Below, piece by piece: positions 1 through 64,000 of a DNA stretch of 64,000 nucleotides. The translations under genes and the position numbers were made by a program. The DNA comes from an uncultured Actinomycetes bacterium (GTDB lineage: Bacteria > Actinomycetota > Thermoleophilia > Gaiellales > Gaiellaceae), in NCBI GenBank assembly GCA_963748205.1, contig CAVVIB010000014.1, forward strand, positions 24,262-88,261, in the 5' to 3' direction. How positions within the stretch are numbered: the first letter of the stretch is position 1; each line of letters starts with the position of its first letter. The notes under the pieces are model-generated. The model saw only the letters and a program-made list of their open reading frames with translations, was not told the DNA's origin and ran no database searches.

Positions 1-724
1 AGCATCCTGCGGATCCGGCGCCAGCCCGACCTGCTGGTCGGCTTCACGGTCCAGCCGGTCATGTTCGTGCTCCTGTTCGTCTACGTCTTCGGGGGCGCGA
101 TCGAGACCCCGGGGCTCGACTACGTCGACTTCCTGATCCCCGGGATCATGGTGCAGTCGATGGTCTTCGGCGGCTTCGTCACCGCTCTCGGCCTGGCGGA
201 GGACCTGAAGAAGGGGCTGATCGACCGCTTCCGCTCGCTCCCCATGTGGGGCCCGGCGGTGCTGGCGGGACGGATCCTCGCCGACGTCGGCACGAACATC
301 ATCCAGCTCGTCGTCATGTTCGCGGTCGGCATTCATCGTCGGCTTCCGCTTCGCCACGGACCTCCCCGAGATCGTCGCGGGCATCCTGCTCTTGCTCCTG
401 ATCGGCTACGCGTTCTCCTGGGTGTTCGCCTTCATCGGGCTGACCGCGTCGTCCCCGGAGGCCGCGAACGCGTTCGGCTTCACCATCCTCTTCCCGGTCA
501 CGTTCGTCTCGTCCGCGTTCGTCCCGGTGGACACGATGCCGGACTGGCTCCAGCCCGTCGCGGAAACAACCCGTTCACGACGATGGTCGACGCAACGCGC
601 GCACTCTTCATCGACACACCCGCGGGCACCGACGTCTGGGGCAGCGGTCCTCTGGTCCTTCGGGATCATCGCCGTCTTCGGCGTGCTCTCGGTCTCGCGC
701 TACCGCAAGGCCGTCACCCGCTGA
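1..724 (+). pseudogene. ABC-2 type (DrrB-like) transporter permease. The 5' end lies outside the window and the reading frame is broken at least three times.
   Basis: Frame 1 reads SILRIRRQPDLLVGFTVQPVMFVLLFVYVFGGAIETPG...VVMFAVGI. The protein continues in frame 2 (LLLIGYAFSWVFAFIGLTASSPEAANAFGFTILFPVTFVSSAFVPVDTMPDWLQPVAE), returns to frame 1 (NPFTTMVDATRALFIDTPAGTDVWG), then ends in frame 2 (AVLWSFGIIAVFGVLSVSRYRKAVTR*). The shifts lie near 334, 565 and 640. Confidence 0.75.
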
Positions 725-1463
725 CGAAGCTGACGAGCTCCTCGCGGCTCGAGCCGCCGGAGACGGTGAGGGCGAGCACCGGGCCGACGCCCTTGGCGTA
801 GAACTTGTGCTCGACCAGGTCGGGCTCGAGCGGGTTGAGATCCTTCGTCATGAGCACGTCCTCGTACGAGCCCTGGGGCGCCTCGGCCTTCTCGTCGACG
901 GCGAGGACGACTGCTTCGTCCTCCGCTTCGCCGTCGTAGTACTCCTGCCGGTAGGCCAGTCCCGGCTCGGGGTCCCCGGGCACGATGACGCCGGCGAGGG
1001 CACCGTCGACTCCGGCCTCCCAGGAGCCCTCGGTGCTGACCTTGGCGCCGTCGTACTCCTTCGTCGCCTCGCCGAGGTACCAGACGTTCCCCCACCTGTC
1101 CTGGGCGTACCAGTCGAAGGTGTCCTCGACGACCTCGCCGTCCTCGGTCACCGTGTCACGGACGACCGTGGCCTCGATGCCCTCGATCGTCTTCGTGCTG
1201 TCGGTGACCGTGACGACGACGCGCTGCACCGTCCCGTCGGCGTCGGTCTCGCGGTAGACCCACCGCGAACCGGGCGTCATCGGCCAGTAGGGGTTGTCGA
1301 TCGTGTCCACGAAGTTCGCCGGGTCGAGCTCGAACGGCTCGTCCTTCTGCGGAAGCTGCGGGGCGGACGAGGCGGCAGGCTCCGGCTCGGCCGGCTCCCC
1401 GCCGCCGCACGCGGCGAGGGCGAGGAGCGGGAGCGCGGCGAGGTACCGCAGCCGGGAGCGCAC
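714..1463 (-). CDS. secreted lipoprotein, function unknown
   Basis: ORF 714..1496(-). GTG at 1463 gives VRSRLRYLAALPLLALAAC with lipobox LAAC, and lies 1 nt after the stop of the upstream PepSY gene. ATG at 1496 is the alternative start. No family recognised. Confidence 0.6.
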   Translation of the reverse strand: MRSRLRYLAALPLLALAACGGGEPAEPEPAASSAPQLPQKDEPFELDPANFVDTIDNPYWPMTPGSRWVYRETDADGTVQRVVVTVTDSTKTIEGIEATVVRDTVTEDGEVVEDTFDWYAQDRWGNVWYLGEATKEYDGAKVSTEGSWEAGVDGALAGVIVPGDPEPGLAYRQEYYDGEAEDEAVVLAVDEKAEAPQGSYEDVLMTKDLNPLEPDLVEHKFYAKGVGPVLALTVSGGSSREELVSFVSG

Positions 1464-1464
1464 G

Positions 1465-1797
1465 TCAGTCGTCGTCCCCGGGGCCCTCGTCGTCACCGGG
1501 ACCGTCGTCGTCCGGCTCGTCGCCGATGACCTCGAAGTTCTCGTCCAGGTTCACCTCGACCTGGCTGCCGTCCGCGATGCGCACCTCGACGCTGTAGGCG
1601 GCTCCGTCGTCGCCGGCCTCGGTCTCGGTCACCGTGCCACCGCCGGTGTGGGCGAGGGCGGCCTGCGTTGCGCGTTGCAGGTCGGAGCCCTGGAGCGGGT
1701 CCTCCCCGCCGCCGGCGCCCGAGGCGATCGCGATCCCTGCCGAGACCGCGCCCAGGACGAGAACGACGGCTGCGATCAGAACGAGCTTGCGAGTCAT
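1465..1797 (-). CDS. PepSY-domain small secreted/membrane-anchored protein
   Basis: 110 aa with an N-terminal TM/signal (MTRKLVLIAAVVLVLGAVSAGIAIA), then a PepSY-like core (ATQAALAHTGGGTVTETEAGDDGAAYSVEVRIADGSQVEVNLDENFEV) and an acidic tail. Divergent from a two-component system, a common PepSY context. Confidence 0.7.
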   Translation of the reverse strand: MTRKLVLIAAVVLVLGAVSAGIAIASGAGGGEDPLQGSDLQRATQAALAHTGGGTVTETEAGDDGAAYSVEVRIADGSQVEVNLDENFEVIGDEPDDDGPGDDEGPGDDD

Positions 1798-1894
1798 TTC
1801 CAGCCTCCTTCTCGGTGTTCGAGGCCACCGTAGGAAGGCCGGATGAGACGGCCGTGAGACGGGCTCTCATCGCACTCTCATCTTCGGAGGGACA

Positions 1895-2581
1895 ATGAGA
1901 GCGGCGATGCGGATCCTGGTCGTCGAGGACGAGCTGAAGATGGCGGGCCTGCTCCGCCGCGGGCTGCAGGAAGAGGGGCACGCCGTCGACCTGGCCCGCA
2001 CCGGGGACGACGCGATCTGGATGGCGCGCGCGACCGAGTACGACGCCGTCGTGCTCGACCTCATGCTCCCCGGGATAGACGGCATCGAGGTCTGCCGGCG
2101 GCTCCGTGACGGAGGGGTCTGGTCGCCCGTGCTCATGCTCACCGCGCGCGACGGCGTCGAGGACCGGGTGGCGGGGCTCGACGCCGGCGCCGACGACTAC
2201 CTGCCGAAGCCGTTCTCCTTCGCGGAGCTGCTGGCGCGCCTGCGAGCGCTCGTGCGCCGCGGCGCCAACGAGCGACCCGCCGTGCTCGAGGTCGGCGACC
2301 TACGGCTCGACCCCGCGACCCGGCGGGCCTGGCGCGGCGACGCCGAGGTGAAGCTCTCCGCCAAGGAGTTCGCGCTCCTGGAGGCCTTCATGCGGCGCCC
2401 GGGCGACGTGCTCTCGCGCTACCAGCTGCTCGAGCACGCCTGGGACTACGGCTACGAGAACCGCTCGAACGTGATCGACGTCTACGTCCGCTACCTGCGC
2501 GACAAGGTGGACAGGCCGTTCGGGCGCGCGTCGATCGAGACGGTGCGCGGGGTCGGCTACCGGCTGCGGGACGACGCGTGA
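1895..2581 (+). CDS. OmpR-family response regulator (receiver plus winged helix)
   Basis: MRILVVEDE...VVLDLMLPGIDG...LMLTAR...GADDYLPKPFSFAELLARLRALVRR, then a trans_reg_C domain ending TVRGVGYRL. Confidence 0.9.
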   Translation: MRAAMRILVVEDELKMAGLLRRGLQEEGHAVDLARTGDDAIWMARATEYDAVVLDLMLPGIDGIEVCRRLRDGGVWSPVLMLTARDGVEDRVAGLDAGADDYLPKPFSFAELLARLRALVRRGANERPAVLEVGDLRLDPATRRAWRGDAEVKLSAKEFALLEAFMRRPGDVLSRYQLLEHAWDYGYENRSNVIDVYVRYLRDKVDRPFGRASIETVRGVGYRLRDDA

Positions 2582-3888
2582 GCCGCCTCCCCGTCCGGCT
2601 GCGCCTCACGCTCGCCTTCGCCCTGGCCATGGCGATCGTGCTGGCAGCGGTCGGCACCCTGCTCTACGTGCGCCTGGGCGACGCGCTCGCCGAGCAGCTG
2701 GACGAGAGCCTGGGGCTGCGCGCGCAGGCGCTCGCGAGCGGCGGCACGCTCGCCACCGGGGACGACGAGGCCGTCGCACAGAGGCTCGGGCCCGACGGAG
2801 CCCCCACGGAGTCGTCGCCCGGGCTCGACGAGCCGCTCGTCACTCCCGCCGAGGCGGCGCGGGCGCAGGACGAGGCCTTCTTCGTCACGCGCGAGGTGGG
2901 CGGCGAGCCGATGCGCCTGCTGGTGACGCCGACCGTGGTCGTCGGCGCGTCGCTCGAGGACCGCGAGGAAGCCCTCGACGAGCTGCTCGCACAGCTCCTC
3001 GTCGTCGGGCCGCTCGCGCTCCTGCTCGCCTCGGCCGCCGGCTACGCGCTCGCCACCGCGGCGCTGCGGCCGGTCGAGGCCATGCGCCGCGAGGCGGCCG
3101 AGATCTCGGGCGACGCCGCCGGCCGGCGCCTCCCGCTCCCGCGCGCGCGGGATGAAATCCGCCGACTCGGGGAGACGCTGAACGCGATGCTCGGGCGGCT
3201 CCAGGAGAGCCTCGCGCGCGAGCGGCGCTTCGTCGCCGACGCGAGCCACGAGCTCCGGACGCCGCTCGCGCTGCTCCAGACCGAGCTCGAGCTGGCCCTC
3301 CGGCACAAGCGCACGCCCGGCGAGCTCGAGGAAGCGCTCCGCTCGGCCAGGGACGAGGTCGACCGGCTCGCACGGCTCGCCGAGGACCTGCTCGTCCTCG
3401 CCCGCCTCGACGAGGGACAGCTGCCCCTCCGCACCGATGAGCTTTCCGCGAAGGACCTCCTGGACTCCGTGGCGCGTCGCTTCGACACCAGAGCAACCGG
3501 TGAGGGGCGGACGCTCGAGGTCGACGCAGAAGCGTTCTCGCTCGAGGGCGACCGCCTGCGGCTCGAGCAGGCGCTCGGCAACCTCGTCGACAACGCGCTC
3601 CGCTACGGCGCCGGGACGGTTCACCTCGAAGCTGCACGCCGGAACGGCGAGGTCGAGCTCCGCGTGGCGGACGAGGGCCTGGGTTTCGCACCGGAGCTCA
3701 TGCCGGTGGCGTTCGACCGCTTCACGCGCCGCGATGAGGCGCGCGGCGACGGAGCCGCCGGGCTCGGGCTCGCCATCGTGGCCGCGATCGCGCGGGCGCA
3801 CGGCGGGAGCGCGCGCGCCGCCAACGTCCCGGACGGCGGCGCGGTGGTCACGCTCGCGCTTCCTGGCGGCCGGAGCCGTACGGTATGA
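2578..3888 (+). CDS. sensor histidine kinase (TM-sensor-HAMP-HisKA-HATPase)
   Basis: GTGA start/stop overlap with the regulator. H-box ADASHELRTPLA, N-box LGNLVDNALRYG, G-boxes ADEGLGF and GLGLAIV. Confidence 0.9.
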   Translation: MSRLPVRLRLTLAFALAMAIVLAAVGTLLYVRLGDALAEQLDESLGLRAQALASGGTLATGDDEAVAQRLGPDGAPTESSPGLDEPLVTPAEAARAQDEAFFVTREVGGEPMRLLVTPTVVVGASLEDREEALDELLAQLLVVGPLALLLASAAGYALATAALRPVEAMRREAAEISGDAAGRRLPLPRARDEIRRLGETLNAMLGRLQESLARERRFVADASHELRTPLALLQTELELALRHKRTPGELEEALRSARDEVDRLARLAEDLLVLARLDEGQLPLRTDELSAKDLLDSVARRFDTRATGEGRTLEVDAEAFSLEGDRLRLEQALGNLVDNALRYGAGTVHLEAARRNGEVELRVADEGLGFAPELMPVAFDRFTRRDEARGDGAAGLGLAIVAAIARAHGGSARAANVPDGGAVVTLALPGGRSRTV

Positions 3889-3895
3889 CTCGCGC

Positions 3896-4228
3896 ATGGC
3901 CTACGACGAACAGCTGGCCGACCGAGTTCGAACCGTGCTCGCCGAGGAGGACGGGCTCACCGAGCGCAAGATGTTCGGCGGCCTCGCGTTCATGCTTCAC
4001 GGCAACATGGCCTGCGGGATCGTGAAGGACGATCTGATGCTGCGACTGGGGCCCGAGGGGGCTGACGCGGCTCTCGACCGGCCGCACGTCCGGCAGATGG
4101 ACTTCACCGGCAGGCCGATGACCGGCATGGTGTTCGTCGAGCCGGCCGGGCTCGAAGGCGAGTCGCTGGCCGGGCTGGTAGGTCAGGCGGTCGCCTACGC
4201 CCGCACCTTCCCGCCCAAAGCGAAGTAG
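3896..4228 (+). CDS. TfoX/Sxy N-terminal-domain family protein
   Basis: 110 aa starting at ATG 3896. MAYDEQLADRVRTVLAEEDGLTERKMFGGLAFMLHGNMACGIV... is typical of the TfoX_N family. Confidence 0.7.
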   Translation: MAYDEQLADRVRTVLAEEDGLTERKMFGGLAFMLHGNMACGIVKDDLMLRLGPEGADAALDRPHVRQMDFTGRPMTGMVFVEPAGLEGESLAGLVGQAVAYARTFPPKAK

Positions 4229-4229
4229 C

Positions 4230-6068
4230 TCAGGCCACCGTCAGCCCGCGAGCCTTCCGCGAGGCGGCGGTCTGGCGCTTCTGCCCCGAGAGCTCGACCT
4301 TGCGAAGCCGCACGTGGTTCGGCGTCGCCTCGACGCACTCGTCGTCGCGGATCAGCTCCAGCGCCTGCTCGAGCGAGAGCGGCCGAGGTGGGATGAGCCG
4401 CACGAGCTCCTCGGCGGTCGACGAGCGGATGTTCGTCAGCTTCTTCTCTTTCGTCGGGTTGACGTCGAGATCCTCGGCGCGCGCGTTCTCGCCGACGATC
4501 ATCCCCTCGTAGACCTCGACGCCCGGGGCGACGAAGAGCTGTCCGCGCTCCTGGAGGTTGAGGAGCGCGAAGCCGGTCACCGCGCCGCGGCGATCGGCCA
4601 CCAGGCTGCCCGTGGGCCGCATGCGAAGCTCCCCGTGCCAGGGCTCGTAGCCGTCGAAGACATGGTGGAGGATGCCCGTGCCGCGCGTCTCGGTGAGGAA
4701 CTCCGTGCGGAACCCGATCAGGCCGCGCGCGGGCACGAGGTACTCCATCCGCACCCAACCGGTGCCGTGATTGACCATGTGCTCGAGCCGTCCCTTGCGG
4801 AGGGCGAGGAGCTGGGTGATGACACCGATGTAGTCCTCGGGCGCGTCGATGGCCAGGCGCTCGACGGGCTCGTGGAGCTTGCCGTCCACGTCCCGGGTGA
4901 CGACCTGGGGCTTGCCGACCGTGAGCTCGAAGCCCTCGCGGCGCATCAGCTCGACGAGGACGGCGAGCTGGAGCTCGCCGCGGCCCTGCACCTCCCAGGC
5001 GTCGGGCCGCTCGGTGGGCAGCACGCGCAGGGACACGTTGCCGACCAGCTCCTGGTCGAGCCGCGCCTTGACCATGCTCGCCGTCAGACGGTCTCCGTCC
5101 TGGCCCGAGAGCGGCGACGTGTTGATCCCGATCGTCATCGCCAGGCTCGGTTCGTCGACTCCGATGACCGGAAGGGGCCGCGGGTCGTCCGGGTCGGCGA
5201 GCGTCTCGCCGATCGTCACCTCCGCGATCCCGGCTACCGCGATCAGCTCGCCGGCGCCTGCCTCCGCGGCCTCGACGCGGTCGAGTGCCTCCGTGACGTA
5301 GAGCTCGGTGACCTTCACGCGCTCGACGCTGCCGTCGGCGCGGCACCAGGCGACCTGCTGTCCCTGCCGGATCGTCCCCTCGCGGACGCGGCAGAGCGCG
5401 AGCCGGCCGACGTACGGGGAGGCGTCGAGGTTGGTCACGTGCGCCTGCAGCGGGTGGCCCTCGGAGTACGAGGGGGCGGGGATGCTCTCGAGGAGGGCGC
5501 CGAAGAGCGGTTCGAGATCGGGCGCGAGCGAATCCGCCTCGAGCCCGGCGTGCCCGGCTCTCGCGTTCGCGTACACGATCGGGAACTCGATCTGGCTCTC
5601 GTCCGCGTCCAGGTCGAGGAAGAGCGCGTAGACCTCGTCGACGACCTCGGCGACGCGCGCGTCCGGCCGGTCGACCTTGTTCACGACGAGGATCGCCGGG
5701 AGCCGTGCCTCGAGCGCCTTGCGCAACACGAAGCGCGTCTGCGGCAGCGGCCCCTCGCTCGCATCGACCAGGAGCAGCACGCCGTCCACCATGGTCAGCG
5801 CGCGCTCGACCTCACCGCCGAAGTCCGCGTGGCCCGGCGTGTCGACGATGTTGATCTTCACGCCGCCGTGGCGCACGGCGGTGTTCTTGGCCAGGATCGT
5901 GATGCCCTTCTCGCGCTCGAGGTCCATGGAGTCGAGCACGCGCTCGGCAACGTCCTGGTTCTCACGGAAGGAACCGGACTGCCAGAGCATCGCGTCGACG
6001 AGCGTCGTCTTCCCGTGGTCGACATGGGCGACGATGGCGACGTTGCGGATGTCCTCGCGCGTGGGCAC
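4230..6068 (-). CDS. typA: translational GTPase TypA/BipA
   Basis: 612 aa. [54 protein letters not shown], and a BipA-type C-terminal domain. Confidence 0.95.
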
Positions 6069-6159
6069 CCGCCGAGAGTAGCCGCGCCGACAGGCTCCTC
6101 CGCGTGCCCCGGCCGCCCGCTCCTGCTACTTAAACCCGCGTGAAGGGAAGATCTCCCGC

Positions 6160-6864
6160 ATGACCAAGCGGACGATCCTGGTCATCGAGGACGAGACCGC
6201 CATCTCGGAGCCGCTCGCGGCGGCGCTCTCGCGCGAGGGCTTCGACCCCGTCGTGGCCGGCTCGGTCGCGGAGGGCCTCGAGCTCTTCGAGAAGCGCTCG
6301 CCCGACCTCGTCCTTCTCGACGTCATGCTCCCGGACGGGGACGGGCGCGACGTGCTCCGCACGATCCGGGAGACCTCCCGCACCCCGGTCGTGATGCTCA
6401 CGGCCCGCGGGGAGGAGATGGACCGCGTGCTGGGCCTCGAGCTCGGCGCGGACGACTACGTGACGAAGCCGTTCAGCGCCGCCGAGCTGGCGGCCCGCAT
6501 ACGCGCCGTCCTCCGCCGGGCCGGAGACGAGCCGGCGGCCGAGCCCGGCTCGGTGCTCCAGGGCGGCGACGTGCGCATGGACCTCGGCACGCACGAGGCG
6601 ACCAAGGACGGCGAGCCGCTGGAGCTGACGGTCAAGGAGTTCGAGCTCCTCCGTGTGCTCCTCGAGCGCTCCGGCAAGCTCGTCAGGCGCGAGGAGCTCG
6701 TGCACGAGGTCTGGGACCCGGCCTGGTTCGGGTCGACGAAGACGCTCGACGTGCACGTCAGCGCCCTGCGCAAGAAGCTCGGGGACGACCCCGCCGACCC
6801 GCGCTACATCCACACCGTGCGGGGCGTCGGCTTCCGGTTCGACCCGGCCGACGAGCAGCCGTGA
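6160..6864 (+). CDS. OmpR-family response regulator (RegX3-like sequence)
   Basis: TILVIEDE...LVLLDVMLPDGDG...VVMLTARGEEMDRVLGLELGADDYVTKPFSAAELAARIRAVLRR, then a winged helix ending TVRGVGFRF. Confidence 0.9.
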   Translation: MTKRTILVIEDETAISEPLAAALSREGFDPVVAGSVAEGLELFEKRSPDLVLLDVMLPDGDGRDVLRTIRETSRTPVVMLTARGEEMDRVLGLELGADDYVTKPFSAAELAARIRAVLRRAGDEPAAEPGSVLQGGDVRMDLGTHEATKDGEPLELTVKEFELLRVLLERSGKLVRREELVHEVWDPAWFGSTKTLDVHVSALRKKLGDDPADPRYIHTVRGVGFRFDPADEQP

Positions 6865-8246
6865 GCTTCCGGGCACGGCTCGTCCTCGCCGCCGCGTACC
6901 TGCTCGCGACGGTGGTGATCGCGCTCACGGTTCCGCTGGCGCTGAACATCGACCGGCGCGCGACGTCGGAGCTCGAGTCCGACGTGGTCGCGAACGCCAC
7001 CATGCTCTCGGGCCGTGTGGCCAACCTCGTGCGCCTCGGGCAGACCGACCGCCTCGCGTTGGTCGTGGAGGATGCAACGGTCGGGGACGGCGCCCGCACG
7101 GTGGTCGTGAACGACGCGGGCGCCCTGCTCGCGGACACCGACGGGACCGCCCCCGTCGGCGAGCAGTTCGCCACGGAGGAGCGGCCCGAGTTCGCGGCGG
7201 CGAACGCGGGCCAGATCGACGTCCGCCAGAGGCACAGCGACACGCTCGACGAGGACCTGCTGCTCGTCACCGTTCCCGTCACCGACAACGGGGGCGTGAT
7301 CGGTGCTCTCCGCGTCTCCACTCCGATGGAGGCGGTGGACTCGAGCGTCCGCTCCAGCTGGCTCGCGCTGCTCCTCATCGGCATCGCCGTCGTGGGCGCC
7401 GGGCTCGTCCTCGCGTGGGTTCTCGCAGGGTCCATCGCCGGCCCGGTCGAGAAGCTGCGGACGGCGGCGGGCCGCCTGGGCCGGGGCGACCTGGACACCC
7501 GGGTACAGCCTGAGGGGCCGCAGGAGCTCGAAGAGCTCGGGCAGTCGTTCAACCGCATGGCCGGCGCGCTCTCCTCGAACGTCAACGCGCAGCGGGACTT
7601 CGTCGCCAACGCCTCCCACCAGCTCCGCACGCCGCTCACGGGGATCAAGCTCCGCCTCGAGGCGATTCGCAGCGAGGGCGGCCCGGCCGCGGAGGAGGCG
7701 GCCAAGGCGGAGGCCGAGCTGGACCGGCTGAGCGCGCTCGTCGACGACCTGCTCGCACTCGCCCGGGCCTCCTCGGAGGAGGCCGTCGCCGAGCCGATCG
7801 ACCTCGGTGAGGCGATCCGGGCCGCCGAGCGGCGCTGGGCCGAGCCGGCGGCCACCGCGGGCCACGACCTGGCGCTCGCCGACGGCCAGGGCGGGAGGAT
7901 CCTCGCCGCCCCCGCCGACATCGCCCACATCCTCGACAACCTGATCGAGAACGCGATCCGCTACTCGCCGGCGGGAGCGCAGATCACGGTCGCCACCGAG
8001 CCGGGCGCGTTCCTGGTCTCCGACACCGGACCGGGCATCCCGCCCGAGGAGCGCGAGCGCGTCTTCGAGCGCTTCTACCGCGGCGCCGGCGGGCGCAGCA
8101 CGGGCCCCGGAACGGGCCTCGGCCTGGCCATCGTGGCCGAGCTGGCGGAGCGCTGGGGCGGCCGCGTCGAGCTCCTCGACGGCCCGGGGACGCGCGTGCG
8201 CGCGAGCTTCCCTGCCGACTCCTCACCCCGTCCTAACCATTCCTGA
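6861..8246 (+). CDS. sensor histidine kinase with extracytoplasmic domain and HAMP
   Basis: GTGA overlap with the regulator. Two TM segments flank a roughly 150 aa sensor domain. H-box NASHQLRTPLT, N-box LDNLIENAIRYS, DTGPGI, GTGLGLAIV. Confidence 0.9.
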   Translation: MSFRARLVLAAAYLLATVVIALTVPLALNIDRRATSELESDVVANATMLSGRVANLVRLGQTDRLALVVEDATVGDGARTVVVNDAGALLADTDGTAPVGEQFATEERPEFAAANAGQIDVRQRHSDTLDEDLLLVTVPVTDNGGVIGALRVSTPMEAVDSSVRSSWLALLLIGIAVVGAGLVLAWVLAGSIAGPVEKLRTAAGRLGRGDLDTRVQPEGPQELEELGQSFNRMAGALSSNVNAQRDFVANASHQLRTPLTGIKLRLEAIRSEGGPAAEEAAKAEAELDRLSALVDDLLALARASSEEAVAEPIDLGEAIRAAERRWAEPAATAGHDLALADGQGGRILAAPADIAHILDNLIENAIRYSPAGAQITVATEPGAFLVSDTGPGIPPEERERVFERFYRGAGGRSTGPGTGLGLAIVAELAERWGGRVELLDGPGTRVRASFPADSSPRPNHS

Positions 8247-8272
8247 AGAGTCGCCTTGCTAGCGTCGAAGCC

Positions 8273-8687
8273 ATGAGCAGAGCACGCGTCCTTCTCCTCG
8301 CCGTCGCCGGCCTCGCCTTCCCGGTGGGCCTGGCGCTGGCCGTCTACGTCGCCTCCGCATCGTCGCTGGCGGCCGTGCCGACGGTCGTCTCGGTGTCGGA
8401 GAACCAGATCGCGCGCTCCGAGACCGTCACGGTCCCGGCCACGACCGAGACCGGGACGACGACGCAGCCGCAGACGACGACGGGCGACGACCGCGACGAC
8501 GACCTCCCGGGCAAGTGCGACGACCCGGATCACGCGGCCGACCCGGACTGCGACCCGCAGAACGGCGGACGAAGACTCCAGCGGCCCGGGCTCGGGCGGC
8601 GACGACGACTCGAGCGGAAGCGGCTCGTCGGGCTCAGGCTCGGGCTCGGACGACTCGAGCGGCAAGGGCTCCGGGGACGACGACTAG
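8273..8687 (+). pseudogene. small secreted protein with a CDDPDHAADPDC motif and an Asp/Ser/Gly-rich tail; one apparent frame break
   Basis: Signal/TM MSRARVLLLAVAGLAFPVGLALAVYVASA, Thr-rich linker, then LPGKCDDPDHAADPDCDPQNGG. The annotated frame then turns Arg-rich nonsense. The adjacent frame reads DEDSSGPGSGGDDDSSGSGSSGSGSGSDDSSGKGSGDDD* (stop 8685..8687), matching the tail of the downstream paralogue. Confidence 0.5.
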
Positions 8688-8826
8688 CGTCGTTTTCGCC
8701 GCGTTCCGCCCGACCTACCGTTCCTTTACTTACGCGCGACGAAGTCTTGAACCCGCCTGGGGGCGCGCTTTTCCCGGCTCTTCCTAGCCTCGGTGGTGCA
8801 TGACCGAGAGCAACAAGGAGGGTCAC

Positions 8827-9351
8827 ATGAACACCATCACGAAGCTCTTGCTCGTCCCCGCGCTCGTCGTCGCCTTCAGCGTCGGCGTCGCACTCGCGGC
8901 GAGCGGCAGCGACGGCGGCAGCGGCGGCTCGGCCGCCCAGGCGCCGTCCACGACCGACGGCACGACCACGCTCGACACGACGACCTCCGGCACGACCACG
9001 ACCGGCGGCGTCGACATCAGCGGCCCGTGCGACGAGGCCGAGCACGCCAACGACCCGCGCTGCACCGGGGTCGCCCCGGCAGCCGGCGGCGTCACCACGA
9101 CCGGCGGCGTCGACATCAGCGGACCGTGCGACGAGGCGGAGAACCGCAACGACGCCCGCTGCACGGGTGCGGCCCGCGACCGCGACGACAACTCCGGCCC
9201 GGGCAACGGCGACGACGACCGCGGCGGCCGCGAGGACAACTCCGGCCCCGGCAACTCCCACGACGACGACGGGGACGACGACGACAACTCGGGCTCCGGC
9301 TCGGGTGGCGACGACGACTCCAGCGGTCACGGTGGCGGTGACGACGACTGA
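8827..9351 (+). CDS. small secreted protein with a duplicated GVDISGPCDEAExxNDxRCTG motif and an Asp/Ser/Gly-rich tail
   Basis: SD AAGGAGG lies 5 nt before ATG 8827. Signal MNTITKLLLVPALVVAFSVGVALAASG. Two tandem roughly 25 aa Cys-bracketed repeats, then DNSGPG/DDD repeats ending GHGGGDDD*. Confidence 0.6.
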   Translation: MNTITKLLLVPALVVAFSVGVALAASGSDGGSGGSAAQAPSTTDGTTTLDTTTSGTTTTGGVDISGPCDEAEHANDPRCTGVAPAAGGVTTTGGVDISGPCDEAENRNDARCTGAARDRDDNSGPGNGDDDRGGREDNSGPGNSHDDDGDDDDNSGSGSGGDDDSSGHGGGDDD

Positions 9352-10169
9352 TGAAGCGCATCACGCTGCTACCGACGGCAGCCGCGCTTGGTTCGGCCCT
9401 TCTCCTCGCCGCCGCGTGCGGCGGCGGGGAGAACTCGGCCGCCACGGAGCCGGCAGCCCCCACCGACGACACCACGACAGCGCCCGCCACGACCGGGGGC
9501 GACACCACCACAGGCACGGCGCAGGCCGCAGCCACGAGCGTCGACCCGCGCCAGGGCGGCTTCGAGATCGCCCTCGGCGAATGGGCCCTGACGCCCGAGG
9601 CCGAGTCCATCCGCCCGGGTCGCACGACCTTCGTGATCACGAACCGCGGCAAGGTGCCGCACGGGTTCGAGATCGAGCGGGAGGACGGCGACGATTCGAG
9701 CGGCAGTGGGTCGGGCGACGATCGCGACAAGGTCGAGACCCGCGTCCTGCAGCCGGGCGAGAGCGTCAACGTCGAGCTCAACCTCAGCGAGGGCGTCTAC
9801 AAGCTCGAATGCAACGTCGACGGACACGACGACATGGGCATGGAGATGCTCTTCGAGGTGAAGAAGGGCGCGCCGCTGGCGAAGAAGAAGGCGGCTCCCG
9901 CGGCGCCGCAGGCCGGCAACGCGGTTGCGGCCGACATCCGCGGGTTCGTCTTCGAGCCGGCGACCATCCAGGCCAAGGTCGGCCAGAAGGTCACGTGGAC
10001 GAACCACGACCCGGCCCCGCACACCGTCACCCAGGAGGGCGGCGGGTTCGACTCGGGGACGATGGCCGCCAACCGCGAGTTCACGCACACCTTCGACCAG
10101 CCGGGGGAGTACCGCTACATCTGCGCGCTGCACCCCGGCATGAAGGGAACCGTGGTCGTCACCGGCTGA
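9351..10169 (+). CDS. two-domain cupredoxin (blue copper) lipoprotein
   Basis: Lipobox LLAAAC. Domain 1 ligands are H (VPHGFEI) and C-x4-H-x4-M (ECNVDGHDDMGM). Domain 2 ligands are H (PAPHTVT) and C-x2-H-x2-M (ICALHPGM). TGATG overlap with the upstream gene. Confidence 0.8.
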   Translation: MKRITLLPTAAALGSALLLAAACGGGENSAATEPAAPTDDTTTAPATTGGDTTTGTAQAAATSVDPRQGGFEIALGEWALTPEAESIRPGRTTFVITNRGKVPHGFEIEREDGDDSSGSGSGDDRDKVETRVLQPGESVNVELNLSEGVYKLECNVDGHDDMGMEMLFEVKKGAPLAKKKAAPAAPQAGNAVAADIRGFVFEPATIQAKVGQKVTWTNHDPAPHTVTQEGGGFDSGTMAANREFTHTFDQPGEYRYICALHPGMKGTVVVTG

Positions 10170-10198
10170 GTCCCTGCCTCTCCTCAGCCCGGACGGAT

Positions 10199-10233
10199 CG
10201 ACGGCCGCCTGCGGGCGGCCGTCGGTTGTTCTC
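10199..10233 (+). terminator. rho-independent-type terminator after the cupredoxin operon
   Basis: Perfect 11 bp stem CGACGGCCGCC / GGCGGCCGTCG with a TGCG loop, followed by GTTGTTCTC. Confidence 0.55.
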
Positions 10234-10304
10234 GACAGGCCACGCCAGACCGACTACAACTCACCGTTGGAGGTGCGCGGAGACCTGACATCACTCCAGC
10301 GTCC

Positions 10305-13300
10305 GTGAAACCGCACGAGGCGAAGGCCGCGCTGATCGACAAGACCGTCGAGCACGCGCGCGCCAAGCTCCCGCCGGAGCAGGCCGCACGGCTCGAGGCG
10401 CTGATCCGCATCTTCTACGGCGCGGTCGCTCCGGAGGATCTGCTCGCCCGCGACGCGTCCGACCTGTACGGCGCCGCGCTCTCCCAGCTCAACTTCGCCT
10501 CCCGGCGCGAGCCCGGCGAGGCCAAGGTCCGCGTCTATTCCCCGCAGCTCGAGGAGCACGGCTGGAGCTCGGACCACACCGTCGTGGAGATCGTCAACGA
10601 CGACATGCCGTTCCTCGTCGACTCGGTGAGCCTGGAGCTCAACCGGCTCGGGAGCGGCGTTCACCTGATCATCCACCCGGTCGTCCGCGTGCGCCGCGAC
10701 GAGAGCGGCGCCCTCCTCGACGTCCTGCCCTTCGACACCCCGGCCGAGGACGCGCAACTCGAGTCGTTCCTCCACGCGGAGGTCGTGCGCGAGACCGAGC
10801 CGGAGCACATCGACCGGCTCCGCGCTGGGCTCGAGCGCGTGCTGGAGGACGTGCGGGCCGCCGTCGAGGACTGGCCGGACATGGTCGAGCGGGGGCGAGA
10901 GGTGATCGCCGACCTGGAGCGCGTCCCGCCGACCGTGGACCCGGAGGAGCTCGCCGAGAGCAAGGCGCTCCTCGAGTGGATCGTCGACAACCACTTCACG
11001 TTCCTCGGCTACCGCGAGTACGACCTCGTCTCCGAGGACGGCGAGTACTTCCTGCGACGCGTGCCCGAGACGGGTCTCGGCATCCTCCGCGACGACGGCG
11101 ACGAAGCGGCCGACAGCGGGGTCAAGCTCGCGCCGGAGGCCGTCACCCTCGCACGCGCGAAGGACCCGCTCGTCCTCACGAAGGCGAACTCGCGCGCGAC
11201 CGTTCACCGGCCTTCGTACCTCGACTACGTCGGCGTGAAGAAGTTCGACGAGTCGGGCGAGGTCGTCGGGGAGCGGCGGTTCCTCGGCCTCTACACGTCG
11301 ACCGCCTATAGCGCGAGCCCGCACGACATCCCGGTCCTGCGCCGCAAGGTCCGCAAGGTCCGCGAGCGCTCGGGCCTCCCGCCCGGAAGCCACGACGACA
11401 AGGCGCTGCTCGAGGTGCTCGAGTCGCTCCCCCGCGACGAGCTCTTCCAGATCTCCGACGACGACCTCTTCGAGATCGCCATGGGCATCGTGCGGCTCGG
11501 CGAGCGTCAGCAGGTCAGGCTCTTCGTCCGCAGGGACACGTACGGGCGCTTCCTCTCGTGCCTCGTCTACGTGCCGCGTGAGCGATTCAACACGCAGGTG
11601 CGAGAGAAGATCGAGGACATCCTGCAGGAGTCGTTCGAGGGCGTCAGCGCGGACTACACCGTGCGCCTCTCGGAGTCCGTCCTCGCGCGGATGCACTTCG
11701 TCATCTACACGCGCCCGGATGCGACGCGCGAGTACGACCACCAGGAGATCGAAGCGCGGATCGTCGAGGCGACGCGAACGTGGGTCGACGACTTCGGCGA
11801 CGCGCTCGTCGAGCACCTTGGCGAGGAGCGCGGCACTGAGCTCTACGCCCTCTACCGCGACGCGTTCCCCGCGGCGTACCGCGACGACTTCACCCCGGAC
11901 GCCGCGGTCCTCGACGTCGAGCGCCTGGAGCGGCTCGACCCGGAGGGCGACCTGGCCTTGACGCTCTACCGCCCACTGGAGGCCGAGCCGGACTTCTTCG
12001 TTCTCAAGCTGCTGCGCTCCGGACAGCCGATCCTGCTCTCCGACGTCCTCCCTCTCCTCGAGGACATGGGCGTGAAGGTCTTCGACGAGCGCCCGTACGA
12101 GGTCGACCGCGCGGGCCCCGAGGACGCCTGGATCTACGACTTCGGTCTGACCCACGCCGACGGCGCGCTCGACCTCGAGCAGGTCGGCGAGTCGTTCAAG
12201 GACGCATTCGCGCAGGCGTGGCGCAGCGAGATCGAGGTGGACGGGTTCAACCGGCTCGTGCTCAGCGCCGGCCTGACATGGCGGGAGATCGCGATGCTCC
12301 GCGCCCTGGCCAAGTACCTGCGGCAGGCCGGCAGCACCTTCAGCCAGGCCTACATGGAGGAGACCCTGGCCGCGAACCCGGAGATCGTGCGCAAGCTCGT
12401 CGAGCTCTTCAGGGTCAGGTTCGATCCCGCGCGCGCCGAGGGGCGCGAGGCCGAGGAGGGACAGATCGCGAAGAAGATCGAGAAGGCCATCGACGCCGTG
12501 GCGAGCCTCGACGACGACCGCATCCTGCGCAGCTTCCTGCGGCTCGTCCAGGCGACGCTGCGGACGAACTACTTCCAGGACAGAGGCGACGGCCAGCCCA
12601 AGCCCTACCTCTCGTTCAAGTTCGACCCCTCGCTCGTCCCCGACCTCCCCCTGCCGCGGCCGATGTACGAGATCTGGGTCTACTCGCCGCGGACGGAGGG
12701 CGTGCACCTGCGCGGCGGGAAGGTCGCCCGCGGAGGGATCCGCTGGTCGGATCGGCGCGAGGACTTCCGCACCGAGATCCTCGGCCTCATGAAGGCGCAG
12801 ATGGTCAAGAACGCGGTCATCGTCCCCGTGGGCGCGAAGGGAGGCTTCGTCGTCAAGCGGCCGCCTGCCGAGCGCGAGGCGCTCCGCGAGGAGGTCGTCG
12901 CCTGCTACCGCACGCTCATTCAGGGCATGCTCGACCTCACGGACAACCTCTCCGGCGGCGAGACCGTGCCGCCGCCCGACGTTGTCCGCTACGACGACGA
13001 CGACCCGTACCTCGTGGTCGCGGCCGACAAGGGCACGGCGACCTTCTCAGACCTCGCGAACACGGTGGCCGCCGAGTACGACTTCTGGCTCGGAGACGCC
13101 TTCGCGTCGGGCGGCTCGGCGGGCTACGACCACAAGGCGATGGGGATCACCGCGCGCGGCGCCTGGGAGTCGGTCAAGCGCCACTTCCGCGAGCTCGGCG
13201 TCGACGTCGAGACGACCGAGGTCACGGCGGTCGGGATCGGCGACATGGCGGGCGACGTCTTCGGCAACGGCATGCTGCTTTCGCGCCACCTCAAGCTCGT

Positions 13301-15210
13301 GGCCGCGTTCAACCACGAGCACGTCTTCCTCGATCCCGACCCGGACCCGGAGGCGAGCTACCGGGAGCGCGAGCGCCTCTTCAACCTGCCGCGGTCGAGC
13401 TGGGCCGACTACGACACGAGCGTGATCTCGCCCGGCGGCGGAGTCTTCCCGCGGTCGGCCAAGTCGATCCCGCTCACCCCGGAGGTGCGGCGACGCCTGG
13501 GCGTCGAGGAGGAGGCGCTGCGGCCGAACGAGCTCATCCGCGCGATCCTCCGGGCCGAGGTCGACCTGCTCTGGAACGGCGGCATCGGGACGTTCGTCAA
13601 GGCCTCGTCCGAGTCGCATCTCGACGTCGGCGACAAGGCGAACGACGGGTTGCGCGTGGACGGCAAGGACCTCCGCGCGCGCGTCGTCGGCGAGGGCGGC
13701 AACCTGGGCCTCACCCAGCGCGGCCGCGTCGAGTACGCGCTCCAGGGCGGGCGGATCTACACGGACGCGATCGACAACTCAGCCGGGGTCGACTGCTCCG
13801 ACCACGAGGTCAACATCAAGATCCTGCTCGGCCGCGTGGTCGCGGACGGCGACATGACCGAGAAGCAGCGGAACGAGCTGCTCGCCGAGATGACCGACGA
13901 CGTCTCCCGCCTCGTCCTGCGCAACAACTACCGCCAGACGCAGGCGATCAGCCTCGCCGTCAGCCAGGCGTCGTCGATGCTCGGCGTCCACGCGCGCCAG
14001 ATCCAGCACCTGGACCAGACCGGCCGGCTGAACCGGGAGCTGGCGGCGCTGCCGACCGACGAGGTGATCGCCGAGCGGCGGGCCGCGCGGGGCGGCCTCG
14101 TCTCGCCCGAGCTCTCGGTGCTGCTCGCCTACGCCAAGATCGAGCTGTTCGACGCCCTCGTCGCCTCCGACCTGCCGGAGGACGCGTACATGTCGACCGA
14201 GCTCGTCCGCTACTTCCCACGCTTGCTCTCCGAACGCTTCGGCGACCGGATGGACGAGCACCGCCTGCGGCGAGAGCTGATCGCCACCTACGTGACGAAC
14301 AGTCTCGTCAACCGCGCGGGGATCACGTTCGCGTTCCGGCTCGCCGAGGAGACGGGCGCGGACCCGGCGGACATCGGCCGCGCCTACGTGGTCGCGCGCG
14401 AGGTCTTCGATCTGCGGGCGATCTGGACGGCGATCGAGGAGCTCGACGACTCCATCCCGGCCGACGTGCAACTGGCCATGCTGCTCGACGGCCGCAAGCT
14501 CGTCGAGCGCGCCGCGCGCTGGCTCCTCCGCAGCCGCCCGCGCCCGATCGAGATCGAGGAGGAGATCGCGTACTTCGCGCCCGGTGCCGCGCTTCTCGCC
14601 GAGGCGCTGCCGCGCCTGCTGCTCGGCGCCGATCGCTCCGCGGTCGAGCGGAAGACGGCGGAGTACGTGAAGGGCGGCGCGCCGAAGGAGCTCGCGGCCA
14701 GGGTCGCCGGCCTGCGGGATGATGTTCTCCGCGCTCGACATCGTCGAGGCGGCGACGGCCGCCGGCGAGCCGACCGAGGAGGTCGCGGCGGTCTTCCACG
14801 GTGTCGGCGCGCGGCTCCAGCTCCAGTGGCTCCGCGACGCCATCACCGCGCTCCCGCGCGACAACCGCTGGCAGACACTCGCCCGCGCGGCGCTCAGGGA
14901 CGAGTTCTTCAGCATCCACGGCGCGCTCACGCGCGAGGCGCTCCAGGCCGCGCCGCCGGGCCTCCCGGCCGAGGCCCGGGTCGACGCCTGGCAGGCGGCC
15001 CGCGCGGCAGGCGTCGAGCGTGCACTCCAGGTCGTGAGCGACATCCGCATGGGCGAGCTGGCCAGCCTCGAGACGCTGTCGGTCGCCCTGCGCGAGGTGC
15101 GCAACCTCATCCAGTCTGCGGGCCGGCTCGCACCGCCCCTCCCCGAGTTCCCGCCGGACGAGCCGCCCTCGCGGCCGCATCCGCCCGAGTCCCTCAGCCT
15201 CGGAAGATAA
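10305..15210 (+). pseudogene. gdh: large (about 180 kDa) NAD-specific glutamate dehydrogenase; one frame break near the 3' end
   Basis: The long ORF from 10305 has typical Bac_GDH family sequence throughout. After ...KELAARVAGL (about 14716, next to a GGG run) the frame becomes Arg-rich nonsense. The conserved C-terminus MMFSALDIVEAATAAGEP...RDEFFSIHGALTREAL continues in ORF 14719..15210. Confidence 0.9.
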
Positions 15211-15260
15211 CTCGGCGCCCCGCCGTCCGGTGGGCATCGAACCGAGTGGAGGTCACCCTC

Positions 15261-15515
15261 ATGGAGTCGAAGTCGCAGGAGCCGTTCAACCTTCCCGCCG
15301 GCAGCGTCCGTGCCTTCCTGACCACACTGCTCGTCGGGATCACCGCCGCCGTCATGTTCCTCCCGATTCCCAACGGCAAGGACGACGTCAAGGCGATGTT
15401 CGTCCTCCTCACGGGGATCGCCGTTCGGGACTACTTCTCGTCCCGGGACCGCCAGGCCGAGCGCGAGCGCGCGCAGGACGCTCCGAGCGCCCCCTCGACC
15501 GAAGTCGCCGCGTAG
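15261..15515 (+). CDS. small membrane protein, unknown function
   Basis: 84 aa with GGAGG 8 nt upstream of ATG 15261. Two predicted TM helices (AFLTTLLVGITAAVMFLPI, AMFVLLTGIAV). It lies in the tail of the artefactual 10305..15515 ORF. Confidence 0.5.
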   Translation: MESKSQEPFNLPAGSVRAFLTTLLVGITAAVMFLPIPNGKDDVKAMFVLLTGIAVRDYFSSRDRQAERERAQDAPSAPSTEVAA

Positions 15516-15522
15516 CGCCGTG

Positions 15523-16570
15523 TCAGGCGACGCGCTCGAGGGCGGGCGATGCCAGGTCGCGCTCGAGCAGGTCGAGCACGGCCTCCTCGATGGCGCCCTG
15601 CGTCGCCGGCTCCCCGAAGGTCACCTCGCCGAGCTTCTCGAGCGCGCCGCCGATCGTGAGCCCATCACGGAAGCGGTCGAAGACCCGCGGGTCGATGTAC
15701 GAGCCGCGGGCGACGGCAGGCGTGTTCCCGAGGTAGTGGGCCACCTCCTTCACGGCGCGGGTGATCGCGCGCGTCCGCCCCGTCTTCGAGCCGTGCGCGG
15801 CGCCCGAGACGGCGAGGGCGACGGCGGCGAGCACGGTGGCGTTCCACGTGCGGAAGTCCTTGGCCGAGAAGCCGTCTTCGGTGACCTCCTTGATGTACGC
15901 GTTGATGTCGTCGGAGGTGACGTCCACCCAGCCGCGCCCTTCCTTGTACGCGAGGAGCTCCGTGCCGGAGCGGCGGCGCATGAGCGCGTCCACGACCTTG
16001 AAGACGTCGCGGTCTACGACCGATTGGACACGCCGCTTGCCGCCCTTGGAGGGGTAGTCGAAGCGGATGAGGTCGTCGCCGCCGAGCGTTACGTGGCCGC
16101 GGCGAATCGTGGCGAGCCCGAACGTCTTGTTCGCCTCTGCGTAGTCCTCGGTGCCGATGCGGAAGAAGCCGCGATCGAGCAGCCGCACGGCGCACGCGAG
16201 GACGCGCTCACGGACGAGCTCCCGCTTGCGCAGGTCGCGCGCCGCAGCCTCCCGGAGTTTCGGGAGCGCGCGGGCGAAGCGCTCCATCTCCTCGAACTTC
16301 TCCCGGTCGCGCCGCCGGCGCCAGTCGACGTGGTAGAGGTACTGGCGGCGCCCGGCGGCGTCGGTGCCCACGGCCTGGATGTGGCCGTTGGGGTACGGGC
16401 AGATCCAGACGTCCGTCCACGCCGGCGGGATGACGAGCGCGCGGATGCGCTCGAGGATGCCGGGGTCGGTCACGCGCTCCCCCGCCTCGTCGATGTACTC
16501 GAACCCGCGCCCGCGGCCCCGGCGCGCGAGGCCCGGGGCCCGAGGAATCCGCTCGTCGCAGGCGCGCCAT
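15523..16570 (-). pseudogene. bacterial DNA topoisomerase IB (poxvirus-like type); N-terminal frame break
   Basis: Main ORF 15523..16593 reads GRGFEYIDEAGERVTDPGILERIRALVIPPAWTDVWICPYPNGHIQAVGTDAAGRRQYLYH...SAKDFRTWNATV...HYLGNTPAVARGSYIDPRV. The canonical N-terminus MARLRRADSSGPG is in another frame, starting at ATG 16570 (ORF 16208..16570). The shift is near 16530-16540 in a G/C run. Confidence 0.85.
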
Positions 16571-16706
16571 GAGCCTTCTCTTGCCCGCCGCACCGGCGCG
16601 AGGAACCTACCTAGCCTAAGGAACAGACAAGCGGACGTGATCTTGTGGCCTCACGGATCGGCGGCTACCCTCAGGACTTCCTCAGCGGCTAGGAAGGAGC
16701 CTTTCT

Positions 16707-18488
16707 GTGCGTGATCGACTGTCCCTGCGTGGTTTCGTGTTTCTCGTGCTCGGCCTCTTCGTCGTGGCGGCGCCCGCTACGGCCGGAGCAGCCGTGGAAT
16801 CGTGTGCGTACAACCCCACGACAAAGGCCGTCACCGCGACGATCACGACGGGCGGCTCCGCGACGTTGAAGGTGAACGCGGCCGGCCAGCTCCTCTTCGG
16901 CCAGGTCGCCGCACCGTGCGCCGGCGCGACGAGCACGAACACCGACTCGGTGTCGGTGAGCGGCTCCGTCGGCTCCAACGAGACCCTCACGCTGGACATG
17001 TCCGAGGCCTTCTTCGGGCCCGGCTTCTCCTCCGAGTTCAACATCCCGGAGATCGAGATGGCCCTGGCGCTCGGCGATCTCACCGACACGCTCGTCATCA
17101 TCGGCTCCAACGCCAACGACCTGATCGCCGCCGGCCAGAACGGCGTGGCGATCGACTCGGACGGCGACCTCGACATCACCCTTTCGCCGGGTCAGCACGT
17201 GATCGAGGTCCACGGCCTCGGCGGCGACGACCTGCTCAACATGCGCGGGCAGGGCGGCGCGGGCCTCGCCTATCTCGGTCCGGTGCGGGTCTACGGCGAG
17301 CAGGGGAACGACGAGCTCATCGCCAGCCACAAGTCCGACTTCGTCTACGGCGGCGAGGGCAACGACATCATCTTCTTGCACCAGCTGAACGACTACGCCG
17401 AGGGCGGCCCGGGCAACGACTCGATCACGGGCGGCGAGGGCAACGACGAGATCCACGGCGGCCCGGGCGCGGACACGTTCAACGCGGGCGCGGGGAACGA
17501 CACGATCTTCGCGGACGACGGCGAGGCCGACACGCAGCTCCACGGCGGCGCGGACGTCGACACGGCGTACTACGACGCGAACCTCGATCCTGCCACGATC
17601 GCGGTCGAGAACAAGTTCGCGGATCCGGGCCCGCCGCCTCCGCCTCCTCCGCCCGGCGGCGCCTGCTCGTACAACTCGACCACCAAGACGGTGACAGCGG
17701 CCATTCCAGCCGGCACAGGCGCGACGCTCGCGGTGGTCGGCGGCGCGATCCACTTCGGGGCATCGCCGACGGCCTGCGGCACGGCGACGAACGCGAACAC
17801 GGACACGATCAACATCACGGGCGCGGCGGGCTCCGTCGAGACGCTCACGATCGACCAGACCGGCGGCGGCCTCGCTCCCGGCGGCACCGCCGAGACGACC
17901 GGCACGTCCGAGATCGAGCTCGCGGTCAACCTGGGTGACGCATCCGACGTCGTCGTCATCAAGGGCCGCACGCTCGCGGACACGCTCGCAGTCGGCACCA
18001 AGGGCGTCTCGCTCAACAACGACGCCGACGTCGACGTCACCTTCACCCCGCTGCCCAGCTCGATCGAGCTCGTCGGCGGCGGCGGCGGCGACGTCCTCTC
18101 GGGCCGCGGCGGCTTCGGCGCCGGCCAGGTGTTCCCCGGGCGCGTGACCCTGCGCGCCGGAGACGGCGGCGACTCGCTCAGCGGCGGCGACCTCGACGAC
18201 GTGCTCGTCGGCGGCGCCGGGGCGGACACGATCACGGGCGGGCTCGGCAACGACCAGCTCGACGGTCAGGGCGGCAATGACAGCCTGAGCGGGAACGACG
18301 GCAATGACACGATCATCGGCGGCACCGGCGCGGACTCCCTCATCGGAGCGGGCGGGAACGACACGCTCGACGCCCGCGACGGCGCTGCGGACACCCAGAT
18401 CAGCGGTGCGGCCGGCATCGACACCGCCTTCACCGATGCAGGGCTGGATCCCTCGCCGGTGGGCGTCGAGAACCACTTCCCGGCGTAA
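16707..18488 (+). CDS. secreted modular calcium-binding (RTX / hemolysin-type repeat) protein, two modules
   Basis: SD AGGAAGGAG precedes GTG 16707. Sec signal, then two roughly 285 aa modules each starting C-x-Y-N..T-K-x-V-T-A and containing GGxGxD nonapeptide runs (GGEGNDIIF, GGPGNDSIT, GGEGNDEIH, GGPGADTF). A Pro8 linker at about 17631..17654 separates the modules. Confidence 0.85.
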   Translation: MRDRLSLRGFVFLVLGLFVVAAPATAGAAVESCAYNPTTKAVTATITTGGSATLKVNAAGQLLFGQVAAPCAGATSTNTDSVSVSGSVGSNETLTLDMSEAFFGPGFSSEFNIPEIEMALALGDLTDTLVIIGSNANDLIAAGQNGVAIDSDGDLDITLSPGQHVIEVHGLGGDDLLNMRGQGGAGLAYLGPVRVYGEQGNDELIASHKSDFVYGGEGNDIIFLHQLNDYAEGGPGNDSITGGEGNDEIHGGPGADTFNAGAGNDTIFADDGEADTQLHGGADVDTAYYDANLDPATIAVENKFADPGPPPPPPPPGGACSYNSTTKTVTAAIPAGTGATLAVVGGAIHFGASPTACGTATNANTDTINITGAAGSVETLTIDQTGGGLAPGGTAETTGTSEIELAVNLGDASDVVVIKGRTLADTLAVGTKGVSLNNDADVDVTFTPLPSSIELVGGGGGDVLSGRGGFGAGQVFPGRVTLRAGDGGDSLSGGDLDDVLVGGAGADTITGGLGNDQLDGQGGNDSLSGNDGNDTIIGGTGADSLIGAGGNDTLDARDGAADTQISGAAGIDTAFTDAGLDPSPVGVENHFPA

Positions 18489-18496
18489 CGGACTTC

Positions 18497-18527
18497 CTCG
18501 AGGGGAGGCCGTCGGCCTCCCCTCGAG
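18497..18527 (+). terminator. strong hairpin after the first RTX-like gene
   Basis: Perfect 14 bp stem CTCGAGGGGAGGCC / GGCCTCCCCTCGAG with a GTC loop, 9 nt after the stop. There is no clear T-tract. Confidence 0.5.
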
Positions 18528-18621
18528 ACCTACTTCCTGCGCTAGATACGCCGCGTACTAGACCTTTGACCGGACCGGCGATCCGCGGGTTGCCCCGTGT
18601 CGTACCCAGGGATACTGTCCG

Positions 18622-21276
18622 ATGTCTGTAGCGGCCCGAAGCATCGTGCGGCCACCCAACGCACACATCCGTACGGTCGTCCTGACGGGGGCGATCTTCT
18701 TGGTCATGGCGGTTTTTCCCGCGCTGGCCGCGGCTGAGTCCTGCGCGTACAACGCCGGGACGAAGGCGGTCACCGCGACCATCGACCCGGGCGGGGACGC
18801 GACGCTCGTCGTCGTGGGCGGCGCGCTCCACTTCGGCGCGACACCCACCGCGTGCGGCGCGGCGACGACGACCAACACGGATTCCATCTCCATCACGGGC
18901 GGTGCCGGCACGCTCGAGAGCCTGACCCTCGACGAGTCGGGCGGCGCGTTCGGTCCCGGCGCGGCGACCGAGACGAACTTCCCCGAGATCGAGATGACCG
19001 TCGGCCTCGGAGACGCCGGCGACGAGCTCCTCGTCATCGGCACCTCCGGCAACGACAACATGGCGATGGGCGCGAGCGGCTTCTCGTTCAACTCGGACGG
19101 CGACGTCGACATCACGTTCAGCCCGCTCCCGGGACACGTCGAGGTGCGCGGCGGCGGCGGCGTGAACTTCCTCACGGGCCGCGGCGGTTGGGGCGCCGGG
19201 CTCGCGTATGCCGGGAACGTCACCCTGGTCGGCGGCGACCTCGGCGACGAGCTGAACGGGGGCAACGGCCACGACGAGCTCGTCGGCGGCGCCGGGAACG
19301 ACGTCATGAACGGCAACGCCGGCGACGACCGCCTCGAGGGCAGCGGCGCCAACGACAAGCTGAGCGGCGGCGAGGGGAAGGACTTCATGGTCGGCGGCCC
19401 CGGTGCGGACACGTTCACCGGCGGCTTCGGGAACGACCTGCTCGTGGCGCACGACGGCCAGGCGGACACCTCCATCAACGGCGGAGGCGACACGGACATC
19501 GCCTACTACGACCCGGGCCTCGACCCGACACCGAGCGCCACCGAGACCGCCATCCCGGCGGCTCCGACCGAGAGCTGCTCCTACGACGCCGGCACGCATG
19601 CCGTGACGGCGCGGGTCGCGCTCGGCTCGGAGGCGACGCTCAAGGTGGCCGCGAACGGCGAGCTGCTCTTCGGGTTCGTGCCCACGGCCTGCGGCGCCGC
19701 CACGACGACGAACACCGACTCGATCCAGGTCCTCGGCGCGCCGGACGCGGGCGAGAGCTTCACGCTGGACATGTCCGAGGGCTTCCTCGGCCCCGGCTTC
19801 ACCTCGGAGTTCAACCTGCCGGAGATCGAGATGGCGATGAGCCTCGGCGACTCCACCGACGAGATGACCGTCATCGGGACGGCGGGGAACGACCTGTTCG
19901 CCCCCGGCCAGAACGGGATGGCGCTCAACTCGGACGGCGACGTCGACGTGACGTGGACGCCGAACCCCGGCGTCTTCCCGATCGAGCTCCAGGGGCGCGA
20001 CGGCGACGATTTCATCAACGGCCGCGGGCAGGGCGGCGCCGGTCTCGCGTACCTCGGGCCGCTCGTGATCACGGGCGGGCTGGGCAACGACGAGCTCGTC
20101 GGCAGCCACTCCTCGGACGAGATCTACGGCGGCGAGGGCAACGACATCGTCTTCTCCCACCAGCTGAACGACTTCGTCGACGGCGGGCCGGGCGACGACT
20201 CCATCACGTCGGGCGAGGGCAACGACCAGATCGTCGGCGGGCCCGGAGCCGACAACCTCAACGCCGGCTTCGGCAACGACTTCCTGAACGCCGACGACGC
20301 CGAGGCCGACACGCAGATCCACGGCGGCCCCGACTCCGACACGGCCTGGTACGACGGCGGCGGAGTCGATCCGGCGCCGATCGCCGTCGAGAACGCGACC
20401 GCTGACCCGGGACAGGAACCGCCGCCCCCGCCGCCGCCTCCACCCGCCGGGACGTGCGAGTACCGCGCAGCCACCCAGGCGGTCGTCGCCAGCATGCCGA
20501 CGAGCGGCACCGCGACCCTGGCCGTCGTCGGCGGTGAGATCCGCTTCGGCGAGTCGCCGGTGGCTTGCGGCGTCGCCACGACGACGAACACCGACTCGGT
20601 CGAGATCCTCGGTGTCACCGGCGCGGCCGAGCATCTGACACTCGACCAGTCCACCGGCCTGCTGGCGCCGGGCGCGACCGGCGAGTCCAACACGCCGGAG
20701 ATCGAGCTGTCCCTCAAGCTCGGGGACGCGGCGGACGAGCTGATCGTCGTCGGCACGGCGGGGAACGACACCTTCGCGGCGGGGCTGAGCGGCGTCTCGT
20801 TGAACTCCGACGGCGACGTCGACGTGACCTTCGACGTGCTCCCGGGCGAGATCGACTTCGTGGGCGGCGGCGGCGTCAACTTCCTCACCGGCCGAGGCGG
20901 CTTCGGCGCCGGCCTCGCCTACGCCGGGGTCCTGACCCTGCTGGGCGGCGACCTCGGCGACGAGCTCAACGGTGGCAACGGGAACGACGTCATCGTCGGC
21001 GGCGCAGGGAACGACGTGGTCAGCGGCTACGCCGGAAACGACCAGATCTCGGGCGGCGGCGGCAACGACACGCTCACCGGCAGCGACGGCAACGACACGG
21101 TCGTCGGCGGCGCGGGTGTCGACACCCTCACGGGCGGCTTCGACAACGACGTCCTCGAGGCCGACGACGACGAGGCGGACGCGCAAATCCATGGCGGTCC
21201 GGGCACCGACACGGCGTACGTCGACGCGGGCGTCGACCCGGCGACGATCGCGGTCGAGACCGTCATCCCTCGCTGA
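18622..21276 (+). CDS. secreted modular calcium-binding (RTX-like) protein, three modules; tandem paralogue of 16707..18488
   Basis: 884 aa with a signal peptide ending ALAAAESC. It has three modules of the same two subtypes, a Pro9 linker near 20420..20450, and many GGxGxD repeats. Confidence 0.85.
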   Translation: MSVAARSIVRPPNAHIRTVVLTGAIFLVMAVFPALAAAESCAYNAGTKAVTATIDPGGDATLVVVGGALHFGATPTACGAATTTNTDSISITGGAGTLESLTLDESGGAFGPGAATETNFPEIEMTVGLGDAGDELLVIGTSGNDNMAMGASGFSFNSDGDVDITFSPLPGHVEVRGGGGVNFLTGRGGWGAGLAYAGNVTLVGGDLGDELNGGNGHDELVGGAGNDVMNGNAGDDRLEGSGANDKLSGGEGKDFMVGGPGADTFTGGFGNDLLVAHDGQADTSINGGGDTDIAYYDPGLDPTPSATETAIPAAPTESCSYDAGTHAVTARVALGSEATLKVAANGELLFGFVPTACGAATTTNTDSIQVLGAPDAGESFTLDMSEGFLGPGFTSEFNLPEIEMAMSLGDSTDEMTVIGTAGNDLFAPGQNGMALNSDGDVDVTWTPNPGVFPIELQGRDGDDFINGRGQGGAGLAYLGPLVITGGLGNDELVGSHSSDEIYGGEGNDIVFSHQLNDFVDGGPGDDSITSGEGNDQIVGGPGADNLNAGFGNDFLNADDAEADTQIHGGPDSDTAWYDGGGVDPAPIAVENATADPGQEPPPPPPPPPAGTCEYRAATQAVVASMPTSGTATLAVVGGEIRFGESPVACGVATTTNTDSVEILGVTGAAEHLTLDQSTGLLAPGATGESNTPEIELSLKLGDAADELIVVGTAGNDTFAAGLSGVSLNSDGDVDVTFDVLPGEIDFVGGGGVNFLTGRGGFGAGLAYAGVLTLLGGDLGDELNGGNGNDVIVGGAGNDVVSGYAGNDQISGGGGNDTLTGSDGNDTVVGGAGVDTLTGGFDNDVLEADDDEADAQIHGGPGTDTAYVDAGVDPATIAVETVIPR

Positions 21277-21315
21277 CGTCCGGCCCCGTCGGGCCGATCA
21301 GACACACTTTCGCCC

Positions 21316-21993
21316 ATGCACGCGATCGTGCCGCTCGATGAGGAGCCCCGGTTCCGCCCGTTCCCGTACGGCCTGCCCGTGGAGAGCCCGCTGCTCCGCG
21401 CCGTCGACGACGCGGCGCTCGTCCTCTCGCGGACGAAGGGCCGCTTCGACGGGCCCATCGCGTTTTGCCACGGCGTCTCCCGTGACGGGGCGATCCTGCG
21501 CCGGCACGGGCGCTACGCGGAGGCCATGGTCGTCTTCGCGGAGCCCTCGCTGGGCTACCGGCTGGGCTTCGCGCTCGGCGTGCAGCTCTTCGTCCAGCGC
21601 CCCGAGGGGCCGTTGCTCTTCCAGCAGCGCGGGCCGTCCATCGGCCGCGATCCGCTCCTCTGGACGGCCTCGGCGTCGGGCGGGCTGAACCCGACCGAGC
21701 AGCCCCGTGACGCGGTGCTCGCCGACGCGGCCGAGGAGATCGGGCTCGAGGAGTCGGATCTCCCGGGCTTCCGCCCGATCGGGGTCGTCGTCAGCGACGA
21801 CACGGGCTCCGCTCTGATCGTCTACCACGCGACGCTCCGCGAGGGCGCCGAGCCCAAGCCGAGTGCGACGAAGGTGACGCAGATCCACTGGGCCGACTCA
21901 CCCACGGACCTGGGCGCACAGGTGTCGGCGGACACGGTGGCCTGCTGGGACGTGCTGCAGCTCTGGCGCGAGCGCGACGCGGCGCCCGCCTAG
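21316..21993 (+). CDS. Nudix-fold protein with a degenerate Nudix box
   Basis: 225 aa. GGLNPTEQPRDAVLADAAEEIGL fits GX5EX7REUXEEXGU except that RE is replaced by AD. Confidence 0.5.
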   Translation: MHAIVPLDEEPRFRPFPYGLPVESPLLRAVDDAALVLSRTKGRFDGPIAFCHGVSRDGAILRRHGRYAEAMVVFAEPSLGYRLGFALGVQLFVQRPEGPLLFQQRGPSIGRDPLLWTASASGGLNPTEQPRDAVLADAAEEIGLEESDLPGFRPIGVVVSDDTGSALIVYHATLREGAEPKPSATKVTQIHWADSPTDLGAQVSADTVACWDVLQLWRERDAAPA

Positions 21994-22005
21994 CGTCGTC
22001 TCCAG

Positions 22006-23448
22006 CTAGCTGCCGGGGGCTTCGCCGCCGGTGACCTTCTCCCACCAGTCGTCCTCGCGGCGCTTCAGCTCCGTCTGGACCTGGGCGACGTACTCGGCCA
22101 GCTCGTTCTCCTTCTGGCCCAGCCGCTCCTGGAGGTCGGCCAGCTCGCGCTCGCGGCGCTCGAGCTTGTCCTCGCGGATCTCGAGGTCGGCCTCGACGCG
22201 CGCTTCCTTGGCGTCGAGCTCGTTCTCTCGGCCGTCGAGGTCGAGGAGGCGGTCACGGAGGGACGACTCCGTCTCGGTCAGGCGCTTCTCGCGCCGGTCG
22301 AGCCGCTTGCGCTGGGACTCGACGACGTCCTCGGTGTTCGAGAGCTCGGCCTCGCGCTCGGCGAGCTCGCGCTCCCGCTCCTTCAGGCGCTCCTGGAGGG
22401 CTTCGAGGTCGAGGACCTTCGACGTCTCCGACTCGACGCGGGCGAGGTGCGCCTCTCGGTGGTGGAGCTCGGCCTCGCGCGCGGCCATCTCGGCCTCGCG
22501 CCGCTCGAGCTCGGCGAGCACCTCGGCGGACACCTGGCTATCGCGGTCGCGCCCGGACATGTCGCGCTCGAGACGCTCGGCGTCGAGGCGGAGCCGGTCG
22601 TGCTTGGCCCGCATGTCGGCCTCGCGCTCCTCGAGCGCCTCCTCCTTGGCCTGTATGCGCGAGTACTCCTTCGCCAGCTCGCGCTCCCGCGCGGCTGTCG
22701 TGCCATCGCGCTTGGAGAAGCTCTTCTCCTGTTCGCGCAGCGCGTTCTCGCGCTCGGCCAGCGAGCGGTCGCGTGCCTCCTGTCGGGCCTTCATCTCGGC
22801 CTCGCGGCTCGCGACGGTCTGCTCGCGCCGGACGAGCTTCGTTTCCTTCTGGTTCAGCGACTGCGCCTGCTTCGCCAGCTCGGACGTGAGCTTCTCGCGC
22901 TCGCGATCGGCGTCCTTCAGCTCCCTGAGCTTCGACTCGACCTGCTCGGCGCGCTCGCTTGTAAGCGCATCGGAGGCGGTGAGACGGTTCTCCAGCTCGG
23001 AGAGGCGCTCCCGCTCCTCACGGAAGTTCTGCAGCTGCTCGTTGAGGCGCGCCTCGCGAAGCTCGATCTCCTGCTCGGAGGACGCGAGCCTTGCGGCGCG
23101 GACGTCGAGCTCGGCCGAGCGGGCCGCATAGTCCTTGTCCACGGCCGCATGCTCGGCACCGGACGAGAAGGAGATGGCGAGCTCTGCACGCAGGTCGCGC
23201 TCCCGGTCGAGCGAGGCGGCGAGCTCCGCGCGGAGCGCGTCAGCCTCGTCGGACGAGACCGCCGCCCCGTTCGCCTGGGGCTCGGCGAGGTCCTCGGCAG
23301 CCGCCTCGACTTCCTTGGGCGCGGCGGCCCCGTTCTTCGCCGGTGCCGGCTCGCGCCGCTTCTCGAGCTTTCCGCGAAGGCCGGTGCCGAAGCCGGTCTC
23401 GGCCTCGTTCTGGGGGGACTCCTGCTGCGTCTCCTCGCTCACTGCCAT
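22006..23448 (-). CDS. long Glu/Arg/Leu-rich coiled-coil protein, last gene of the Tad operon
   Basis: 480 aa. After a roughly 70 aa disordered N-terminus it shows almost continuous heptad-like E/R/L/A sequence. It starts 21 nt after the tadC stop on the same strand. Confidence 0.6.
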   Translation of the reverse strand: MAVSEETQQESPQNEAETGFGTGLRGKLEKRREPAPAKNGAAAPKEVEAAAEDLAEPQANGAAVSSDEADALRAELAASLDRERDLRAELAISFSSGAEHAAVDKDYAARSAELDVRAARLASSEQEIELREARLNEQLQNFREERERLSELENRLTASDALTSERAEQVESKLRELKDADREREKLTSELAKQAQSLNQKETKLVRREQTVASREAEMKARQEARDRSLAERENALREQEKSFSKRDGTTAARERELAKEYSRIQAKEEALEEREADMRAKHDRLRLDAERLERDMSGRDRDSQVSAEVLAELERREAEMAAREAELHHREAHLARVESETSKVLDLEALQERLKERERELAEREAELSNTEDVVESQRKRLDRREKRLTETESSLRDRLLDLDGRENELDAKEARVEADLEIREDKLERRERELADLQERLGQKENELAEYVAQVQTELKRREDDWWEKVTGGEAPGS

Positions 23449-23469
23449 CCGCTGGTCGCCTGCCCGCGG

Positions 23470-24384
23470 CTAGAACAGCTCCGAGAGGTTGAGGAACGCC
23501 GGCCCGAGGATGACGATGAACATCGCCGGGAAGATGAAGAGCACGGTCGGGAACAGCATCTTGATCGGCGCCTTCATCGCCCGCTCCTCCGCGGCCAGCT
23601 GACGCCGGGTGCGGGTGTCGGAGGCCTGGACCTTGAGGATCCGGCCGAGCGAGATGCCGATCTGGTCCGCCTGGATGATCGAGCGCACGAAGGCCGAGAA
23701 CTCGGGCGTGTTCACGCGCTTCATCATCTTCGTGAGCGCGTTCGTCCGGCTCTCGCCGATGCGCATCTCGCCGAGCGCGAGCGCGAACTCGTCGGCGAGC
23801 GGGCCTTCCATGTGCTCGGTCAGCTTCGAGATGGCGCCGTCGAAGCCCATCCCGGCCTCGACCGAGACGGCCAGGAGGTCGAGCGCGTCAGGAAGCTCCG
23901 ACCGGAGGATCTCTCTGCGCGTCCGCATCCGGAACGTGAGGACGGTGTCGGGGAGCATGAAGCCGACGACGGCCATGGCGAGCCCGAGGAGCACGCCGCG
24001 CGAGGCCTGGCCCGTGGCCTGGGCCACGACCTGCCCGGCCACGAAGCCGATGAAGCCCACGATCGCCTTGGAGGCGAGGTAGGTCGTCGGCGAGACCCGG
24101 CGGTTCAGGCCCGCGTTGAGGAGCTTCGTCGAGACGGTCTCGATGCTCGCCCGCGGGGTGATGCGGAGGACGGCGCGGGCGAGGCCCGTCTTCATGGGCG
24201 TGAGCGCCCGGTCCTTGAAGGTGCCGTCGTCGAGCATGCTGCCGATCGGGACCCGATTCTTGCCGTAGGTCGCGGCACGGCGGATGGAGCCCACACGCTC
24301 GCGCGCGGGCTGGGTCATGAGGTCCATGAGGAGGTAGACGGCGAGGCCTACCGATGCGCCTGCGAGAAGAAGTAGCAAAGTCAT
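23470..24384 (-). CDS. tadC: Flp pilus assembly platform protein TadC (T2SS F family)
   Basis: 304 aa. T2SSF domain (LPDALDLLAVSVEAGMGFDGAISKL...) and C-terminal TM helices. Confidence 0.85.
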   Translation of the reverse strand: MTLLLLLAGASVGLAVYLLMDLMTQPARERVGSIRRAATYGKNRVPIGSMLDDGTFKDRALTPMKTGLARAVLRITPRASIETVSTKLLNAGLNRRVSPTTYLASKAIVGFIGFVAGQVVAQATGQASRGVLLGLAMAVVGFMLPDTVLTFRMRTRREILRSELPDALDLLAVSVEAGMGFDGAISKLTEHMEGPLADEFALALGEMRIGESRTNALTKMMKRVNTPEFSAFVRSIIQADQIGISLGRILKVQASDTRTRRQLAAEERAMKAPIKMLFPTVLFIFPAMFIVILGPAFLNLSELF

Positions 24385-24385
24385 G

Positions 24386-26248
24386 TCAGTACCTGAAGTT
24401 GACGATTTTGCGGAGCATGAGCGCGCCTACACCGATCATTCCGAGGCCGACCAGGACGAGCGTCCGGCCAGTGCTCGTGTGCCAGAGGGGGCGCATGTAC
24501 TCCGGGTTGACGACGGTGAGCATCCCGCCCACGAACACCGGGAGCGCGATGAGGACGTAGGCGGACGCCCGCCCCATCGCCGTGAGGCCCTTGATCTTCT
24601 TGGCGAACTGCTGCCGGTTGCGGACGGTGTCGGCCACCATGTCGAAGAGCCCGGCGAGGCTGCCTCCGACCTGGCGCTGGATCGTCACCGCGGTGATGAC
24701 GAACTCGAAGTTCTTCGAGCCGACCCGATGGGCCATCTCGGCGAGCGCCTCGTCCATCGGCCGGCCGAGCCGGGTCTCGGTGAGGACGCGGTTGAGCTCC
24801 TTCGAAGCCGGCGGCTGGTCCTCGTCGACGACGCTCTGGAGCGACTGGCGGAAGCTGTGCCCCGCCTTGAGGCCCGCGGCCATCGTCACGAGCAGGTCCG
24901 GCAGCTGATTCTCGAACGCCCTGACGCGCTTCTTCGCCTTGAAGGAGACGACGAAATAGGGGAGCAGGGTGCCGCCGATGAGGCCGACGGCGATCCACGG
25001 AACGGACCGCGTGAAGCCCGCCGCGACGAGCCCGGACACGAAGCCCGCGGCGAGCATGACGTAGACGAGCTCGACGGTGCGAAGCGGGACGTCGGCCCGC
25101 TCGATCGTCCGCTGGAGGCGCAGCCACGGCTTGAAGTTCCCGAGGGCGTTCTCCGTCGCGCGGAAGAGGCCCGCGGCGATCTTCAGCCGCTCGCGCCCGG
25201 TCCGCTTCGCGGCCCGGCGGCGCGTGTCGAGATGCGGCTCCAGCCGCCCCTTGAGCCAGGCGCCCCGCGGTGACGCGAACGCAAAGGCGCACGCGACGAG
25301 CACGAGGATGCCGACCAGCGCGGCGAAGGACGCCTGGCCCCAGAACGTGCCGAAGAACTGCTCGGGCAGACGTCCTTCCACGGCGGGCTTGCGAGTCGCG
25401 ACTCCCTCGCCCGGCACGGTGAGCTTGACGGTCGCCGTCTCGCCGGCCGCCTTGGCGGCGACCTCGACGTTCTCGCTCGGGAGCGCCGTGGTCACGTACT
25501 CGAGTCGCCACGTGCGCGAGAGCTCCTCCGCGATGGAGGTGTAGACCTCGGCGAGCGCCTCGGTCGAGGCCGTGCCGTAGTACTTCCCGCCGGTCGAGTC
25601 GGCGAGCTCCTGCAGCGGTACCGGGTTGAAGAGCGTGCTCTCGATCCCGACGACGTAGATGGACACGCCGGCGTCCTGCGCGGCGGTGATCGTCTGCTTG
25701 AGCGTCGCCTCGCTCCGGGTTTCGTTCCCGTCGGTGACGACGATGATGACGCGCCCGAGGTTCGACTCGGACGAGAGCGAGCTCGCCGAGAGGACGAGCG
25801 CGTCGTAGAGGGTCGTCCCCTGCACCGAATCGACCGAAATGGAACGGAGGGCCGAGTCGGCATCGATCGTCGAGGTCTGGAAGCCGGTGAGCATGACCGG
25901 CTCGGTCGCGAACGTCGCGACTGCGATCCTGTCCTCCTCCGGCTTCGCCGCGACGAAGGCGCGCGCCGCTGCGACGGCGTCCTCGAGCGGCTTCCCGTCC
26001 ATCGACTGCGAACGGTCGACGGCCAGGACGATGCTCTTCCCCCGGCCGAGGTTGGTGGCCGTGAGGCCCGTGACCTCCTCGCCGTTCTCGGTCAGCGTCG
26101 GCGCCGTGATCGACGGCTCGTCCGTGACGAAGATCGCCCGGACGACCGGGTAGTCGCTCGTGTCCGCCTCGATCGTCGCCGCGACGGCGGCGGACGGGAG
26201 GACGAGGAGTGCGAGGGCCGCCGCGAGGCCGAAGACCCGCGGGCGCAT
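24386..26248 (-). CDS. tadB: von Willebrand A domain fused to Flp pilus platform protein TadB
   Basis: 620 aa. Signal peptide, then a vWA domain with MIDAS DRSQSM...TDG, a TM helix, then a T2SSF domain (LPDLLVTMAAGLKAGHSFRQSL...). Confidence 0.85.
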   Translation of the reverse strand: MRPRVFGLAAALALLVLPSAAVAATIEADTSDYPVVRAIFVTDEPSITAPTLTENGEEVTGLTATNLGRGKSIVLAVDRSQSMDGKPLEDAVAAARAFVAAKPEEDRIAVATFATEPVMLTGFQTSTIDADSALRSISVDSVQGTTLYDALVLSASSLSSESNLGRVIIVVTDGNETRSEATLKQTITAAQDAGVSIYVVGIESTLFNPVPLQELADSTGGKYYGTASTEALAEVYTSIAEELSRTWRLEYVTTALPSENVEVAAKAAGETATVKLTVPGEGVATRKPAVEGRLPEQFFGTFWGQASFAALVGILVLVACAFAFASPRGAWLKGRLEPHLDTRRRAAKRTGRERLKIAAGLFRATENALGNFKPWLRLQRTIERADVPLRTVELVYVMLAAGFVSGLVAAGFTRSVPWIAVGLIGGTLLPYFVVSFKAKKRVRAFENQLPDLLVTMAAGLKAGHSFRQSLQSVVDEDQPPASKELNRVLTETRLGRPMDEALAEMAHRVGSKNFEFVITAVTIQRQVGGSLAGLFDMVADTVRNRQQFAKKIKGLTAMGRASAYVLIALPVFVGGMLTVVNPEYMRPLWHTSTGRTLVLVGLGMIGVGALMLRKIVNFRY

Positions 26249-27684
26249 CAGTGGAACCCGCCGGTGCTCGCCGCCTGGAAGCTGACCCGCACGTTCTCGT
26301 CCGAGTCCTGCTGGAAGAAGTTCGGGGGCAGGACGACGCCGTTGGCGGCCATCTTCTCCAGGAAGTGCGGCTTCAGCCCCGTGCAGCGAAGCGGCGTGAG
26401 GAGCCGCGTCGCTCCCGGGGCAGTGGCGTCCTCGTCCGGCGGCTTCGCCATGAAGACGTCCTGAAGCGTGATCACGTCGGACTCCATCCGCATGACCTCG
26501 GTGATGTGCGAGAGGCGGCGGGAGCCGTCCACGAGGCGCGTAATCTGGACGAGCAGGTCGAACGCGCTCGAGATCTGCTCGCGGATCGCGCGGTGCGGGA
26601 GCTCGACGCCGGCGGTGAGCACGAGCGTCTCGAGACGCGCGAGCGCGTCCCGTGGGGAGTTGGCGTGGATCGTGGTCAGCGAGCCCTCGTGGCCCGTGTT
26701 CATGGCCTGGAGCATGTCCAGTGTCTCCGCGCCGCGGACCTCGCCGACGATGATGCGGTCGGGGCGCATGCGCAGTGCGTTCCGGACGAGCTCGCGGATC
26801 CGCACCTCGCCCTGGCCCTCGATGTTCGCCGGGCGGGACTCGAGCGGGATCACGTGGGCCTGCTGGAGCTGAAGCTCGGCCGCGTCCTCGATGGTGACGA
26901 TGCGCTCGTCGCCGGGAACGAAGGCCGAGAGGGCGTTGAGGGTCGTCGTCTTACCGGTACCGGTACCGCCCGAGATGAGGACGTTGAGCTTCCCCTGGAC
27001 GCAGGCGGCGAGGAAGTGCGCGGCCTTCGCGGAGACCGACCCGAAGTTGATCAGGTCGTCCATCGTGTAGGGGTCGCGCGAGAACTTCCGGATCGTCATC
27101 ACCGGGCCGCGCAACGAGAGCGGCGGGATGATGGCGTTGACGCGGCTGCCGTCCGGCAGGCGCGCGTCCACCATCGGCGACGACTCGTCGACGCGCCGGC
27201 CGACCTGGGAGACGATCTTGTCGATGATGCGGAGCAGGTGCGCGTCGTCCACGAAGGTCGACGTCGTGATCTCGAGCTTGCCTGCACGCTCGACGTAGAT
27301 CCGGTCGGGCCCGTTGATCATGACCTCGGTCACGGTGTCGTCGCGGAGCAGCGGCTCCAGCGGCCCGTAGCCGAGGATGTCGTCCGTGATCTCGCGCACG
27401 ATCTGGCGCCGCTCGTCGCGCGTGAGCGGTGTCTGGTCGAGCGCGAGCTGCTCGGTGACCGCGCGGAGCACGCGCTCCGTGAGGTCCTCGTTCGTCCGGG
27501 CGCTGAAGAGCTCCGGGCCCAGCTTCGCGATGCACGCGTGGTGGACGCGGGTCTTCAGCTCGGCGTAGGGATCGGCAACTCGCTGATCGGGCTGAGCTTC
27601 GCGCGCTGCGTTCTCGACCCGAGCGACCACCGCCTCCTGTCCGCCGCCGCCGTTCGAGCTTCTGAGGCGATCGTGGAGACCCAT
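26248..27684 (-). CDS. tadA: Tad/Flp pilus secretion ATPase TadA/CpaF
   Basis: 478 aa with Walker [17 protein letters not shown], a Walker B/Asp box, His box, and CpaF family sequence. Confidence 0.95.
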
Positions 27685-27686
27685 GG

Positions 27687-28874
27687 TTAGCCCTTCCTGA
27701 AGAGACCGCGCTTCTGACCCTTGGCGATCTCGGCCGGCTGGAGGCCCTTGGCCATCTCGCGAATCGCCTTGGAGAAGTCCGCGCCGGGCTCGGCGAGCAC
27801 GGCGGGGTTCCCGCGGTTGACCGAGATCGGGACGGCCCGGTCGCTCGGGACCTCGAAGCGGACCTTCGTCTCGAGGGCGCCCTCGACCTCGTTCCGCTTC
27901 ATGCCCACCTTGGAGTTCGCCCGGTTGAGGACGAGGCGGATGCGGTTCTGCGGGAAGGCGAGGAGCTCCAGCGTCTGGAGCGCGAGCCTGACGTTCTTGA
28001 GGGTCGGGACATCGAGCCCGCAGACGAGCAGCAGCTCGTCGGTGCGGTCGAGCGTCGCCAGCATCGGCCCGTGGAAGAAGGGCGACGTGTCGACGACGAT
28101 GATGTCGTAGGACTCGCGCGCCACTTCGAGGAGCCGGGACAGCTTGCTCTCGGTCACGAGCTCCGCGTCCTCGGGGCGCACCGGCGCCGGGAGGATGTCG
28201 AGGCCCGAGGTGTGCTTCGTCGTGTAGCCGGCGAGCTTCTCCGAATCGAGCTCGCCCGGCGCGACGACCAGGTCGTAGATGGTCTTCTCCGGCTCGAGGC
28301 CGAGCATGATCGCCGCGTCCCCGAACTGGAGATCCAGGTCGAGGAGCAGCGTGCGCTTGCCCTCGAACTTCGCGAAGGCGGCGGCGAGGTTCGTCGAGGT
28401 GACGGTCTTGCCGGTGCCGCCCTTGGGCGAGAAGACGGTCACGATCCGGCCGCGGCGGGTCGGAGCGCTGACCGGGGTCTTCGCGCCGTTCTTGCTCGCC
28501 TTGCGGATGGCGAAGACGATGTTCTCCGTCATCTGCGGGAGGAGCAGGACGTCCGAGACGTCGGCCTCCAGCGCCTCCTCGAGGAGGACCGAGGCCTCTC
28601 CCGAGGCGAGCAGGATGATGGGCGCCCGCGTGTGCTCGCGAAGCGAGGCGATCTCGTCGCGGGGCAGAGTCGAGCTGCGCGTTCCGTGCAGGACGGCCTC
28701 GAGATGGCCGCCGGTCAGCGTGCCGGCCGACTCCGCGACGCCGACGCTCGTCCCGACGAGCTCGACCTCGGCGTGGCGCTCGAGCGCGTCGCGGAGCTGG
28801 TCGAGGCCGTCGCAGGACCCCGTCATGAAGATGCGGGCCTTCTCGCGGGTGGGTGCGGAGGTGTCGACGCTCAT
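27687..28874 (-). CDS. cpaE: CpaE/TadZ-like pilus assembly ATPase (pseudo-receiver plus ParA/MinD domain)
   Basis: Start ATG 28874 is preceded by GGAGGG and has an ATGA overlap with the cpaB stop. P-loop FSPKGGTGKTVTSTNLAAA. Confidence 0.85.
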   Translation of the reverse strand: MSVDTSAPTREKARIFMTGSCDGLDQLRDALERHAEVELVGTSVGVAESAGTLTGGHLEAVLHGTRSSTLPRDEIASLREHTRAPIILLASGEASVLLEEALEADVSDVLLLPQMTENIVFAIRKASKNGAKTPVSAPTRRGRIVTVFSPKGGTGKTVTSTNLAAAFAKFEGKRTLLLDLDLQFGDAAIMLGLEPEKTIYDLVVAPGELDSEKLAGYTTKHTSGLDILPAPVRPEDAELVTESKLSRLLEVARESYDIIVVDTSPFFHGPMLATLDRTDELLLVCGLDVPTLKNVRLALQTLELLAFPQNRIRLVLNRANSKVGMKRNEVEGALETKVRFEVPSDRAVPISVNRGNPAVLAEPGADFSKAIREMAKGLQPAEIAKGQKRGLFRKG

Positions 28875-29653
28875 TGAGTCCCTCCGTTCGCGCCGGCCAT
28901 GATCTCCTCGATCTGCTGGAGCTTCAGACCGTCCTCGAAGAGGGTCTTGTAGTTCTCGGCGCTCTCCGGGCTGTCCGCGTCGTCCTTCGGGGGACGGAGG
29001 ACGAGCGTCCACACACCGTTGGAGTGGATCCAGAGGAGCTTCTGCTCCTGCGCGTCCGTGAGCGCGAGCTTGACGGAGAGGTTCTGGCCCGTCCCGCCCT
29101 CGGAGATCTTGCTCGTGACGTCGCTCTGCTTGACGCCCTCGATGACGAGGATGTCGCGCAGGATGACGCGGCTGACGTGGTGCGTGGCTCCCTCGGGGAC
29201 GTTCCAGGTGCCGACGACGTCGACCTTGTCACCCTCCTGGAGGACGCCCGCGAGGAGCTGATGCTGGTTGCCGGGCAGCTGGACGGCGCGGAGATTGCCC
29301 GTCAGCTGCGCCCGGATGCCCTTCTCGGCCTCGGAGCGGAAGCGGAGCTGGCTGACCTGCTCGCCCTTGTAGATCTCGCTCGAGACGAGCTTCTCGCTCA
29401 CGTCGGCAGGCTCGAGCAGCGCGCCGGGTGCGACCTGCGAGCGCTCGATGTCCGACTGGACGATGAAGCCGCCGGCCTCGAGGTCGGCGCCGGAGGTTCC
29501 GGCGGGAATGTCCTTCGCCGCAACCCAGACCGGGACGAGCTCCTGATCCTCCTGGAGGCGGCCGCGCTCTTGAGAAACGTAATAGAAAACGAGGAGCACC
29601 GCGACGGCGGCGAGCGCGATCGCGAGCCCGAGGTTGCGGAGTCGATACGTCAT
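28871..29653 (-). CDS. cpaB: Flp pilus assembly protein CpaB/RcpC
   Basis: Start at ATG 29653 (MTYRLRNLGLAIALAAVAVLLVFYY, TM). SAF-like domain VPVWVAAKDIPAGT and an RcpC beta domain. Confidence 0.85.
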   Translation of the reverse strand: MTYRLRNLGLAIALAAVAVLLVFYYVSQERGRLQEDQELVPVWVAAKDIPAGTSGADLEAGGFIVQSDIERSQVAPGALLEPADVSEKLVSSEIYKGEQVSQLRFRSEAEKGIRAQLTGNLRAVQLPGNQHQLLAGVLQEGDKVDVVGTWNVPEGATHHVSRVILRDILVIEGVKQSDVTSKISEGGTGQNLSVKLALTDAQEQKLLWIHSNGVWTLVLRPPKDDADSPESAENYKTLFEDGLKLQQIEEIMAGANGGTQ

Positions 29654-29755
29654 TGCACCACGTCTTTCTGATCTCGAATTACGTGCCTTATCGGCGGGTC
29701 TCGGCCATGAGATGAGCGCCGTTTCTTGCTGCCGCACCGAGCGCGCGGCAATGGG

Positions 29756-30163
29756 TCATTCCACGCGCTCCGTTGTCGTTGCACTGAAGTTCCCCGACTT
29801 CACGATGATCCCGAGGAGGTTGATCGAGTACGGGTACGTCGCCGTGACGGTGACGTCGTCGCCGCGCAGGAACGTCGAGCTGACGGCGACGGAAAGCTTG
29901 GACTGGTCGAGGTTCACCGAGGCGTTGCGCACCCGGTTCTCGACGATCGCGTTGGGGCTCGGCAGGTCGCGTGCGACCGCGCCCTGACGCCCGCCGGCGC
30001 GCACGGCATCCGTGAGCGTGACGTACTGGTGGAAGATGATCCCGAACTGAATGACCCCGAAGAGGAGCAGCGCGAGGAGCGGCAACACGAGTGCGAACTC
30101 GGTGACCGTCTGGCCCTGCTGGTTGCGGGAGATCCTGTGCGGCGAAGAGAGTGTTTTCTGCAT
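29756..30163 (-). CDS. TadE-like pseudopilin
   Basis: 135 aa from ATG 30163. GQTVTEFALVLPLLALLLFGVIQFG is the TadE N-terminal motif. Confidence 0.75.
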   Translation of the reverse strand: MQKTLSSPHRISRNQQGQTVTEFALVLPLLALLLFGVIQFGIIFHQYVTLTDAVRAGGRQGAVARDLPSPNAIVENRVRNASVNLDQSKLSVAVSSTFLRGDDVTVTATYPYSINLLGIIVKSGNFSATTTERVE

Positions 30164-30251
30164 TTGGGGTGAAACCGTGCTGCTTTGGAGAAGGAAGGCG
30201 GGTCCCTTTTCTGCGGGGGCGCGGAAAAGGACCCGCCTGAGCTTCTGGCTG

Positions 30252-30404
30252 CTAGAGGACGGCCGTGACTGCGTCGAGCGCAGACGAAATGGCGCCCGAG
30301 AGGAAGCCGAGGGCGACGACGATCCCCAGCGTGATGACGGCGAGAACCACGCCGTACTCCGCCATGGTCTGACCGTCCTCGCGCCTGATGAGGGACTTGA
30401 ACAT
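30252..30404 (-). CDS. flp: Flp-family type IVb pilin
   Basis: 50 aa with SD GGGAGG upstream of ATG 30404. MFKSLIRREDG/QTMAEYGVVLAVITLGIVVALGF has the Flp G/xxxxEY processing motif. Confidence 0.85.
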   Translation of the reverse strand: MFKSLIRREDGQTMAEYGVVLAVITLGIVVALGFLSGAISSALDAVTAVL

Positions 30405-30808
30405 TCTCGATTCACCTCCCTTCCTACTCCGGGCACGCTTGCCGGCGCGCTGAACGTCCGACGAATCGAATCGCGAAGATGAAACGGACATGCGCGGTGA
30501 GAGCCGATTCGTCGAGCGGGCGGTGAGCGTGGTCACGTTGATGAAACCTCCCAGAGCTAAAAGAGCTCTCTCGGCGTGACCGCTCCGCCGTTTGGCTCCA
30601 ACTGCCCGCAACATCGGGGATAGCGAGCGGCACGAGAATCCCCCGGCTGGGTGGTTCGCAGCCATTGCACCCTTTCGGGGGAAGATCGCCTTTAGGCCCC
30701 GCCCCGATAGTCCGAGCAGGTTCCGCGGAGCGGCAAGCGGATCAAGAATCACGTTCCGCGCCGAAGTGGCGGCCTCGGCGCCCGACACAAGACGGGAGCA
30801 CCAGGCAC

Positions 30809-32290
30809 ATGCCACAGAAGAAGACACCGCGGCGTCTCATCACGCCGCTTCTGCTCTTCACGCTCGCCGGCTGGGCACTCTGGGCGATCGGGCGCAACAC
30901 GCCCGCCCAGGATGGTCGGGGAGACGATGCGGCCGAGTCCCTTCACGGGGCGGAGACGGGCTCCACACCCAAGCGCGCACACGCAACGTGGAGCAAGCGC
31001 CGCCTCGCGACGAGCCTCGCCTTCGCCACCCTGTTCTTCGGCGGCGCCGCGTTCTCGGCGGGTGCCGGCGACGTCGTCGCCGAGGCCCTCGAGGGCGAGA
31101 CGACGACCGAGATGACCTCCACCGAGGAGGCACCGGCCGAGGAGACTCCCGCCGAAGAGGCCCCGGCCGAGGAAGCTCCGGCAGAGGACCCGCCGGCCGA
31201 GGAAGCTCCCGCCGAGGAGACCCCGGCCGAGGAGACGCCGGCCGACCCCGACGCCCCGGCAGAGCCGGGCGACCCGGGCGAGGAGACGCCGGGTGAGCCC
31301 GGCGGCGGCGAGTCCCCCGCCGAGCCCGGCGGCGGCGGCTCCGAGCCCGGAGAGGGTGCGCCCCCTCCGCCGCTCCCGACGCCTGACGACCCGGACGAGG
31401 GCGAGCCGGCCCCGGCTCCTCCGCCCGGCGTGGGCGAGGGCGCACAGCCCGCGCCGCCCGGCAACCAGCCGGTCATCGACCCCGGGACGCGGAGCCCGGC
31501 GCACCTCGATCCCGAGGCGAACGCCGAGGGCTTCTTCGCCACCATCTGGCTGCACCGGCCGCTGCCCGACCCGACGCCTCCGGCCAAGCGGCTCACCCCA
31601 CGCTTCGCCCGCTCCCTCGCGAGCGAGGCCAGGGCCGCGCGCGTCGACTGGGCGCTCGTGCTCGGGGTCCTACGGGCCCGCGGGTTCGACGGCGGCTCGC
31701 TCGCCAAGTCCACGGTGCGGAGCACCGCCCGCCAGCTCGCGTCGCTCGGCGCGCGCCGGCATCCCCGCGCCGCGCTCGCCCGCTACGGCGACGAGTTCGC
31801 GAACCAGGCCTTCGCGCTCCGGAACTACAACCGGGCCGTCGGCCTCCACGCCCTTGTCACCGGCTTCGAGGCCGCCAAGCCCGCGCTCCAGAAGCGCGTC
31901 CTCGCCGACAAGCGCCTGAGCATCTACCAGGGCGGGCGTCTCGACATCGCCCTCGGCCGCACGGACATCCGCGTGCTCGTGCTCCTGCGCTACCTCGCTG
32001 AGTCGCACGGCCAGGCGACGATCTCCAGCCTGACCTCCGGCCACGGCTTCTTCTCCCGCCCCGGCGTCGTCTCGGCCCACAGCTACGGGCTCGCGGTCGA
32101 CGTCGCGGGAGTGGCGAAGCGGTCGATCTACGGCAACCAGGAGCCCGGCGGGCTCACCGAGCGGGCAGTGCGCAACGTCCTGCTCCTGCCGGCCGAGCTC
32201 CAGCCGAAGCAGGTCATCTCCCTGCTCGGTCTCGGCGGCCCGTCGTTCCCGATGGCCGACCACTACGACCACATCCACGTGGGGTACTAG
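30809..32290 (+). CDS. membrane-anchored M15 (VanY-like, LAS fold) zinc peptidase with a Pro/Glu/Ala-rich linker
   Basis: Start ATG 30809. TM helices, a roughly 150 aa PAEE/PEP low-complexity region, then a C-terminal SAHSYGLAVD motif (SxHxxGxAxD) and DHIHVGY. Confidence 0.7.
   Translation: MPQKKTPRRLITPLLLFTLAGWALWAIGRNTPAQDGRGDDAAESLHGAETGSTPKRAHATWSKRRLATSLAFATLFFGGAAFSAGAGDVVAEALEGETTTEMTSTEEAPAEETPAEEAPAEEAPAEDPPAEEAPAEETPAEETPADPDAPAEPGDPGEETPGEPGGGESPAEPGGGGSEPGEGAPPPPLPTPDDPDEGEPAPAPPPGVGEGAQPAPPGNQPVIDPGTRSPAHLDPEANAEGFFATIWLHRPLPDPTPPAKRLTPRFARSLASEARAARVDWALVLGVLRARGFDGGSLAKSTVRSTARQLASLGARRHPRAALARYGDEFANQAFALRNYNRAVGLHALVTGFEAAKPALQKRVLADKRLSIYQGGRLDIALGRTDIRVLVLLRYLAESHGQATISSLTSGHGFFSRPGVVSAHSYGLAVDVAGVAKRSIYGNQEPGGLTERAVRNVLLLPAELQPKQVISLLGLGGPSFPMADHYDHIHVGY
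31124..31243 (+). repeat. eight tandem 15-nt coding repeats (EExPA pentapeptides)
   Basis: GAGGAGGCACCGGCC / GAGGAGACTCCCGCC / GAAGAGGCCCCGGCC ... inside the peptidase linker. Confidence 0.6.
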
Positions 32291-32297
32291 GCCGGCT

Positions 32298-32669
32298 TTG
32301 ACCGTCACCCTGGAACGTCAGGACGGCAGCACGGTCTGTGAGCGGTGTCTCCTCGCGGAGACACCGCTCTCCCGCCTCCGAGGGCTCCTCGGGCGTGCGG
32401 GGCTCGAGCGGGGCGAGGGGATTCTCCTTCGCCCCGCTTCATCTATTCACATGTGGTTCATGCGGTTCGCCATCGACGCCGTGTTCCTCGACCGGGAGGG
32501 CAACGTCCTCCGGGTGGTCGAGCGGCTTCGGCCCTGGCGCATGGCGGGCTGCCTCGGCGCGAAGGCCGTGATCGAGCTGCCCGCCGGCGAGTGCGAGCGC
32601 GTTCGGCTGGCGGCGGGCGACCGGGTGGTCGTCAGGCCGGCGTCAGCACCCGCAGCGCACGCGGCCTGA
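32298..32669 (+). CDS. DUF192 (COG1430) family protein
   Basis: 123 aa, TTG start. RLRGLLGR...GILLRPASSIHMWFMRFAIDAVFLDREGNVLRV...AVIELPAG is typical of DUF192. Confidence 0.7.
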   Translation: MTVTLERQDGSTVCERCLLAETPLSRLRGLLGRAGLERGEGILLRPASSIHMWFMRFAIDAVFLDREGNVLRVVERLRPWRMAGCLGAKAVIELPAGECERVRLAAGDRVVVRPASAPAAHAA

Positions 32670-33402
32670 CCTCCAGCTCGACCGGCGGCGCCAGCACGAC
32701 CGGCTCCCCGTCGACGGCGGCGTGCACGCGCGAGCGCCGCGCGTCGATCGTGATCCGCTCGCACGCCCACTCCACGAGGCCCTCGGCCTCCTCGGCGCGC
32801 CCCCGCGCCGCCTTGCCGAGCAGCGCGACGAACGCGGCCCGGCCGACGGGCTCGAGCACGTAGACGTGCAGGCGCCCCTCGTCGAGCCTGTCCCGTGTGC
32901 CGAGCTCGGCGAGCGAGCTCCCTCCGTAGTCGTTGTTGGCCACGAGCACGATCAGCGCCCGGCGCTCCTCACGGCGTCCGTCGACGTCGAAGGCGAGCGA
33001 CAGCGGCTGCCGCGAGCGGCCGAACGCCGCGGGCAGCATGCGGAGGGCCGCGACCAGGCGGTTGCGGGTCTTGCGCCGCGGGTCGTGCACGAAGCTCGCG
33101 TAGACCCCGAACGAGACGTTGTTGAGGAACACGCGCCCGTCAACGGCGCCCACGTCGACCTGCCGCTCCTCGCCCTGGAAGGCGCCGAGCGCGGCGAGGG
33201 GGTCGTCGGGGTCGAGCCCGAGGTCGCGCGCGAAGTGGTTCCGCGTCCCGAAGGGGACGACGACGAGCGGCCGATCCCGCTCGAGCGCCACGCCCGCGAC
33301 CGCGGCGATGGTGCCGTCGCCTCCGGCAACGCCCAGGGCAGGCGCACCGCCTTCGACGGCGCGGCCCGCGAGCTCCGCGGCGTCCTCGCCCTCGGCCAGC
33401 AC
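32632..33402 (-). CDS. diacylglycerol/lipid kinase family protein (YegS/LCB5-like). This is the minimal ORF; the true N-terminus is further upstream.
   Basis: GVAGGDGTIAAVAG, VVPFGTRNHFARDLG. The same frame stays open upstream and encodes AFLLVNPRSGSGSPSAEELVAEAEALGIETH, but there is no ATG/GTG/TTG. A CTG lies at 33540. Confidence 0.8.
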   Translation of the reverse strand: MLAEGEDAAELAGRAVEGGAPALGVAGGDGTIAAVAGVALERDRPLVVVPFGTRNHFARDLGLDPDDPLAALGAFQGEERQVDVGAVDGRVFLNNVSFGVYASFVHDPRRKTRNRLVAALRMLPAAFGRSRQPLSLAFDVDGRREERRALIVLVANNDYGGSSLAELGTRDRLDEGRLHVYVLEPVGRAAFVALLGKAARGRAEEAEGLVEWACERITIDARRSRVHAAVDGEPVVLAPPVELEVRPRALRVLTPA

Positions 33403-33506
33403 GTGCGTCTCGATGCCGAGCGCCTCTGCCTCGGCGACGAGCTCCTCAGCCGACGGCGAGCCCGAGCCGGACCTCGGGTTGACGAGGAGGAACGCCCTGG
33501 AGGGGA

Positions 33507-33896
33507 CTAGACCGCGCCCTCGATGGCGTGCAGAGTCCAGGCCGGGCCAATGCGAACGAGGTGGCCGTCCGGGTCGGCGAGGTCGTAGACCTCCGTGCCG
33601 AAGCGCGTCTGGGTGATCCGGCCGCCCTCGATGCCCTGGCGCTCGAGGCGGTCGATCTCGATCTGGATGTCCTCGGCGGCAAGCTCGAGGCGGGAGCTAC
33701 CGCCGATCTCGCGCCCACGCTCGGGATCCCAGGTGAGAACGAGGAAGGTCTGGCCCTCGAGCACGAAGAAGGCGCTGTGGGCGTTCTCGCCCTCGTCGTA
33801 GGCGGCCGCGGGGCCGCGCCCCAGGAGGCGCGTGTACCAATCGTTAGAGCGGTCGAGGTCGGTGACGTAGAGGTGGATCGCCGTGACCAGGCTCAC
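33507..33896 (-). CDS. VOC/glyoxalase-family protein
   Basis: 130 aa from GTG 33896 (VSLVTAIHLYVTDLDRSNDWYTRLLG...VYDLADPDGHLVRIG). The ATG at 34058 would overlap the divergent neighbour. Confidence 0.7.
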   Translation of the reverse strand: MSLVTAIHLYVTDLDRSNDWYTRLLGRGPAAAYDEGENAHSAFFVLEGQTFLVLTWDPERGREIGGSSRLELAAEDIQIEIDRLERQGIEGGRITQTRFGTEVYDLADPDGHLVRIGPAWTLHAIEGAV

Positions 33897-34046
33897 GACT
33901 GCGGCTTCGTCTTCCCGCGCGACGCGCCCACCTCGACGGCCTGGCGCTTCTCGCGCTCCTTCTTCTTGCGCTTGCGGTCGTTTCGCCAGCGCTTGATAGG
34001 CCTCGAGCCGCGTCCCATAGGGCTGTGACTCTATACATTCCCTGCC

Positions 34047-35294
34047 GTGCCGCTCCAACCAGGCCGCACCGTCGACGAGCTCCGCGAGCTCCGTGAGCTG
34101 ACAGGCGACGAGGACGGGGCTCAGCGCGTCGCCTGGACGGACACCTGGGTCGCGGCCAAGGACTGGCTCTCGGGCAAGGTGGCTCCCACCGGTGCCGAGG
34201 AGGAGATCGACGCGGCCGGCAACCAGTGGTTCACGCTGCGCGGCGAATCAGACCGCGCGCTCGTGATCGGCGGCCACATCGACTCCGTGCCGAACGGGGG
34301 CTGGCTCGACGGCGCCCTCAACGTCGTCGCGGGCGTCGAAGTGCTGCGCCGGCTCGCCGAGGACGGGACGCCGCCCGTCACCGTCAGGCTCGTGAGCTGG
34401 GCCGACGAGGAAGGCGCCCGCTTCGGGCGTTCCCTCTTCGGTTCGAGCGCGGCCTCCGGGACGATGGACGACCAGGCCGAGCTGCGCGAGCGGACGGACG
34501 CCGGCGGGATCCGCTGGGAGGACGCCTTGCGCGAGCACGGCGTCGACATCGACCGGGCGCTCGACGCGCGCTCGCAGCTCGAGAACGCGGCCGCCTACCT
34601 CGAGCTCCACATCGAGCAGGGTCCAGTGCTGGAGTCCATGGACCTGCCGCTGGGCGTCGTCCTCGGCACCTTCGGGGTCGAGCGCCACCAGATCACGTTC
34701 CGCGGCCAGGCGGCCCACGCCGGCTCGACGCCGATGGACAAGCGCCGTGACGCGCTCGCCGCGGCCGCGAAGCTGGCGCTCGAGATCCGCGGCATCGCCG
34801 CGCGCACGGGCGACGGCGCCGTCTGCACGATGGGGAGCTGCGTGACGAAGCCGGGGATCGTCACGTCGGTCGTCGAGACCGCGACGGTGCTCCTCGACCA
34901 GCGCCACCTCGACGGGGAGAAGCTCGCCGCCATGCTCGCCGAGGCCAAGGAGGCGAGCGAGCGCTTCGCCGGCGAGGAGGACGTCGAGGTCGAGTGGGAG
35001 CGCATCTGGCGCATCGACCCGATCCTCTTCGACGAGGCGCTGATCGAGCTCGCCGACGAGGCGATCACGGAGGTCTCGGGACAGTCGCACCGGCTCCCGA
35101 GCGGCCCGCTCCACGACGCGGCCGAGGCCGCGCGCGCAGGAGTCCCCACCGTGATGCTCTTCGTCCAGAGCCTCCGGGGGCTCTCCCACACGAAGCTCGA
35201 GGACACGAAGCCCGAGCACCTCGAGCTCTCGGTGCAGGCGCTCGACCGGCTGGCGGCGAAGACGCTCGACCGGCTGGCAGCGGGCCAGGCGTAG
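34047..35294 (+). CDS. M20-family amidohydrolase (allantoate amidohydrolase / N-carbamoyl-L-amino-acid hydrolase type)
   Basis: 415 aa. GGHIDSVPNGGWLDGALNVVAGVEV, SWADEEGARFG, AGSTPM, SGPLHDAAE. Confidence 0.85.
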   Translation: MPLQPGRTVDELRELRELTGDEDGAQRVAWTDTWVAAKDWLSGKVAPTGAEEEIDAAGNQWFTLRGESDRALVIGGHIDSVPNGGWLDGALNVVAGVEVLRRLAEDGTPPVTVRLVSWADEEGARFGRSLFGSSAASGTMDDQAELRERTDAGGIRWEDALREHGVDIDRALDARSQLENAAAYLELHIEQGPVLESMDLPLGVVLGTFGVERHQITFRGQAAHAGSTPMDKRRDALAAAAKLALEIRGIAARTGDGAVCTMGSCVTKPGIVTSVVETATVLLDQRHLDGEKLAAMLAEAKEASERFAGEEDVEVEWERIWRIDPILFDEALIELADEAITEVSGQSHRLPSGPLHDAAEAARAGVPTVMLFVQSLRGLSHTKLEDTKPEHLELSVQALDRLAAKTLDRLAAGQA

Positions 35295-35311
35295 ACGGTC
35301 GCCGCCCGGGG

Positions 35312-35890
35312 TTAGACGATCTCGACGATCTCCGAGCCCAGGTCGGCCAGGCCGAGCCCGACGACCACGGCGAGGATGATCGCGCCCACGACGGTCACGC
35401 CGCGCCGGAAGAAGACGGCCGGGACGCCCGGTCCCCACCGGTCGGCCAGCGCCGCGAGCGCGTAGCCCGCCAGGAAGAAGAGCGCGCCGAACAGCGCGAC
35501 CGCCAGGCCTGCGGGCTCGAGGAGACGGAAGTCGACGTTGTCGGCATCCAGCACGGTGCCTCCGAGCAGCGCAAGCAGGACGAGAGACAGCGCCAGCCCG
35601 CGCCAGGCCAACGGTGAGGGAAGCCAGCGGCGGACCAGGAAGACGATCAGCCCGGCGGCGACGCCGGACGGGATGCCGACGAAGACGATCAGGCCCAGCG
35701 TTCCGCCGGCGGTGACGTCGCCGACCTGGTTCCCGTTCTCGGTGAAGGTGCCGCGAGCGTCGGCGTCCGCGAGCGCGAGGATCCGCATGACGATGCGGGA
35801 CCCGAGCCCGGCCACGACGAGGCCGACGACGATGCCCGCCGCCACGCAACCTGCCAGCGGCCGCAAGAGCGCCGAGACCTGCCCAGGCAT
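35312..35890 (-). CDS. integral membrane protein, unknown function
   Basis: 192 aa with about 5 hydrophobic helices. No family recognised. Confidence 0.6.
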   Translation of the reverse strand: MPGQVSALLRPLAGCVAAGIVVGLVVAGLGSRIVMRILALADADARGTFTENGNQVGDVTAGGTLGLIVFVGIPSGVAAGLIVFLVRRWLPSPLAWRGLALSLVLLALLGGTVLDADNVDFRLLEPAGLAVALFGALFFLAGYALAALADRWGPGVPAVFFRRGVTVVGAIILAVVVGLGLADLGSEIVEIV

Positions 35891-35903
35891 CTGACGGGTG
35901 ACT

Positions 35904-36695
35904 CTAGGGCACGCGCGGCGGAACGGTGATGTGGTGTCCCACGCGGTGCGGGTCGCCGGTCGGGCCCTCCTTGCTCACGTGGACGGCGACACGGCCGTTC
36001 GCCTCCTCGACCCGGCGTACGACCCAGGGCCGCCCGTCGACCATCGACCGCCCCAGCTCGTCGCCGACCTCGGGGACGTCGCCCTCGTGCACGCCGCGCT
36101 GAAGCTCGTGGCCCTGCGAGTCCTCGCGGATCCAGACGACCGGCGCGTCGATGCCCGCGTCCGGCGGCGCCGCCCCGCCCGCGGCCCAGGTCGCCTGGGG
36201 ATCGAAGCTCGGCTGCTCGGCGGCCGTGATCTCCCGCAGGGCGAGCCGAAGCTCGTCGGGCGTCGGGTTGCCCCAGTACCAGAAGCCGCACCAGACCCTG
36301 TGGATGCGGCGGTGCGAATCGAGGACGAACGTGTACGGAAGGAACGGGCGGTGAGTCTCGTCCGTCAGCTCGAGGAGCTCGAGCTCCTCGGCCACCGCAC
36401 GGTCGGCGTCGGAGAGGAACGGGAAGTCTGCGCCGAGGCCCGCGCGCAGGGCGCCGTTCACGTACGGGTCGTCCACGGTGGCGACCGCGATCTTCCCGTA
36501 CTCGCGCTGGATCTCGTCCTGGAGGAACACCAGGTTGCGCAGGCGGACCTGCTCCTTCGGGCACCACCAGCCGCGGACGAACGCGAGCACGAGCGGCTGG
36601 GCCGGAGCGATCTCGCTCAGCGCGAGCTCCTTGCCGGTCGTCTCGGGCAGGCGGAGATCCGGGAACGTCCCGCCGATCGTGAGGTCGGCTCTCAT
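35904..36695 (-). CDS. redoxin / AhpC-TSA-like thioredoxin-fold protein with a C-terminal extension
   Basis: FPDLRLPETTGKELALSEI...PLVLAFVRGWWCPKEQ is a peroxiredoxin-like N-terminus with a single Cys. A roughly 90 aa extra C-terminal region follows. Confidence 0.65.
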   Translation of the reverse strand: MRADLTIGGTFPDLRLPETTGKELALSEIAPAQPLVLAFVRGWWCPKEQVRLRNLVFLQDEIQREYGKIAVATVDDPYVNGALRAGLGADFPFLSDADRAVAEELELLELTDETHRPFLPYTFVLDSHRRIHRVWCGFWYWGNPTPDELRLALREITAAEQPSFDPQATWAAGGAAPPDAGIDAPVVWIREDSQGHELQRGVHEGDVPEVGDELGRSMVDGRPWVVRRVEEANGRVAVHVSKEGPTGDPHRVGHHITVPPRVP

Positions 36696-37318
36696 CGTCG
36701 CCTCCTTCGAATCTGATGCGCGATCCAGCGCGGCGCCCCGGGGCGGGCGCTTCGGATCGCCGTCGCCGTGGCCAACGCGACCTTCTCACCGTGGATTCCC
36801 TCGCCGTGGCCGACCAGAACGTGCCTGGGCGTGAGATCCCGGGCGATCTCGCGGAGCGCCTTCGGCTGGTAGAGGCGCAGGAACGGATGCACGCCGATGC
36901 GCTCTCCGGGCGCCAGGAAGTACGCGGTCGTCCCCAGGGACTCGGCGCACACGAGCACCCGCTCGTCGCGCCACCAGAGCGCGGTCTCGCGCCAGCCGGG
37001 CACGTCGAGCAGGCGGATGACCTCGAACGGCGAACCCGGCGGCGGCTCGGCCGGCACTCGGTGATGCGGCACGCCGTAGCGCTTCGCGAAGAGCGCACAG
37101 TCGCGGTCGTGGCGGTCGACGAGCTGGAGGACGCCCGCGGGCTCGCCGAGCGCCCGCACGCGGGCGTCGACCTCGAGCCCGTCCACGGGGTCGACGAGCC
37201 ACACGCGCCCGCCCGCGCGCAGGGCGTGCGAGGCGCGCTCGAGCAGCGCCGGCTCCTCGGCGATCCAGCCGAATCCGAACGCGGTCTCGTCGCAAATCCT
37301 GGTCTTCACTTGCGTCAT
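36692..37318 (-). CDS. hypothetical protein (possibly a degenerate metallo-beta-lactamase-like fold)
   Basis: 208 aa from ATG 37318, with an ATGA overlap with the downstream redoxin gene. LQLVDRHDRD and VLVGHGEG are loosely MBL-like. Weak call. Confidence 0.4.
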   Translation of the reverse strand: MTQVKTRICDETAFGFGWIAEEPALLERASHALRAGGRVWLVDPVDGLEVDARVRALGEPAGVLQLVDRHDRDCALFAKRYGVPHHRVPAEPPPGSPFEVIRLLDVPGWRETALWWRDERVLVCAESLGTTAYFLAPGERIGVHPFLRLYQPKALREIARDLTPRHVLVGHGEGIHGEKVALATATAIRSARPGAPRWIAHQIRRRRR

Positions 37319-37380
37319 CCCGGGTGCTAGCTTCCTCTGTCTCCGCGCGGCCAAGCAGTAAAACGAGCAGGGGAGGGCAA

Positions 37381-38789
37381 ATGAGATCACTTCGGGTAGC
37401 GGCCGTCGCGCTGTTTGCGACGGCGTTGGTGTTCTCCGCAACGGCGTCGGCGACGGCCGACGAGATGCTGCGGCCACACCATCTCAAGAAGAAGGCGGCG
37501 CACTGGAACGCCAACGCGAACCGGGTCAGGCCGGGCCTGCGACCGCGCGCGGAAAGCAGCTGCGCGTCAAGGTCCTGGGCCACCACGACCCGGGCGGGCC
37601 CAGCGGCGACGTCTTCGTGCACAAGGGCTTCGCATACCTGGCCAGCTGGGGCCTGTTCTCCGACAGCGGCGAGTTCTGCCGTGCGCTCGGCGTGCGCGCC
37701 TACGACCTCTCCGACCCGACCGACCCCGAGCTCGTGTCCACCTTCGCGGACGGCGCGTCCGATGCGCGGCTCGCGAAGTCCTGGACGGAGAAGGTCCAGG
37801 TGCGCAAGGTCAACTCCCGCAAGTTCAGGGGCGACCTGGCGGTCGTGAGCTTCCAGGACTGCGCTCCCGGCGGGTTCACGGGCATCGGTCTCTACGACGT
37901 GACCGACCCGAGCGACCCCGAGCTGCTCTCCCTGCGCCAGAGCGGGATCTTCGGCGTCCACGAGCTCTGGATGGAGGCCCGCGGCAAGAAGGCGTTCGTC
38001 TACGAGGCCGCCAACTTCCACGAGGTCGATGCGTTCTTCGCCGGCGAGGATCCCGACGAGGTGAACCCCGAGTTCCGCATCGTCGACGTGACGGACCCGC
38101 GCAACCCGGTGCAGGTCGGCGACTGGAGCGCCTGGCGCGACATGGGCGTCACGCCGGACTCGGGCCAGGGCACGTTCCCGTTCAACTTCGTGCACTCGGT
38201 CTACGTCGACTCGCGGATCGCCTACGTCTCCTACTGGGACTTCGGCACGGTCATGCTCGACGTCCGCGACCCGTCCAATCCGAAGTTCCTCGGCCGGACG
38301 ACCTTCAAGGCCGGCCAGGAGGGCAATGCCCATTCCGCGTGGACGAACTGGAAGGGCAACCTGATGGTCCAGGCGGACGAGGACTTCGACCCGACCGTCA
38401 ACCCGGATGCCGAGACGGGCTGGGGTTACGGCCACATCTACGACATCTCTGACAAGGCCAACCCGGTGGAGCTCGCGACGCTCAAGCTCCCGAGCACGGG
38501 ACAGTTCCCGCCGCCGGGCCCCGGCGACTTCACGATCCACGACCCGAAGATCGACGGGAAGCGGCTCTACACCTCGTGGTACACCGAGGGAGTCGTCATC
38601 TGGGACATCGCGAAGCCCTCGAGCCCCAAGATCATCGGGCAGTTCATCCCGCCGGAGAAGGGCGAGGATCCGCTCGGCGTCTTCTACCCGGGTGAGGAGT
38701 TCGTGGAGATCTGGGGTGTGGCACTCGGCTCCGGCTATGTCGTCGCATCCGACATGAACACGGGCCTCTGGGTCTTCCGGGCCCGCTAG
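37381..38789 (+). pseudogene. secreted LVIVD-repeat beta-propeller protein; signal peptide and mature part are in different frames
   Basis: MRSLRVAAVALFATALVFSATASA starts at ATG 37381 in frame 1. The conserved body (KQLRVKVLGHHDPGGPSGDVFVHKGFAYLASWG...VVIWDIAKP...GYVVASDMNTGLWVFRAR*) is in frame 0, open upstream of the track ORF 37617..38789 with no start codon. The shift is somewhere in 37450..37560. Confidence 0.7.
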
Positions 38790-38813
38790 CAGCCAAAACC
38801 AACACGAAAACGG

Positions 38814-38841
38814 CCGAGGGCCGGGGAAACCCGGCCCTCGG
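38814..38841 (+). terminator. rho-independent-type hairpin after the LVIVD gene
   Basis: Perfect 11 bp stem CCGAGGGCCGG / CCGGCCCTCGG with a GGAAAC loop. Confidence 0.55.
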
Positions 38842-38854
38842 TGTCTGGCCGTCC

Positions 38855-38883
38855 TTGCGTAGCGCACGCGTCGAAACTATGAT
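38855..38883 (+). promoter_or_regulatory. sigma70-like promoter giving a leaderless multicopper-oxidase mRNA
   Basis: TTGCGT (38855..38860), 17 nt spacer, TATGAT (38878..38883). GTG start at 38890, only 6 nt after the -10 box. Confidence 0.45.
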
Positions 38884-38889
38884 TTAGAC

Positions 38890-39891
38890 GTGTCTAAGGA
38901 TCGAGGGGTCACCCGTCGTCAGCTGATCGTGGGCGCCGCGCCTGTCGTGGCGGCGGCCCCCTTCGCCGGTATGGCCTTCGCGGGCGGGAGGACGCAGGAG
39001 GCGACGCACCTCGGTCCCAGCCACGCGCCGAACGCCGGGCACGCGGCCATGATCGGCGAGGAGGTGCCCGCCCCCGGGCAGGCCAACGACCTCGACGCGC
39101 TGACCTATCCGCCGGAGGCGCTGCCGCACCAGCCCGGGCGCGTACGCGAGTACACGCTGATCGCGCAGGACCGGGAGATCGAGGTCGCCAAGGGCGTCGT
39201 CTACCCCGCATGGACCTACAACGGCACCGTCCCCGGCCCCGTCATCCGCGCGACGGAAGACGACATCCTGCGGGTCGAGTTCGCCAACGGAGGCGCGCAC
39301 CCGCACACGATCCACTTCCACGGCATCCACCCGTCGAACATGGACGGCGTCTTCGAGGTCGTGAACCCCGGGGACCGGTTCACGTACGAGTTTCCCGCGC
39401 GCCCGTACGGGATGCACCTGTACCACTGCCATGCGACGCCGCTGAAGAAGCACATCCACAAGGGCCTCTACGGCGCGTTCATCATCGACCCGCCGGAGCC
39501 GCGGCCGCCCGCGCAGGAGCTGGTCATGGTCATGAACGCCTTCGACACGGACGGCGACGGCGAGAACAACTTCTACGCGGTCAACGGCCCCGCGTTCTTC
39601 TACGCGCGCTACCCGATCAAGGTCAAGCGCTCGCAGACCGTGCGCATCTACCTCGCCAACCTGACCGAGTTCGACCTGATCAACTCGTTCCACCTGCACG
39701 GCGACTTCTTCCGCTACTACCCGACCGGCTCGACCGACGCCTTCGAGTACACGGACACCGTGATGCTCTGCCAGGGCCAGCGCGGGATCATCGAGATCGA
39801 CTTCGCCAACACCGGGCGGTTCATGTTCCACGCGCACCAGTCCGAGTTCGCCGAGCTCGGCTGGATGGGCTTCTTCGAGGTCGAGGACTAG
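38890..39891 (+). CDS. Tat-exported two-domain multicopper oxidase
   Basis: Twin-arginine signal VTRRQLIVGAA. Copper-ligand motifs HTIHFHG, YHCHATPLKKHIHKGLYG, FHLHG, FHAHQSEFAELGWMG. Confidence 0.85.
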   Translation: MSKDRGVTRRQLIVGAAPVVAAAPFAGMAFAGGRTQEATHLGPSHAPNAGHAAMIGEEVPAPGQANDLDALTYPPEALPHQPGRVREYTLIAQDREIEVAKGVVYPAWTYNGTVPGPVIRATEDDILRVEFANGGAHPHTIHFHGIHPSNMDGVFEVVNPGDRFTYEFPARPYGMHLYHCHATPLKKHIHKGLYGAFIIDPPEPRPPAQELVMVMNAFDTDGDGENNFYAVNGPAFFYARYPIKVKRSQTVRIYLANLTEFDLINSFHLHGDFFRYYPTGSTDAFEYTDTVMLCQGQRGIIEIDFANTGRFMFHAHQSEFAELGWMGFFEVED

Positions 39892-39947
39892 GTCCACCGG
39901 TGGAGGCCCGCTCGGTCGCCGAGAACACGCAGCGCCCCGGAGACTCG

Positions 39948-41114
39948 ATGCGCTGGCGGCTCTGGGCGCTCGTGCCGATCCTCCTGCTCGTCGCCGTCGT
40001 CGCGCTCTTCTCGGCGCGCGGCGGCTCGGTGCTCGAACTGGTCGGCCAGAGCCCGCCGCCCGCGGACGAGTTCGACATCAGGCGCGTCGAGCTCTCGCCC
40101 GGCGAGGTGCGGATCCGGGTCACGAACCCGCAGCGCGAGGACCTGACCATCGCCACGGTGACCGTCGACGACGCGATCGTCCCCTTCACGGTCGAGGGCG
40201 ACGAGACGCTCGGACGCCTGCGCTCGTCCACGATCGTCGTGCCCTACGACTGGGTCGAGGACGAGCCGCTCGCCGTCGGCGTGACCAGCTCGACCGGGAT
40301 CCAGACGACCTCCGAGGTCGCCGCGGCGGTGGAGACGCCCGGCCCGAGCGTGGACGGGTTCTTCGGCTACGCGCTCATCGGCGCGCTCGTGGGCATCGTG
40401 CCCATCGCGCTGGGCCTCCTCTGGCTGCCGTCACTGCGCCGCGCGCGCCCCGAATGGCTCGCCGCGTTCATGGCGCTGACCGGCGGCCTGCTCACGTTCC
40501 TCGCCGTCGAGGCGCTCTCGGAGGCGCTCGAGCTCCAGGCGTTGCTGCCCGGCGCGCTCGGCGGGCCCGGCCTGGTCGTCCTCGGCGTGGCCATCAGCTA
40601 CCTGGCGCTGACGTTCCTCTCGCAGCGGCTCGCCTCCGGCGGCGCGTCCCAGGGCGGCACGCTCGGCGGACTCGCCCTGGCGATGCTGGTCGCGATCGGG
40701 ATCGGCGTCCACAACCTCGGGGAAGGGCTCGCGATCGGGACGTCGTTCGCAGTCGGCGAGCTGACGCTGGGGACGTTCCTGATCGTCGGCTTCATGATCC
40801 ACAACGTCACCGAAGGGCTCGGGATCGCCGCGCCCGCTGCAGAGGGGCGCGCGCCCGGATTCGGCCGGCTCGCCCTCCTCGCCCTGATCGCCGGCGCGCC
40901 CACGATCCTCGGCGCCTGGATCGGCGGCTACATCACCAACGACGTCCTCGCCGTGCTCTTCTTCGCGCTCGCCGCAGGGGCCGCGCTCCAGGTCGTCGTC
41001 GAAGTCGTGCGCTACGTCGCACGGCGCGCCCCGGGCGGCCTCACGTCGGGCTACGCGGTCGGGGGCTTCCTTTCCGGGCTGGCGATCATGTACGTCACCG
41101 GCCTGCTCGTGTAG
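39948..41114 (+). CDS. ZIP-family divalent metal transporter with a roughly 130 aa N-terminal extracytoplasmic domain
   Basis: ATG 39948. A TM anchor, then a beta-rich domain (RVELSPGEVRIRVTNPQREDLTIATVTVDD...), then a ZIP core with GVHNLGEGLAIG and MIHNVTEGLGIA. Confidence 0.8.
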   Translation: MRWRLWALVPILLLVAVVALFSARGGSVLELVGQSPPPADEFDIRRVELSPGEVRIRVTNPQREDLTIATVTVDDAIVPFTVEGDETLGRLRSSTIVVPYDWVEDEPLAVGVTSSTGIQTTSEVAAAVETPGPSVDGFFGYALIGALVGIVPIALGLLWLPSLRRARPEWLAAFMALTGGLLTFLAVEALSEALELQALLPGALGGPGLVVLGVAISYLALTFLSQRLASGGASQGGTLGGLALAMLVAIGIGVHNLGEGLAIGTSFAVGELTLGTFLIVGFMIHNVTEGLGIAAPAAEGRAPGFGRLALLALIAGAPTILGAWIGGYITNDVLAVLFFALAAGAALQVVVEVVRYVARRAPGGLTSGYAVGGFLSGLAIMYVTGLLV

Positions 41115-41134
41115 GAAGGCGGTATGAGGGGTTG

Positions 41135-41159
41135 GGTATCACCCGGGAGGGTGATAACC
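41135..41159 (+). terminator. hairpin after the ZIP gene
   Basis: GGTATCACCC-GGGA-GGGTGATAACC (10 bp stem with one bulged A), about 20 nt after the stop. No T-tract. Confidence 0.4.
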
Positions 41160-41226
41160 GGCCCTCGGGAACGGACGATACTCAGACGTAGGACGGGGCA
41201 ATTACGTCCCATCTGCGGCTCATGAC

Positions 41227-42858
41227 TTGCATTCGTTTCAACCCCCTGGCGACGAGCCTGGCACACAGCGGCCGGCGAGCGGAGAGCCTGTGAGCACTCC
41301 ACTTCGCGAACGCCCTGATGCGCCCCTCGGGACCCTCATCTTCCGCGCCGGCCTCCTGCCCGCGGAGACGATCGAGAACGCCCTCGAGGAAGGCGTCAAG
41401 ACCGGCAAGCGCCTCGGCGAGATCCTCACCGAGCGCGGCCTCATCACCGAGGTCGACCTCGCGCGCCTGCTGGCCGGCCAGAAGGGCCTCGACTTCGTGA
41501 TCCTGCGCGAGCAGATCGTCGACTCGGCCGCGGCCGCCCTCTTCACCGAGGAGCAGGCGAAGCTCTTCCGCGCCCTCCCCTACGGCCTCGAGGACGGCAT
41601 GCCCGTCGTGGCTATCGCCGACCCGACCGATGAAGTGCTCCTCCGGAACATCCGCGAGGGCCTCGGGCGGGAGGACATCAAGTTCGTCGTCTCGACGCGA
41701 GGCGAGCTGGTCGAGATCACCAACGACGTGTACTCGAAGCCTCTCCAGGTCGCGACGCCGGCGCCCGAGCCCGAGCCCCGCAATCGAGCCCGAGGCGGCA
41801 GTCGAGCCCGAGCCGGTTGTCGAGCCCGAGCCCCTTGTCGAGCCCGAGCCGATTGTCGAAGTCGCCCCCGACCCCGAGCCCGTCGCCGAGGTTGCACCCG
41901 AGCCGGTCGCCGAGGCCGCCCCCGAGCCCGCCGCCGAGCCCGAGATCGAGGCCGGCTGGCCCCAAGTTTCGCCCGACCCCACCCCCGAGCCCGAGCCCGC
42001 TCCGGTCGCGCACGAGCCCGACCCCATCCCCGAGCCCGAGATCGAGATCGCTCCCGTCGCGCACGAGCCCGAGCCTGCGCCCGAGCCCGCATTCGAGCCC
42101 GCGCCGGAGGCGCCCGCCGTCCCGCACACGAACGGGGTCGTGCCGCCCGAGGCGGCCCCGCTCCTCCAGGTTCCCGCGCCCGAGCCCGTCGCTCCGGCAA
42201 TGCCCGAGCCCGTGCCGGCCGAGCCGGTCGAGCCCGTGCTCCAGGTCCCGGCACCCGAGCCGCTTCTCCAGGCCGAGCCGCCCGCGCCCGAGCCGATCGC
42301 TCCGGTCGAGCCGACGCCGCCCCACAGCCTCTCCAGGTCTCCGAGCCGGTCGCCGAGCCCGCGCCCGAGCCTGAGCCTGAGCCCGCGCCGGTTCTCGAGC
42401 CGGCCGCCACGGTCGAGCCCCTCCAGGCCCCCGAGGTCGTTCCCGCGCCGGAGCCGGTCCAGGCTCCCGAGCCGGTTGCATCGCCCGAGCCCCTCCCGCA
42501 GCCCGAGCCCGCTCCGCTGCCCGCGCCCTACCCGCCCGCGGCAGCCCAGCCGGAGCCCGAGCCGCAGCCCGACCCCGCTCCTGTCGCGCCCGAGCCCGCC
42601 GTGCCCGAAGCCCCTGTGGCCGAGGCCGGCGCCACCACGCTCTTCCGGGTGCTGATCAGGCTCACGAACGGTGACCGCGTCGACGCCGGCGACTTCTCCG
42701 AACTGGAGGGCGCCAAGCAGCACGCGAAGTCGCTCATGAGCCAGGTCGCGGACGCCGAAAGCGGCGACTGGCCGTACGTCAGCGGCCGCTTCCTCAAGCC
42801 CGACACCATCGTCTCGGTCGACATCGCCGAGCACGACGGCGACGGCCCTCCCGCCTAG
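41227..42858 (+). pseudogene. stand-alone MshEN (T2SSE_N, c-di-GMP-binding type) domain protein with a long Pro/Glu/Ala linker; two compensating frame changes in the linker
   Basis: N-terminal PLGTLIFRAGLLPAETIENALEEG-VKTGK-RLGEILTERGLITEVDLARLLAGQ. The PEP-rich text reads properly only in ORF 41630..42655 between about 41778 and about 42321. A conserved-looking C-terminal domain ([35 protein letters not shown]...) is back in the first frame. An alternative start is GTG 41290. Confidence 0.7.
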
Positions 42859-43523
42859 CTTCCGGTCTCCTCCGGCAGGAGCGGCGAGCGGATCTCTGCC
42901 GCGATACCGCGCCGTTTCGCGAGCGCCTGGAGCACGATGACCGTGTCGGCCACCGGAATGCCCTCGAGGTACTCGTCCCGGCTCTCGAAAGACGCGAGCA
43001 CGCGCGCCACGGCCTCCTGGTACGCGGCACCGTCACCGGCTGCGAGCGCGGCCAACGACTCAGCAACGGGGCGCGGGAAGGCGTCCTCCGCCGCATCCAC
43101 GAGCGGCGCCGCGGCGGCCGCGGCCTCCTCGTCGCGGCCGAGGACGAGGAACGAAAGCACCGCGGCGTAGCACCCGATCGGCGACTGCCCGTCGGCCGAG
43201 CCCTGCTCGAGGGCCCACGCGGCGTCGGCCTCGGCCCCTTCGCGGTCGCCCGCGAGCATCCGCGCCTTGACGGCGCCGATCAGACGCCCCCAGCTTCCCG
43301 GAGGGGCATCGGCGTAGCTCTCGCGGAAGCGCTCGGCCGACCGCGCGAACCAGCCCGCCGCCTCGGCGCGCCGTCTCTGCATCAACCGTACGAGCCCTGC
43401 CCCGGTCGCCGCCATCGCCATGCGCACGAGCTGCTTCTGGCGGGCGTCGGCCTCGTCCGGAAGACGATCGAGGCCGTCGGCGTAGCGGCCCTCCTCGCGC
43501 TCGGCGTGCGCCTCCCAGTCCAT
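42855..43523 (-). CDS. helical-repeat hypothetical protein
   Basis: 222 aa, Ala/Glu/Arg-rich and predicted all-alpha. No family recognised. It is preceded about 75-90 nt upstream by a copy of the recurrent TGACT..TGTCGT element. Confidence 0.5.
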   Translation of the reverse strand: MDWEAHAEREEGRYADGLDRLPDEADARQKQLVRMAMAATGAGLVRLMQRRRAEAAGWFARSAERFRESYADAPPGSWGRLIGAVKARMLAGDREGAEADAAWALEQGSADGQSPIGCYAAVLSFLVLGRDEEAAAAAAPLVDAAEDAFPRPVAESLAALAAGDGAAYQEAVARVLASFESRDEYLEGIPVADTVIVLQALAKRRGIAAEIRSPLLPEETGS

Positions 43524-43593
43524 GCGCCGAGACTAGCTCCCCCTTCCGACGGGGCCGGAAATCACCCGTTCCGGGGAGGCTCGCTGACCGATA

Positions 43594-43611
43594 ACAAACG
43601 ACAATAGTCAG
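43594..43611 (-). promoter_or_regulatory. copy of the recurrent AT-rich element (CTGACTATTGTCGTTTGT)
   Basis: 12/14 identical to the copy at 44010..44023. Lies upstream of 42855..43523(-). Confidence 0.35.
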
Positions 43612-43796
43612 TGCCGTTGATGCTCCGGGGGTCCGCAACCGCAGGCGGGCCCCCGACTCTTCTCCGGCGGCCCGACACCTGCGATGCGAGCTATCGATCC
43701 TCCCCACCTCGAGCTTCCTGCCTACGCGCCGGCAGACGACTCTCCCCGGCTCTGCCGGCCGCCCGCAAGAGCCTTCGAGGCCGCATCGCTAAAGGA

Positions 43797-43834
43797 AACG
43801 GGGTGGCGAGGTGAAAATTGCCCGCCACCCCGTT
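43797..43834 (-). terminator. rho-independent terminator after the 25-codon ORF
   Basis: Perfect 12 bp stem AACGGGGTGGCG / CGCCACCCCGTT with a 14 nt loop. On the minus strand it is followed by TCCTTTAG. It begins 15 nt after the ORF stop. Confidence 0.6.
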
Positions 43835-43848
43835 ACGATCTTCCTACG

Positions 43849-43926
43849 CTAGTGCCACGGAGTTCCGCCCACCAAGGCGGCGAACGACCCGAGCGCAGCG
43901 CAAAGCAACGCCACCCGAATCTTCAT
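43849..43926 (-). CDS. 25-codon hydrophobic micro-ORF (candidate exported signalling pro-peptide), divergent from the XRE-TPR regulator
   Basis: Not in the track. AAGGA lies 7 nt before ATG 43926. MKIRVALLCAALGSFAALVGGTPWH*. GC3 is 20/25 versus 15/26 for the antisense frame. It has a dedicated terminator. Coordinates were checked against track ORF 43684..43986. Confidence 0.45.
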   Translation of the reverse strand: MKIRVALLCAALGSFAALVGGTPWH

Positions 43927-44004
43927 GGAGCCATCCTTTCGTCGTACCGACAACTGGACAGCCCCGGGCCCGAGGGCAATGCGTGACAGTACATTAGGCG
44001 TCAG

Positions 44005-45309
44005 ATGCCACGACAAAAGTCAACTCACGTCGACGATCCACAGGCGGTAGGAAACCGCCTTCGCACCGCGCGGGAAGCCGCCGGGCTGAGCCAGCGACAG
44101 CTGGCTTTTCAGGGCTGCTCGCCGGCGTACATCTCGCGGATCGAGTCGGGTGACCGGATCCCGTCGCTTCAGCTCCTCCGCGAGCTCGGGCGGCGGCTCG
44201 GCGTCTCCGAGGACTACCTCGCCACCGGGTCCGACCCCGAGGCGCGCAACGGCAAAGCCCTAGAGGCCGAGGTCGCGCTCCGCCTGGACGACCTCGAGCT
44301 GGCCCACGACCTCTACACGCAGCTGCTCGACCAGGCCACGGGTGACGGCGACCGCTCGAACGCCCACGCCGGTCTCGGCCAGGTCGCCTACCGGCGCGGG
44401 GACCCGCGCACCGCGATCGACCACTTCGAGACCGCGATCCAGCTCTCGGGCGCGGACGAGACGGCCAACCCGGACGTGGCCGACTCGCTCGGGCGCGCGT
44501 ACGCGATGGTGGGCGAGCCCGAGTCGGCCATTGCCGTCTTCGAGCGGTGCCTCGCGGCCGCGGACGGCCGTGACGACCAGCTCGAGCGCATCCGCTTCCA
44601 GCTCCTCCTGGGCGACGCCCTCATCGACAGCGGGAACTTCGGCCGCGCGGAGGAGCTCCTCGCCAACGCGCTCGCGCTCGGGAAGGACTCCATCAACCCG
44701 AACGTGCGGATCAACCTCTACTGGACACAGTCCCGCCTGCACGCCGAGCGGAACGACAGCGAGACGGCCGCGCGCTACGCGCGCCGCGCGCTCGAGGTCC
44801 TGCGCATGACCGAGGACACGTACCGCACGGCCAGGGCGCACCAGCTCCTCGCCCACATCGAGCTCGACCGGGGCCGGCCCGACGAGGCGCTCGCGCTGCT
44901 CGAGGAAGGCTGGCCGCTCCTCCAGACGAGCGGCAACGCCGTCGAGCGAGCCCAGTACCGTCTCGAGGAGGCGCGCGCGCTCACGCGGCTCGAGCGCAAG
45001 GAGGAGGCAGCCGCGCTCGCCATGCAGATCGCCGGGATCGTCTCGGACGCAGCGCCCGAGGACGCCGCGCGGAGCTACTCGACCCTCGCGGAGATCTACG
45101 AGGAGATGGGCGACCGCGGGCGGGCGCTCGAGCTCTACGAGCTCGCGGCCGAGCTTCTGCGCCCGACGAACCCCAACCGCTACCTCGCCCGCGTATACGC
45201 CCAGATGGGCGAGCTGTACGAGGCCGAGGGCAACGCCGAGATGGCGTACGAGTACATGAAGAAGGCCGTCGGCATGCAGCAGGCGGTCGCTTTGAAACAC
45301 CAGACGTAG
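44005..45309 (+). CDS. HTH(XRE)-TPR transcriptional regulator (RRNPP/Rgg-like architecture)
   Basis: 434 aa. HTH VGNRLRTAREAAGLSQRQLAFQGCSPAYISRIESGDRIPS, then about 8 TPR-like repeats (e.g. ARSYSTLAEIYEEMGDRGRALELYELAAELL). Confidence 0.85.
   Translation: MPRQKSTHVDDPQAVGNRLRTAREAAGLSQRQLAFQGCSPAYISRIESGDRIPSLQLLRELGRRLGVSEDYLATGSDPEARNGKALEAEVALRLDDLELAHDLYTQLLDQATGDGDRSNAHAGLGQVAYRRGDPRTAIDHFETAIQLSGADETANPDVADSLGRAYAMVGEPESAIAVFERCLAAADGRDDQLERIRFQLLLGDALIDSGNFGRAEELLANALALGKDSINPNVRINLYWTQSRLHAERNDSETAARYARRALEVLRMTEDTYRTARAHQLLAHIELDRGRPDEALALLEEGWPLLQTSGNAVERAQYRLEEARALTRLERKEEAAALAMQIAGIVSDAAPEDAARSYSTLAEIYEEMGDRGRALELYELAAELLRPTNPNRYLARVYAQMGELYEAEGNAEMAYEYMKKAVGMQQAVALKHQT
44010..44023 (-). 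promoter_or_regulatory. copy of the recurrent AT-rich element (TTGACTTTTGTCGT)
   Basis: On the minus strand, oriented towards the micro-ORF 43849..43926. 12/14 identical to 57634..57647. Confidence 0.35.
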
Positions 45310-45405
45310 AGGCCTCCCGCCCTACGAATCCGGTATGATGTAAGGGCCGGCGCGAGATTCCTCGCGCACACTCTCTGGTTCGGGCAGCGCAATTGCGCTG
45401 CGTCC

Positions 45406-47919
45406 ATGCAAGAAGCGATACACCATCCGACTGTCCAGTCGGAGGCAACGGACGCCTTGACGGCCGCCGCCCTCCGCGCGGAAGCATGGTCAGGCGAGTC
45501 CTTCCTCCACCCCGGCGAGGACGCCGCAAGCGTCCTTGCGGAAGGCCATGCTCGCAGGCGCGCGCTGGACACCGCCCTGCTCGAGATGGAGGCGGGCAGA
45601 CGCTCCCCGTCCTCCGAGTGGAAGGTGAACTACGCCCTCATGCTCGGCATCGAGCGCGTGCTGACCGACCGGCCGCCGCGGCTCGCGTCCGGGACGGAGC
45701 TTCGCCGCCACCAGATCGACGCGCTGGCGGGAATGCTCGCCGAGCTGATCGCGCGGCACGAGGACGAGGCGGAGAACGGGAACGGCAACGGGGACACAGC
45801 GCAGCTCGAGGAGCGCGTGGAGGACGACGAGGAATTCGAAGAGGAGGCGGTCGCGGAGGACGAGGAGGTCGACGCCGAGGGGGAGGACGAGGCGGTCGAC
45901 GAGCTCACGCCGGGTGACGACCCGGGTGCGGTGAGGCGCTTCCGCTTCCGCCACCCGACGGCCTCCGGGAAGACGATCGCCGCGGGCGGCTTCGTCGAGG
46001 CCGCGAAGACGATGGGCGTCCTCATCCTCACGCACAGGCGCCTGCTCGTGAACCAGTTCACGAGCGACCTGACGACGGAGGGCTACGGCGAGCGCCTGCA
46101 CGAGGCGGTGCTCCGCGACCTCGAGCCGCTGCGGGGGAACCCGATCACGATCCAGACGTACGCGTGGTTCGCGCGGCACGTCGACTCCCTCTCTCGCAAG
46201 GCCTACCAGCTGGTCATCTGCGACGAGGCCCACACGGCGCTCGGGGAAAAGACGAGCGCCGCCATCCGCAGCCTGACCGAGCCGATCTACATCGGCATGA
46301 CGGCGACCGAGCAGCTGATCGCCAAGCAGGTCTCGGACGTCTTCCCCGCCTCGGTCGACGATCTGCCGCTCGGCGACGCAGCGCGCCGCGGCCTGATCGC
46401 GCCGCTGCGCTCCCTCAGGGTGCGGCCCGCGGCGGCGATCTCGTCGGTCCCCATCGTCGGCGGGGACTACGACCAGGAGATCCTGGCCAAGGTCCTCGAC
46501 CAGGAGATCTTCAACCAGGCGGCCGCGAGCCTCTACCGCGACCGCTTCGCCGAGACGCCGGGGATCGTCTACGCCGCCGGCGTCGAGCACGCCTACAACC
46601 TCGCGCGCGAGCTCCGCGCGGCCGGCCTCAAGGCCGAGGCCGTGAGCGGGCGGACGCCGCCGGTGAAGCTCGCCGAGACGCTGGCCGCGTACGAGCGCGG
46701 CGAGATCAACGTCCTCGTCAACGCCCAGCTCCTTGCCGAGGGCTGGAACTCGCCCCGCGCGACGGTCTGCATGCACCTGGCGCCGACGGCGAGCCGGCGC
46801 GTCTACCAGCAGCGGATCGGCCGCGTCATGCGCCTCGCGCCGCGCAAGGAGGCGGGGATCGTCGTGGACTTCGTCGACGACGCGGCCACGCACAACGACC
46901 GCACGATCACGATCCACAGCCTGCTCGACTCGGACTTCTACCGGCCCGGCGCCCGGGTCACGCCGGCTCCGCGCCGCCGCGTGCAGCGACGGGCGAAACG
47001 GAAGCTCTCGCCCGCGCCCTGGCTCGCTCCGGTGACGCCCGACGCGCGCCGCCGCGTCACGGTGATCACGCGCGAGTGGGAGCGCGTCGACCCCAGCCGC
47101 CTCGCCGAGGACGAGCAGCTCCTCTGGGCCCGCATCGCCGGCCGGCAGGTGCGTTTCGAGGAGCGCCAGGCCTTCGCCGAGAAGCTCGCCCGCGCCAGCC
47201 GCGGCTGCCGCGAGGCGTTCCTCATGAGCTGCGCCGCCGAGAACCCGAACCGCCGCCTGCGCCTCTCGGCGCTCGGCGACCGGGTCTCGGTCAGCGTCGA
47301 CCGCGCCGACTTCGACGACCTCGTCACCATGGTGACCTCGGCGCCGACCTGGGACAAGGACCGCGTCCAGGGTGTTCGCGTGCTCATGCGCGCGATCGGC
47401 GAGGGGAAGGTCGAGGCGCCGGAGGACATCATCGCCCGCTGGACCTGGCGCCTCGCCCGCGCCACGCGCAAGATCCAGGACCGCCGCGCGAGCGCCGACC
47501 TGCCGGAGGCGAAGCGCCTCCTCGGCGCGCTCACCAACTCCCGCGGCCACCGCCACGAGGAGAACGCCGCCCGCCTCGTCAACGTCGCGCTCGAGCAGCC
47601 GATCCACGTGGCCGTGGCGCTCCTCGCCTCGGCCGAGGCCTACACGCCGACGGCGCAGCGGCTGATCGACGGTGTCCGCGAGCGGATCGGCACGCTCCAG
47701 GAGGTCGCCAACGCACTCGCCGACAACCTGCCCGCGCCGAAGCAGCCCTCGAGCAAGTCGCGCCGACGTCGGCGCAAGAAGCGGCGCAAGGGCGACGACG
47801 GGCAGGCCAAGGCCCAGTCGCAAAACGGCAAGCCGAACGACGCCAAGGGCAAGCGGCCGAGGAAGGCCGAGGATGCGCCGCCGCAGCCGGTCGTTCGAGC
47901 CGCCGAGAAGACCGCGTAA
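45406..47919 (+). CDS. superfamily-2 DEAD/DEAH (ResIII-type) helicase with an acidic insert and a Lys/Arg-rich tail
   Basis: 837 aa. Walker A HPTASGKTIAA, DEAH box VICDEAH, TAT (IGMTATE), and helicase C (NVLVNAQLLAEGWNSPR...QRIGRVMR). Tail SKSRRRRRKKRRKGDD. Confidence 0.85.
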   Translation: MQEAIHHPTVQSEATDALTAAALRAEAWSGESFLHPGEDAASVLAEGHARRRALDTALLEMEAGRRSPSSEWKVNYALMLGIERVLTDRPPRLASGTELRRHQIDALAGMLAELIARHEDEAENGNGNGDTAQLEERVEDDEEFEEEAVAEDEEVDAEGEDEAVDELTPGDDPGAVRRFRFRHPTASGKTIAAGGFVEAAKTMGVLILTHRRLLVNQFTSDLTTEGYGERLHEAVLRDLEPLRGNPITIQTYAWFARHVDSLSRKAYQLVICDEAHTALGEKTSAAIRSLTEPIYIGMTATEQLIAKQVSDVFPASVDDLPLGDAARRGLIAPLRSLRVRPAAAISSVPIVGGDYDQEILAKVLDQEIFNQAAASLYRDRFAETPGIVYAAGVEHAYNLARELRAAGLKAEAVSGRTPPVKLAETLAAYERGEINVLVNAQLLAEGWNSPRATVCMHLAPTASRRVYQQRIGRVMRLAPRKEAGIVVDFVDDAATHNDRTITIHSLLDSDFYRPGARVTPAPRRRVQRRAKRKLSPAPWLAPVTPDARRRVTVITREWERVDPSRLAEDEQLLWARIAGRQVRFEERQAFAEKLARASRGCREAFLMSCAAENPNRRLRLSALGDRVSVSVDRADFDDLVTMVTSAPTWDKDRVQGVRVLMRAIGEGKVEAPEDIIARWTWRLARATRKIQDRRASADLPEAKRLLGALTNSRGHRHEENAARLVNVALEQPIHVAVALLASAEAYTPTAQRLIDGVRERIGTLQEVANALADNLPAPKQPSSKSRRRRRKKRRKGDDGQAKAQSQNGKPNDAKGKRPRKAEDAPPQPVVRAAEKTA

Positions 47920-47955
47920 GCCTCTGGTAACAGACGCGGAGTAGCATCGAGAGAG

Positions 47956-49593
47956 ATGCTGCTGCTCCTCGGCGTCGCCTTCGTCGCGGGGATCGTCACC
48001 GCCGTCTCGCCCTGCGTCCTGCCCGTGCTCCCCATCGTGCTCGCCGGCGGCGCGACGGGAGGGAAACGGCGCCCGTACGCGATCGTCGCGGGCCTCGTCG
48101 CCAGCTTCACCTTCTTCACGCTGACCGCGGCCGCGCTCCTGTCCGCGCTCGGCCTCCCTGACGACCTCCTGCGGAACCTCGCCATCGCGGTCGTGGTCGT
48201 CGTCGGCGTGTCGCTCCTCTGGGCGCCGCTCGGCGAGCTCCTCTCCCGCCCCTTCCAGCGACTCTCGCGCCGCCATCCGGGCGACGTCGGCGGCTTCGTG
48301 CTCGGAGTCAGCCTCGGGCTGATCTTCACGCCCTGCGCCGGCCCGGTGATCGGCGCGGTCGCCACGGTCGCGGCGACCCGCGACCTGGGCGTCGAGGCCG
48401 TGCTGATCACGCTCGCCTACGGCCTGGGCGCCGGCGTCGTCCTACTCGGGGTCGCGATCGGGGCTCAGCGCGGGATGAACCTCGCGCCGGTCCGGGCGCA
48501 CGCGCCGCTCATTCGGCGTGCGCTCGGCGTCGGCGTCCTCGTCGTGGCCGCCCTCATGATCTACGGCGTCGACCGCGACCTCCGGACACGCGTCCCCGAG
48601 TACACGAAGGCGCTTCAGTCCCTCGAGGAGAGCGCCGCCGCACGGTCGCAGCTGGAGGACCTCGTCGGGACGCCCGGGCTGGCCCGCGAGGAGCGCCTGG
48701 ACGACTACGGCAAGGCGCCCGACTTCACGGCGATCGAGGAGTGGATCAACTCACGGCCGCTCACGATGGCCGGATTGCGCGGAAAGGTCGTGCTCCTCGA
48801 CTTCTGGACGTACTCGTGCATCAACTGCCTCCGGACGCTCCCGCACATCCGCGCGTGGTACGACGAGTACCGCGACGACGGCCTCGTGATCGTCGGCGTG
48901 CACACGCCGGAGTTCGCATTCGAGCGGGAGGAGGACAACGTCCGCCGCGCCGTCCGCGACCACGGGATCGAGTACCCGGTCGCGCTCGACAACGAGTACG
49001 GCACCTGGCAGGCGTTCCAGAACCGCTACTGGCCGGCGAAGTACTTCGTCGACCGCCGCGGCCGGCTTCGCTACGTCCACTTCGGCGAGGGCGACTACGA
49101 GGAGAGCGAGCGCGTCATCCGCACGCTCCTCGCCGAGGAGACGTCGTCTCCGCTCGTCTCCGACCAGATCGAGGACGAGACGCCGAGCGGCGAGCAGACG
49201 CCCGAGACGTACCTCGGCTACCAGCGGCTCGACCGCTTCGTCGGCTCCCGCGTGGCGCCCGACCAGGAGGCCGAGTACTCGATCCCGAAGCTCGTCCCCC
49301 TCCACGGTGTCGCCTACGGCGGCCGCTGGACCGTCGAGGGCGAGCGGATCGTGGCCGGGGAGAACGCGCGGCTCCGCCTCTCCTTCCACGGCCGCAACGT
49401 CTTCCTCGTCCTCGGCACCGACGGGGACTGGAAGACCGTCGAGGTGACGCTAGACGGGGAGCCCGTGGGCACCGTGCAGGTGACGCAGGACGACCTCTAC
49501 ACGCTCGCGCGCATCCCGGGCGAGAAGCGCGACCACATCCTCGACCTCGGCTTCACGCCGGGGACCGAGGCCTACGCCTTCACGTTTGGTTAG
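47956..49593 (+). CDS. dipZ: CcdA/DsbD-type membrane reductant transporter fused to a thioredoxin-like domain (DipZ-like)
   Basis: 545 aa. Membrane domain Cys motifs SPCVLP and FTPCAGP. Thioredoxin-like domain LDFWTYSCINCLRTLP. A C-terminal beta-sandwich-like region follows. Confidence 0.85.
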   Translation: MLLLLGVAFVAGIVTAVSPCVLPVLPIVLAGGATGGKRRPYAIVAGLVASFTFFTLTAAALLSALGLPDDLLRNLAIAVVVVVGVSLLWAPLGELLSRPFQRLSRRHPGDVGGFVLGVSLGLIFTPCAGPVIGAVATVAATRDLGVEAVLITLAYGLGAGVVLLGVAIGAQRGMNLAPVRAHAPLIRRALGVGVLVVAALMIYGVDRDLRTRVPEYTKALQSLEESAAARSQLEDLVGTPGLAREERLDDYGKAPDFTAIEEWINSRPLTMAGLRGKVVLLDFWTYSCINCLRTLPHIRAWYDEYRDDGLVIVGVHTPEFAFEREEDNVRRAVRDHGIEYPVALDNEYGTWQAFQNRYWPAKYFVDRRGRLRYVHFGEGDYEESERVIRTLLAEETSSPLVSDQIEDETPSGEQTPETYLGYQRLDRFVGSRVAPDQEAEYSIPKLVPLHGVAYGGRWTVEGERIVAGENARLRLSFHGRNVFLVLGTDGDWKTVEVTLDGEPVGTVQVTQDDLYTLARIPGEKRDHILDLGFTPGTEAYAFTFG

Positions 49594-50441
49594 GCCTCGT
49601 CTTCGCGCTCTTGCCGGGTCCGCTCCTCGTGCTCCTTGAGGAAGCGGGTCAGCTCGGCGGCGAGGGAATCGCCGGACGGCACGTCGAGCTCCTCGCCGAG
49701 CGCGTCTCGCCGGGTCTCGAGCTCGTGCACGTACGCCTCGGTCTCCTCGTCCTGCGCGACCGCTGCGCTCACCTGGAGCTCGTAGGCGTCCGCCGCGCGC
49801 TCCAGGTCGGTGAGATCGATCGACGTCTCGAGGAGCCCTGCCAGCCGCTCGCAGAGCGCGAGCGCGGCCTTCGGGCTCGCGGCGAGCGAGACGTAGTGCG
49901 GCACCGCGGCCCAGAGGCTCGCCGACGGCAGGCCGGCCTCGTGGCAGGCGTCGTGCAGAACGCCGACGATGCCGGTCGGGCCCTCGTAGCGCGACGAGGT
50001 CAGCCCCAGCTCCTGGACGAGGTCGGCGTCGCTCGCGGAGCCCGTGACGGGCGACGGCCGCGTGTGCGGGACGTCGGCGAGCAGCGCCCCGAGCGTCACG
50101 ACCAGCTCGACGCCCAGATCCTTCGCCAGCCCGGCGATCTCGCCCGCGAACGTGCGCCAGCGGGTGTTCGGCTCGATGCCGAGCAGGAGCACGGCGTCGC
50201 GCTCCTTCCCCGGGATGGCGGCGTGGTAGAAGACGTTCTCGGGCCAGTCGATGTGCCGCGTGATCCCGTCCTCGAGCCGGACGTGCGGGCGGACGGCCTG
50301 GAAGTCGTAGAACTCCTCCGGGTCGATGTCGGCGAAGCGCTCGGCGCTCCAGCTCTGCGCAAGGAAGCTCGCGGCGAGCGAAGCCCCCTGCGCGCCGTCG
50401 TTCCAGCCACGGAACGCGGCGACGAGAACAGGCGCGCGCAG
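49590..50441 (-). CDS. PAC2 (proteasome assembly chaperone 2-like) family protein; start codon uncertain
   Basis: Track ORF 49590..50192 starts at a GTG. The same frame is open upstream and encodes APVLVAAFRGWNDGAQGAS...IDPEEFYDFQAVRPHVRLEDGITRHIDWPENVFYH (the conserved PAC2 N-terminus). There is no ATG/GTG/TTG after the in-frame TAG at 50487..50489. A CTG lies at 50441. Confidence 0.75.
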   Translation of the reverse strand: MRAPVLVAAFRGWNDGAQGASLAASFLAQSWSAERFADIDPEEFYDFQAVRPHVRLEDGITRHIDWPENVFYHAAIPGKERDAVLLLGIEPNTRWRTFAGEIAGLAKDLGVELVVTLGALLADVPHTRPSPVTGSASDADLVQELGLTSSRYEGPTGIVGVLHDACHEAGLPSASLWAAVPHYVSLAASPKAALALCERLAGLLETSIDLTDLERAADAYELQVSAAVAQDEETEAYVHELETRRDALGEELDVPSGDSLAAELTRFLKEHEERTRQEREDEA

Positions 50442-50486
50442 GGAGGGCCGGGTATCGATGCGGAGATGCCCTGCGATCGGACCAGT

Positions 50487-51401
50487 CTACGGCAGCCGGG
50501 CGCGCTGCCCGAGCACGATGCGGACCGCGAGCGCCACGACCAGCACCCAGATCGCAGTCGCGACCGTCACGTGGAAAAGCACGAGGCCCCAGGGCAGTCC
50601 TTCCCGCCATTGCACCTCGCCCACCGCCATCTGGACGAGCAGGAGCCCGAGGATGGCGCCGGCCATGCGGAGCTCCACACGCGCACGTCTTCGCTCCGCC
50701 CAGAGCAGGACGACCAGCGCCAGAAATCCGATCCCGAAGAGCGCCGTGGCCCCGATGTGGATGTGCACGGCCTCGATCAGGTCGCCGAAGCGCACGATGT
50801 CCTCTCCGCCCGAGTGCGGGCCTGCGGCGGTGACGAGCGTGCCGGAGACGACGAGCGCGAGCGCCGCGGGCACGACCGCGAGGGCGAGCCAAGCGGAGCC
50901 GAGCGGCGACTCCGCGGTCGCGCCGCGGGCGAAGTTGCGCGCGCCCTGGACGACCACGACCGCGACGGCGAGGGCGACGAGGGACAGCAGGAAGTGGCCC
51001 ATCACGATCAGCGGATGCAGCTCGAAGACGACCGTGATCCCGCCGAGGATCCCCTGGGCGAGCACCGTGAACGGGAGCGCGACCGCGCTCCAGAAGAGCC
51101 AGCGGGGGAGGCCCGGCACGCGGAAGGCGACGCCGGCCGCGATCAGGGTCGTGATCCCGACCGCGAAGCCCATCACCCGGTTGCCGAACTCGACGTAGGC
51201 GTTGTAGTCCTTGGGCGGGAGCAGCGTCTCGCCGCAGCGCGGCCAGTTCTCGCAGCCGAGGCCCGAGCCGGTCAGGCGCACGGTCGCGCCGGAGACGACG
51301 ATCAGGAAGAGCGCGGCGAGCGCAACGTAGGCGAACCAGGCGAACGCCGAGGGCGAGACCGTCAGCGAGCGGAGCCGCGCCGTACGGGCGCCGGCCTCCA
51401 T
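50487..51401 (-). CDS. ctaA: heme A synthase (COX15/CtaA family)
   Basis: 304 aa, about 8 TM helices. LGCENWPRCGE Cys pair and conserved His residues (VMGHFLLS, LFHVTVA). Confidence 0.85.
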   Translation of the reverse strand: MEAGARTARLRSLTVSPSAFAWFAYVALAALFLIVVSGATVRLTGSGLGCENWPRCGETLLPPKDYNAYVEFGNRVMGFAVGITTLIAAGVAFRVPGLPRWLFWSAVALPFTVLAQGILGGITVVFELHPLIVMGHFLLSLVALAVAVVVVQGARNFARGATAESPLGSAWLALAVVPAALALVVSGTLVTAAGPHSGGEDIVRFGDLIEAVHIHIGATALFGIGFLALVVLLWAERRRARVELRMAGAILGLLLVQMAVGEVQWREGLPWGLVLFHVTVATAIWVLVVALAVRIVLGQRARLP

Positions 51402-52429
51402 CAGGAGACCGCCACCCCGCTCCCTTCCTCGACCCTGCCGACGCGCGCGAGGAAGAGGCCCTCGTCCTGGAACTGCGCCATGAGCACCGCAGCCTTGTCG
51501 GCGGGCAACGAGACGAGGAGCCCGCCCGCGGTCTGCGGGTCGAAGCCGAGCGCGAGGATCTCGTCCGAGGTCCCGTTCACCTCGAGCACCCCGGCCGCGA
51601 AGTCCCTGTTGCGCGCGTCGCCGCCCGTGCGGACGCCCTCGGCCGCGGCCGCGAGCGCGCCCGGGAGCGCGGGAAAGGCTTCGGCATCGAGCACGACCCG
51701 CACCCCGCTCCCCTCGGCCATCTCGCGCGCGTGGCCGAAGAGACCGAAGCCCGTCACGTCGGTGACCGCGCTCGGCTCGAAGCCGCGCAGGGCCTCGGCC
51801 GCGCGCCCGTTCAGCTCGGTCATCCGGCCGGTGGCCTCGGAGGCCTCCGCGTCGCCGAGGACGCCCTTGGCGGCGCCGGCGAGCACGAGCCCGGTGCCGA
51901 GCGGCTTCGTGAGGAAGAGCGCGTCGCCCTGCCGGGCCGCGGTCTTGCGCCAGAGCCCGTCCGGGTGGACGGTGCCGACGACGGCGAGGCCGTACTTGGG
52001 CTCGTCGTCGCGGATCGTGTGCCCGCCAGCGAGGACGGCGCCCGACTCCTGCACCTTGGCCGCGGCCGCGTCGAAGATCGCGCGCACGGTCTCGAGCGGC
52101 AGCTCCTCCGGGAAGGCCGCGATCGAGAGCGCGAGGAGGGGCTTGCCGCCCATGGCGAAGACGTCGTTGAGGGCGTTCGCAGCGGCGATCCCGCCGAAGA
52201 GCGCCGGGTCGTCGACCATGGGCGGGAAGAAGTCCGTCGTGAAGATGAGCGCCCGCTCGTCGTCGAGCTTGTAGACCGCGGCGTCGTCCGCGGGCGCCAG
52301 CCCGACGAGGAGGTTCTCGGAGGCCGCGGGAGCGAACCCGGCCAGCAGCTCCTCGAGGCGGGCCGCGGAGTACTTCGCAGCGCAGCCGCCTCCCGCTTCG
52401 AGACCGGAGAGCCGGGCTGTAGTCTCCAC
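51401..52429 (-). CDS. selD: selenide, water dikinase (selenophosphate synthetase), Cys-type
   Basis: 342 aa from GTG 52429. GLEAGGGCAAKYS N-terminal loop and PurM-like domains (DDAAVY, FFPPMVDDP..FGGIAAANALNDVFAMGG, TDVTGFGLFGHA). TGATG overlap with ctaA. Confidence 0.85.
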   Translation of the reverse strand: METTARLSGLEAGGGCAAKYSAARLEELLAGFAPAASENLLVGLAPADDAAVYKLDDERALIFTTDFFPPMVDDPALFGGIAAANALNDVFAMGGKPLLALSIAAFPEELPLETVRAIFDAAAAKVQESGAVLAGGHTIRDDEPKYGLAVVGTVHPDGLWRKTAARQGDALFLTKPLGTGLVLAGAAKGVLGDAEASEATGRMTELNGRAAEALRGFEPSAVTDVTGFGLFGHAREMAEGSGVRVVLDAEAFPALPGALAAAAEGVRTGGDARNRDFAAGVLEVNGTSDEILALGFDPQTAGGLLVSLPADKAAVLMAQFQDEGLFLARVGRVEEGSGVAVS

Positions 52430-52468
52430 GCGATGGAGGTTACCGCCAGGGAGTATGGGTGTCAGAAC

Positions 52469-53302
52469 ATGACCGCCAGCCTGCGCCGCGTGCTCGTGCG
52501 GGCGCCGCAGGCGGCGGATGCGGTGCTCTGGAGGGCCTACGGCTGGCGCGACGAGCCGGACACGGGCGAGGCGGCCGCAGAGCATGAGGCCTTCCGGGCG
52601 CTGCTCGCGGAATCCGGCGCGGAGGTCGTGCTCGCCGAGACGCCGCACGGCCCCGATCCCGACGCGATCTACGTCTACGACCCGGCGATCGTCGCCGACA
52701 ACGGCGCGATCCTCTTGCGCCCGGGCAAGGAGGGCCGCCGAGGCGAGCCCGCCGCCATGGGCGCGGACTTCGTCGAGGCGGGCGTCCCCATCGCGGGGCA
52801 GCTCGACGCGCCGGCGCTCGCCGAGGGCGGCGACACGGTGTGGCTCGACGACCGCACGCTCCTCGTGGGGCGCGGCTACCGGACGAACGACGCGGGCATC
52901 GCCGCCCTGGGCGAGCTGCTGCCCGGCGTCGACGTCGTGGCGTTCGACCTCCCGTACTACCACGGCGCCGGCGAGGTGCTCCACCTCATGTCGTTCCTCT
53001 CGCCGCTCGACATCGACCTCGCGGCCGTCTACCTCCCCCTCATGCCCGTGCGGCTGGTGGAGATCCTCCAGGAGCGCGGGATCCAGTTCGTCGAGGTGCC
53101 GGACGAGGAGTTCGAGACGATGGGCCCGAACGTGCTCGCCCTCGCGCCGCGCGTCGCGCTCGCCCTCGAGGGCAACGACGAGACCCGGCGCCGCATGGAG
53201 GCCGCCGGCGTCGACGTCCGCGTCTACAAGGGCGACCACATCTCCCGCCTGGGCGACGGCGGCCCGACCTGCCTCACGCGCCCGCTCCTCCGCACGGCCT
53301 AG
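52469..53302 (+). CDS. amidinotransferase-fold enzyme (dimethylarginine dimethylaminohydrolase / arginine deiminase-like)
   Basis: 277 aa from ATG 52469 (alternative ATG 52433). VLVRAP..., GGDTVWLDDRTLLVGRGYRTN, EVLHLMSFLSP, C-terminal GGPTCLTRPL catalytic Cys. Confidence 0.75.
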   Translation: MTASLRRVLVRAPQAADAVLWRAYGWRDEPDTGEAAAEHEAFRALLAESGAEVVLAETPHGPDPDAIYVYDPAIVADNGAILLRPGKEGRRGEPAAMGADFVEAGVPIAGQLDAPALAEGGDTVWLDDRTLLVGRGYRTNDAGIAALGELLPGVDVVAFDLPYYHGAGEVLHLMSFLSPLDIDLAAVYLPLMPVRLVEILQERGIQFVEVPDEEFETMGPNVLALAPRVALALEGNDETRRRMEAAGVDVRVYKGDHISRLGDGGPTCLTRPLLRTA

Positions 53303-53320
53303 CCCTTTCAGACGTGTCCC

Positions 53321-53340
53321 GGGGTCAGACCCCGGCCGTG
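53321..53340. repeat. 20-nt exact direct repeat, copy 1 (GGGGTCAGACCCCGGCCGTG)
   Basis: Contains the 13 bp palindrome GGGGTCAGACCCC. Lies in a convergent intergenic region. Confidence 0.6.
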
Positions 53341-53433
53341 TCCGCCGCGGACACCTGTGGGCGCCCGCACCGCCGACGTGCAGGGCGAATGAGAAGCGCT
53401 CCCCAGACATGGCCCGCCGAAAGGGCCACGTCA

Positions 53434-53453
53434 GGGGTCAGACCCCGGCCGTG
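53434..53453. repeat. 20-nt exact direct repeat, copy 2
   Basis: Identical 20-mer, 113 nt downstream of copy 1. Confidence 0.6.
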
Positions 53454-53472
53454 GCCGGCGGGGACGCGTCCG

Positions 53473-54495
53473 TCAGCGCAGGAGGAAGCCCTCGCCGAGG
53501 GGGTCGTCCGGCGTGAGGACGAACTCGTGCGAGCCGGTGCGCGCGGCGCTGCCCTCGACCTCGGTGATCACCGCCGGGCGGCCCGCGACCGCGGCGTCGC
53601 CGACGACCCTGGCGCGGAACTCGGTGCCGAGGATGCCCTCGTGGACGAGCTCCGTGCCGCGCGGGAGCTCGCCCGCGCGCTCGAGCAGCGCCAGCCGCGC
53701 CGAGGTCCCGCTCCCGCAGGGCGAGCGGTCGACCTCGCCGTCGGCGAAGACGGTCACGTTGCGCTGGCGCACCGGCGGGCCGAAGTCGACGCGCTCCCAG
53801 AAGATCACCCCGTAGATGTCCCGCAGCTCCGGCTCCTCCGGGTGGATGTACGGCCGCTGCGCCTCCAGGCCCGCCTTGACCGCGCGGCCGAGCTCGATGA
53901 GCTCCGGGAGGTTCCGCGGCGTGACGGGGAGCGGCGAGGCCACGGACCCGTAGAACGCTCCGCCGAACGCCACGTCCGCGCGCAGCCCCTCAGCGATCAG
54001 CGCCTCCGCCTCAACGTAGGAAGGGACGTTCCTGAAGCGCACCGAGACGACCCTGTCGCCCGCGACCCGCGCTACGGTCTCCAGCCGACCCGAGGGCACG
54101 TCCACGACGACGCGGGTCTCCGGCTCTTCGGTGGGGAGGACGCCGGTCTCGAGCGCCCAGGTAACGAGCGCGATCGTGCCGTGGCCGCACGCCGTCGAGT
54201 ACCCCGCGTTGTGGAAGAAGACGACGCCGAGGTCGGCGCCCTCGTCCTCGGGCTCCGTGACGAAGCACCCGTACATGTCCGCGTGGCCGCGCGGCTCGAA
54301 GACGAGCAGGCGCCGCACGCGGTCGAGCTCCTCGGTGGCGAAGCGGCGCTTCTCCAGGATCGTCGCGCCCTCGAGCGGCGGCACGCCGCCGGTGACGATC
54401 CTGAACGGCTCGCCGGCGGTGTGGTAGTCGACCGCGCTGACCTCGAGCGGCGCGCTCAGCTCGGCGCCCCCACCACCGAGGTGCAGTGGGCGCAC
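53473..54495 (-). CDS. proline racemase / 4-hydroxyproline epimerase family enzyme (Cys/Cys type)
   Basis: AVDYHTAGEPFRIV, first catalytic Cys in YSTACGHGT, second in DRSPCGSGTSA. Start taken at GTG 54495 to limit overlap with mscL. The track ATG is at 54537. Confidence 0.8.
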   Translation of the reverse strand: MRPLHLGGGGAELSAPLEVSAVDYHTAGEPFRIVTGGVPPLEGATILEKRRFATEELDRVRRLLVFEPRGHADMYGCFVTEPEDEGADLGVVFFHNAGYSTACGHGTIALVTWALETGVLPTEEPETRVVVDVPSGRLETVARVAGDRVVSVRFRNVPSYVEAEALIAEGLRADVAFGGAFYGSVASPLPVTPRNLPELIELGRAVKAGLEAQRPYIHPEEPELRDIYGVIFWERVDFGPPVRQRNVTVFADGEVDRSPCGSGTSARLALLERAGELPRGTELVHEGILGTEFRARVVGDAAVAGRPAVITEVEGSAARTGSHEFVLTPDDPLGEGFLLR

Positions 54496-54860
54496 CGCCG
54501 CGCCCCGACCGGGATCTCGCTGAGGCACTCGGGGCACTCGCGCGTCGTCGGGTCCTCGCCCTTCGCGCGGCGCTCACGGAGCGCGTTCACCGGCTTGACC
54601 ACGAAGAAGAACAGCACCGCCCCGATGGCCACGAACGCGACGAGCGCGTTCAGGAACTCGCCGTAGCGAAAGACGCTGTCGTTGATCTCGAACGTGAGCC
54701 CGGAGAAGTCAGGCTGGCCGAAGAGCGCGGCGATCAGCGGCGTGATCAGGTCCTCGACGAGCGACGTCACGACCGCGGTCAGCGCCAGCGCGAGCACCAA
54801 GGCGACGGCAACCTCGACCAGGTTGCCCTTGAGCAGGAAGTCCTTGAACTCTCTGAGCAT
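54456..54860 (-). CDS. mscL: large-conductance mechanosensitive channel MscL with a C-terminal zinc-ribbon-like tail
   Basis: 134 aa from ATG 54860. MLREFKDFLLKGNLVEVAVALVLALALTAVVTSLVEDLITPLI... Tail ECPECLSEIPVGARRCAHCTS. Confidence 0.85.
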   Translation of the reverse strand: MLREFKDFLLKGNLVEVAVALVLALALTAVVTSLVEDLITPLIAALFGQPDFSGLTFEINDSVFRYGEFLNALVAFVAIGAVLFFFVVKPVNALRERRAKGEDPTTRECPECLSEIPVGARRCAHCTSVVGAPS

Positions 54861-54913
54861 GGGTGCACCTCCCGGCCCGTTGACGGGCCGAGAGTACACC
54901 CGATGCGAAACGG

Positions 54914-55765
54914 CTAGGAGCCCTTCTCGATCGGCACGTCGACGAGGTTGCCCCACTCCGTCCACGAGCCGTCGTAGTTGCGGACGTCCTCGTAGCCGAG
55001 CAGCTCGCGGAGGACGAACCACGTGTGGGCGCTGCGCTCGCCGATGCGGCAATAGGCCGTGACGGGCTTGTCCGCGGAGACGCCCTTGCCGCCGTAGAGC
55101 TCCTTGAGCTCGTCGGCCGACTTGAACGTGCCGTCGTCGCGCACCGCGCTGGCCCACGGGATGGAGACCGCGGTCGGGATGTGCCCCGCCCGCTGCGCGC
55201 CCTCCTGCTCGTAGCCGGGAGGCGCGATCAGGTCGCCGGCGTACTCGCCGGGCGAGCGGACGTCGACGAGCGACGAGCTGTCGCGCTCGAGCCCTTCGCG
55301 CACCTGGTCGCGATAGGCGCGAATGGACTCATCCCGGTCCTGCGCCGTGTAGGACTGCGCCGCCGGGGACGGAGCGTCAGTGGTCAGCTCGCGGCCTTCG
55401 TCGATCCACTTCTGGCGGCCGCCGTCCAGGATGCGGACGTCGCCGTGGCCGTACACCTTCAGGTACCAGTACGCGTAGGCCGCGAACCAGTTGTTCTTGT
55501 CCCCGTAGAGGATGACCGAGGTGTCGTTGCCGATCCCGCGCTCGCCGAGGACACGCTCGAACGTCTCCTTGTCGACGATGTCGCGCTCGACGGGATCCTG
55601 CAGGTCATCCCGCCAGTGGAGCTTGACCGCTCCCGGGATATGGCCTTCCTCGTACAGATCGGGGTTCTCGTCGACCTCGGCGACGACGAGGTTGGCGTCG
55701 CCCAGGTGCTCGGCGAGCCAGTCCGTCGTCACGAGGACGGCGTTCGCGTATCCGTTCTCCGACAT
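54914..55765 (-). CDS. thiosulfate/3-mercaptopyruvate sulfurtransferase (tandem rhodanese)
   Basis: 283 aa. GHIPGAV, active-site loop AYCRIGERSAHTWF. SD GGGAGG upstream of ATG 55765. Confidence 0.9.
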   Translation of the reverse strand: MSENGYANAVLVTTDWLAEHLGDANLVVAEVDENPDLYEEGHIPGAVKLHWRDDLQDPVERDIVDKETFERVLGERGIGNDTSVILYGDKNNWFAAYAYWYLKVYGHGDVRILDGGRQKWIDEGRELTTDAPSPAAQSYTAQDRDESIRAYRDQVREGLERDSSSLVDVRSPGEYAGDLIAPPGYEQEGAQRAGHIPTAVSIPWASAVRDDGTFKSADELKELYGGKGVSADKPVTAYCRIGERSAHTWFVLRELLGYEDVRNYDGSWTEWGNLVDVPIEKGS

Positions 55766-55799
55766 GCAGAACCTCCCACGATGATGGTCGCGCGGGAAT

Positions 55800-55826
55800 C
55801 TATCACTTCACAAAGTGAAGCGATAG
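55800..55826. promoter_or_regulatory. 27 bp near-perfect palindrome upstream of the rhodanese gene (candidate operator)
   Basis: CTATCACTTCAC-AAA-GTGAAGCGATAG. The 12 bp arms match at 11/12. Located 35-61 nt upstream of ATG 55765. Confidence 0.4.
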
Positions 55827-56136
55827 TGCGGGAGGCGTCGCGCCGGCTAGACGAGCTGCTGGGCGATCAGGCCCAGCGCGGCGAGCCACATGGCCGCCAG
55901 AACGCCGAGGAGCGGAGCCAGAGGACGGAGGGAAGGACGCTCTTGCATGTCGAGGAATCTCGGGTCGCGCGCCGGAGAGCTTCGACAAGAGCACGAGGCA
56001 TCCTTCCCGGCCGTCGAAGAAAATCGGCCGAAGCAAGGGGACGCGGGCCGCTAGAACCGCAAAGGGGCAAGTCGCGCTGGGATGTCTCCCGCGCGTCTGG
56101 GGTCCCTTCCCTGGGTTACCGGGCGATGCCGGAGTG

Positions 56137-56223
56137 CTAGCGGCCGCCGAAATGGCCGAAACCGGCCAGCGGTGCGAGGAACGCGACCAGCGTGGTCAGC
56201 GTCAGGAGAGCCTTCACCTTCAC
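56137..56223 (-). CDS. 28-codon hydrophobic micro-ORF (candidate exported signalling pro-peptide) coupled to the upstream XRE-TPR regulator
   Basis: Not in the track. GAAGGAGG lies 8 nt before GTG 56223, and the ORF starts 19 nt after the regulator stop. VKVKALLTLTTLVAFLAPLAGFGHFGGR*. GC3 is 24/28. Coordinates were checked against track ORF 56134..56364. Confidence 0.5.
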   Translation of the reverse strand: MKVKALLTLTTLVAFLAPLAGFGHFGGR

Positions 56224-56242
56224 AGTCGTCACCTCCTTCTCT

Positions 56243-57583
56243 CTAGAAGTGGAAGTCCTGGAGCGTTTCCGCGGCTCGGCGGTACAGTCGCGCCGCCTGC
56301 CGGTCGTCGCCCTGCCGTCCGGCGAGGTCGCCCTGACCCATCCAGGCGCGGGCTCGCTGGCTGACGGCGGACTGCTTGTCGAAGCTCGACTCGGCGGCCG
56401 CGAAGTACTCCGCGGCCTCGTCGTAGCGTTCCTGCTCGAGAAGCGAGTTCCCGAGCACGAGCTGCGCGTTGCCGATCTCGTCGAGGTGGTCCTCCCGGTC
56501 GCCGAGCATCGCGAGGGCCTCGCGGGCCTGCGACTCGGCGAGCTCGACCTGGCCGGTGGCGAGGTGCACCCCGGCGAGGGAGTTGATGACCCGGGCGGCG
56601 TTCGTGTCGTCGCCGAGGTCGAGGAGGACCTTGAAAGACTGCTTCAGGTAGCCGATCGCCTCGTCGGAGCGTCCGAGCTGGTGGTTGAGCGCCCCGATCT
56701 CGTTCAGGAGCTTCCCGACGTTGGCCTCGTCGCGGACCTCCTCGTAGATCCCCTTCGCCTTCTCGGCGTAGGAGCGGGCCTGGACCCAGTTGCCCGTGCG
56801 CTCGGCGATGAGCGAGTACTGGAAATAGACGTGCGCCATCGTGTGGCGGTCGTTGAGCCCTTCCGCGAGCTCGAGCGCGCGCTCGACGTCCTCCTTCGCG
56901 GCCTGGAAGTCGCGCGCCTGGCGATAGCAGCGCGAGCGCCACTCGAGGATGTGCGAGCGGAGGCGGTCGGCGGGGACGGGCGAGCGCTGGACGAGCTCGA
57001 GCGCCTGCGTGTACAGGGCCTGGGCCGTCGCGTACGAGTTCAGCTTCACCCGGCAGCAGCCGAGGTGGTAGAGCACCTGCGCCCGGTCGATGTCGGTGAA
57101 CGACGGGCTCTCGGCGATCGCGCGGGCGCGGTCGAGGATGGCAACCGACTTGCGGACCTCGCCCAGGTACATGCGCGACCACGCCTCGGCGAGGTACGCG
57201 CGCAGGGCGAGCTCCGGCGCCGCCAGTGTGTCCAGGACGGACGCGAGCGGAAGAAGCTCGGCGACGGCATCCTCGTACTCGCTGGCCTCGATCGCGGCCT
57301 CGGCGCGGACGATCACGCTCTCGACGCGCTCGCGCTCGCTCGAGGAGACGCCGGTCTCGAGGAAGCTCGAGTCGACGCCCAGGCGAGCGGCAAGCCATTC
57401 GATCGTCTCGGCCGTCGGGCGCGTCTTGCCACGCTCGATCTGGCTGACGTATTCCTTGGAGAAGCGCTCGCCGGCCAGGTCGGTCTGCGTCAGTCCCCGG
57501 GCGATCCGGAGCTGCCTGACGCGACCTCCGAGAGTGGGGCGCGACGGTGTTTGGGTGCGGGCGAGGGCGGCGGTCTCGTTCAT
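56243..57583 (-). CDS. HTH(XRE)-TPR transcriptional regulator (RRNPP/Rgg-like architecture), paralogue of 44005..45309
   Basis: About 446 aa (ATG 57583; the track start TTG 57589 is 2 codons upstream). HTH LGGRVRQLRIARGLTQTDLAGERFSKEYVSQIERGKTRPT, then about 8 TPR-like repeats. Confidence 0.85.
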   Translation of the reverse strand: MNETAALARTQTPSRPTLGGRVRQLRIARGLTQTDLAGERFSKEYVSQIERGKTRPTAETIEWLAARLGVDSSFLETGVSSSERERVESVIVRAEAAIEASEYEDAVAELLPLASVLDTLAAPELALRAYLAEAWSRMYLGEVRKSVAILDRARAIAESPSFTDIDRAQVLYHLGCCRVKLNSYATAQALYTQALELVQRSPVPADRLRSHILEWRSRCYRQARDFQAAKEDVERALELAEGLNDRHTMAHVYFQYSLIAERTGNWVQARSYAEKAKGIYEEVRDEANVGKLLNEIGALNHQLGRSDEAIGYLKQSFKVLLDLGDDTNAARVINSLAGVHLATGQVELAESQAREALAMLGDREDHLDEIGNAQLVLGNSLLEQERYDEAAEYFAAAESSFDKQSAVSQRARAWMGQGDLAGRQGDDRQAARLYRRAAETLQDFHF

Positions 57584-57599
57584 GGTCAACCTACGGTGA

Positions 57600-57627
57600 A
57601 CTATACGAGCTAAAAACTACTTCACAA
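57600..57627 (-). promoter_or_regulatory. sigma70-like promoter for the XRE-TPR regulator
   Basis: Minus strand TTGTGA (57627..57622), 16 nt spacer, TATAGT (57605..57600). About 10-17 nt upstream of the TTG/ATG start. Confidence 0.4.
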
Positions 57628-57633
57628 CCCCAC

Positions 57634-57661
57634 TTGACTTGTGTTGTACCTGGGCTATAGT
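57634..57661 (+). promoter_or_regulatory. near-consensus sigma70-like promoter facing a roughly 270 nt non-coding stretch; also the third copy of the recurrent element
   Basis: TTGACT (57634..57639), 16 nt spacer, TATAGT (57656..57661), in an AT-rich island. TTGACTTGTGTTGT is 12/14 identical to 44010..44023. Confidence 0.45.
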
Positions 57662-57935
57662 CAGATCCGTTCCGCATTCCTGCCAGACGCCAGGCAAGAG
57701 GGGTGCGGGAGGCGCGCCATTCCCGGCGACACCAACCCGGAGGCATCGGCTGGGCCGCAGAGCCGAAGTCTCCGGGTTGTCGCCTTTCTCAGAGCCGAAC
57801 ATGTTCAAAGCGTCGGCAGCAGGGCCGGATCGGTCGATCCCTCGAAGGCGTACGCTTGACCGCCGGTGAAGCGGTCATACCGTTCGCCTACTTACCTCCT
57901 ACCGGTGGAAGCCGGCTCGGGCGAACGTCAGCCGC

Positions 57936-59369
57936 TCAGGCGGCGACCTCGGCGAGCTCTGCCGCGTCCATGTGCCGGTGCTTGCGGATCGTGGTGACGG
58001 CGACCACTGCACCGATCAGCGCGAACACCGCGCTCACCCTGAGCGCGACCTGGAAGCCGTCGATGAAGGACGAGGGATCCGGCCGGCCGCCGCTCAGGTC
58101 GACGTACGAGGCCACGATCGCCCCCATGACGGCGATCCCGAGTGCCCCGCCGACCTGGCGGAACGTGTTCAGGACGCCGGAGCCGACCCCCGACTTCTCC
58201 ACGGGGACGGAGCCGAGCGCGGCCGCCGTCATCGGCGTCATGACGAGACCCATTCCGAAGCCGCCCACGACCAGGCCCGGAAAGATGTCCCAGAAGCCCG
58301 AGTCGAGGCCGAGGCGCGAGAAGATCGCGAGGGAGGCGGCTAGGCAGAGCATCCCGGAGGTCATCAGTGCCCGCGAGCCGATGCGGTCGGACGACTTCCC
58401 GGCGATCGGCGCGATCAGGATGATCAGGATCGTCATCGGGAGGAACGCGGCGCCGGTCTTGGTTGCCGAATAGCCGAGGATGTTCTGCATGTAGATCGAC
58501 ATGAAGAAGAACACGCCGAACATGGCGAGCGTCACGAGCAGCGCGACGACGTTCGCTCCGGCGAACGTGGAGCTCTTGAAGAGCGAGAGGTCGAGCATCG
58601 GCGAGCGCTGGTGCCGCTCGAGGAGCACGAAGCCGGCGAGCGAGACAACGGAGAGCACGAAGAGCCCGATGATGAGCGGGTCGGTCCACCCGTAGGCGTT
58701 CGCCTCGATCAGCGCGAACGTGAGCGCGAAGAGCCCGACGCCCGAGGCGATCAGCCCGGGAATGTCCAGGCGCTGATCGTGCGAGGTGTCCCGCGACTCG
58801 CGGATCACGAGTCGGCCGACGATCAGGCCGAGGACGCCGATGGGGACGTTGATGAAGAAGATCCAGCTCCAGTTGATGTGCTCTGTCACGAGCCCGCCGA
58901 TCAACGGGCCGATCGCGAGCGCCATCGCGGAGACGCCTGCCCAGATCCCGATCGCCATGCCGCGCTGGTGCGGAGGGAAGGTCGCCGAGATGATCGAGAG
59001 CGTGGCGGGCATCATCAGCGCGGCACCAACGCCCTGAACCGTCCGCGCGCCGATCAGCGTCTCGCCGGACGTCGCCAGCCCGCAGGCGAGCGAGGAGAGC
59101 GTGAAGATCGCGAGGCCGACCAGGAAGACGCGGCGTCGCCCGAAGAAGTCGGCCATCTTGCCGCCGGAGAGCATGAGCACGGCGAAGGTCAGGGCATACG
59201 CGTTCACCGTCCACTCGAGCTCCGAGAGGCCGATCCCGAGGTCGCTCTGGATCGACGGGAGCGCGACGTTCACGACGGTGTTGTCGAGCATGATCATGAA
59301 GAGCGCGAAGGCAACGGCGCCAAGCGTCCACCACTTCCGGCTCTCCTCGGCGAAGATTCGTGCCTTCAC
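57936..59369 (-). CDS. MFS drug:H+ antiporter, DHA2 (EmrB/QacA, 14-TMS) family
   Basis: Start GTG 59369 (GTGA overlap with the TetR stop). WWTLGAVAFALFMIMLDNTVVNVALPSIQSDLG... 14 hydrophobic segments. Confidence 0.85.
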   Translation of the reverse strand: MKARIFAEESRKWWTLGAVAFALFMIMLDNTVVNVALPSIQSDLGIGLSELEWTVNAYALTFAVLMLSGGKMADFFGRRRVFLVGLAIFTLSSLACGLATSGETLIGARTVQGVGAALMMPATLSIISATFPPHQRGMAIGIWAGVSAMALAIGPLIGGLVTEHINWSWIFFINVPIGVLGLIVGRLVIRESRDTSHDQRLDIPGLIASGVGLFALTFALIEANAYGWTDPLIIGLFVLSVVSLAGFVLLERHQRSPMLDLSLFKSSTFAGANVVALLVTLAMFGVFFFMSIYMQNILGYSATKTGAAFLPMTILIILIAPIAGKSSDRIGSRALMTSGMLCLAASLAIFSRLGLDSGFWDIFPGLVVGGFGMGLVMTPMTAAALGSVPVEKSGVGSGVLNTFRQVGGALGIAVMGAIVASYVDLSGGRPDPSSFIDGFQVALRVSAVFALIGAVVAVTTIRKHRHMDAAELAEVAA

Positions 59370-60037
59370 GAGGGTTCCTCCTTGCTGTGCGGGAGCAAAT
59401 GACCGCGCGCCTCTGCGGGCGCGAGGCCGAAGACGATGGTGTGGACGAGCTCGCGCGCGAACAGCGCCGGGTCCGTCGGCTCCTTGCCGGCCAACGCGTG
59501 CGTCAGGACCTGGTCGCGGCACGCGCCGATGAGGATCGACGCGACGACGTCGGGGTGCGCGCGCTCGTCGAGGCGCCCGAGCTTCTGCTCGGCGCCGATG
59601 TATGAAGCCGCGGTCCTGAAGATCGCGACGGGGCCGGTCTCGCGCTCGCGCAGCCGCTCCTTGAAGCGCGCGAAGACGCTCCGGTCGCCCATGAGCGCGT
59701 AGAAGATCGGCTGGTTGTCGTGGAGAAGCTTGAGGAGCTCCTCGACCCAGGGGACGAGGTTGGCCTCGACCGTCTCCTCGCCGGCCCGCGAGGGCAGCTC
59801 CATCAGCTCGGCGAAGTAGGGCTCGCGCTCGACGATGACCGCGATGACGAGGTCGATCTTGTCCTCGAAGTGAACGTAGATCGAGCCCTCCGCACAGCCG
59901 GCGGCACGGGCGATCTCGCGGGTGGTCGCGCCCGCGAGGCCGTGCTCCCGGATGAGCGTGTCCGCCGCCTCGATGATCCGGCGGCGCAACGTTGGCTTGG
60001 TTTCGACCGTCTCCACCATGAGTGAGTGCTCGCTCAT
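59366..60037 (-). CDS. TetR-family transcriptional regulator
   Basis: RRRIIEAADTLIREHGLAGATTREIARAAGCAEGSIYVHFEDK is the TetR_N HTH. Start is ATG 60037 or ATG 60019. Confidence 0.85.
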   Translation of the reverse strand: MSEHSLMVETVETKPTLRRRIIEAADTLIREHGLAGATTREIARAAGCAEGSIYVHFEDKIDLVIAVIVEREPYFAELMELPSRAGEETVEANLVPWVEELLKLLHDNQPIFYALMGDRSVFARFKERLRERETGPVAIFRTAASYIGAEQKLGRLDERAHPDVVASILIGACRDQVLTHALAGKEPTDPALFARELVHTIVFGLAPAEARGHLLPHSKEEPS

Positions 60038-60059
60038 TATGGGTGAGCGTTCACTCACT
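60021..60059. promoter_or_regulatory. 39 bp palindrome, probable TetR operator
   Basis: AGTGAGTGCTCGCTCA-TTATGGG-TGAGCGTTCACTCACT. The 16 bp arms match at 14/16. Located at the 5' end of the TetR gene, in the divergent region with the acyl-CoA synthetase gene. Confidence 0.5.
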
Positions 60060-60109
60060 GTCAAGCGAGAGCCGTCCGCCCTGGGCTGCTCCGTAGACTG
60101 GGCGGCGCT

Positions 60110-62002
60110 GTGGCTGAGGTCGTGTGGAGACCGGACGAGGAGGCGCTCGAGCGCGCCAACATCGTCCGCTTGATGCGCAGGCACGGGATCGAGGACTACT
60201 GGGAGCTCGTGCGGCGCTCGCAGGAGGAGCCGGAGTGGTTCTGGCCGGCGATGATCGAGGACACGGGGCTCGAGTTCTCGACGCCGTGGGAGCGCGTCTA
60301 CGACGATTCGCGCGGCCCGGAGTGGACGACGTGGTTCACGGGCAGCACGGTCTCGATCGCGCGCAACTGCGTCCACCGCTGGGCCGAGCGGACTCCCGAC
60401 CGGGTCGGCGCCGTTTTCGCAGGCGAGGACGGATCGCGCCGCGAGCTGACCTTCGCCGACCTCTCGCGCGACGTGACGCGCCTGGCCGAGGGGCTCGTGC
60501 GCCTCGGCGTCGAGCCCGGCGACCGCGTCGCCATCTACCTGCCCATGTCGCCGGAGGTCGCTGTCGCCTCGCACGCGTGCGCGCACATCGGCGCGATCCA
60601 GATGCCGCTCTTCTCCGGCTTCGCCGCGCCCGCCGTGGCCCAGCGGCTCCAGGACTCCGAGGCCAAGGTCGTCATCACGGCCGACTACTCGCTGCGGCGC
60701 GGCACCCGGCTTCCGATGCGCGAGACCGTCGAGGAGGCCGTGCGGCAGGCGCCGTCCGTCGAGCACGTCGTCACCTGGGAGCGCGACTCGGGCTGGGGCG
60801 CGATCGTGGACGACAGCCCCGGCGAGCTGCCGGCGCTCGAGGTGGACGCCGAGCACCCGTACCTCCTCACGTACACGTCGGGCACGACCGGCAAGCCGAA
60901 GGGGATCGTCCACGTCCAGGGCGGCTTCCTCGTCTCGATCACGCGCGAGGTCGCCTACCAGGCGGACGCGGGCCCGGACGACGTCCTCCACTTCGCCACG
61001 GACATGGGCTGGATCATGGGTCCGTGGACCGTGGTGGGCGCAGGCGCGCTCGGGTGTCCGATCGTCTTCGCCGAGGGCGCGCCCGACAGGCCCACCGACC
61101 GGCTGTGGAGCCTCGTCGAGTCCGAGCGCGTCTCGATCCTCGGCCTCTCGCCCACTCTCGTGCGCGCGCTGATCCCGCACGGCGAGCCGACGGCCGACCT
61201 CTCGTCGCTCCGGGTGATGGTCACGACGGGCGAGCCCTGGAACCCGGATCCGTACCGCTGGCTCTTCGAGCGGGTCGGCGGCGGGCGCTGCCCGATCATC
61301 AACTGCTCGGGCGGGACGGAGATCGGCGCCTGCTTCCTCTCTCCGACGCCCGCGATCCCCATCAAGGAGTGCTCGCTGGGCGGGCCTGCGACGGGCATGG
61401 CGATGGACGTCGTCGACGCCGAGGGCCGCTCGCTCGTCGAGACCGGCGAGGTGGGCGAGCTCGTGTGCAGGCGGCCGTTCCCGGGGATGACGCGCGGCTT
61501 CTGGCGCGACCCCGAGCGCTACCTGGACACCTACTGGCGCCGGTTACCCGGCGTCTGGATGCACGGGGACTGGGCGTCCGTGGACGAGGACGGCTACTGG
61601 TTCCTGCACGGCCGCTCCGACGACACGCTCAACATCGCCGGCAAGCGCATCGGGCCGGCCGAGCTCGAGTCGGCCGCAGTGGCGCATCCCGCGGTCGCCG
61701 AGGCCGCCGCCGTCGGCGTCCCGCACGAGGTGAAGGGCGAGGTCGCCTGGATCTTCTGCGTCGCCTCCCCGGGGGCCGAGCCCTCGGAGGAGCTCGCCGC
61801 CGAGGTGGCCGAGCGGGCCGCGGCCGAGCTCGGCAAGGCCTTCCGGCCGGATCGCGTGGTGTTCGTCCCCGCGCTCCCGAAGACGCGCAGCGCGAAGATC
61901 GTGCGGCGCGCCGTCCGCGCCGGCGCCCTCGGCCAGGATCCGGGCGACCTCTCCTCCGTCGAGAACCCCGAAGCGCTGGAGGCCATTGCTCGCGCCGTCT
62001 GA
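60110..62002 (+). CDS. AMP-forming acyl-CoA synthetase (acetyl-CoA synthetase-like)
   Basis: 630 aa. ACS-type N-terminus and AMP-binding motif LTYTSGTTGKPKG, then WMHGDWASVDEDGYWFLHGRSDDTLNIAGKRIG. Confidence 0.85.
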   Translation: MAEVVWRPDEEALERANIVRLMRRHGIEDYWELVRRSQEEPEWFWPAMIEDTGLEFSTPWERVYDDSRGPEWTTWFTGSTVSIARNCVHRWAERTPDRVGAVFAGEDGSRRELTFADLSRDVTRLAEGLVRLGVEPGDRVAIYLPMSPEVAVASHACAHIGAIQMPLFSGFAAPAVAQRLQDSEAKVVITADYSLRRGTRLPMRETVEEAVRQAPSVEHVVTWERDSGWGAIVDDSPGELPALEVDAEHPYLLTYTSGTTGKPKGIVHVQGGFLVSITREVAYQADAGPDDVLHFATDMGWIMGPWTVVGAGALGCPIVFAEGAPDRPTDRLWSLVESERVSILGLSPTLVRALIPHGEPTADLSSLRVMVTTGEPWNPDPYRWLFERVGGGRCPIINCSGGTEIGACFLSPTPAIPIKECSLGGPATGMAMDVVDAEGRSLVETGEVGELVCRRPFPGMTRGFWRDPERYLDTYWRRLPGVWMHGDWASVDEDGYWFLHGRSDDTLNIAGKRIGPAELESAAVAHPAVAEAAAVGVPHEVKGEVAWIFCVASPGAEPSEELAAEVAERAAAELGKAFRPDRVVFVPALPKTRSAKIVRRAVRAGALGQDPGDLSSVENPEALEAIARAV

Positions 62003-63023
62003 GTACGAGGGAACGCCGACCCGCGGCTACCTGGACAGCGCGACGTACGGCCTCCCGCCGCGGTCGACGCTCACCGCGCTGGCCGAGGCGAGCGAGGGCT
62101 GGCGCACGCGCAAGCGCTGGCGCGACTGGGAGGAGGATGGCGAGGCCTGCCGCGCCCTATTCGCCGAGCTAGTCGGCGCCCGCGCGGAGGACATCGCCTT
62201 GACCCCGGCGGTCTCCATCGGCATCGGGCTCGTCGCCGCGAGCATCCCGGTCGAGGCCGGCTCGAACGTCGTCCTCTACGAGCGCGACTTCACGTCGGCG
62301 CTCCTCCCCTGGAAGGCGCTGGAGCCGCGCGGCGTCGAGCTGCGCCCTGTTCCGCTCGAGGGCCTTGTCGACGCCGTCGACGAGCGCACCGCCGTCGTCT
62401 GCGTCAGCCTCGTCCAGTCCGCGGAGGGGCGCGTGGCCGACCTGGACGCGCTGCGGGCGACCGGCGTCCGCATCTGCCTGGATGCGACCCAGGCGGTGGC
62501 CACGTACCCGATCGATCTCCGCGGCGTCGACTACCTCGTCGCGCACGGCTACAAGTGGATGCTGTGCCCGCGCGGGGTGGGGTTCCTCTACGTCAGCCCC
62601 GAGCGACGCGAGGAGCTGGGGCCCTGGACCTCCGGCTGGAAAGCGCGCGTCGACCCGTACGAGGACTACTACGGCTTTCCGGAGCCGGCCGGCGAAGCGC
62701 GGCGGCTCGACATCTCGGTGCCGTGGCTGTCGGCGGCCGGCGCGCGGAAGAGCCTCGAGCTCCTCGTCTCGCTGGGCAACGAGCGGATCGCCGAGCACAA
62801 CCTTGCCCTCGCCCGCTCGCTGACCGAGAAGCTCGGCCTGCCCGAGCCGGAGTCGCCGATCGTGCGCTTCCGCGTCGCCGACGCCGAGGCAGCCGCCGCC
62901 AACCTGCAGGAGGCGGGCATCGCCTGCGCCGTCCGGGCGGGATCGGTCCGCCTCTCGTTCCATCTCTACAACGACGAGGAAGACGTCGAGCTCGCGGCCT
63001 CCGCCGTCGGCGCGGTCGAGTAG
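61986..63023 (+). CDS. class V (fold type I) PLP-dependent aminotransferase / desulfurase-like protein
   Basis: 345 aa, TTG start. YLDSATYGLPP, DATQAV, and a PLP-lysine context AHGYKWM. Confidence 0.8.
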   Translation: MLAPSEYEGTPTRGYLDSATYGLPPRSTLTALAEASEGWRTRKRWRDWEEDGEACRALFAELVGARAEDIALTPAVSIGIGLVAASIPVEAGSNVVLYERDFTSALLPWKALEPRGVELRPVPLEGLVDAVDERTAVVCVSLVQSAEGRVADLDALRATGVRICLDATQAVATYPIDLRGVDYLVAHGYKWMLCPRGVGFLYVSPERREELGPWTSGWKARVDPYEDYYGFPEPAGEARRLDISVPWLSAAGARKSLELLVSLGNERIAEHNLALARSLTEKLGLPEPESPIVRFRVADAEAAAANLQEAGIACAVRAGSVRLSFHLYNDEEDVELAASAVGAVE

Positions 63024-63032
63024 GGTGCCCGC

Positions 63033-63419
63033 GTGATCCGCCTGCTCGTGCGCGTCGCGGTGGCGGTCGCCGCAAACGCCGTCGGCCTGCTCGTGGCCGC
63101 CGCGCTCCTCGACGGCGTTCACCTCAACGGTGCAGCCTTCTTCGTGGCGGTCGTCATCTTCACGGTGGCTTTCGCGCTGCTCCACCCGTTTCTGTTCATC
63201 CAGCTCCGCCGGCTCCGACTGGTTGCGTTCGTCGCAGCGGCGCTGCTCGCGACGCTTATCGCGCTGATCGTCACTGATCTCGTCTCCGACGGCCTCACGA
63301 TCAACGGCGCCGGAACCTGGATTGCCGCGACGGTGATCGTCTGGCTTGCCGCCCTCCTGGCGGCGTTCATCCTGCCGTTCCTCGGCCTCCGGAAGTTCAT
63401 GGAGGAGCGGCGGGACTAA
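63033..63419 (+). CDS. DUF360 / phage-holin-4-like small membrane protein
   Basis: 128 aa with four hydrophobic helices. AANAVGLLVAAALLDGVHL... is typical of this family. Confidence 0.7.
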   Translation: MIRLLVRVAVAVAANAVGLLVAAALLDGVHLNGAAFFVAVVIFTVAFALLHPFLFIQLRRLRLVAFVAAALLATLIALIVTDLVSDGLTINGAGTWIAATVIVWLAALLAAFILPFLGLRKFMEERRD

Positions 63420-63461
63420 GCGGTTTTCGCCCGCGAGGCGTAAACAGCTAGAATTCAGGGC

Positions 63462-64000
63462 ATGCGCCTCGCGCTCGCCCAGATCGACACCGTCGTCGGC
63501 GACCTCGACGGCAACCGCGACCGGATCCTCGGCCGCCTCGACGAGGCGCGCGAGGCCGGCGCCGACCTCGTCCTCTTCCCCGAGCTCGCCGTGACCGGCT
63601 ACCCGCCCGAGGACCTGCTCCTGCGGCCCAGCTTCCTCCGCGCCGCCCGGCGCACCCTGGACGAGATCGCGGCCGCGTCCACGGGCATCTCGGCGCTCGT
63701 CGGCTTCCCGCACCTCGACCGCGACCTCTTCAACGCGTGCGCCGTGATCGTCGACGGCAAGGTCGAGGCGGTGTACGAGAAGCACTTCCTCCCCAACTAC
63801 GGCGTCTTCGACGAGGACCGCTACTTCCAGCCGGGCCGCGACCTCGTGCTCCTGCGCTGCGGCGAGGCGCTCGTAGGCCCCACCGTCTGCGAGGACATCT
63901 GGCAGCCGGGGCCGCCCGCGACCGACCTTGCGCTCGCGGGTGCACACGTGATCGCGAACATCTCCGCCTCGCCGTTCCACGTCGGCAAGGGCATCGAGCG
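63462..64000 (+). CDS. nadE: glutamine-dependent NAD+ synthetase, N-terminal CN-hydrolase domain (3' end outside window)
   Basis: MRLALAQIDTVVGDLDGNRDRI..., FPELAVTGYPPEDLL, YEKHFLPNYGVFDEDRYF, TVCEDIW (Glu-Lys-Cys triad). The ORF runs off the window. Confidence 0.85.
   Translation, partial: MRLALAQIDTVVGDLDGNRDRILGRLDEAREAGADLVLFPELAVTGYPPEDLLLRPSFLRAARRTLDEIAAASTGISALVGFPHLDRDLFNACAVIVDGKVEAVYEKHFLPNYGVFDEDRYFQPGRDLVLLRCGEALVGPTVCEDIWQPGPPATDLALAGAHVIANISASPFHVGKGIE

What the first reader, a model, noticed from the sequence alone, without database searches (positions are those of the whole stretch)
43797..45309. Second, paralogous cassette: a divergent 25-codon ORF with its own SD and terminator next to another XRE-TPR regulator
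Seventy-eight nt upstream of, and divergent from, the regulator 44005..45309(+) lies an unannotated ORF at 43849..43926(-): MKIRVALLCAALGSFAALVGGTPWH*. AAGGA sits 7 nt before its ATG. A perfect 12 bp stem terminator at 43797..43834, followed by a T-rich stretch on that strand, begins 15 nt after the stop.

Both micro-ORFs in the window begin (M/V)K(I/V)(R/K), carry a Leu/Ala-rich core, and end in a Gly-rich segment followed by aromatic and His residues. The divergent arrangement and the length resemble streptococcal rgg/shp pairs. From memory, SHP pheromone precursors are about 22-23 aa and end in ...IIVGG; compare ...AALVGG here.

Two independent regulator-plus-micro-ORF pairs in one 64 kb window argue against coincidence.
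Basis: partly seen in the sequence, partly recalled or inferred. Interest (0 to 1): 0.8.

Follow-up and report, generated by a model that had tools for sequence, protein, structure and literature searches.

The report
Conserved mini-peptide gene beside TPR regulator
A 25-codon gene next to a DNA-binding, peptide-binding-type regulator in a soil actinobacterium (Gaiellaceae) is real, translated and conserved, and looks like a peptide-pheromone/receptor pair of a kind so far described only in Firmicutes.

Summary
The ORF at 43849..43926(-), its AAGGA, the hairpin and the HTH+TPR regulator at 44005..45309(+) are all as described.

The window comes from a Gaiellaceae bacterium (Actinomycetota). 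Among 49 orthologous loci, 33 carry an intact peptide gene:
- 31 are divergent from the regulator, 63-98 nt from its start.
- One is inverted as a whole module (L048).
- One is a 4x GLPWGH repeat precursor (L040).

Every intact copy has an AAAGGA-type Shine-Dalgarno. Codon statistics show translation: pN/pS is 0.37 in frame, against 0.94 and 1.80 in the shifted frames. A generic scanner found 30 hits in 458 kb, all at this position.

The hydrophobic core keeps only its hydrophobicity. The C-terminal G-G-x-P-W-x motif is conserved, with Trp in 26 of 26 distinct peptides. The gene was lost or broken at least 11 times independently while the regulator stayed intact. Cassette 1 (56137..56223(-)) is conserved in 11 of 12 loci.

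The regulator has an HTH plus nine canonical TPRs, the architecture of NprR. Homology to RRNPP receptors is not shown: LGN-type TPRs are the best structural matches, and PlcR and RapI rank 37-40.

The best reading is an RRNPP-like peptide-receptor cassette outside Bacillota (about 0.55). Secretion, processing and binding are all untested.

The parts
43849..43926 (-). Micro-ORF (25 codons plus stop): MKIRVALLCAALGSFAALVGGTPWH. Proposed pre-peptide with a basic N-terminus (MKIR), a hydrophobic segment and a conserved C-terminal GGTPWH tail.
   Evidence: sequence; intact in 31 of 49 loci at the same position; variable sites by codon position 15/14/23 of 25, and pN/pS 0.37 in frame against 0.94 and 1.80 in the shifted frames. 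Trp in 26 of 26 distinct peptides, Gly at -3 in 23 of 26.
43934..43939 (-). Shine-Dalgarno AAAGGA, 7 nt before the ATG.
   Evidence: An AAAGGA-type SD sits 7-9 nt before the start codon in nearly every intact orthologue (L016 has AAAGGG, L031 has GGAGGAG).
43797..43834 (-). Terminator-like hairpin (12-14 bp stem, 10-nt loop) ending the micro-ORF transcript.
   Evidence: -36.5 kcal/mol, z = -3.4; a GGTGGCGGG/CCCGCCACC-type stem is kept in relatives, with compensatory T:A to C:G changes in L012, L022/L032 and L029. L048 has a strong hairpin plus TTTTACTTTT after its inverted copy.
43787..43796 (-). U-rich tail after the hairpin (UCCUUUAGCG).
   Evidence: The tract is weak. The simple terminator scan did not call it, because its loop limit is 8 nt and it requires 5 T in 8.
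43956..43976 (.). Conserved GGACAGC + CCCCGGGCCCGAGGG near-palindrome, about 43 nt upstream of the micro-ORF ATG. Candidate operator/promoter element of the micro-ORF.
   Evidence: conserved block; present where the ORF or a broken copy is present (L013, L026, L040) and as a remnant in L009, and absent from the other ORF-less loci; inverted together with the ORF in L048.
43990..43995 (+). -10-like TACATT, 9 nt before the regulator ATG. The regulator mRNA is probably leaderless or nearly so.
   Evidence: a TAYA/TATA box is conserved. Distant orthologues carry a ~20-nt insertion with AAGGA here instead. This is inference only; no TSS data are available.
44005..45309 (+). Regulator (434 aa): XRE-type HTH (residues ~12-74) plus 18 helices, i.e. 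nine canonical TPR pairs. Proposed cytosolic peptide receptor and transcription factor.
   Evidence: Pfam. (AF2 model, pLDDT 87.5). (Foldseek). (orthologues at 45-97% identity in Gaiellaceae/Gaiellales/Thermoleophilia MAGs).
42855..43523 (-). Conserved 222-aa neighbour of unknown function (all-alpha; weak sub-threshold Imm49 hit). Candidate regulated target.
   Evidence: Imm49 E 5e-4, below cut-off. (no family or solved-structure match); syntenic in nearly all loci, including those without the ORF.
43597..43613 (.). GACAATAGTC palindrome (TGACAATTGTCA in relatives), about 75-90 nt upstream of the 222-aa gene. Candidate operator.
   Evidence: conserved in loci with and without the micro-ORF. 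Its function is inferred.
56137..56223 (-). Cassette-1 micro-ORF (28 codons, GTG start): VKVKALLTLTTLVAFLAPLAGFGHFGGR. It lies immediately downstream of its regulator on the same strand.
   Evidence: intact in 11 of 12 orthologous loci at 67-91% regulator identity. AGGAGGTG follows directly after the regulator's stop codon. The C-terminal motif is GFGHF(G/D)G(R/H) or GHWVGFFDGH.
56243..57589 (-). Cassette-1 regulator (448 aa; homologues start 2 residues later): HTH + TPR, about 26% identical to the cassette-2 regulator.

Best explanation
The micro-ORF and the adjacent HTH + nine-TPR protein form a peptide-receptor signalling cassette that works like the RRNPP systems of Firmicutes.

Proposed mechanism:
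1. The 25-aa pre-peptide is made from its own small transcription unit (palindromic operator/promoter, SD, ORF, hairpin terminator).
2. Its basic/hydrophobic N-terminal part serves as an export and processing leader, as in SHP or PrgQ.
3. A short C-terminal peptide containing G-G-T-P-W-H is released.
4. After re-import, or possibly already inside the cell, this peptide binds the concave groove of the regulator's TPR superhelix.
5. Binding changes how the regulator's HTH acts on the palindromes upstream of the peptide gene (auto-induction) and upstream of the neighbouring 222-aa gene.

Shown: the gene is real and translated, its tail is the constrained part, and it is genetically coupled to the regulator in two paralogous systems and in three different gene arrangements.

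Inferred: export, cleavage, uptake, binding, and the regulatory output.
For: 1. Real, translated gene. It is intact in 33 of 49 orthologous loci spanning 45-97% regulator identity, each with an SD and the same start. Wobble-biased variation and pN/pS of 0.37 occur only in this frame.

2. Specific linkage. All 30 scanner hits in 458 kb lie at the regulator and none elsewhere.

3. Linkage survives rearrangement. The pair is divergent in most loci. In L048 the whole module, including its palindrome and terminator, is inverted. In the paralogous cassette 1 the peptide gene lies immediately downstream, and it is conserved in 11 of 12 loci.

4. The tail is the functional part. The hydrophobic core keeps only its hydrophobicity, while Trp is present in 26 of 26 distinct peptides and Gly at -3 in 23 of 26.

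5. The repeat-type precursor. The L040/P0121 variant drops the hydrophobic leader and carries 4x GLPWGH separated by basic spacers. All 6 non-synonymous differences lie outside the units and both synonymous ones inside (Fisher p = 0.036). Tandemly duplicated Phr pheromones show the same pattern (PMC11343458).

6. Receptor architecture. The receptor is 434 aa with an HTH plus nine TPRs. The best structural matches, LGN/Pins, bind extended peptides in the TPR groove (complexes with NuMA, Inscuteable and Frmpd4). PlcR aligns over 268 columns against a 280-residue chain, and RapI scores TMt 0.66.

7. Operational RRNPP signature. Four of the five criteria in PMC10075063 are met: a small propeptide, a 250-500 aa receptor, TPRs, and adjacency.

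8. Pherotype-like variation. The residue(s) after Trp change by clade. Two non-sister clades that independently acquired a terminal Trp share 4 unique receptor substitutions, against 0-2 in other non-sister pairs.

9. Solo receptors. At least 11 independent losses or disruptions of the peptide gene left the receptor intact. The TPR domain tends to evolve faster afterwards while the HTH does not.
Against: - No direct evidence exists for a transcript, a peptide, secretion, processing or binding.
- Homology of the receptor to RRNPP receptors is not established. Sequence matches to PlcR and ComR cover only the HTH. Foldseek ranks generic TPR proteins above PlcR and Rap, and NprR is not in the top 50. 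The best curated family is the NsdA-type TPR, below its cut-off.
- The L040-type precursor has no hydrophobic leader, so the classical export route is doubtful for at least that variant.
- A 15-18-residue hydrophobic stretch is also compatible with a small membrane protein.
- No Opp, ABC exporter or dedicated protease lies in the window.
- 14 of 49 regulators function without an adjacent peptide gene, and no relocated copy lies within ±4 kb.
- The co-variation and rate tests are weak (sign test p = 0.27).
- All the comparative data come from MAGs.
Confidence: 0.55

Rival explanations
1. The micro-ORF encodes a small membrane or cell-envelope micro-protein that the regulator controls as a target. 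It is not the regulator's ligand, and the adjacency only reflects cis-regulation.
For: The uncharged hydrophobic run is 14-22 residues and is preceded by K/R, consistent with the positive-inside rule. The ORF has its own promoter/operator-like palindrome. The regulator persists without the ORF in 14 loci. No transport or processing genes lie nearby.
Against: The hydrophobic segment is only loosely conserved, while the 5-6-residue tail is strongly conserved. The L040/P0121 variant discards the hydrophobic segment altogether and multiplies the tail fourfold. The same pairing recurs in a paralogous system with a different gene order, as an operon with the regulator. The partner's sensor domain is of a peptide-binding type.
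Confidence: 0.22
2. The micro-ORF is the precursor of a bioactive peptide, either modified (a RiPP) or unmodified (for example an antimicrobial or a morphogen). The TPR regulator controls its production, and modifying enzymes would be encoded elsewhere.
For: The Trp/Gly/Pro/His-rich core is conserved. A multi-core precursor exists in L040, and multi-core precursors are common among RiPPs (own knowledge). The TPR part of regulator 1 weakly matches the cyclophane-RiPP TPR protein HaaT, far below the cut-off.
Against: No radical-SAM, P450, cyclase, protease or ABC-transporter gene lies in the conserved neighbourhood. The synteny is MshEN-like protein, 222-aa protein, regulator, helicase, DsbD-like protein. 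The 222-aa neighbour is kept where the ORF is absent. The HaaT hit is generic TPR similarity.
Confidence: 0.1
3. The micro-ORF is a hydrophobic type I toxin-like peptide, or another self-acting small protein unrelated to the regulator's sensing.
For: It is short and hydrophobic, and it is frequently lost or pseudogenised.
Against: No conserved antisense RNA signature was seen and there is no Rfam hit. The locus is core chromosomal and syntenic, with vertical inheritance that tracks the regulator tree. The conserved polar/aromatic tail and the leaderless repeat variant do not fit a pore-forming toxin.
Confidence: 0.05
4. The ORF is a cis-acting leader peptide, and the hairpin is an attenuator controlling the downstream 222-aa gene. 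The conserved Pro-Trp end would be a ribosome-arrest motif.
For: The layout is a short ORF, then a hairpin, then a gene on the same strand about 270 nt further on. The C-terminal P-W-x-stop loosely recalls arrest peptides (own knowledge).
Against: In L048 the module is inverted and sits upstream of the regulator with a strong terminator. In cassette 1 the ORF is the last gene of its operon. No alternative anti-terminator pairing was seen and there is no Rfam match. The 222-aa gene is expressed from loci that lack the ORF. The L040 repeat variant makes no sense as a leader.
Confidence: 0.03
5. The ORF is a chance open frame in GC-rich DNA, and the conservation reflects a non-coding element.
For: GC-rich genomes produce many spurious ORFs.
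Against: The frame-specific wobble pattern and pN/pS. The conserved SD and start codon. Indels occur only in multiples of three among the intact copies. The scanner found no hits elsewhere.
Confidence: 0.01

Closest known systems
Rgg/SHP (and PrgX/PrgQ) quorum-sensing pairs of streptococci and enterococci
   Same: The unannotated peptide gene is about 22-25 codons and is transcribed divergently from a cytosolic HTH-repeat regulator (groups I/II). The pre-peptide has basic residues, then a hydrophobic stretch, with the active part at the C-terminus. The peptide gene has its own promoter region next to the regulator (PMC13361665, PMC10075063).
   Different: Rgg receptors are about 285 aa, with five degenerate TPR-like repeats, and are restricted to Lactobacillales (PMC12700828). 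Here the receptor is 434 aa with nine canonical TPRs, in Actinomycetota. SHP tails are D/E-I-I-I-I-V-G-G. Here the motif is G-G-x-P-W-x, polar and aromatic and ending in His, Ser, Trp or Gly-Pro. PptAB, Eep and Opp involvement is unknown.
NprR-NprX and QssR-QssP (RRNPPA clan B: HTH plus nine non-degenerate TPRs)
   Same: The receptor architecture and size match (HTH plus nine recognisable TPRs, about 420-450 aa). Cassette 1 has the NprR-NprX gene order, with the peptide gene immediately downstream and co-directional.
   Different: No significant sequence similarity beyond the HTH and generic TPRs was found, and NprR is not among the top 50 structural matches. NprX is about 43 aa with a Sec signal (own knowledge). 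Here the peptides are 25-31 aa. The phylum also differs.
Rap-Phr systems with tandemly duplicated pheromone units (PMC11343458)
   Same: The L040/P0121 precursor carries several copies of the putative mature unit. The units are conserved and the regions between them and at the N-terminus vary, as reported for Phr3T and Phr105 propeptides.
   Different: Phr propeptides keep an N-terminal Sec signal, while L040 has none. Rap proteins lack the HTH and act on protein targets.
NsdA-family TPR-like regulators of Streptomyces (NCBIfam NF053720)
   Same: This is the best-scoring curated family for the TPR region (63.7 bits, residues 248-422), and it is actinobacterial.
   Different: The score is below the family cut-off (75 bits), and the match covers only part of the protein. 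As far as I know, no peptide ligand or adjacent micro-ORF is described for NsdA (own knowledge).
LGN/Pins-type TPR superhelices (eukaryotic)
   Same: These are the best structural matches (TM up to 0.76 on the target), and they bind extended peptides in the concave TPR channel.
   Different: They are eukaryotic scaffold proteins with no HTH. The similarity probably reflects the canonical TPR geometry and not common function.

Membership tests
RRNPP(A) peptide quorum-sensing systems (operational signature of PMC10075063) | Propeptide is a small protein of 10-100 aa | tested here: met
   25 aa in the window and 25-31 aa in orthologues; 54 aa for the repeat type.
RRNPP(A) peptide quorum-sensing systems (operational signature of PMC10075063) | Propeptide is secreted (Sec/SPI, or PptAB for SHP/PrgQ) and matured to a short peptide | not testable with these tools
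   The basic N-terminus plus a 14-22-residue uncharged stretch is compatible with an SHP-like leader. No SignalP tool and no experiment were available. The L040 variant lacks a hydrophobic leader.
RRNPP(A) peptide quorum-sensing systems (operational signature of PMC10075063) | Receptor is 250-500 aa | tested here: met
   434 aa for cassette 2 and 446-448 aa for cassette 1.
RRNPP(A) peptide quorum-sensing systems (operational signature of PMC10075063) | Receptor carries TPRs (optionally with an N-terminal HTH) | tested here: met
   Pfam HTH_3 plus TPR_12, TPR_2 and others. The AF2 model shows an HTH plus 18 helices.
RRNPP(A) peptide quorum-sensing systems (operational signature of PMC10075063) | Receptor and propeptide genes are adjacent | tested here: met
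   78 nt apart and divergent in the window. Adjacent in 33 of 49 loci, and in 11 of 12 loci for cassette 1.
RRNPP(A) receptor superfamily (homology) | Receptor is homologous (by sequence or structure) to known RRNPPA receptors, more so than to unrelated TPR proteins | tested here: inconclusive
   phmmer against PDB sequences: PlcR (E 1.8e-4) and ComR match through the HTH only. Foldseek: PlcR at rank 37 (E 3.7e-7, 268 columns), RapI at rank 40 (TMt 0.66) and pLS20 Rap at rank 42, all behind LGN, consensus TPR and OGT. NprR is not in the top 50.
RRNPP(A) receptor superfamily (homology) | Occurs in Bacillota or their mobile elements | tested here: not met
   All 48 related loci are Gaiellaceae, Gaiellales, Thermoleophilia or unclassified Actinomycetota MAGs. 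There are no plasmid or phage homologues.
RRNPP(A) receptor superfamily (function) | Mature peptide binds the TPR domain and switches regulator activity | not testable with these tools
   Only indirect hints are available: 4 convergent receptor substitutions accompany a convergent change in the peptide terminus, and the TPR evolves faster after peptide loss in 7 of 11 lineages, which is not significant.
Rgg/SHP subfamily | Rgg-type receptor (~285 aa, five degenerate repeats; TIGR01716-type) and an SHP with a conserved D/E and a hydrophobic C-terminus | tested here: not met
   The receptor is 434 aa with nine canonical TPRs, and no Rgg family hit appears in NCBIfam or Pfam. The peptide tail is G-G-x-P-W-x, with no conserved D/E.
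RiPP precursor | Precursor gene is clustered with modifying enzyme(s) | tested here: not met
   The conserved neighbours are a 222-aa protein of unknown function, a helicase, a DsbD-like protein and an MshEN-domain protein. None is a RiPP enzyme family.
Intrinsic terminator | GC-rich stem-loop followed by a U-tract, directly after the ORF | tested here: met
   14-bp stem, -36.5 kcal/mol, z = -3.4. The stem is kept with compensatory changes in relatives. The U-tract is weak in the window and strong in L048. No transcript data are available.

The most novel reading that the evidence does not exclude
Gaiellales (Actinomycetota) encode a family of genuine peptide-pheromone / cytosolic HTH + nine-TPR receptor systems, with at least two paralogous cassettes per genome. 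Their signals have W/F-Gly-His-rich tails. This would be the first RRNPP-type, genetically encoded, unmodified-peptide communication system outside Bacillota. It is either an ancient sister lineage, and so an outgroup that could root the RRNPPA tree and settle the five- versus nine-TPR ancestor question, or an independent convergent invention.
Probability: 0.4. Interest if true: 0.85.

Novelty: new variant of a known kind. Interest (0 to 1): 0.72.

Why it matters
Peptide signalling through cytosolic TPR receptors (RRNPP/RRNPPA) is treated as a hallmark of Firmicutes and their phages and plasmids. Actinobacteria are said to communicate with enzyme-made small molecules (PMC10075063).

A conserved peptide-receptor cassette in a widespread, barely cultured soil actinobacterial order would:
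- extend this signalling logic to a second phylum;
- provide a new peptide 'alphabet' (G-x-P-W-x and G-H-F-x-G-H tails);
- offer the remote relative that PMC12700828 explicitly asks for to root the RRNPPA family.

It is also directly testable, because the candidate ligands are 6-9-residue unmodified peptides with an intrinsic Trp fluorophore, and the candidate operators are defined palindromes.

It also shows that standard gene callers miss a conserved gene family. These ORFs are below the roughly 30-codon size cut-off that I believe gene callers use (own knowledge).

Tried and rejected
- **Chance ORF:** rejected by the frame-specific selection signal and by the scanner specificity.
- **Antisense coding:** the overlapping + strand ORFs (43684..43986 and 43818..43997) would place the most variable positions at codon position 1 or 2. 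This was worked out from the coordinates.
- **Lipoprotein signal:** Cys9 is conserved only in the 25-aa clade. It has no lipobox (A-L-L-C) and lies too close to the N-terminus (sequence inspection).
- **Known RNA element for the hairpin or the 270-nt spacer:** no Rfam match at E <= 1.
- **Known peptide family:** no Pfam or NCBIfam hit at E <= 10.
- **Defence island or mobile element:** PADLOC gives only HTH-level hits. There are no plasmid or phage homologues. Synteny is core-chromosomal. The peptide phylogeny tracks the regulator tree.
- **Function of the 222-aa neighbour:** Pfam gives only a sub-threshold Imm49 hit, and NCBIfam, PADLOC and PDB sequences give nothing. It remains unknown.
- **Transport or processing genes in the window:** none found.
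- **Relative-rate test for relaxed receptor evolution after peptide loss:** a trend only (7 of 11 lineages, p = 0.27).
- **Receptor-peptide co-variation:** 4 convergent sites against a background of 0-2. Suggestive but not conclusive.
- **Simple sigma-70 promoter scan:** found nothing in the intergenic region.
- **Metagenome scan for cassette 1:** gave only 6 loci. It was supplemented with 6 look-ups by protein identity.
Full report
**1. Checking the observation**

The window is 71% GC. The ORF 43849..43926(-) reads ATG AAG ATT CGG ... TGG CAC TAG and encodes MKIRVALLCAALGSFAALVGGTPWH. AAGGA (AAAGGA, 43934..43939) lies 7 nt before the ATG. The two divergent start codons are 78 nt apart.

The inverted repeat 43797-43808 / 43823-43834 is a perfect 12-mer. 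As RNA on the minus strand it folds into a 14-bp stem with a 10-nt loop, at -36.5 kcal/mol for the 81-nt segment. The z-score is -3.4, and none of 200 shuffles folds as well. It starts 14-15 nt after the stop and is followed by UCCUUUAGCG. This U-tract is modest. The simple terminator scan did not call the site, because the loop exceeds its limit.

The neighbouring gene 44005..45309(+) encodes a 434-aa protein with an XRE-type HTH (HTH_3, E 2e-14) and strong canonical TPR matches (TPR_12, E 8e-30).

The 'first cassette' is the regulator 56243..57589(-), about 26% identical to the cassette-2 regulator. Its micro-ORF is at 56137..56223(-). This ORF lies directly downstream on the same strand, so it is not divergent.

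**2. Is the micro-ORF a gene?**

A scan of one genome per species returned 48 orthologous loci with 45-97% regulator identity. All are from Gaiellaceae, Gaiellales, Thermoleophilia or unclassified Actinomycetota MAGs.

Status of the peptide gene across the window plus 48 loci (49 in all):

| Status | Loci | Notes |
|---|---|---|
| Intact, divergent | 31 | 63-98 nt from the regulator start |
| Intact, inverted | 1 | L048 |
| Intact, repeat type | 1 | L040 |
| Broken | 2 | L013 frameshift, L026 in-frame stop |
| Absent | 14 | regulator intact |

Each intact divergent copy has an AAAGGA-like SD 7-9 nt before the same start codon. The start is ATG in all but L028, which uses GTG.

Among the 17 distinct 25-codon sequences, variable sites number 15, 14 and 23 (of 25) at codon positions 1, 2 and 3. 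Summed pairwise pN/pS is 0.37 in the proposed frame, against 0.94 and 1.80 in the two shifted frames. Length differences among intact copies are whole codons (25-31 aa).

An unbiased scanner was run over all 458 kb of fetched DNA, on both strands and in all frames. It required an SD, a K/R in the first residues, an uncharged hydrophobic core and a Trp near the C-terminus. It gave 30 hits, all at this one position, and none elsewhere. The ORF is therefore a translated gene under purifying selection that is specifically associated with this regulator.

No curated protein family matches the peptide. No Rfam family matches the region.

**3. Which part of the peptide matters?**

Among 26 distinct peptides the N-terminus is M-(K/R)-x-(R/K). 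The following 14-22 residues are uncharged and hydrophobic, but their sequence differs between clades. The tail is constrained:

| Position relative to Trp | Residue | Frequency |
|---|---|---|
| 0 | Trp | 26/26 |
| -3 | Gly | 23/26 |
| -4 | Gly | 17/26 |
| -1 | Pro | 16/26 |

The residue(s) after Trp vary by clade: H, S, W, R, GP, PP or P.

In L040 the ORF at the same position has its own AAGGAG. It encodes MSNTASSPSAVTVETTAARAGLPWGHRAQRGLPWGHQRRGLPWGHQRHGLPWGH. There is no hydrophobic segment, and there are four copies of GLPWGH separated by basic spacers.

An independent relative, P0121 (three Logan contigs), lies in the same gene context. It differs from L040 at eight codons. All six non-synonymous changes lie outside the GLPWGH units, and both synonymous changes lie inside them (Fisher p = 0.036). 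This is the pattern reported for tandemly duplicated Phr pheromones, where mature units are conserved and the regions between them are not (PMC11343458). It identifies the ~6-residue G-x-P-W-x(-x) tail as the functional unit.

**4. A self-contained module**

The divergent intergenic region contains a conserved block, GGACAGC-CCCCGGGCCCGAGGG (43956..43976), about 43 nt upstream of the micro-ORF start. The block occurs where the ORF or a broken copy of it occurs (L013, L026, L040). It remains as a remnant in L009 and is missing from the other ORF-less loci.

In L048 (45% regulator identity) the entire unit is inverted. The order there is palindrome CCCCGGCCGGGG, GCTGTTCCAG, AAAGGA, then VKARLLLIGVVLGALVLALVVADGGGWPGP*, then a strong hairpin followed by TTTTACTTTT. 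It sits co-directionally 70 nt upstream of the regulator.

The hairpin after the ORF is kept in relatives, with compensatory T:A to C:G changes in the stem. So the micro-ORF has its own promoter/operator and terminator, and it remains next to the regulator whichever way it faces.

A second palindrome (GACAATAGTC at 43600..43609; TGACAATTGTCA in relatives) lies upstream of the neighbouring 222-aa gene. It occurs in loci with and without the ORF. It is a candidate operator for a constitutive target.

**5. Evolutionary history**

The neighbourhood is conserved across the family: MshEN-domain protein, 222-aa protein, [micro-ORF], regulator, helicase, DsbD-like protein. The regulator has no homologue on known plasmids or phages. 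This is core chromosome, not an island.

On a regulator tree the micro-ORF is present in all deep branches, so it is ancestral. It has been deleted at least nine times and disrupted twice, always leaving an intact regulator. L004 still keeps the hairpin, and L009 keeps the palindrome.

After loss, the TPR domain is more diverged than in ORF-bearing sisters in 7 of 11 independent lineages, by up to +0.18 substitutions per site. The HTH is almost unchanged. Four lineages do not follow this, and the sign test is not significant (p = 0.27).

Two non-sister clades that independently acquired a terminal Trp share four receptor substitutions found nowhere else (positions 133, 231, 237, 310). Other non-sister clade pairs share 0-2. 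Both results point towards receptor-peptide coupling, but both are weak.

**6. The paralogous cassette**

Cassette 1's ORF is intact in 11 of 12 orthologous loci (67-91% regulator identity). AGGAGGTG follows directly after the regulator's stop codon, and the start is GTG. The products include:
- VKVKALLTLTALVAFLAPLAGFGHFGGR
- ...GFGHFDGH
- ...GGGHFDGHRRW
- VTARQVQLLVLLVTLAAFLGKGHWVGFFDGH

 The two peptide families share the same plan: basic residues, a hydrophobic segment, -AAF/AFL-, and a Gly/aromatic/His tail. Compare ...LVAAFGGFGLVWPP with ...LVAFLAPLAGFGHFGGR.

**7. The regulator**

The AlphaFold2 model is confident (pLDDT 87.5). It shows an HTH (residues 12-74) followed by 18 helices, i.e. 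nine TPR pairs.

Foldseek against the PDB ranks LGN/Pins, consensus-TPR proteins and OGT first (TM on target up to 0.76). Several of the LGN/Pins entries are complexes with peptide-like partners (NuMA, Inscuteable, Frmpd4). RRNPP receptors follow, and NprR is not in the top 50:

| Rank | Receptor | Detail |
|---|---|---|
| 37 | PlcR | 268 aligned columns of a 280-residue chain, covering HTH plus TPR |
| 40 | RapI | TMt 0.66 |
| 42 | pLS20 Rap | |

By sequence, only the HTH matches PlcR and ComR. The best curated family is the Streptomyces NsdA-type TPR, below its cut-off.

The architecture is therefore that of RRNPPA clan B (NprR/QssR: HTH plus nine non-degenerate TPRs; PMC12700828). Common descent with RRNPPA is neither shown nor excluded.

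**8. Mechanism**

The best-supported model (about 0.55) is an RRNPP-like loop:
1. The module produces a pre-peptide.
2. The leader directs export and processing, as with the PptAB/Eep route of SHP (PMC13361665), or via signal peptidase after the conserved Ala-Ala.
3. The G-G-T-P-W-H-containing tail accumulates.
4. The tail binds the TPR groove of the regulator.
5. The regulator then acts on the palindromes at the peptide gene and at the 222-aa gene.

The L040 type lacks a leader. This leaves room for intracellular sensing or another export route. Leaderless peptides and intracellular ComS signalling are precedents (PMC13361665).

Shown: the gene is real, the selection pattern falls on the tail, the linkage is specific, and the module is autonomous. 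Inferred: everything from export onwards.

The main rival (about 0.22) is that the peptide is a small membrane or envelope protein that is merely a regulated target. The conservation pattern and the L040 variant argue against it. RiPP precursor, type I toxin, cis-acting leader and chance ORF rank lower, for the reasons listed under the rivals.

**9. Comparison with known systems, and novelty**

By the operational RRNPP signature (PMC10075063), four of five criteria are met, and secretion could not be tested. The taxonomic criterion (Bacillota) is not met, and receptor homology is inconclusive. It is not an Rgg/SHP member.

Full-text searches found no report of RRNPP-type systems in Actinobacteria/Actinomycetota or in Gaiella. 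The RRNPP_detector paper contrasts peptide signalling in Firmicutes with small-molecule signalling in Actinobacteria.

I classify this as a new variant of a known kind. It has the RRNPP logic and architecture, in a new phylum, with a new peptide family. If validated, it would be a candidate for the outgroup that PMC12700828 asks for to root the RRNPPA family.

Caveats: the evidence is entirely computational, and all comparative sequences are MAGs. The frameshift in L013 and the stop in L026 could be assembly errors.

Noticed in passing
L040:3750-3920 (minus strand relative to the regulator); L055:1843-2007, L056:1080-1244, L057:1850-2014: A repeat-type precursor replaces the 25-aa ORF at the same position. 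It is a 54-aa product with four GLPWGH units separated by basic spacers (HRAQR, HQRR, HQRH), has no hydrophobic leader, and has its own AAGGAG. The units are invariant between two lineages while the N-terminus and one spacer differ.
   Followed up: yes
L048:3838-3930 (+ strand, upstream of the regulator at 4001): The whole micro-ORF module (palindrome, SD, ORF, terminator with a long T-tract) is inverted relative to all other loci, so that it is co-directional with the regulator.
   Followed up: yes
window 43597-43613, and the equivalent position in L004, L009, L010, L026, L035 and L048: A GACAATAGTC / TGACAATTGTCA palindrome lies about 75-90 nt upstream of the 222-aa gene 42855..43523(-). It is conserved whether or not the micro-ORF is present, which makes it a candidate operator.
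   Followed up: partly
window 43834-43842 (+ strand TACGATCTT); L004, L010, L011, L020, L024, L047 upstream of the regulator: The motif CCCCG(T/A)TACGATC next to the hairpin is also kept in ORF-less loci, 40-60 nt upstream of the regulator start. TACGAT could be the regulator's -10 box there. The micro-ORF module then looks like a ~150-nt indel between this motif and the regulator.
   Followed up: partly
window 42855-43523 (-): A 222-aa all-alpha protein is syntenic with the regulator in almost all loci but has no family, defence-system or solved-structure match. The only hit is a sub-threshold one to Imm49 (E 5e-4).
   Followed up: partly
window 57936-59522 (-); L058-L063 positions 1-1230: An MFS transporter gene is conserved immediately upstream of the cassette-1 regulator, with a TetR gene between them in L059, L062 and L063. 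Whether it could export the cassette-1 peptide is pure speculation.
   Followed up: no
window 22006-29737 (-): A Tad/Flp-pilus-like cluster: two T2SSF-domain proteins (one fused to a VWA domain), a T2SSE ATPase, and a CpaE/ParA-like AAA_31 protein.
   Followed up: no
window 16707-21276 (+): Two large adjacent proteins (593 and 884 aa) carry RTX calcium-binding nonapeptide repeats. A 1736-aa ORF lies just upstream at 10305-15515.
   Followed up: no
window 41227-42858 (+): An MshEN-domain protein with a long, low-complexity Pro/Glu/Ala-rich middle region (PEPEPAPV-type repeats). The region generates long spurious ORFs in all other frames.
   Followed up: no
L059:2851-2943: In one JGI metagenome the cassette-1 micro-ORF was actually called as a 30-aa gene, with no Pfam hit. 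In most other records these peptide genes are not called.
   Followed up: no
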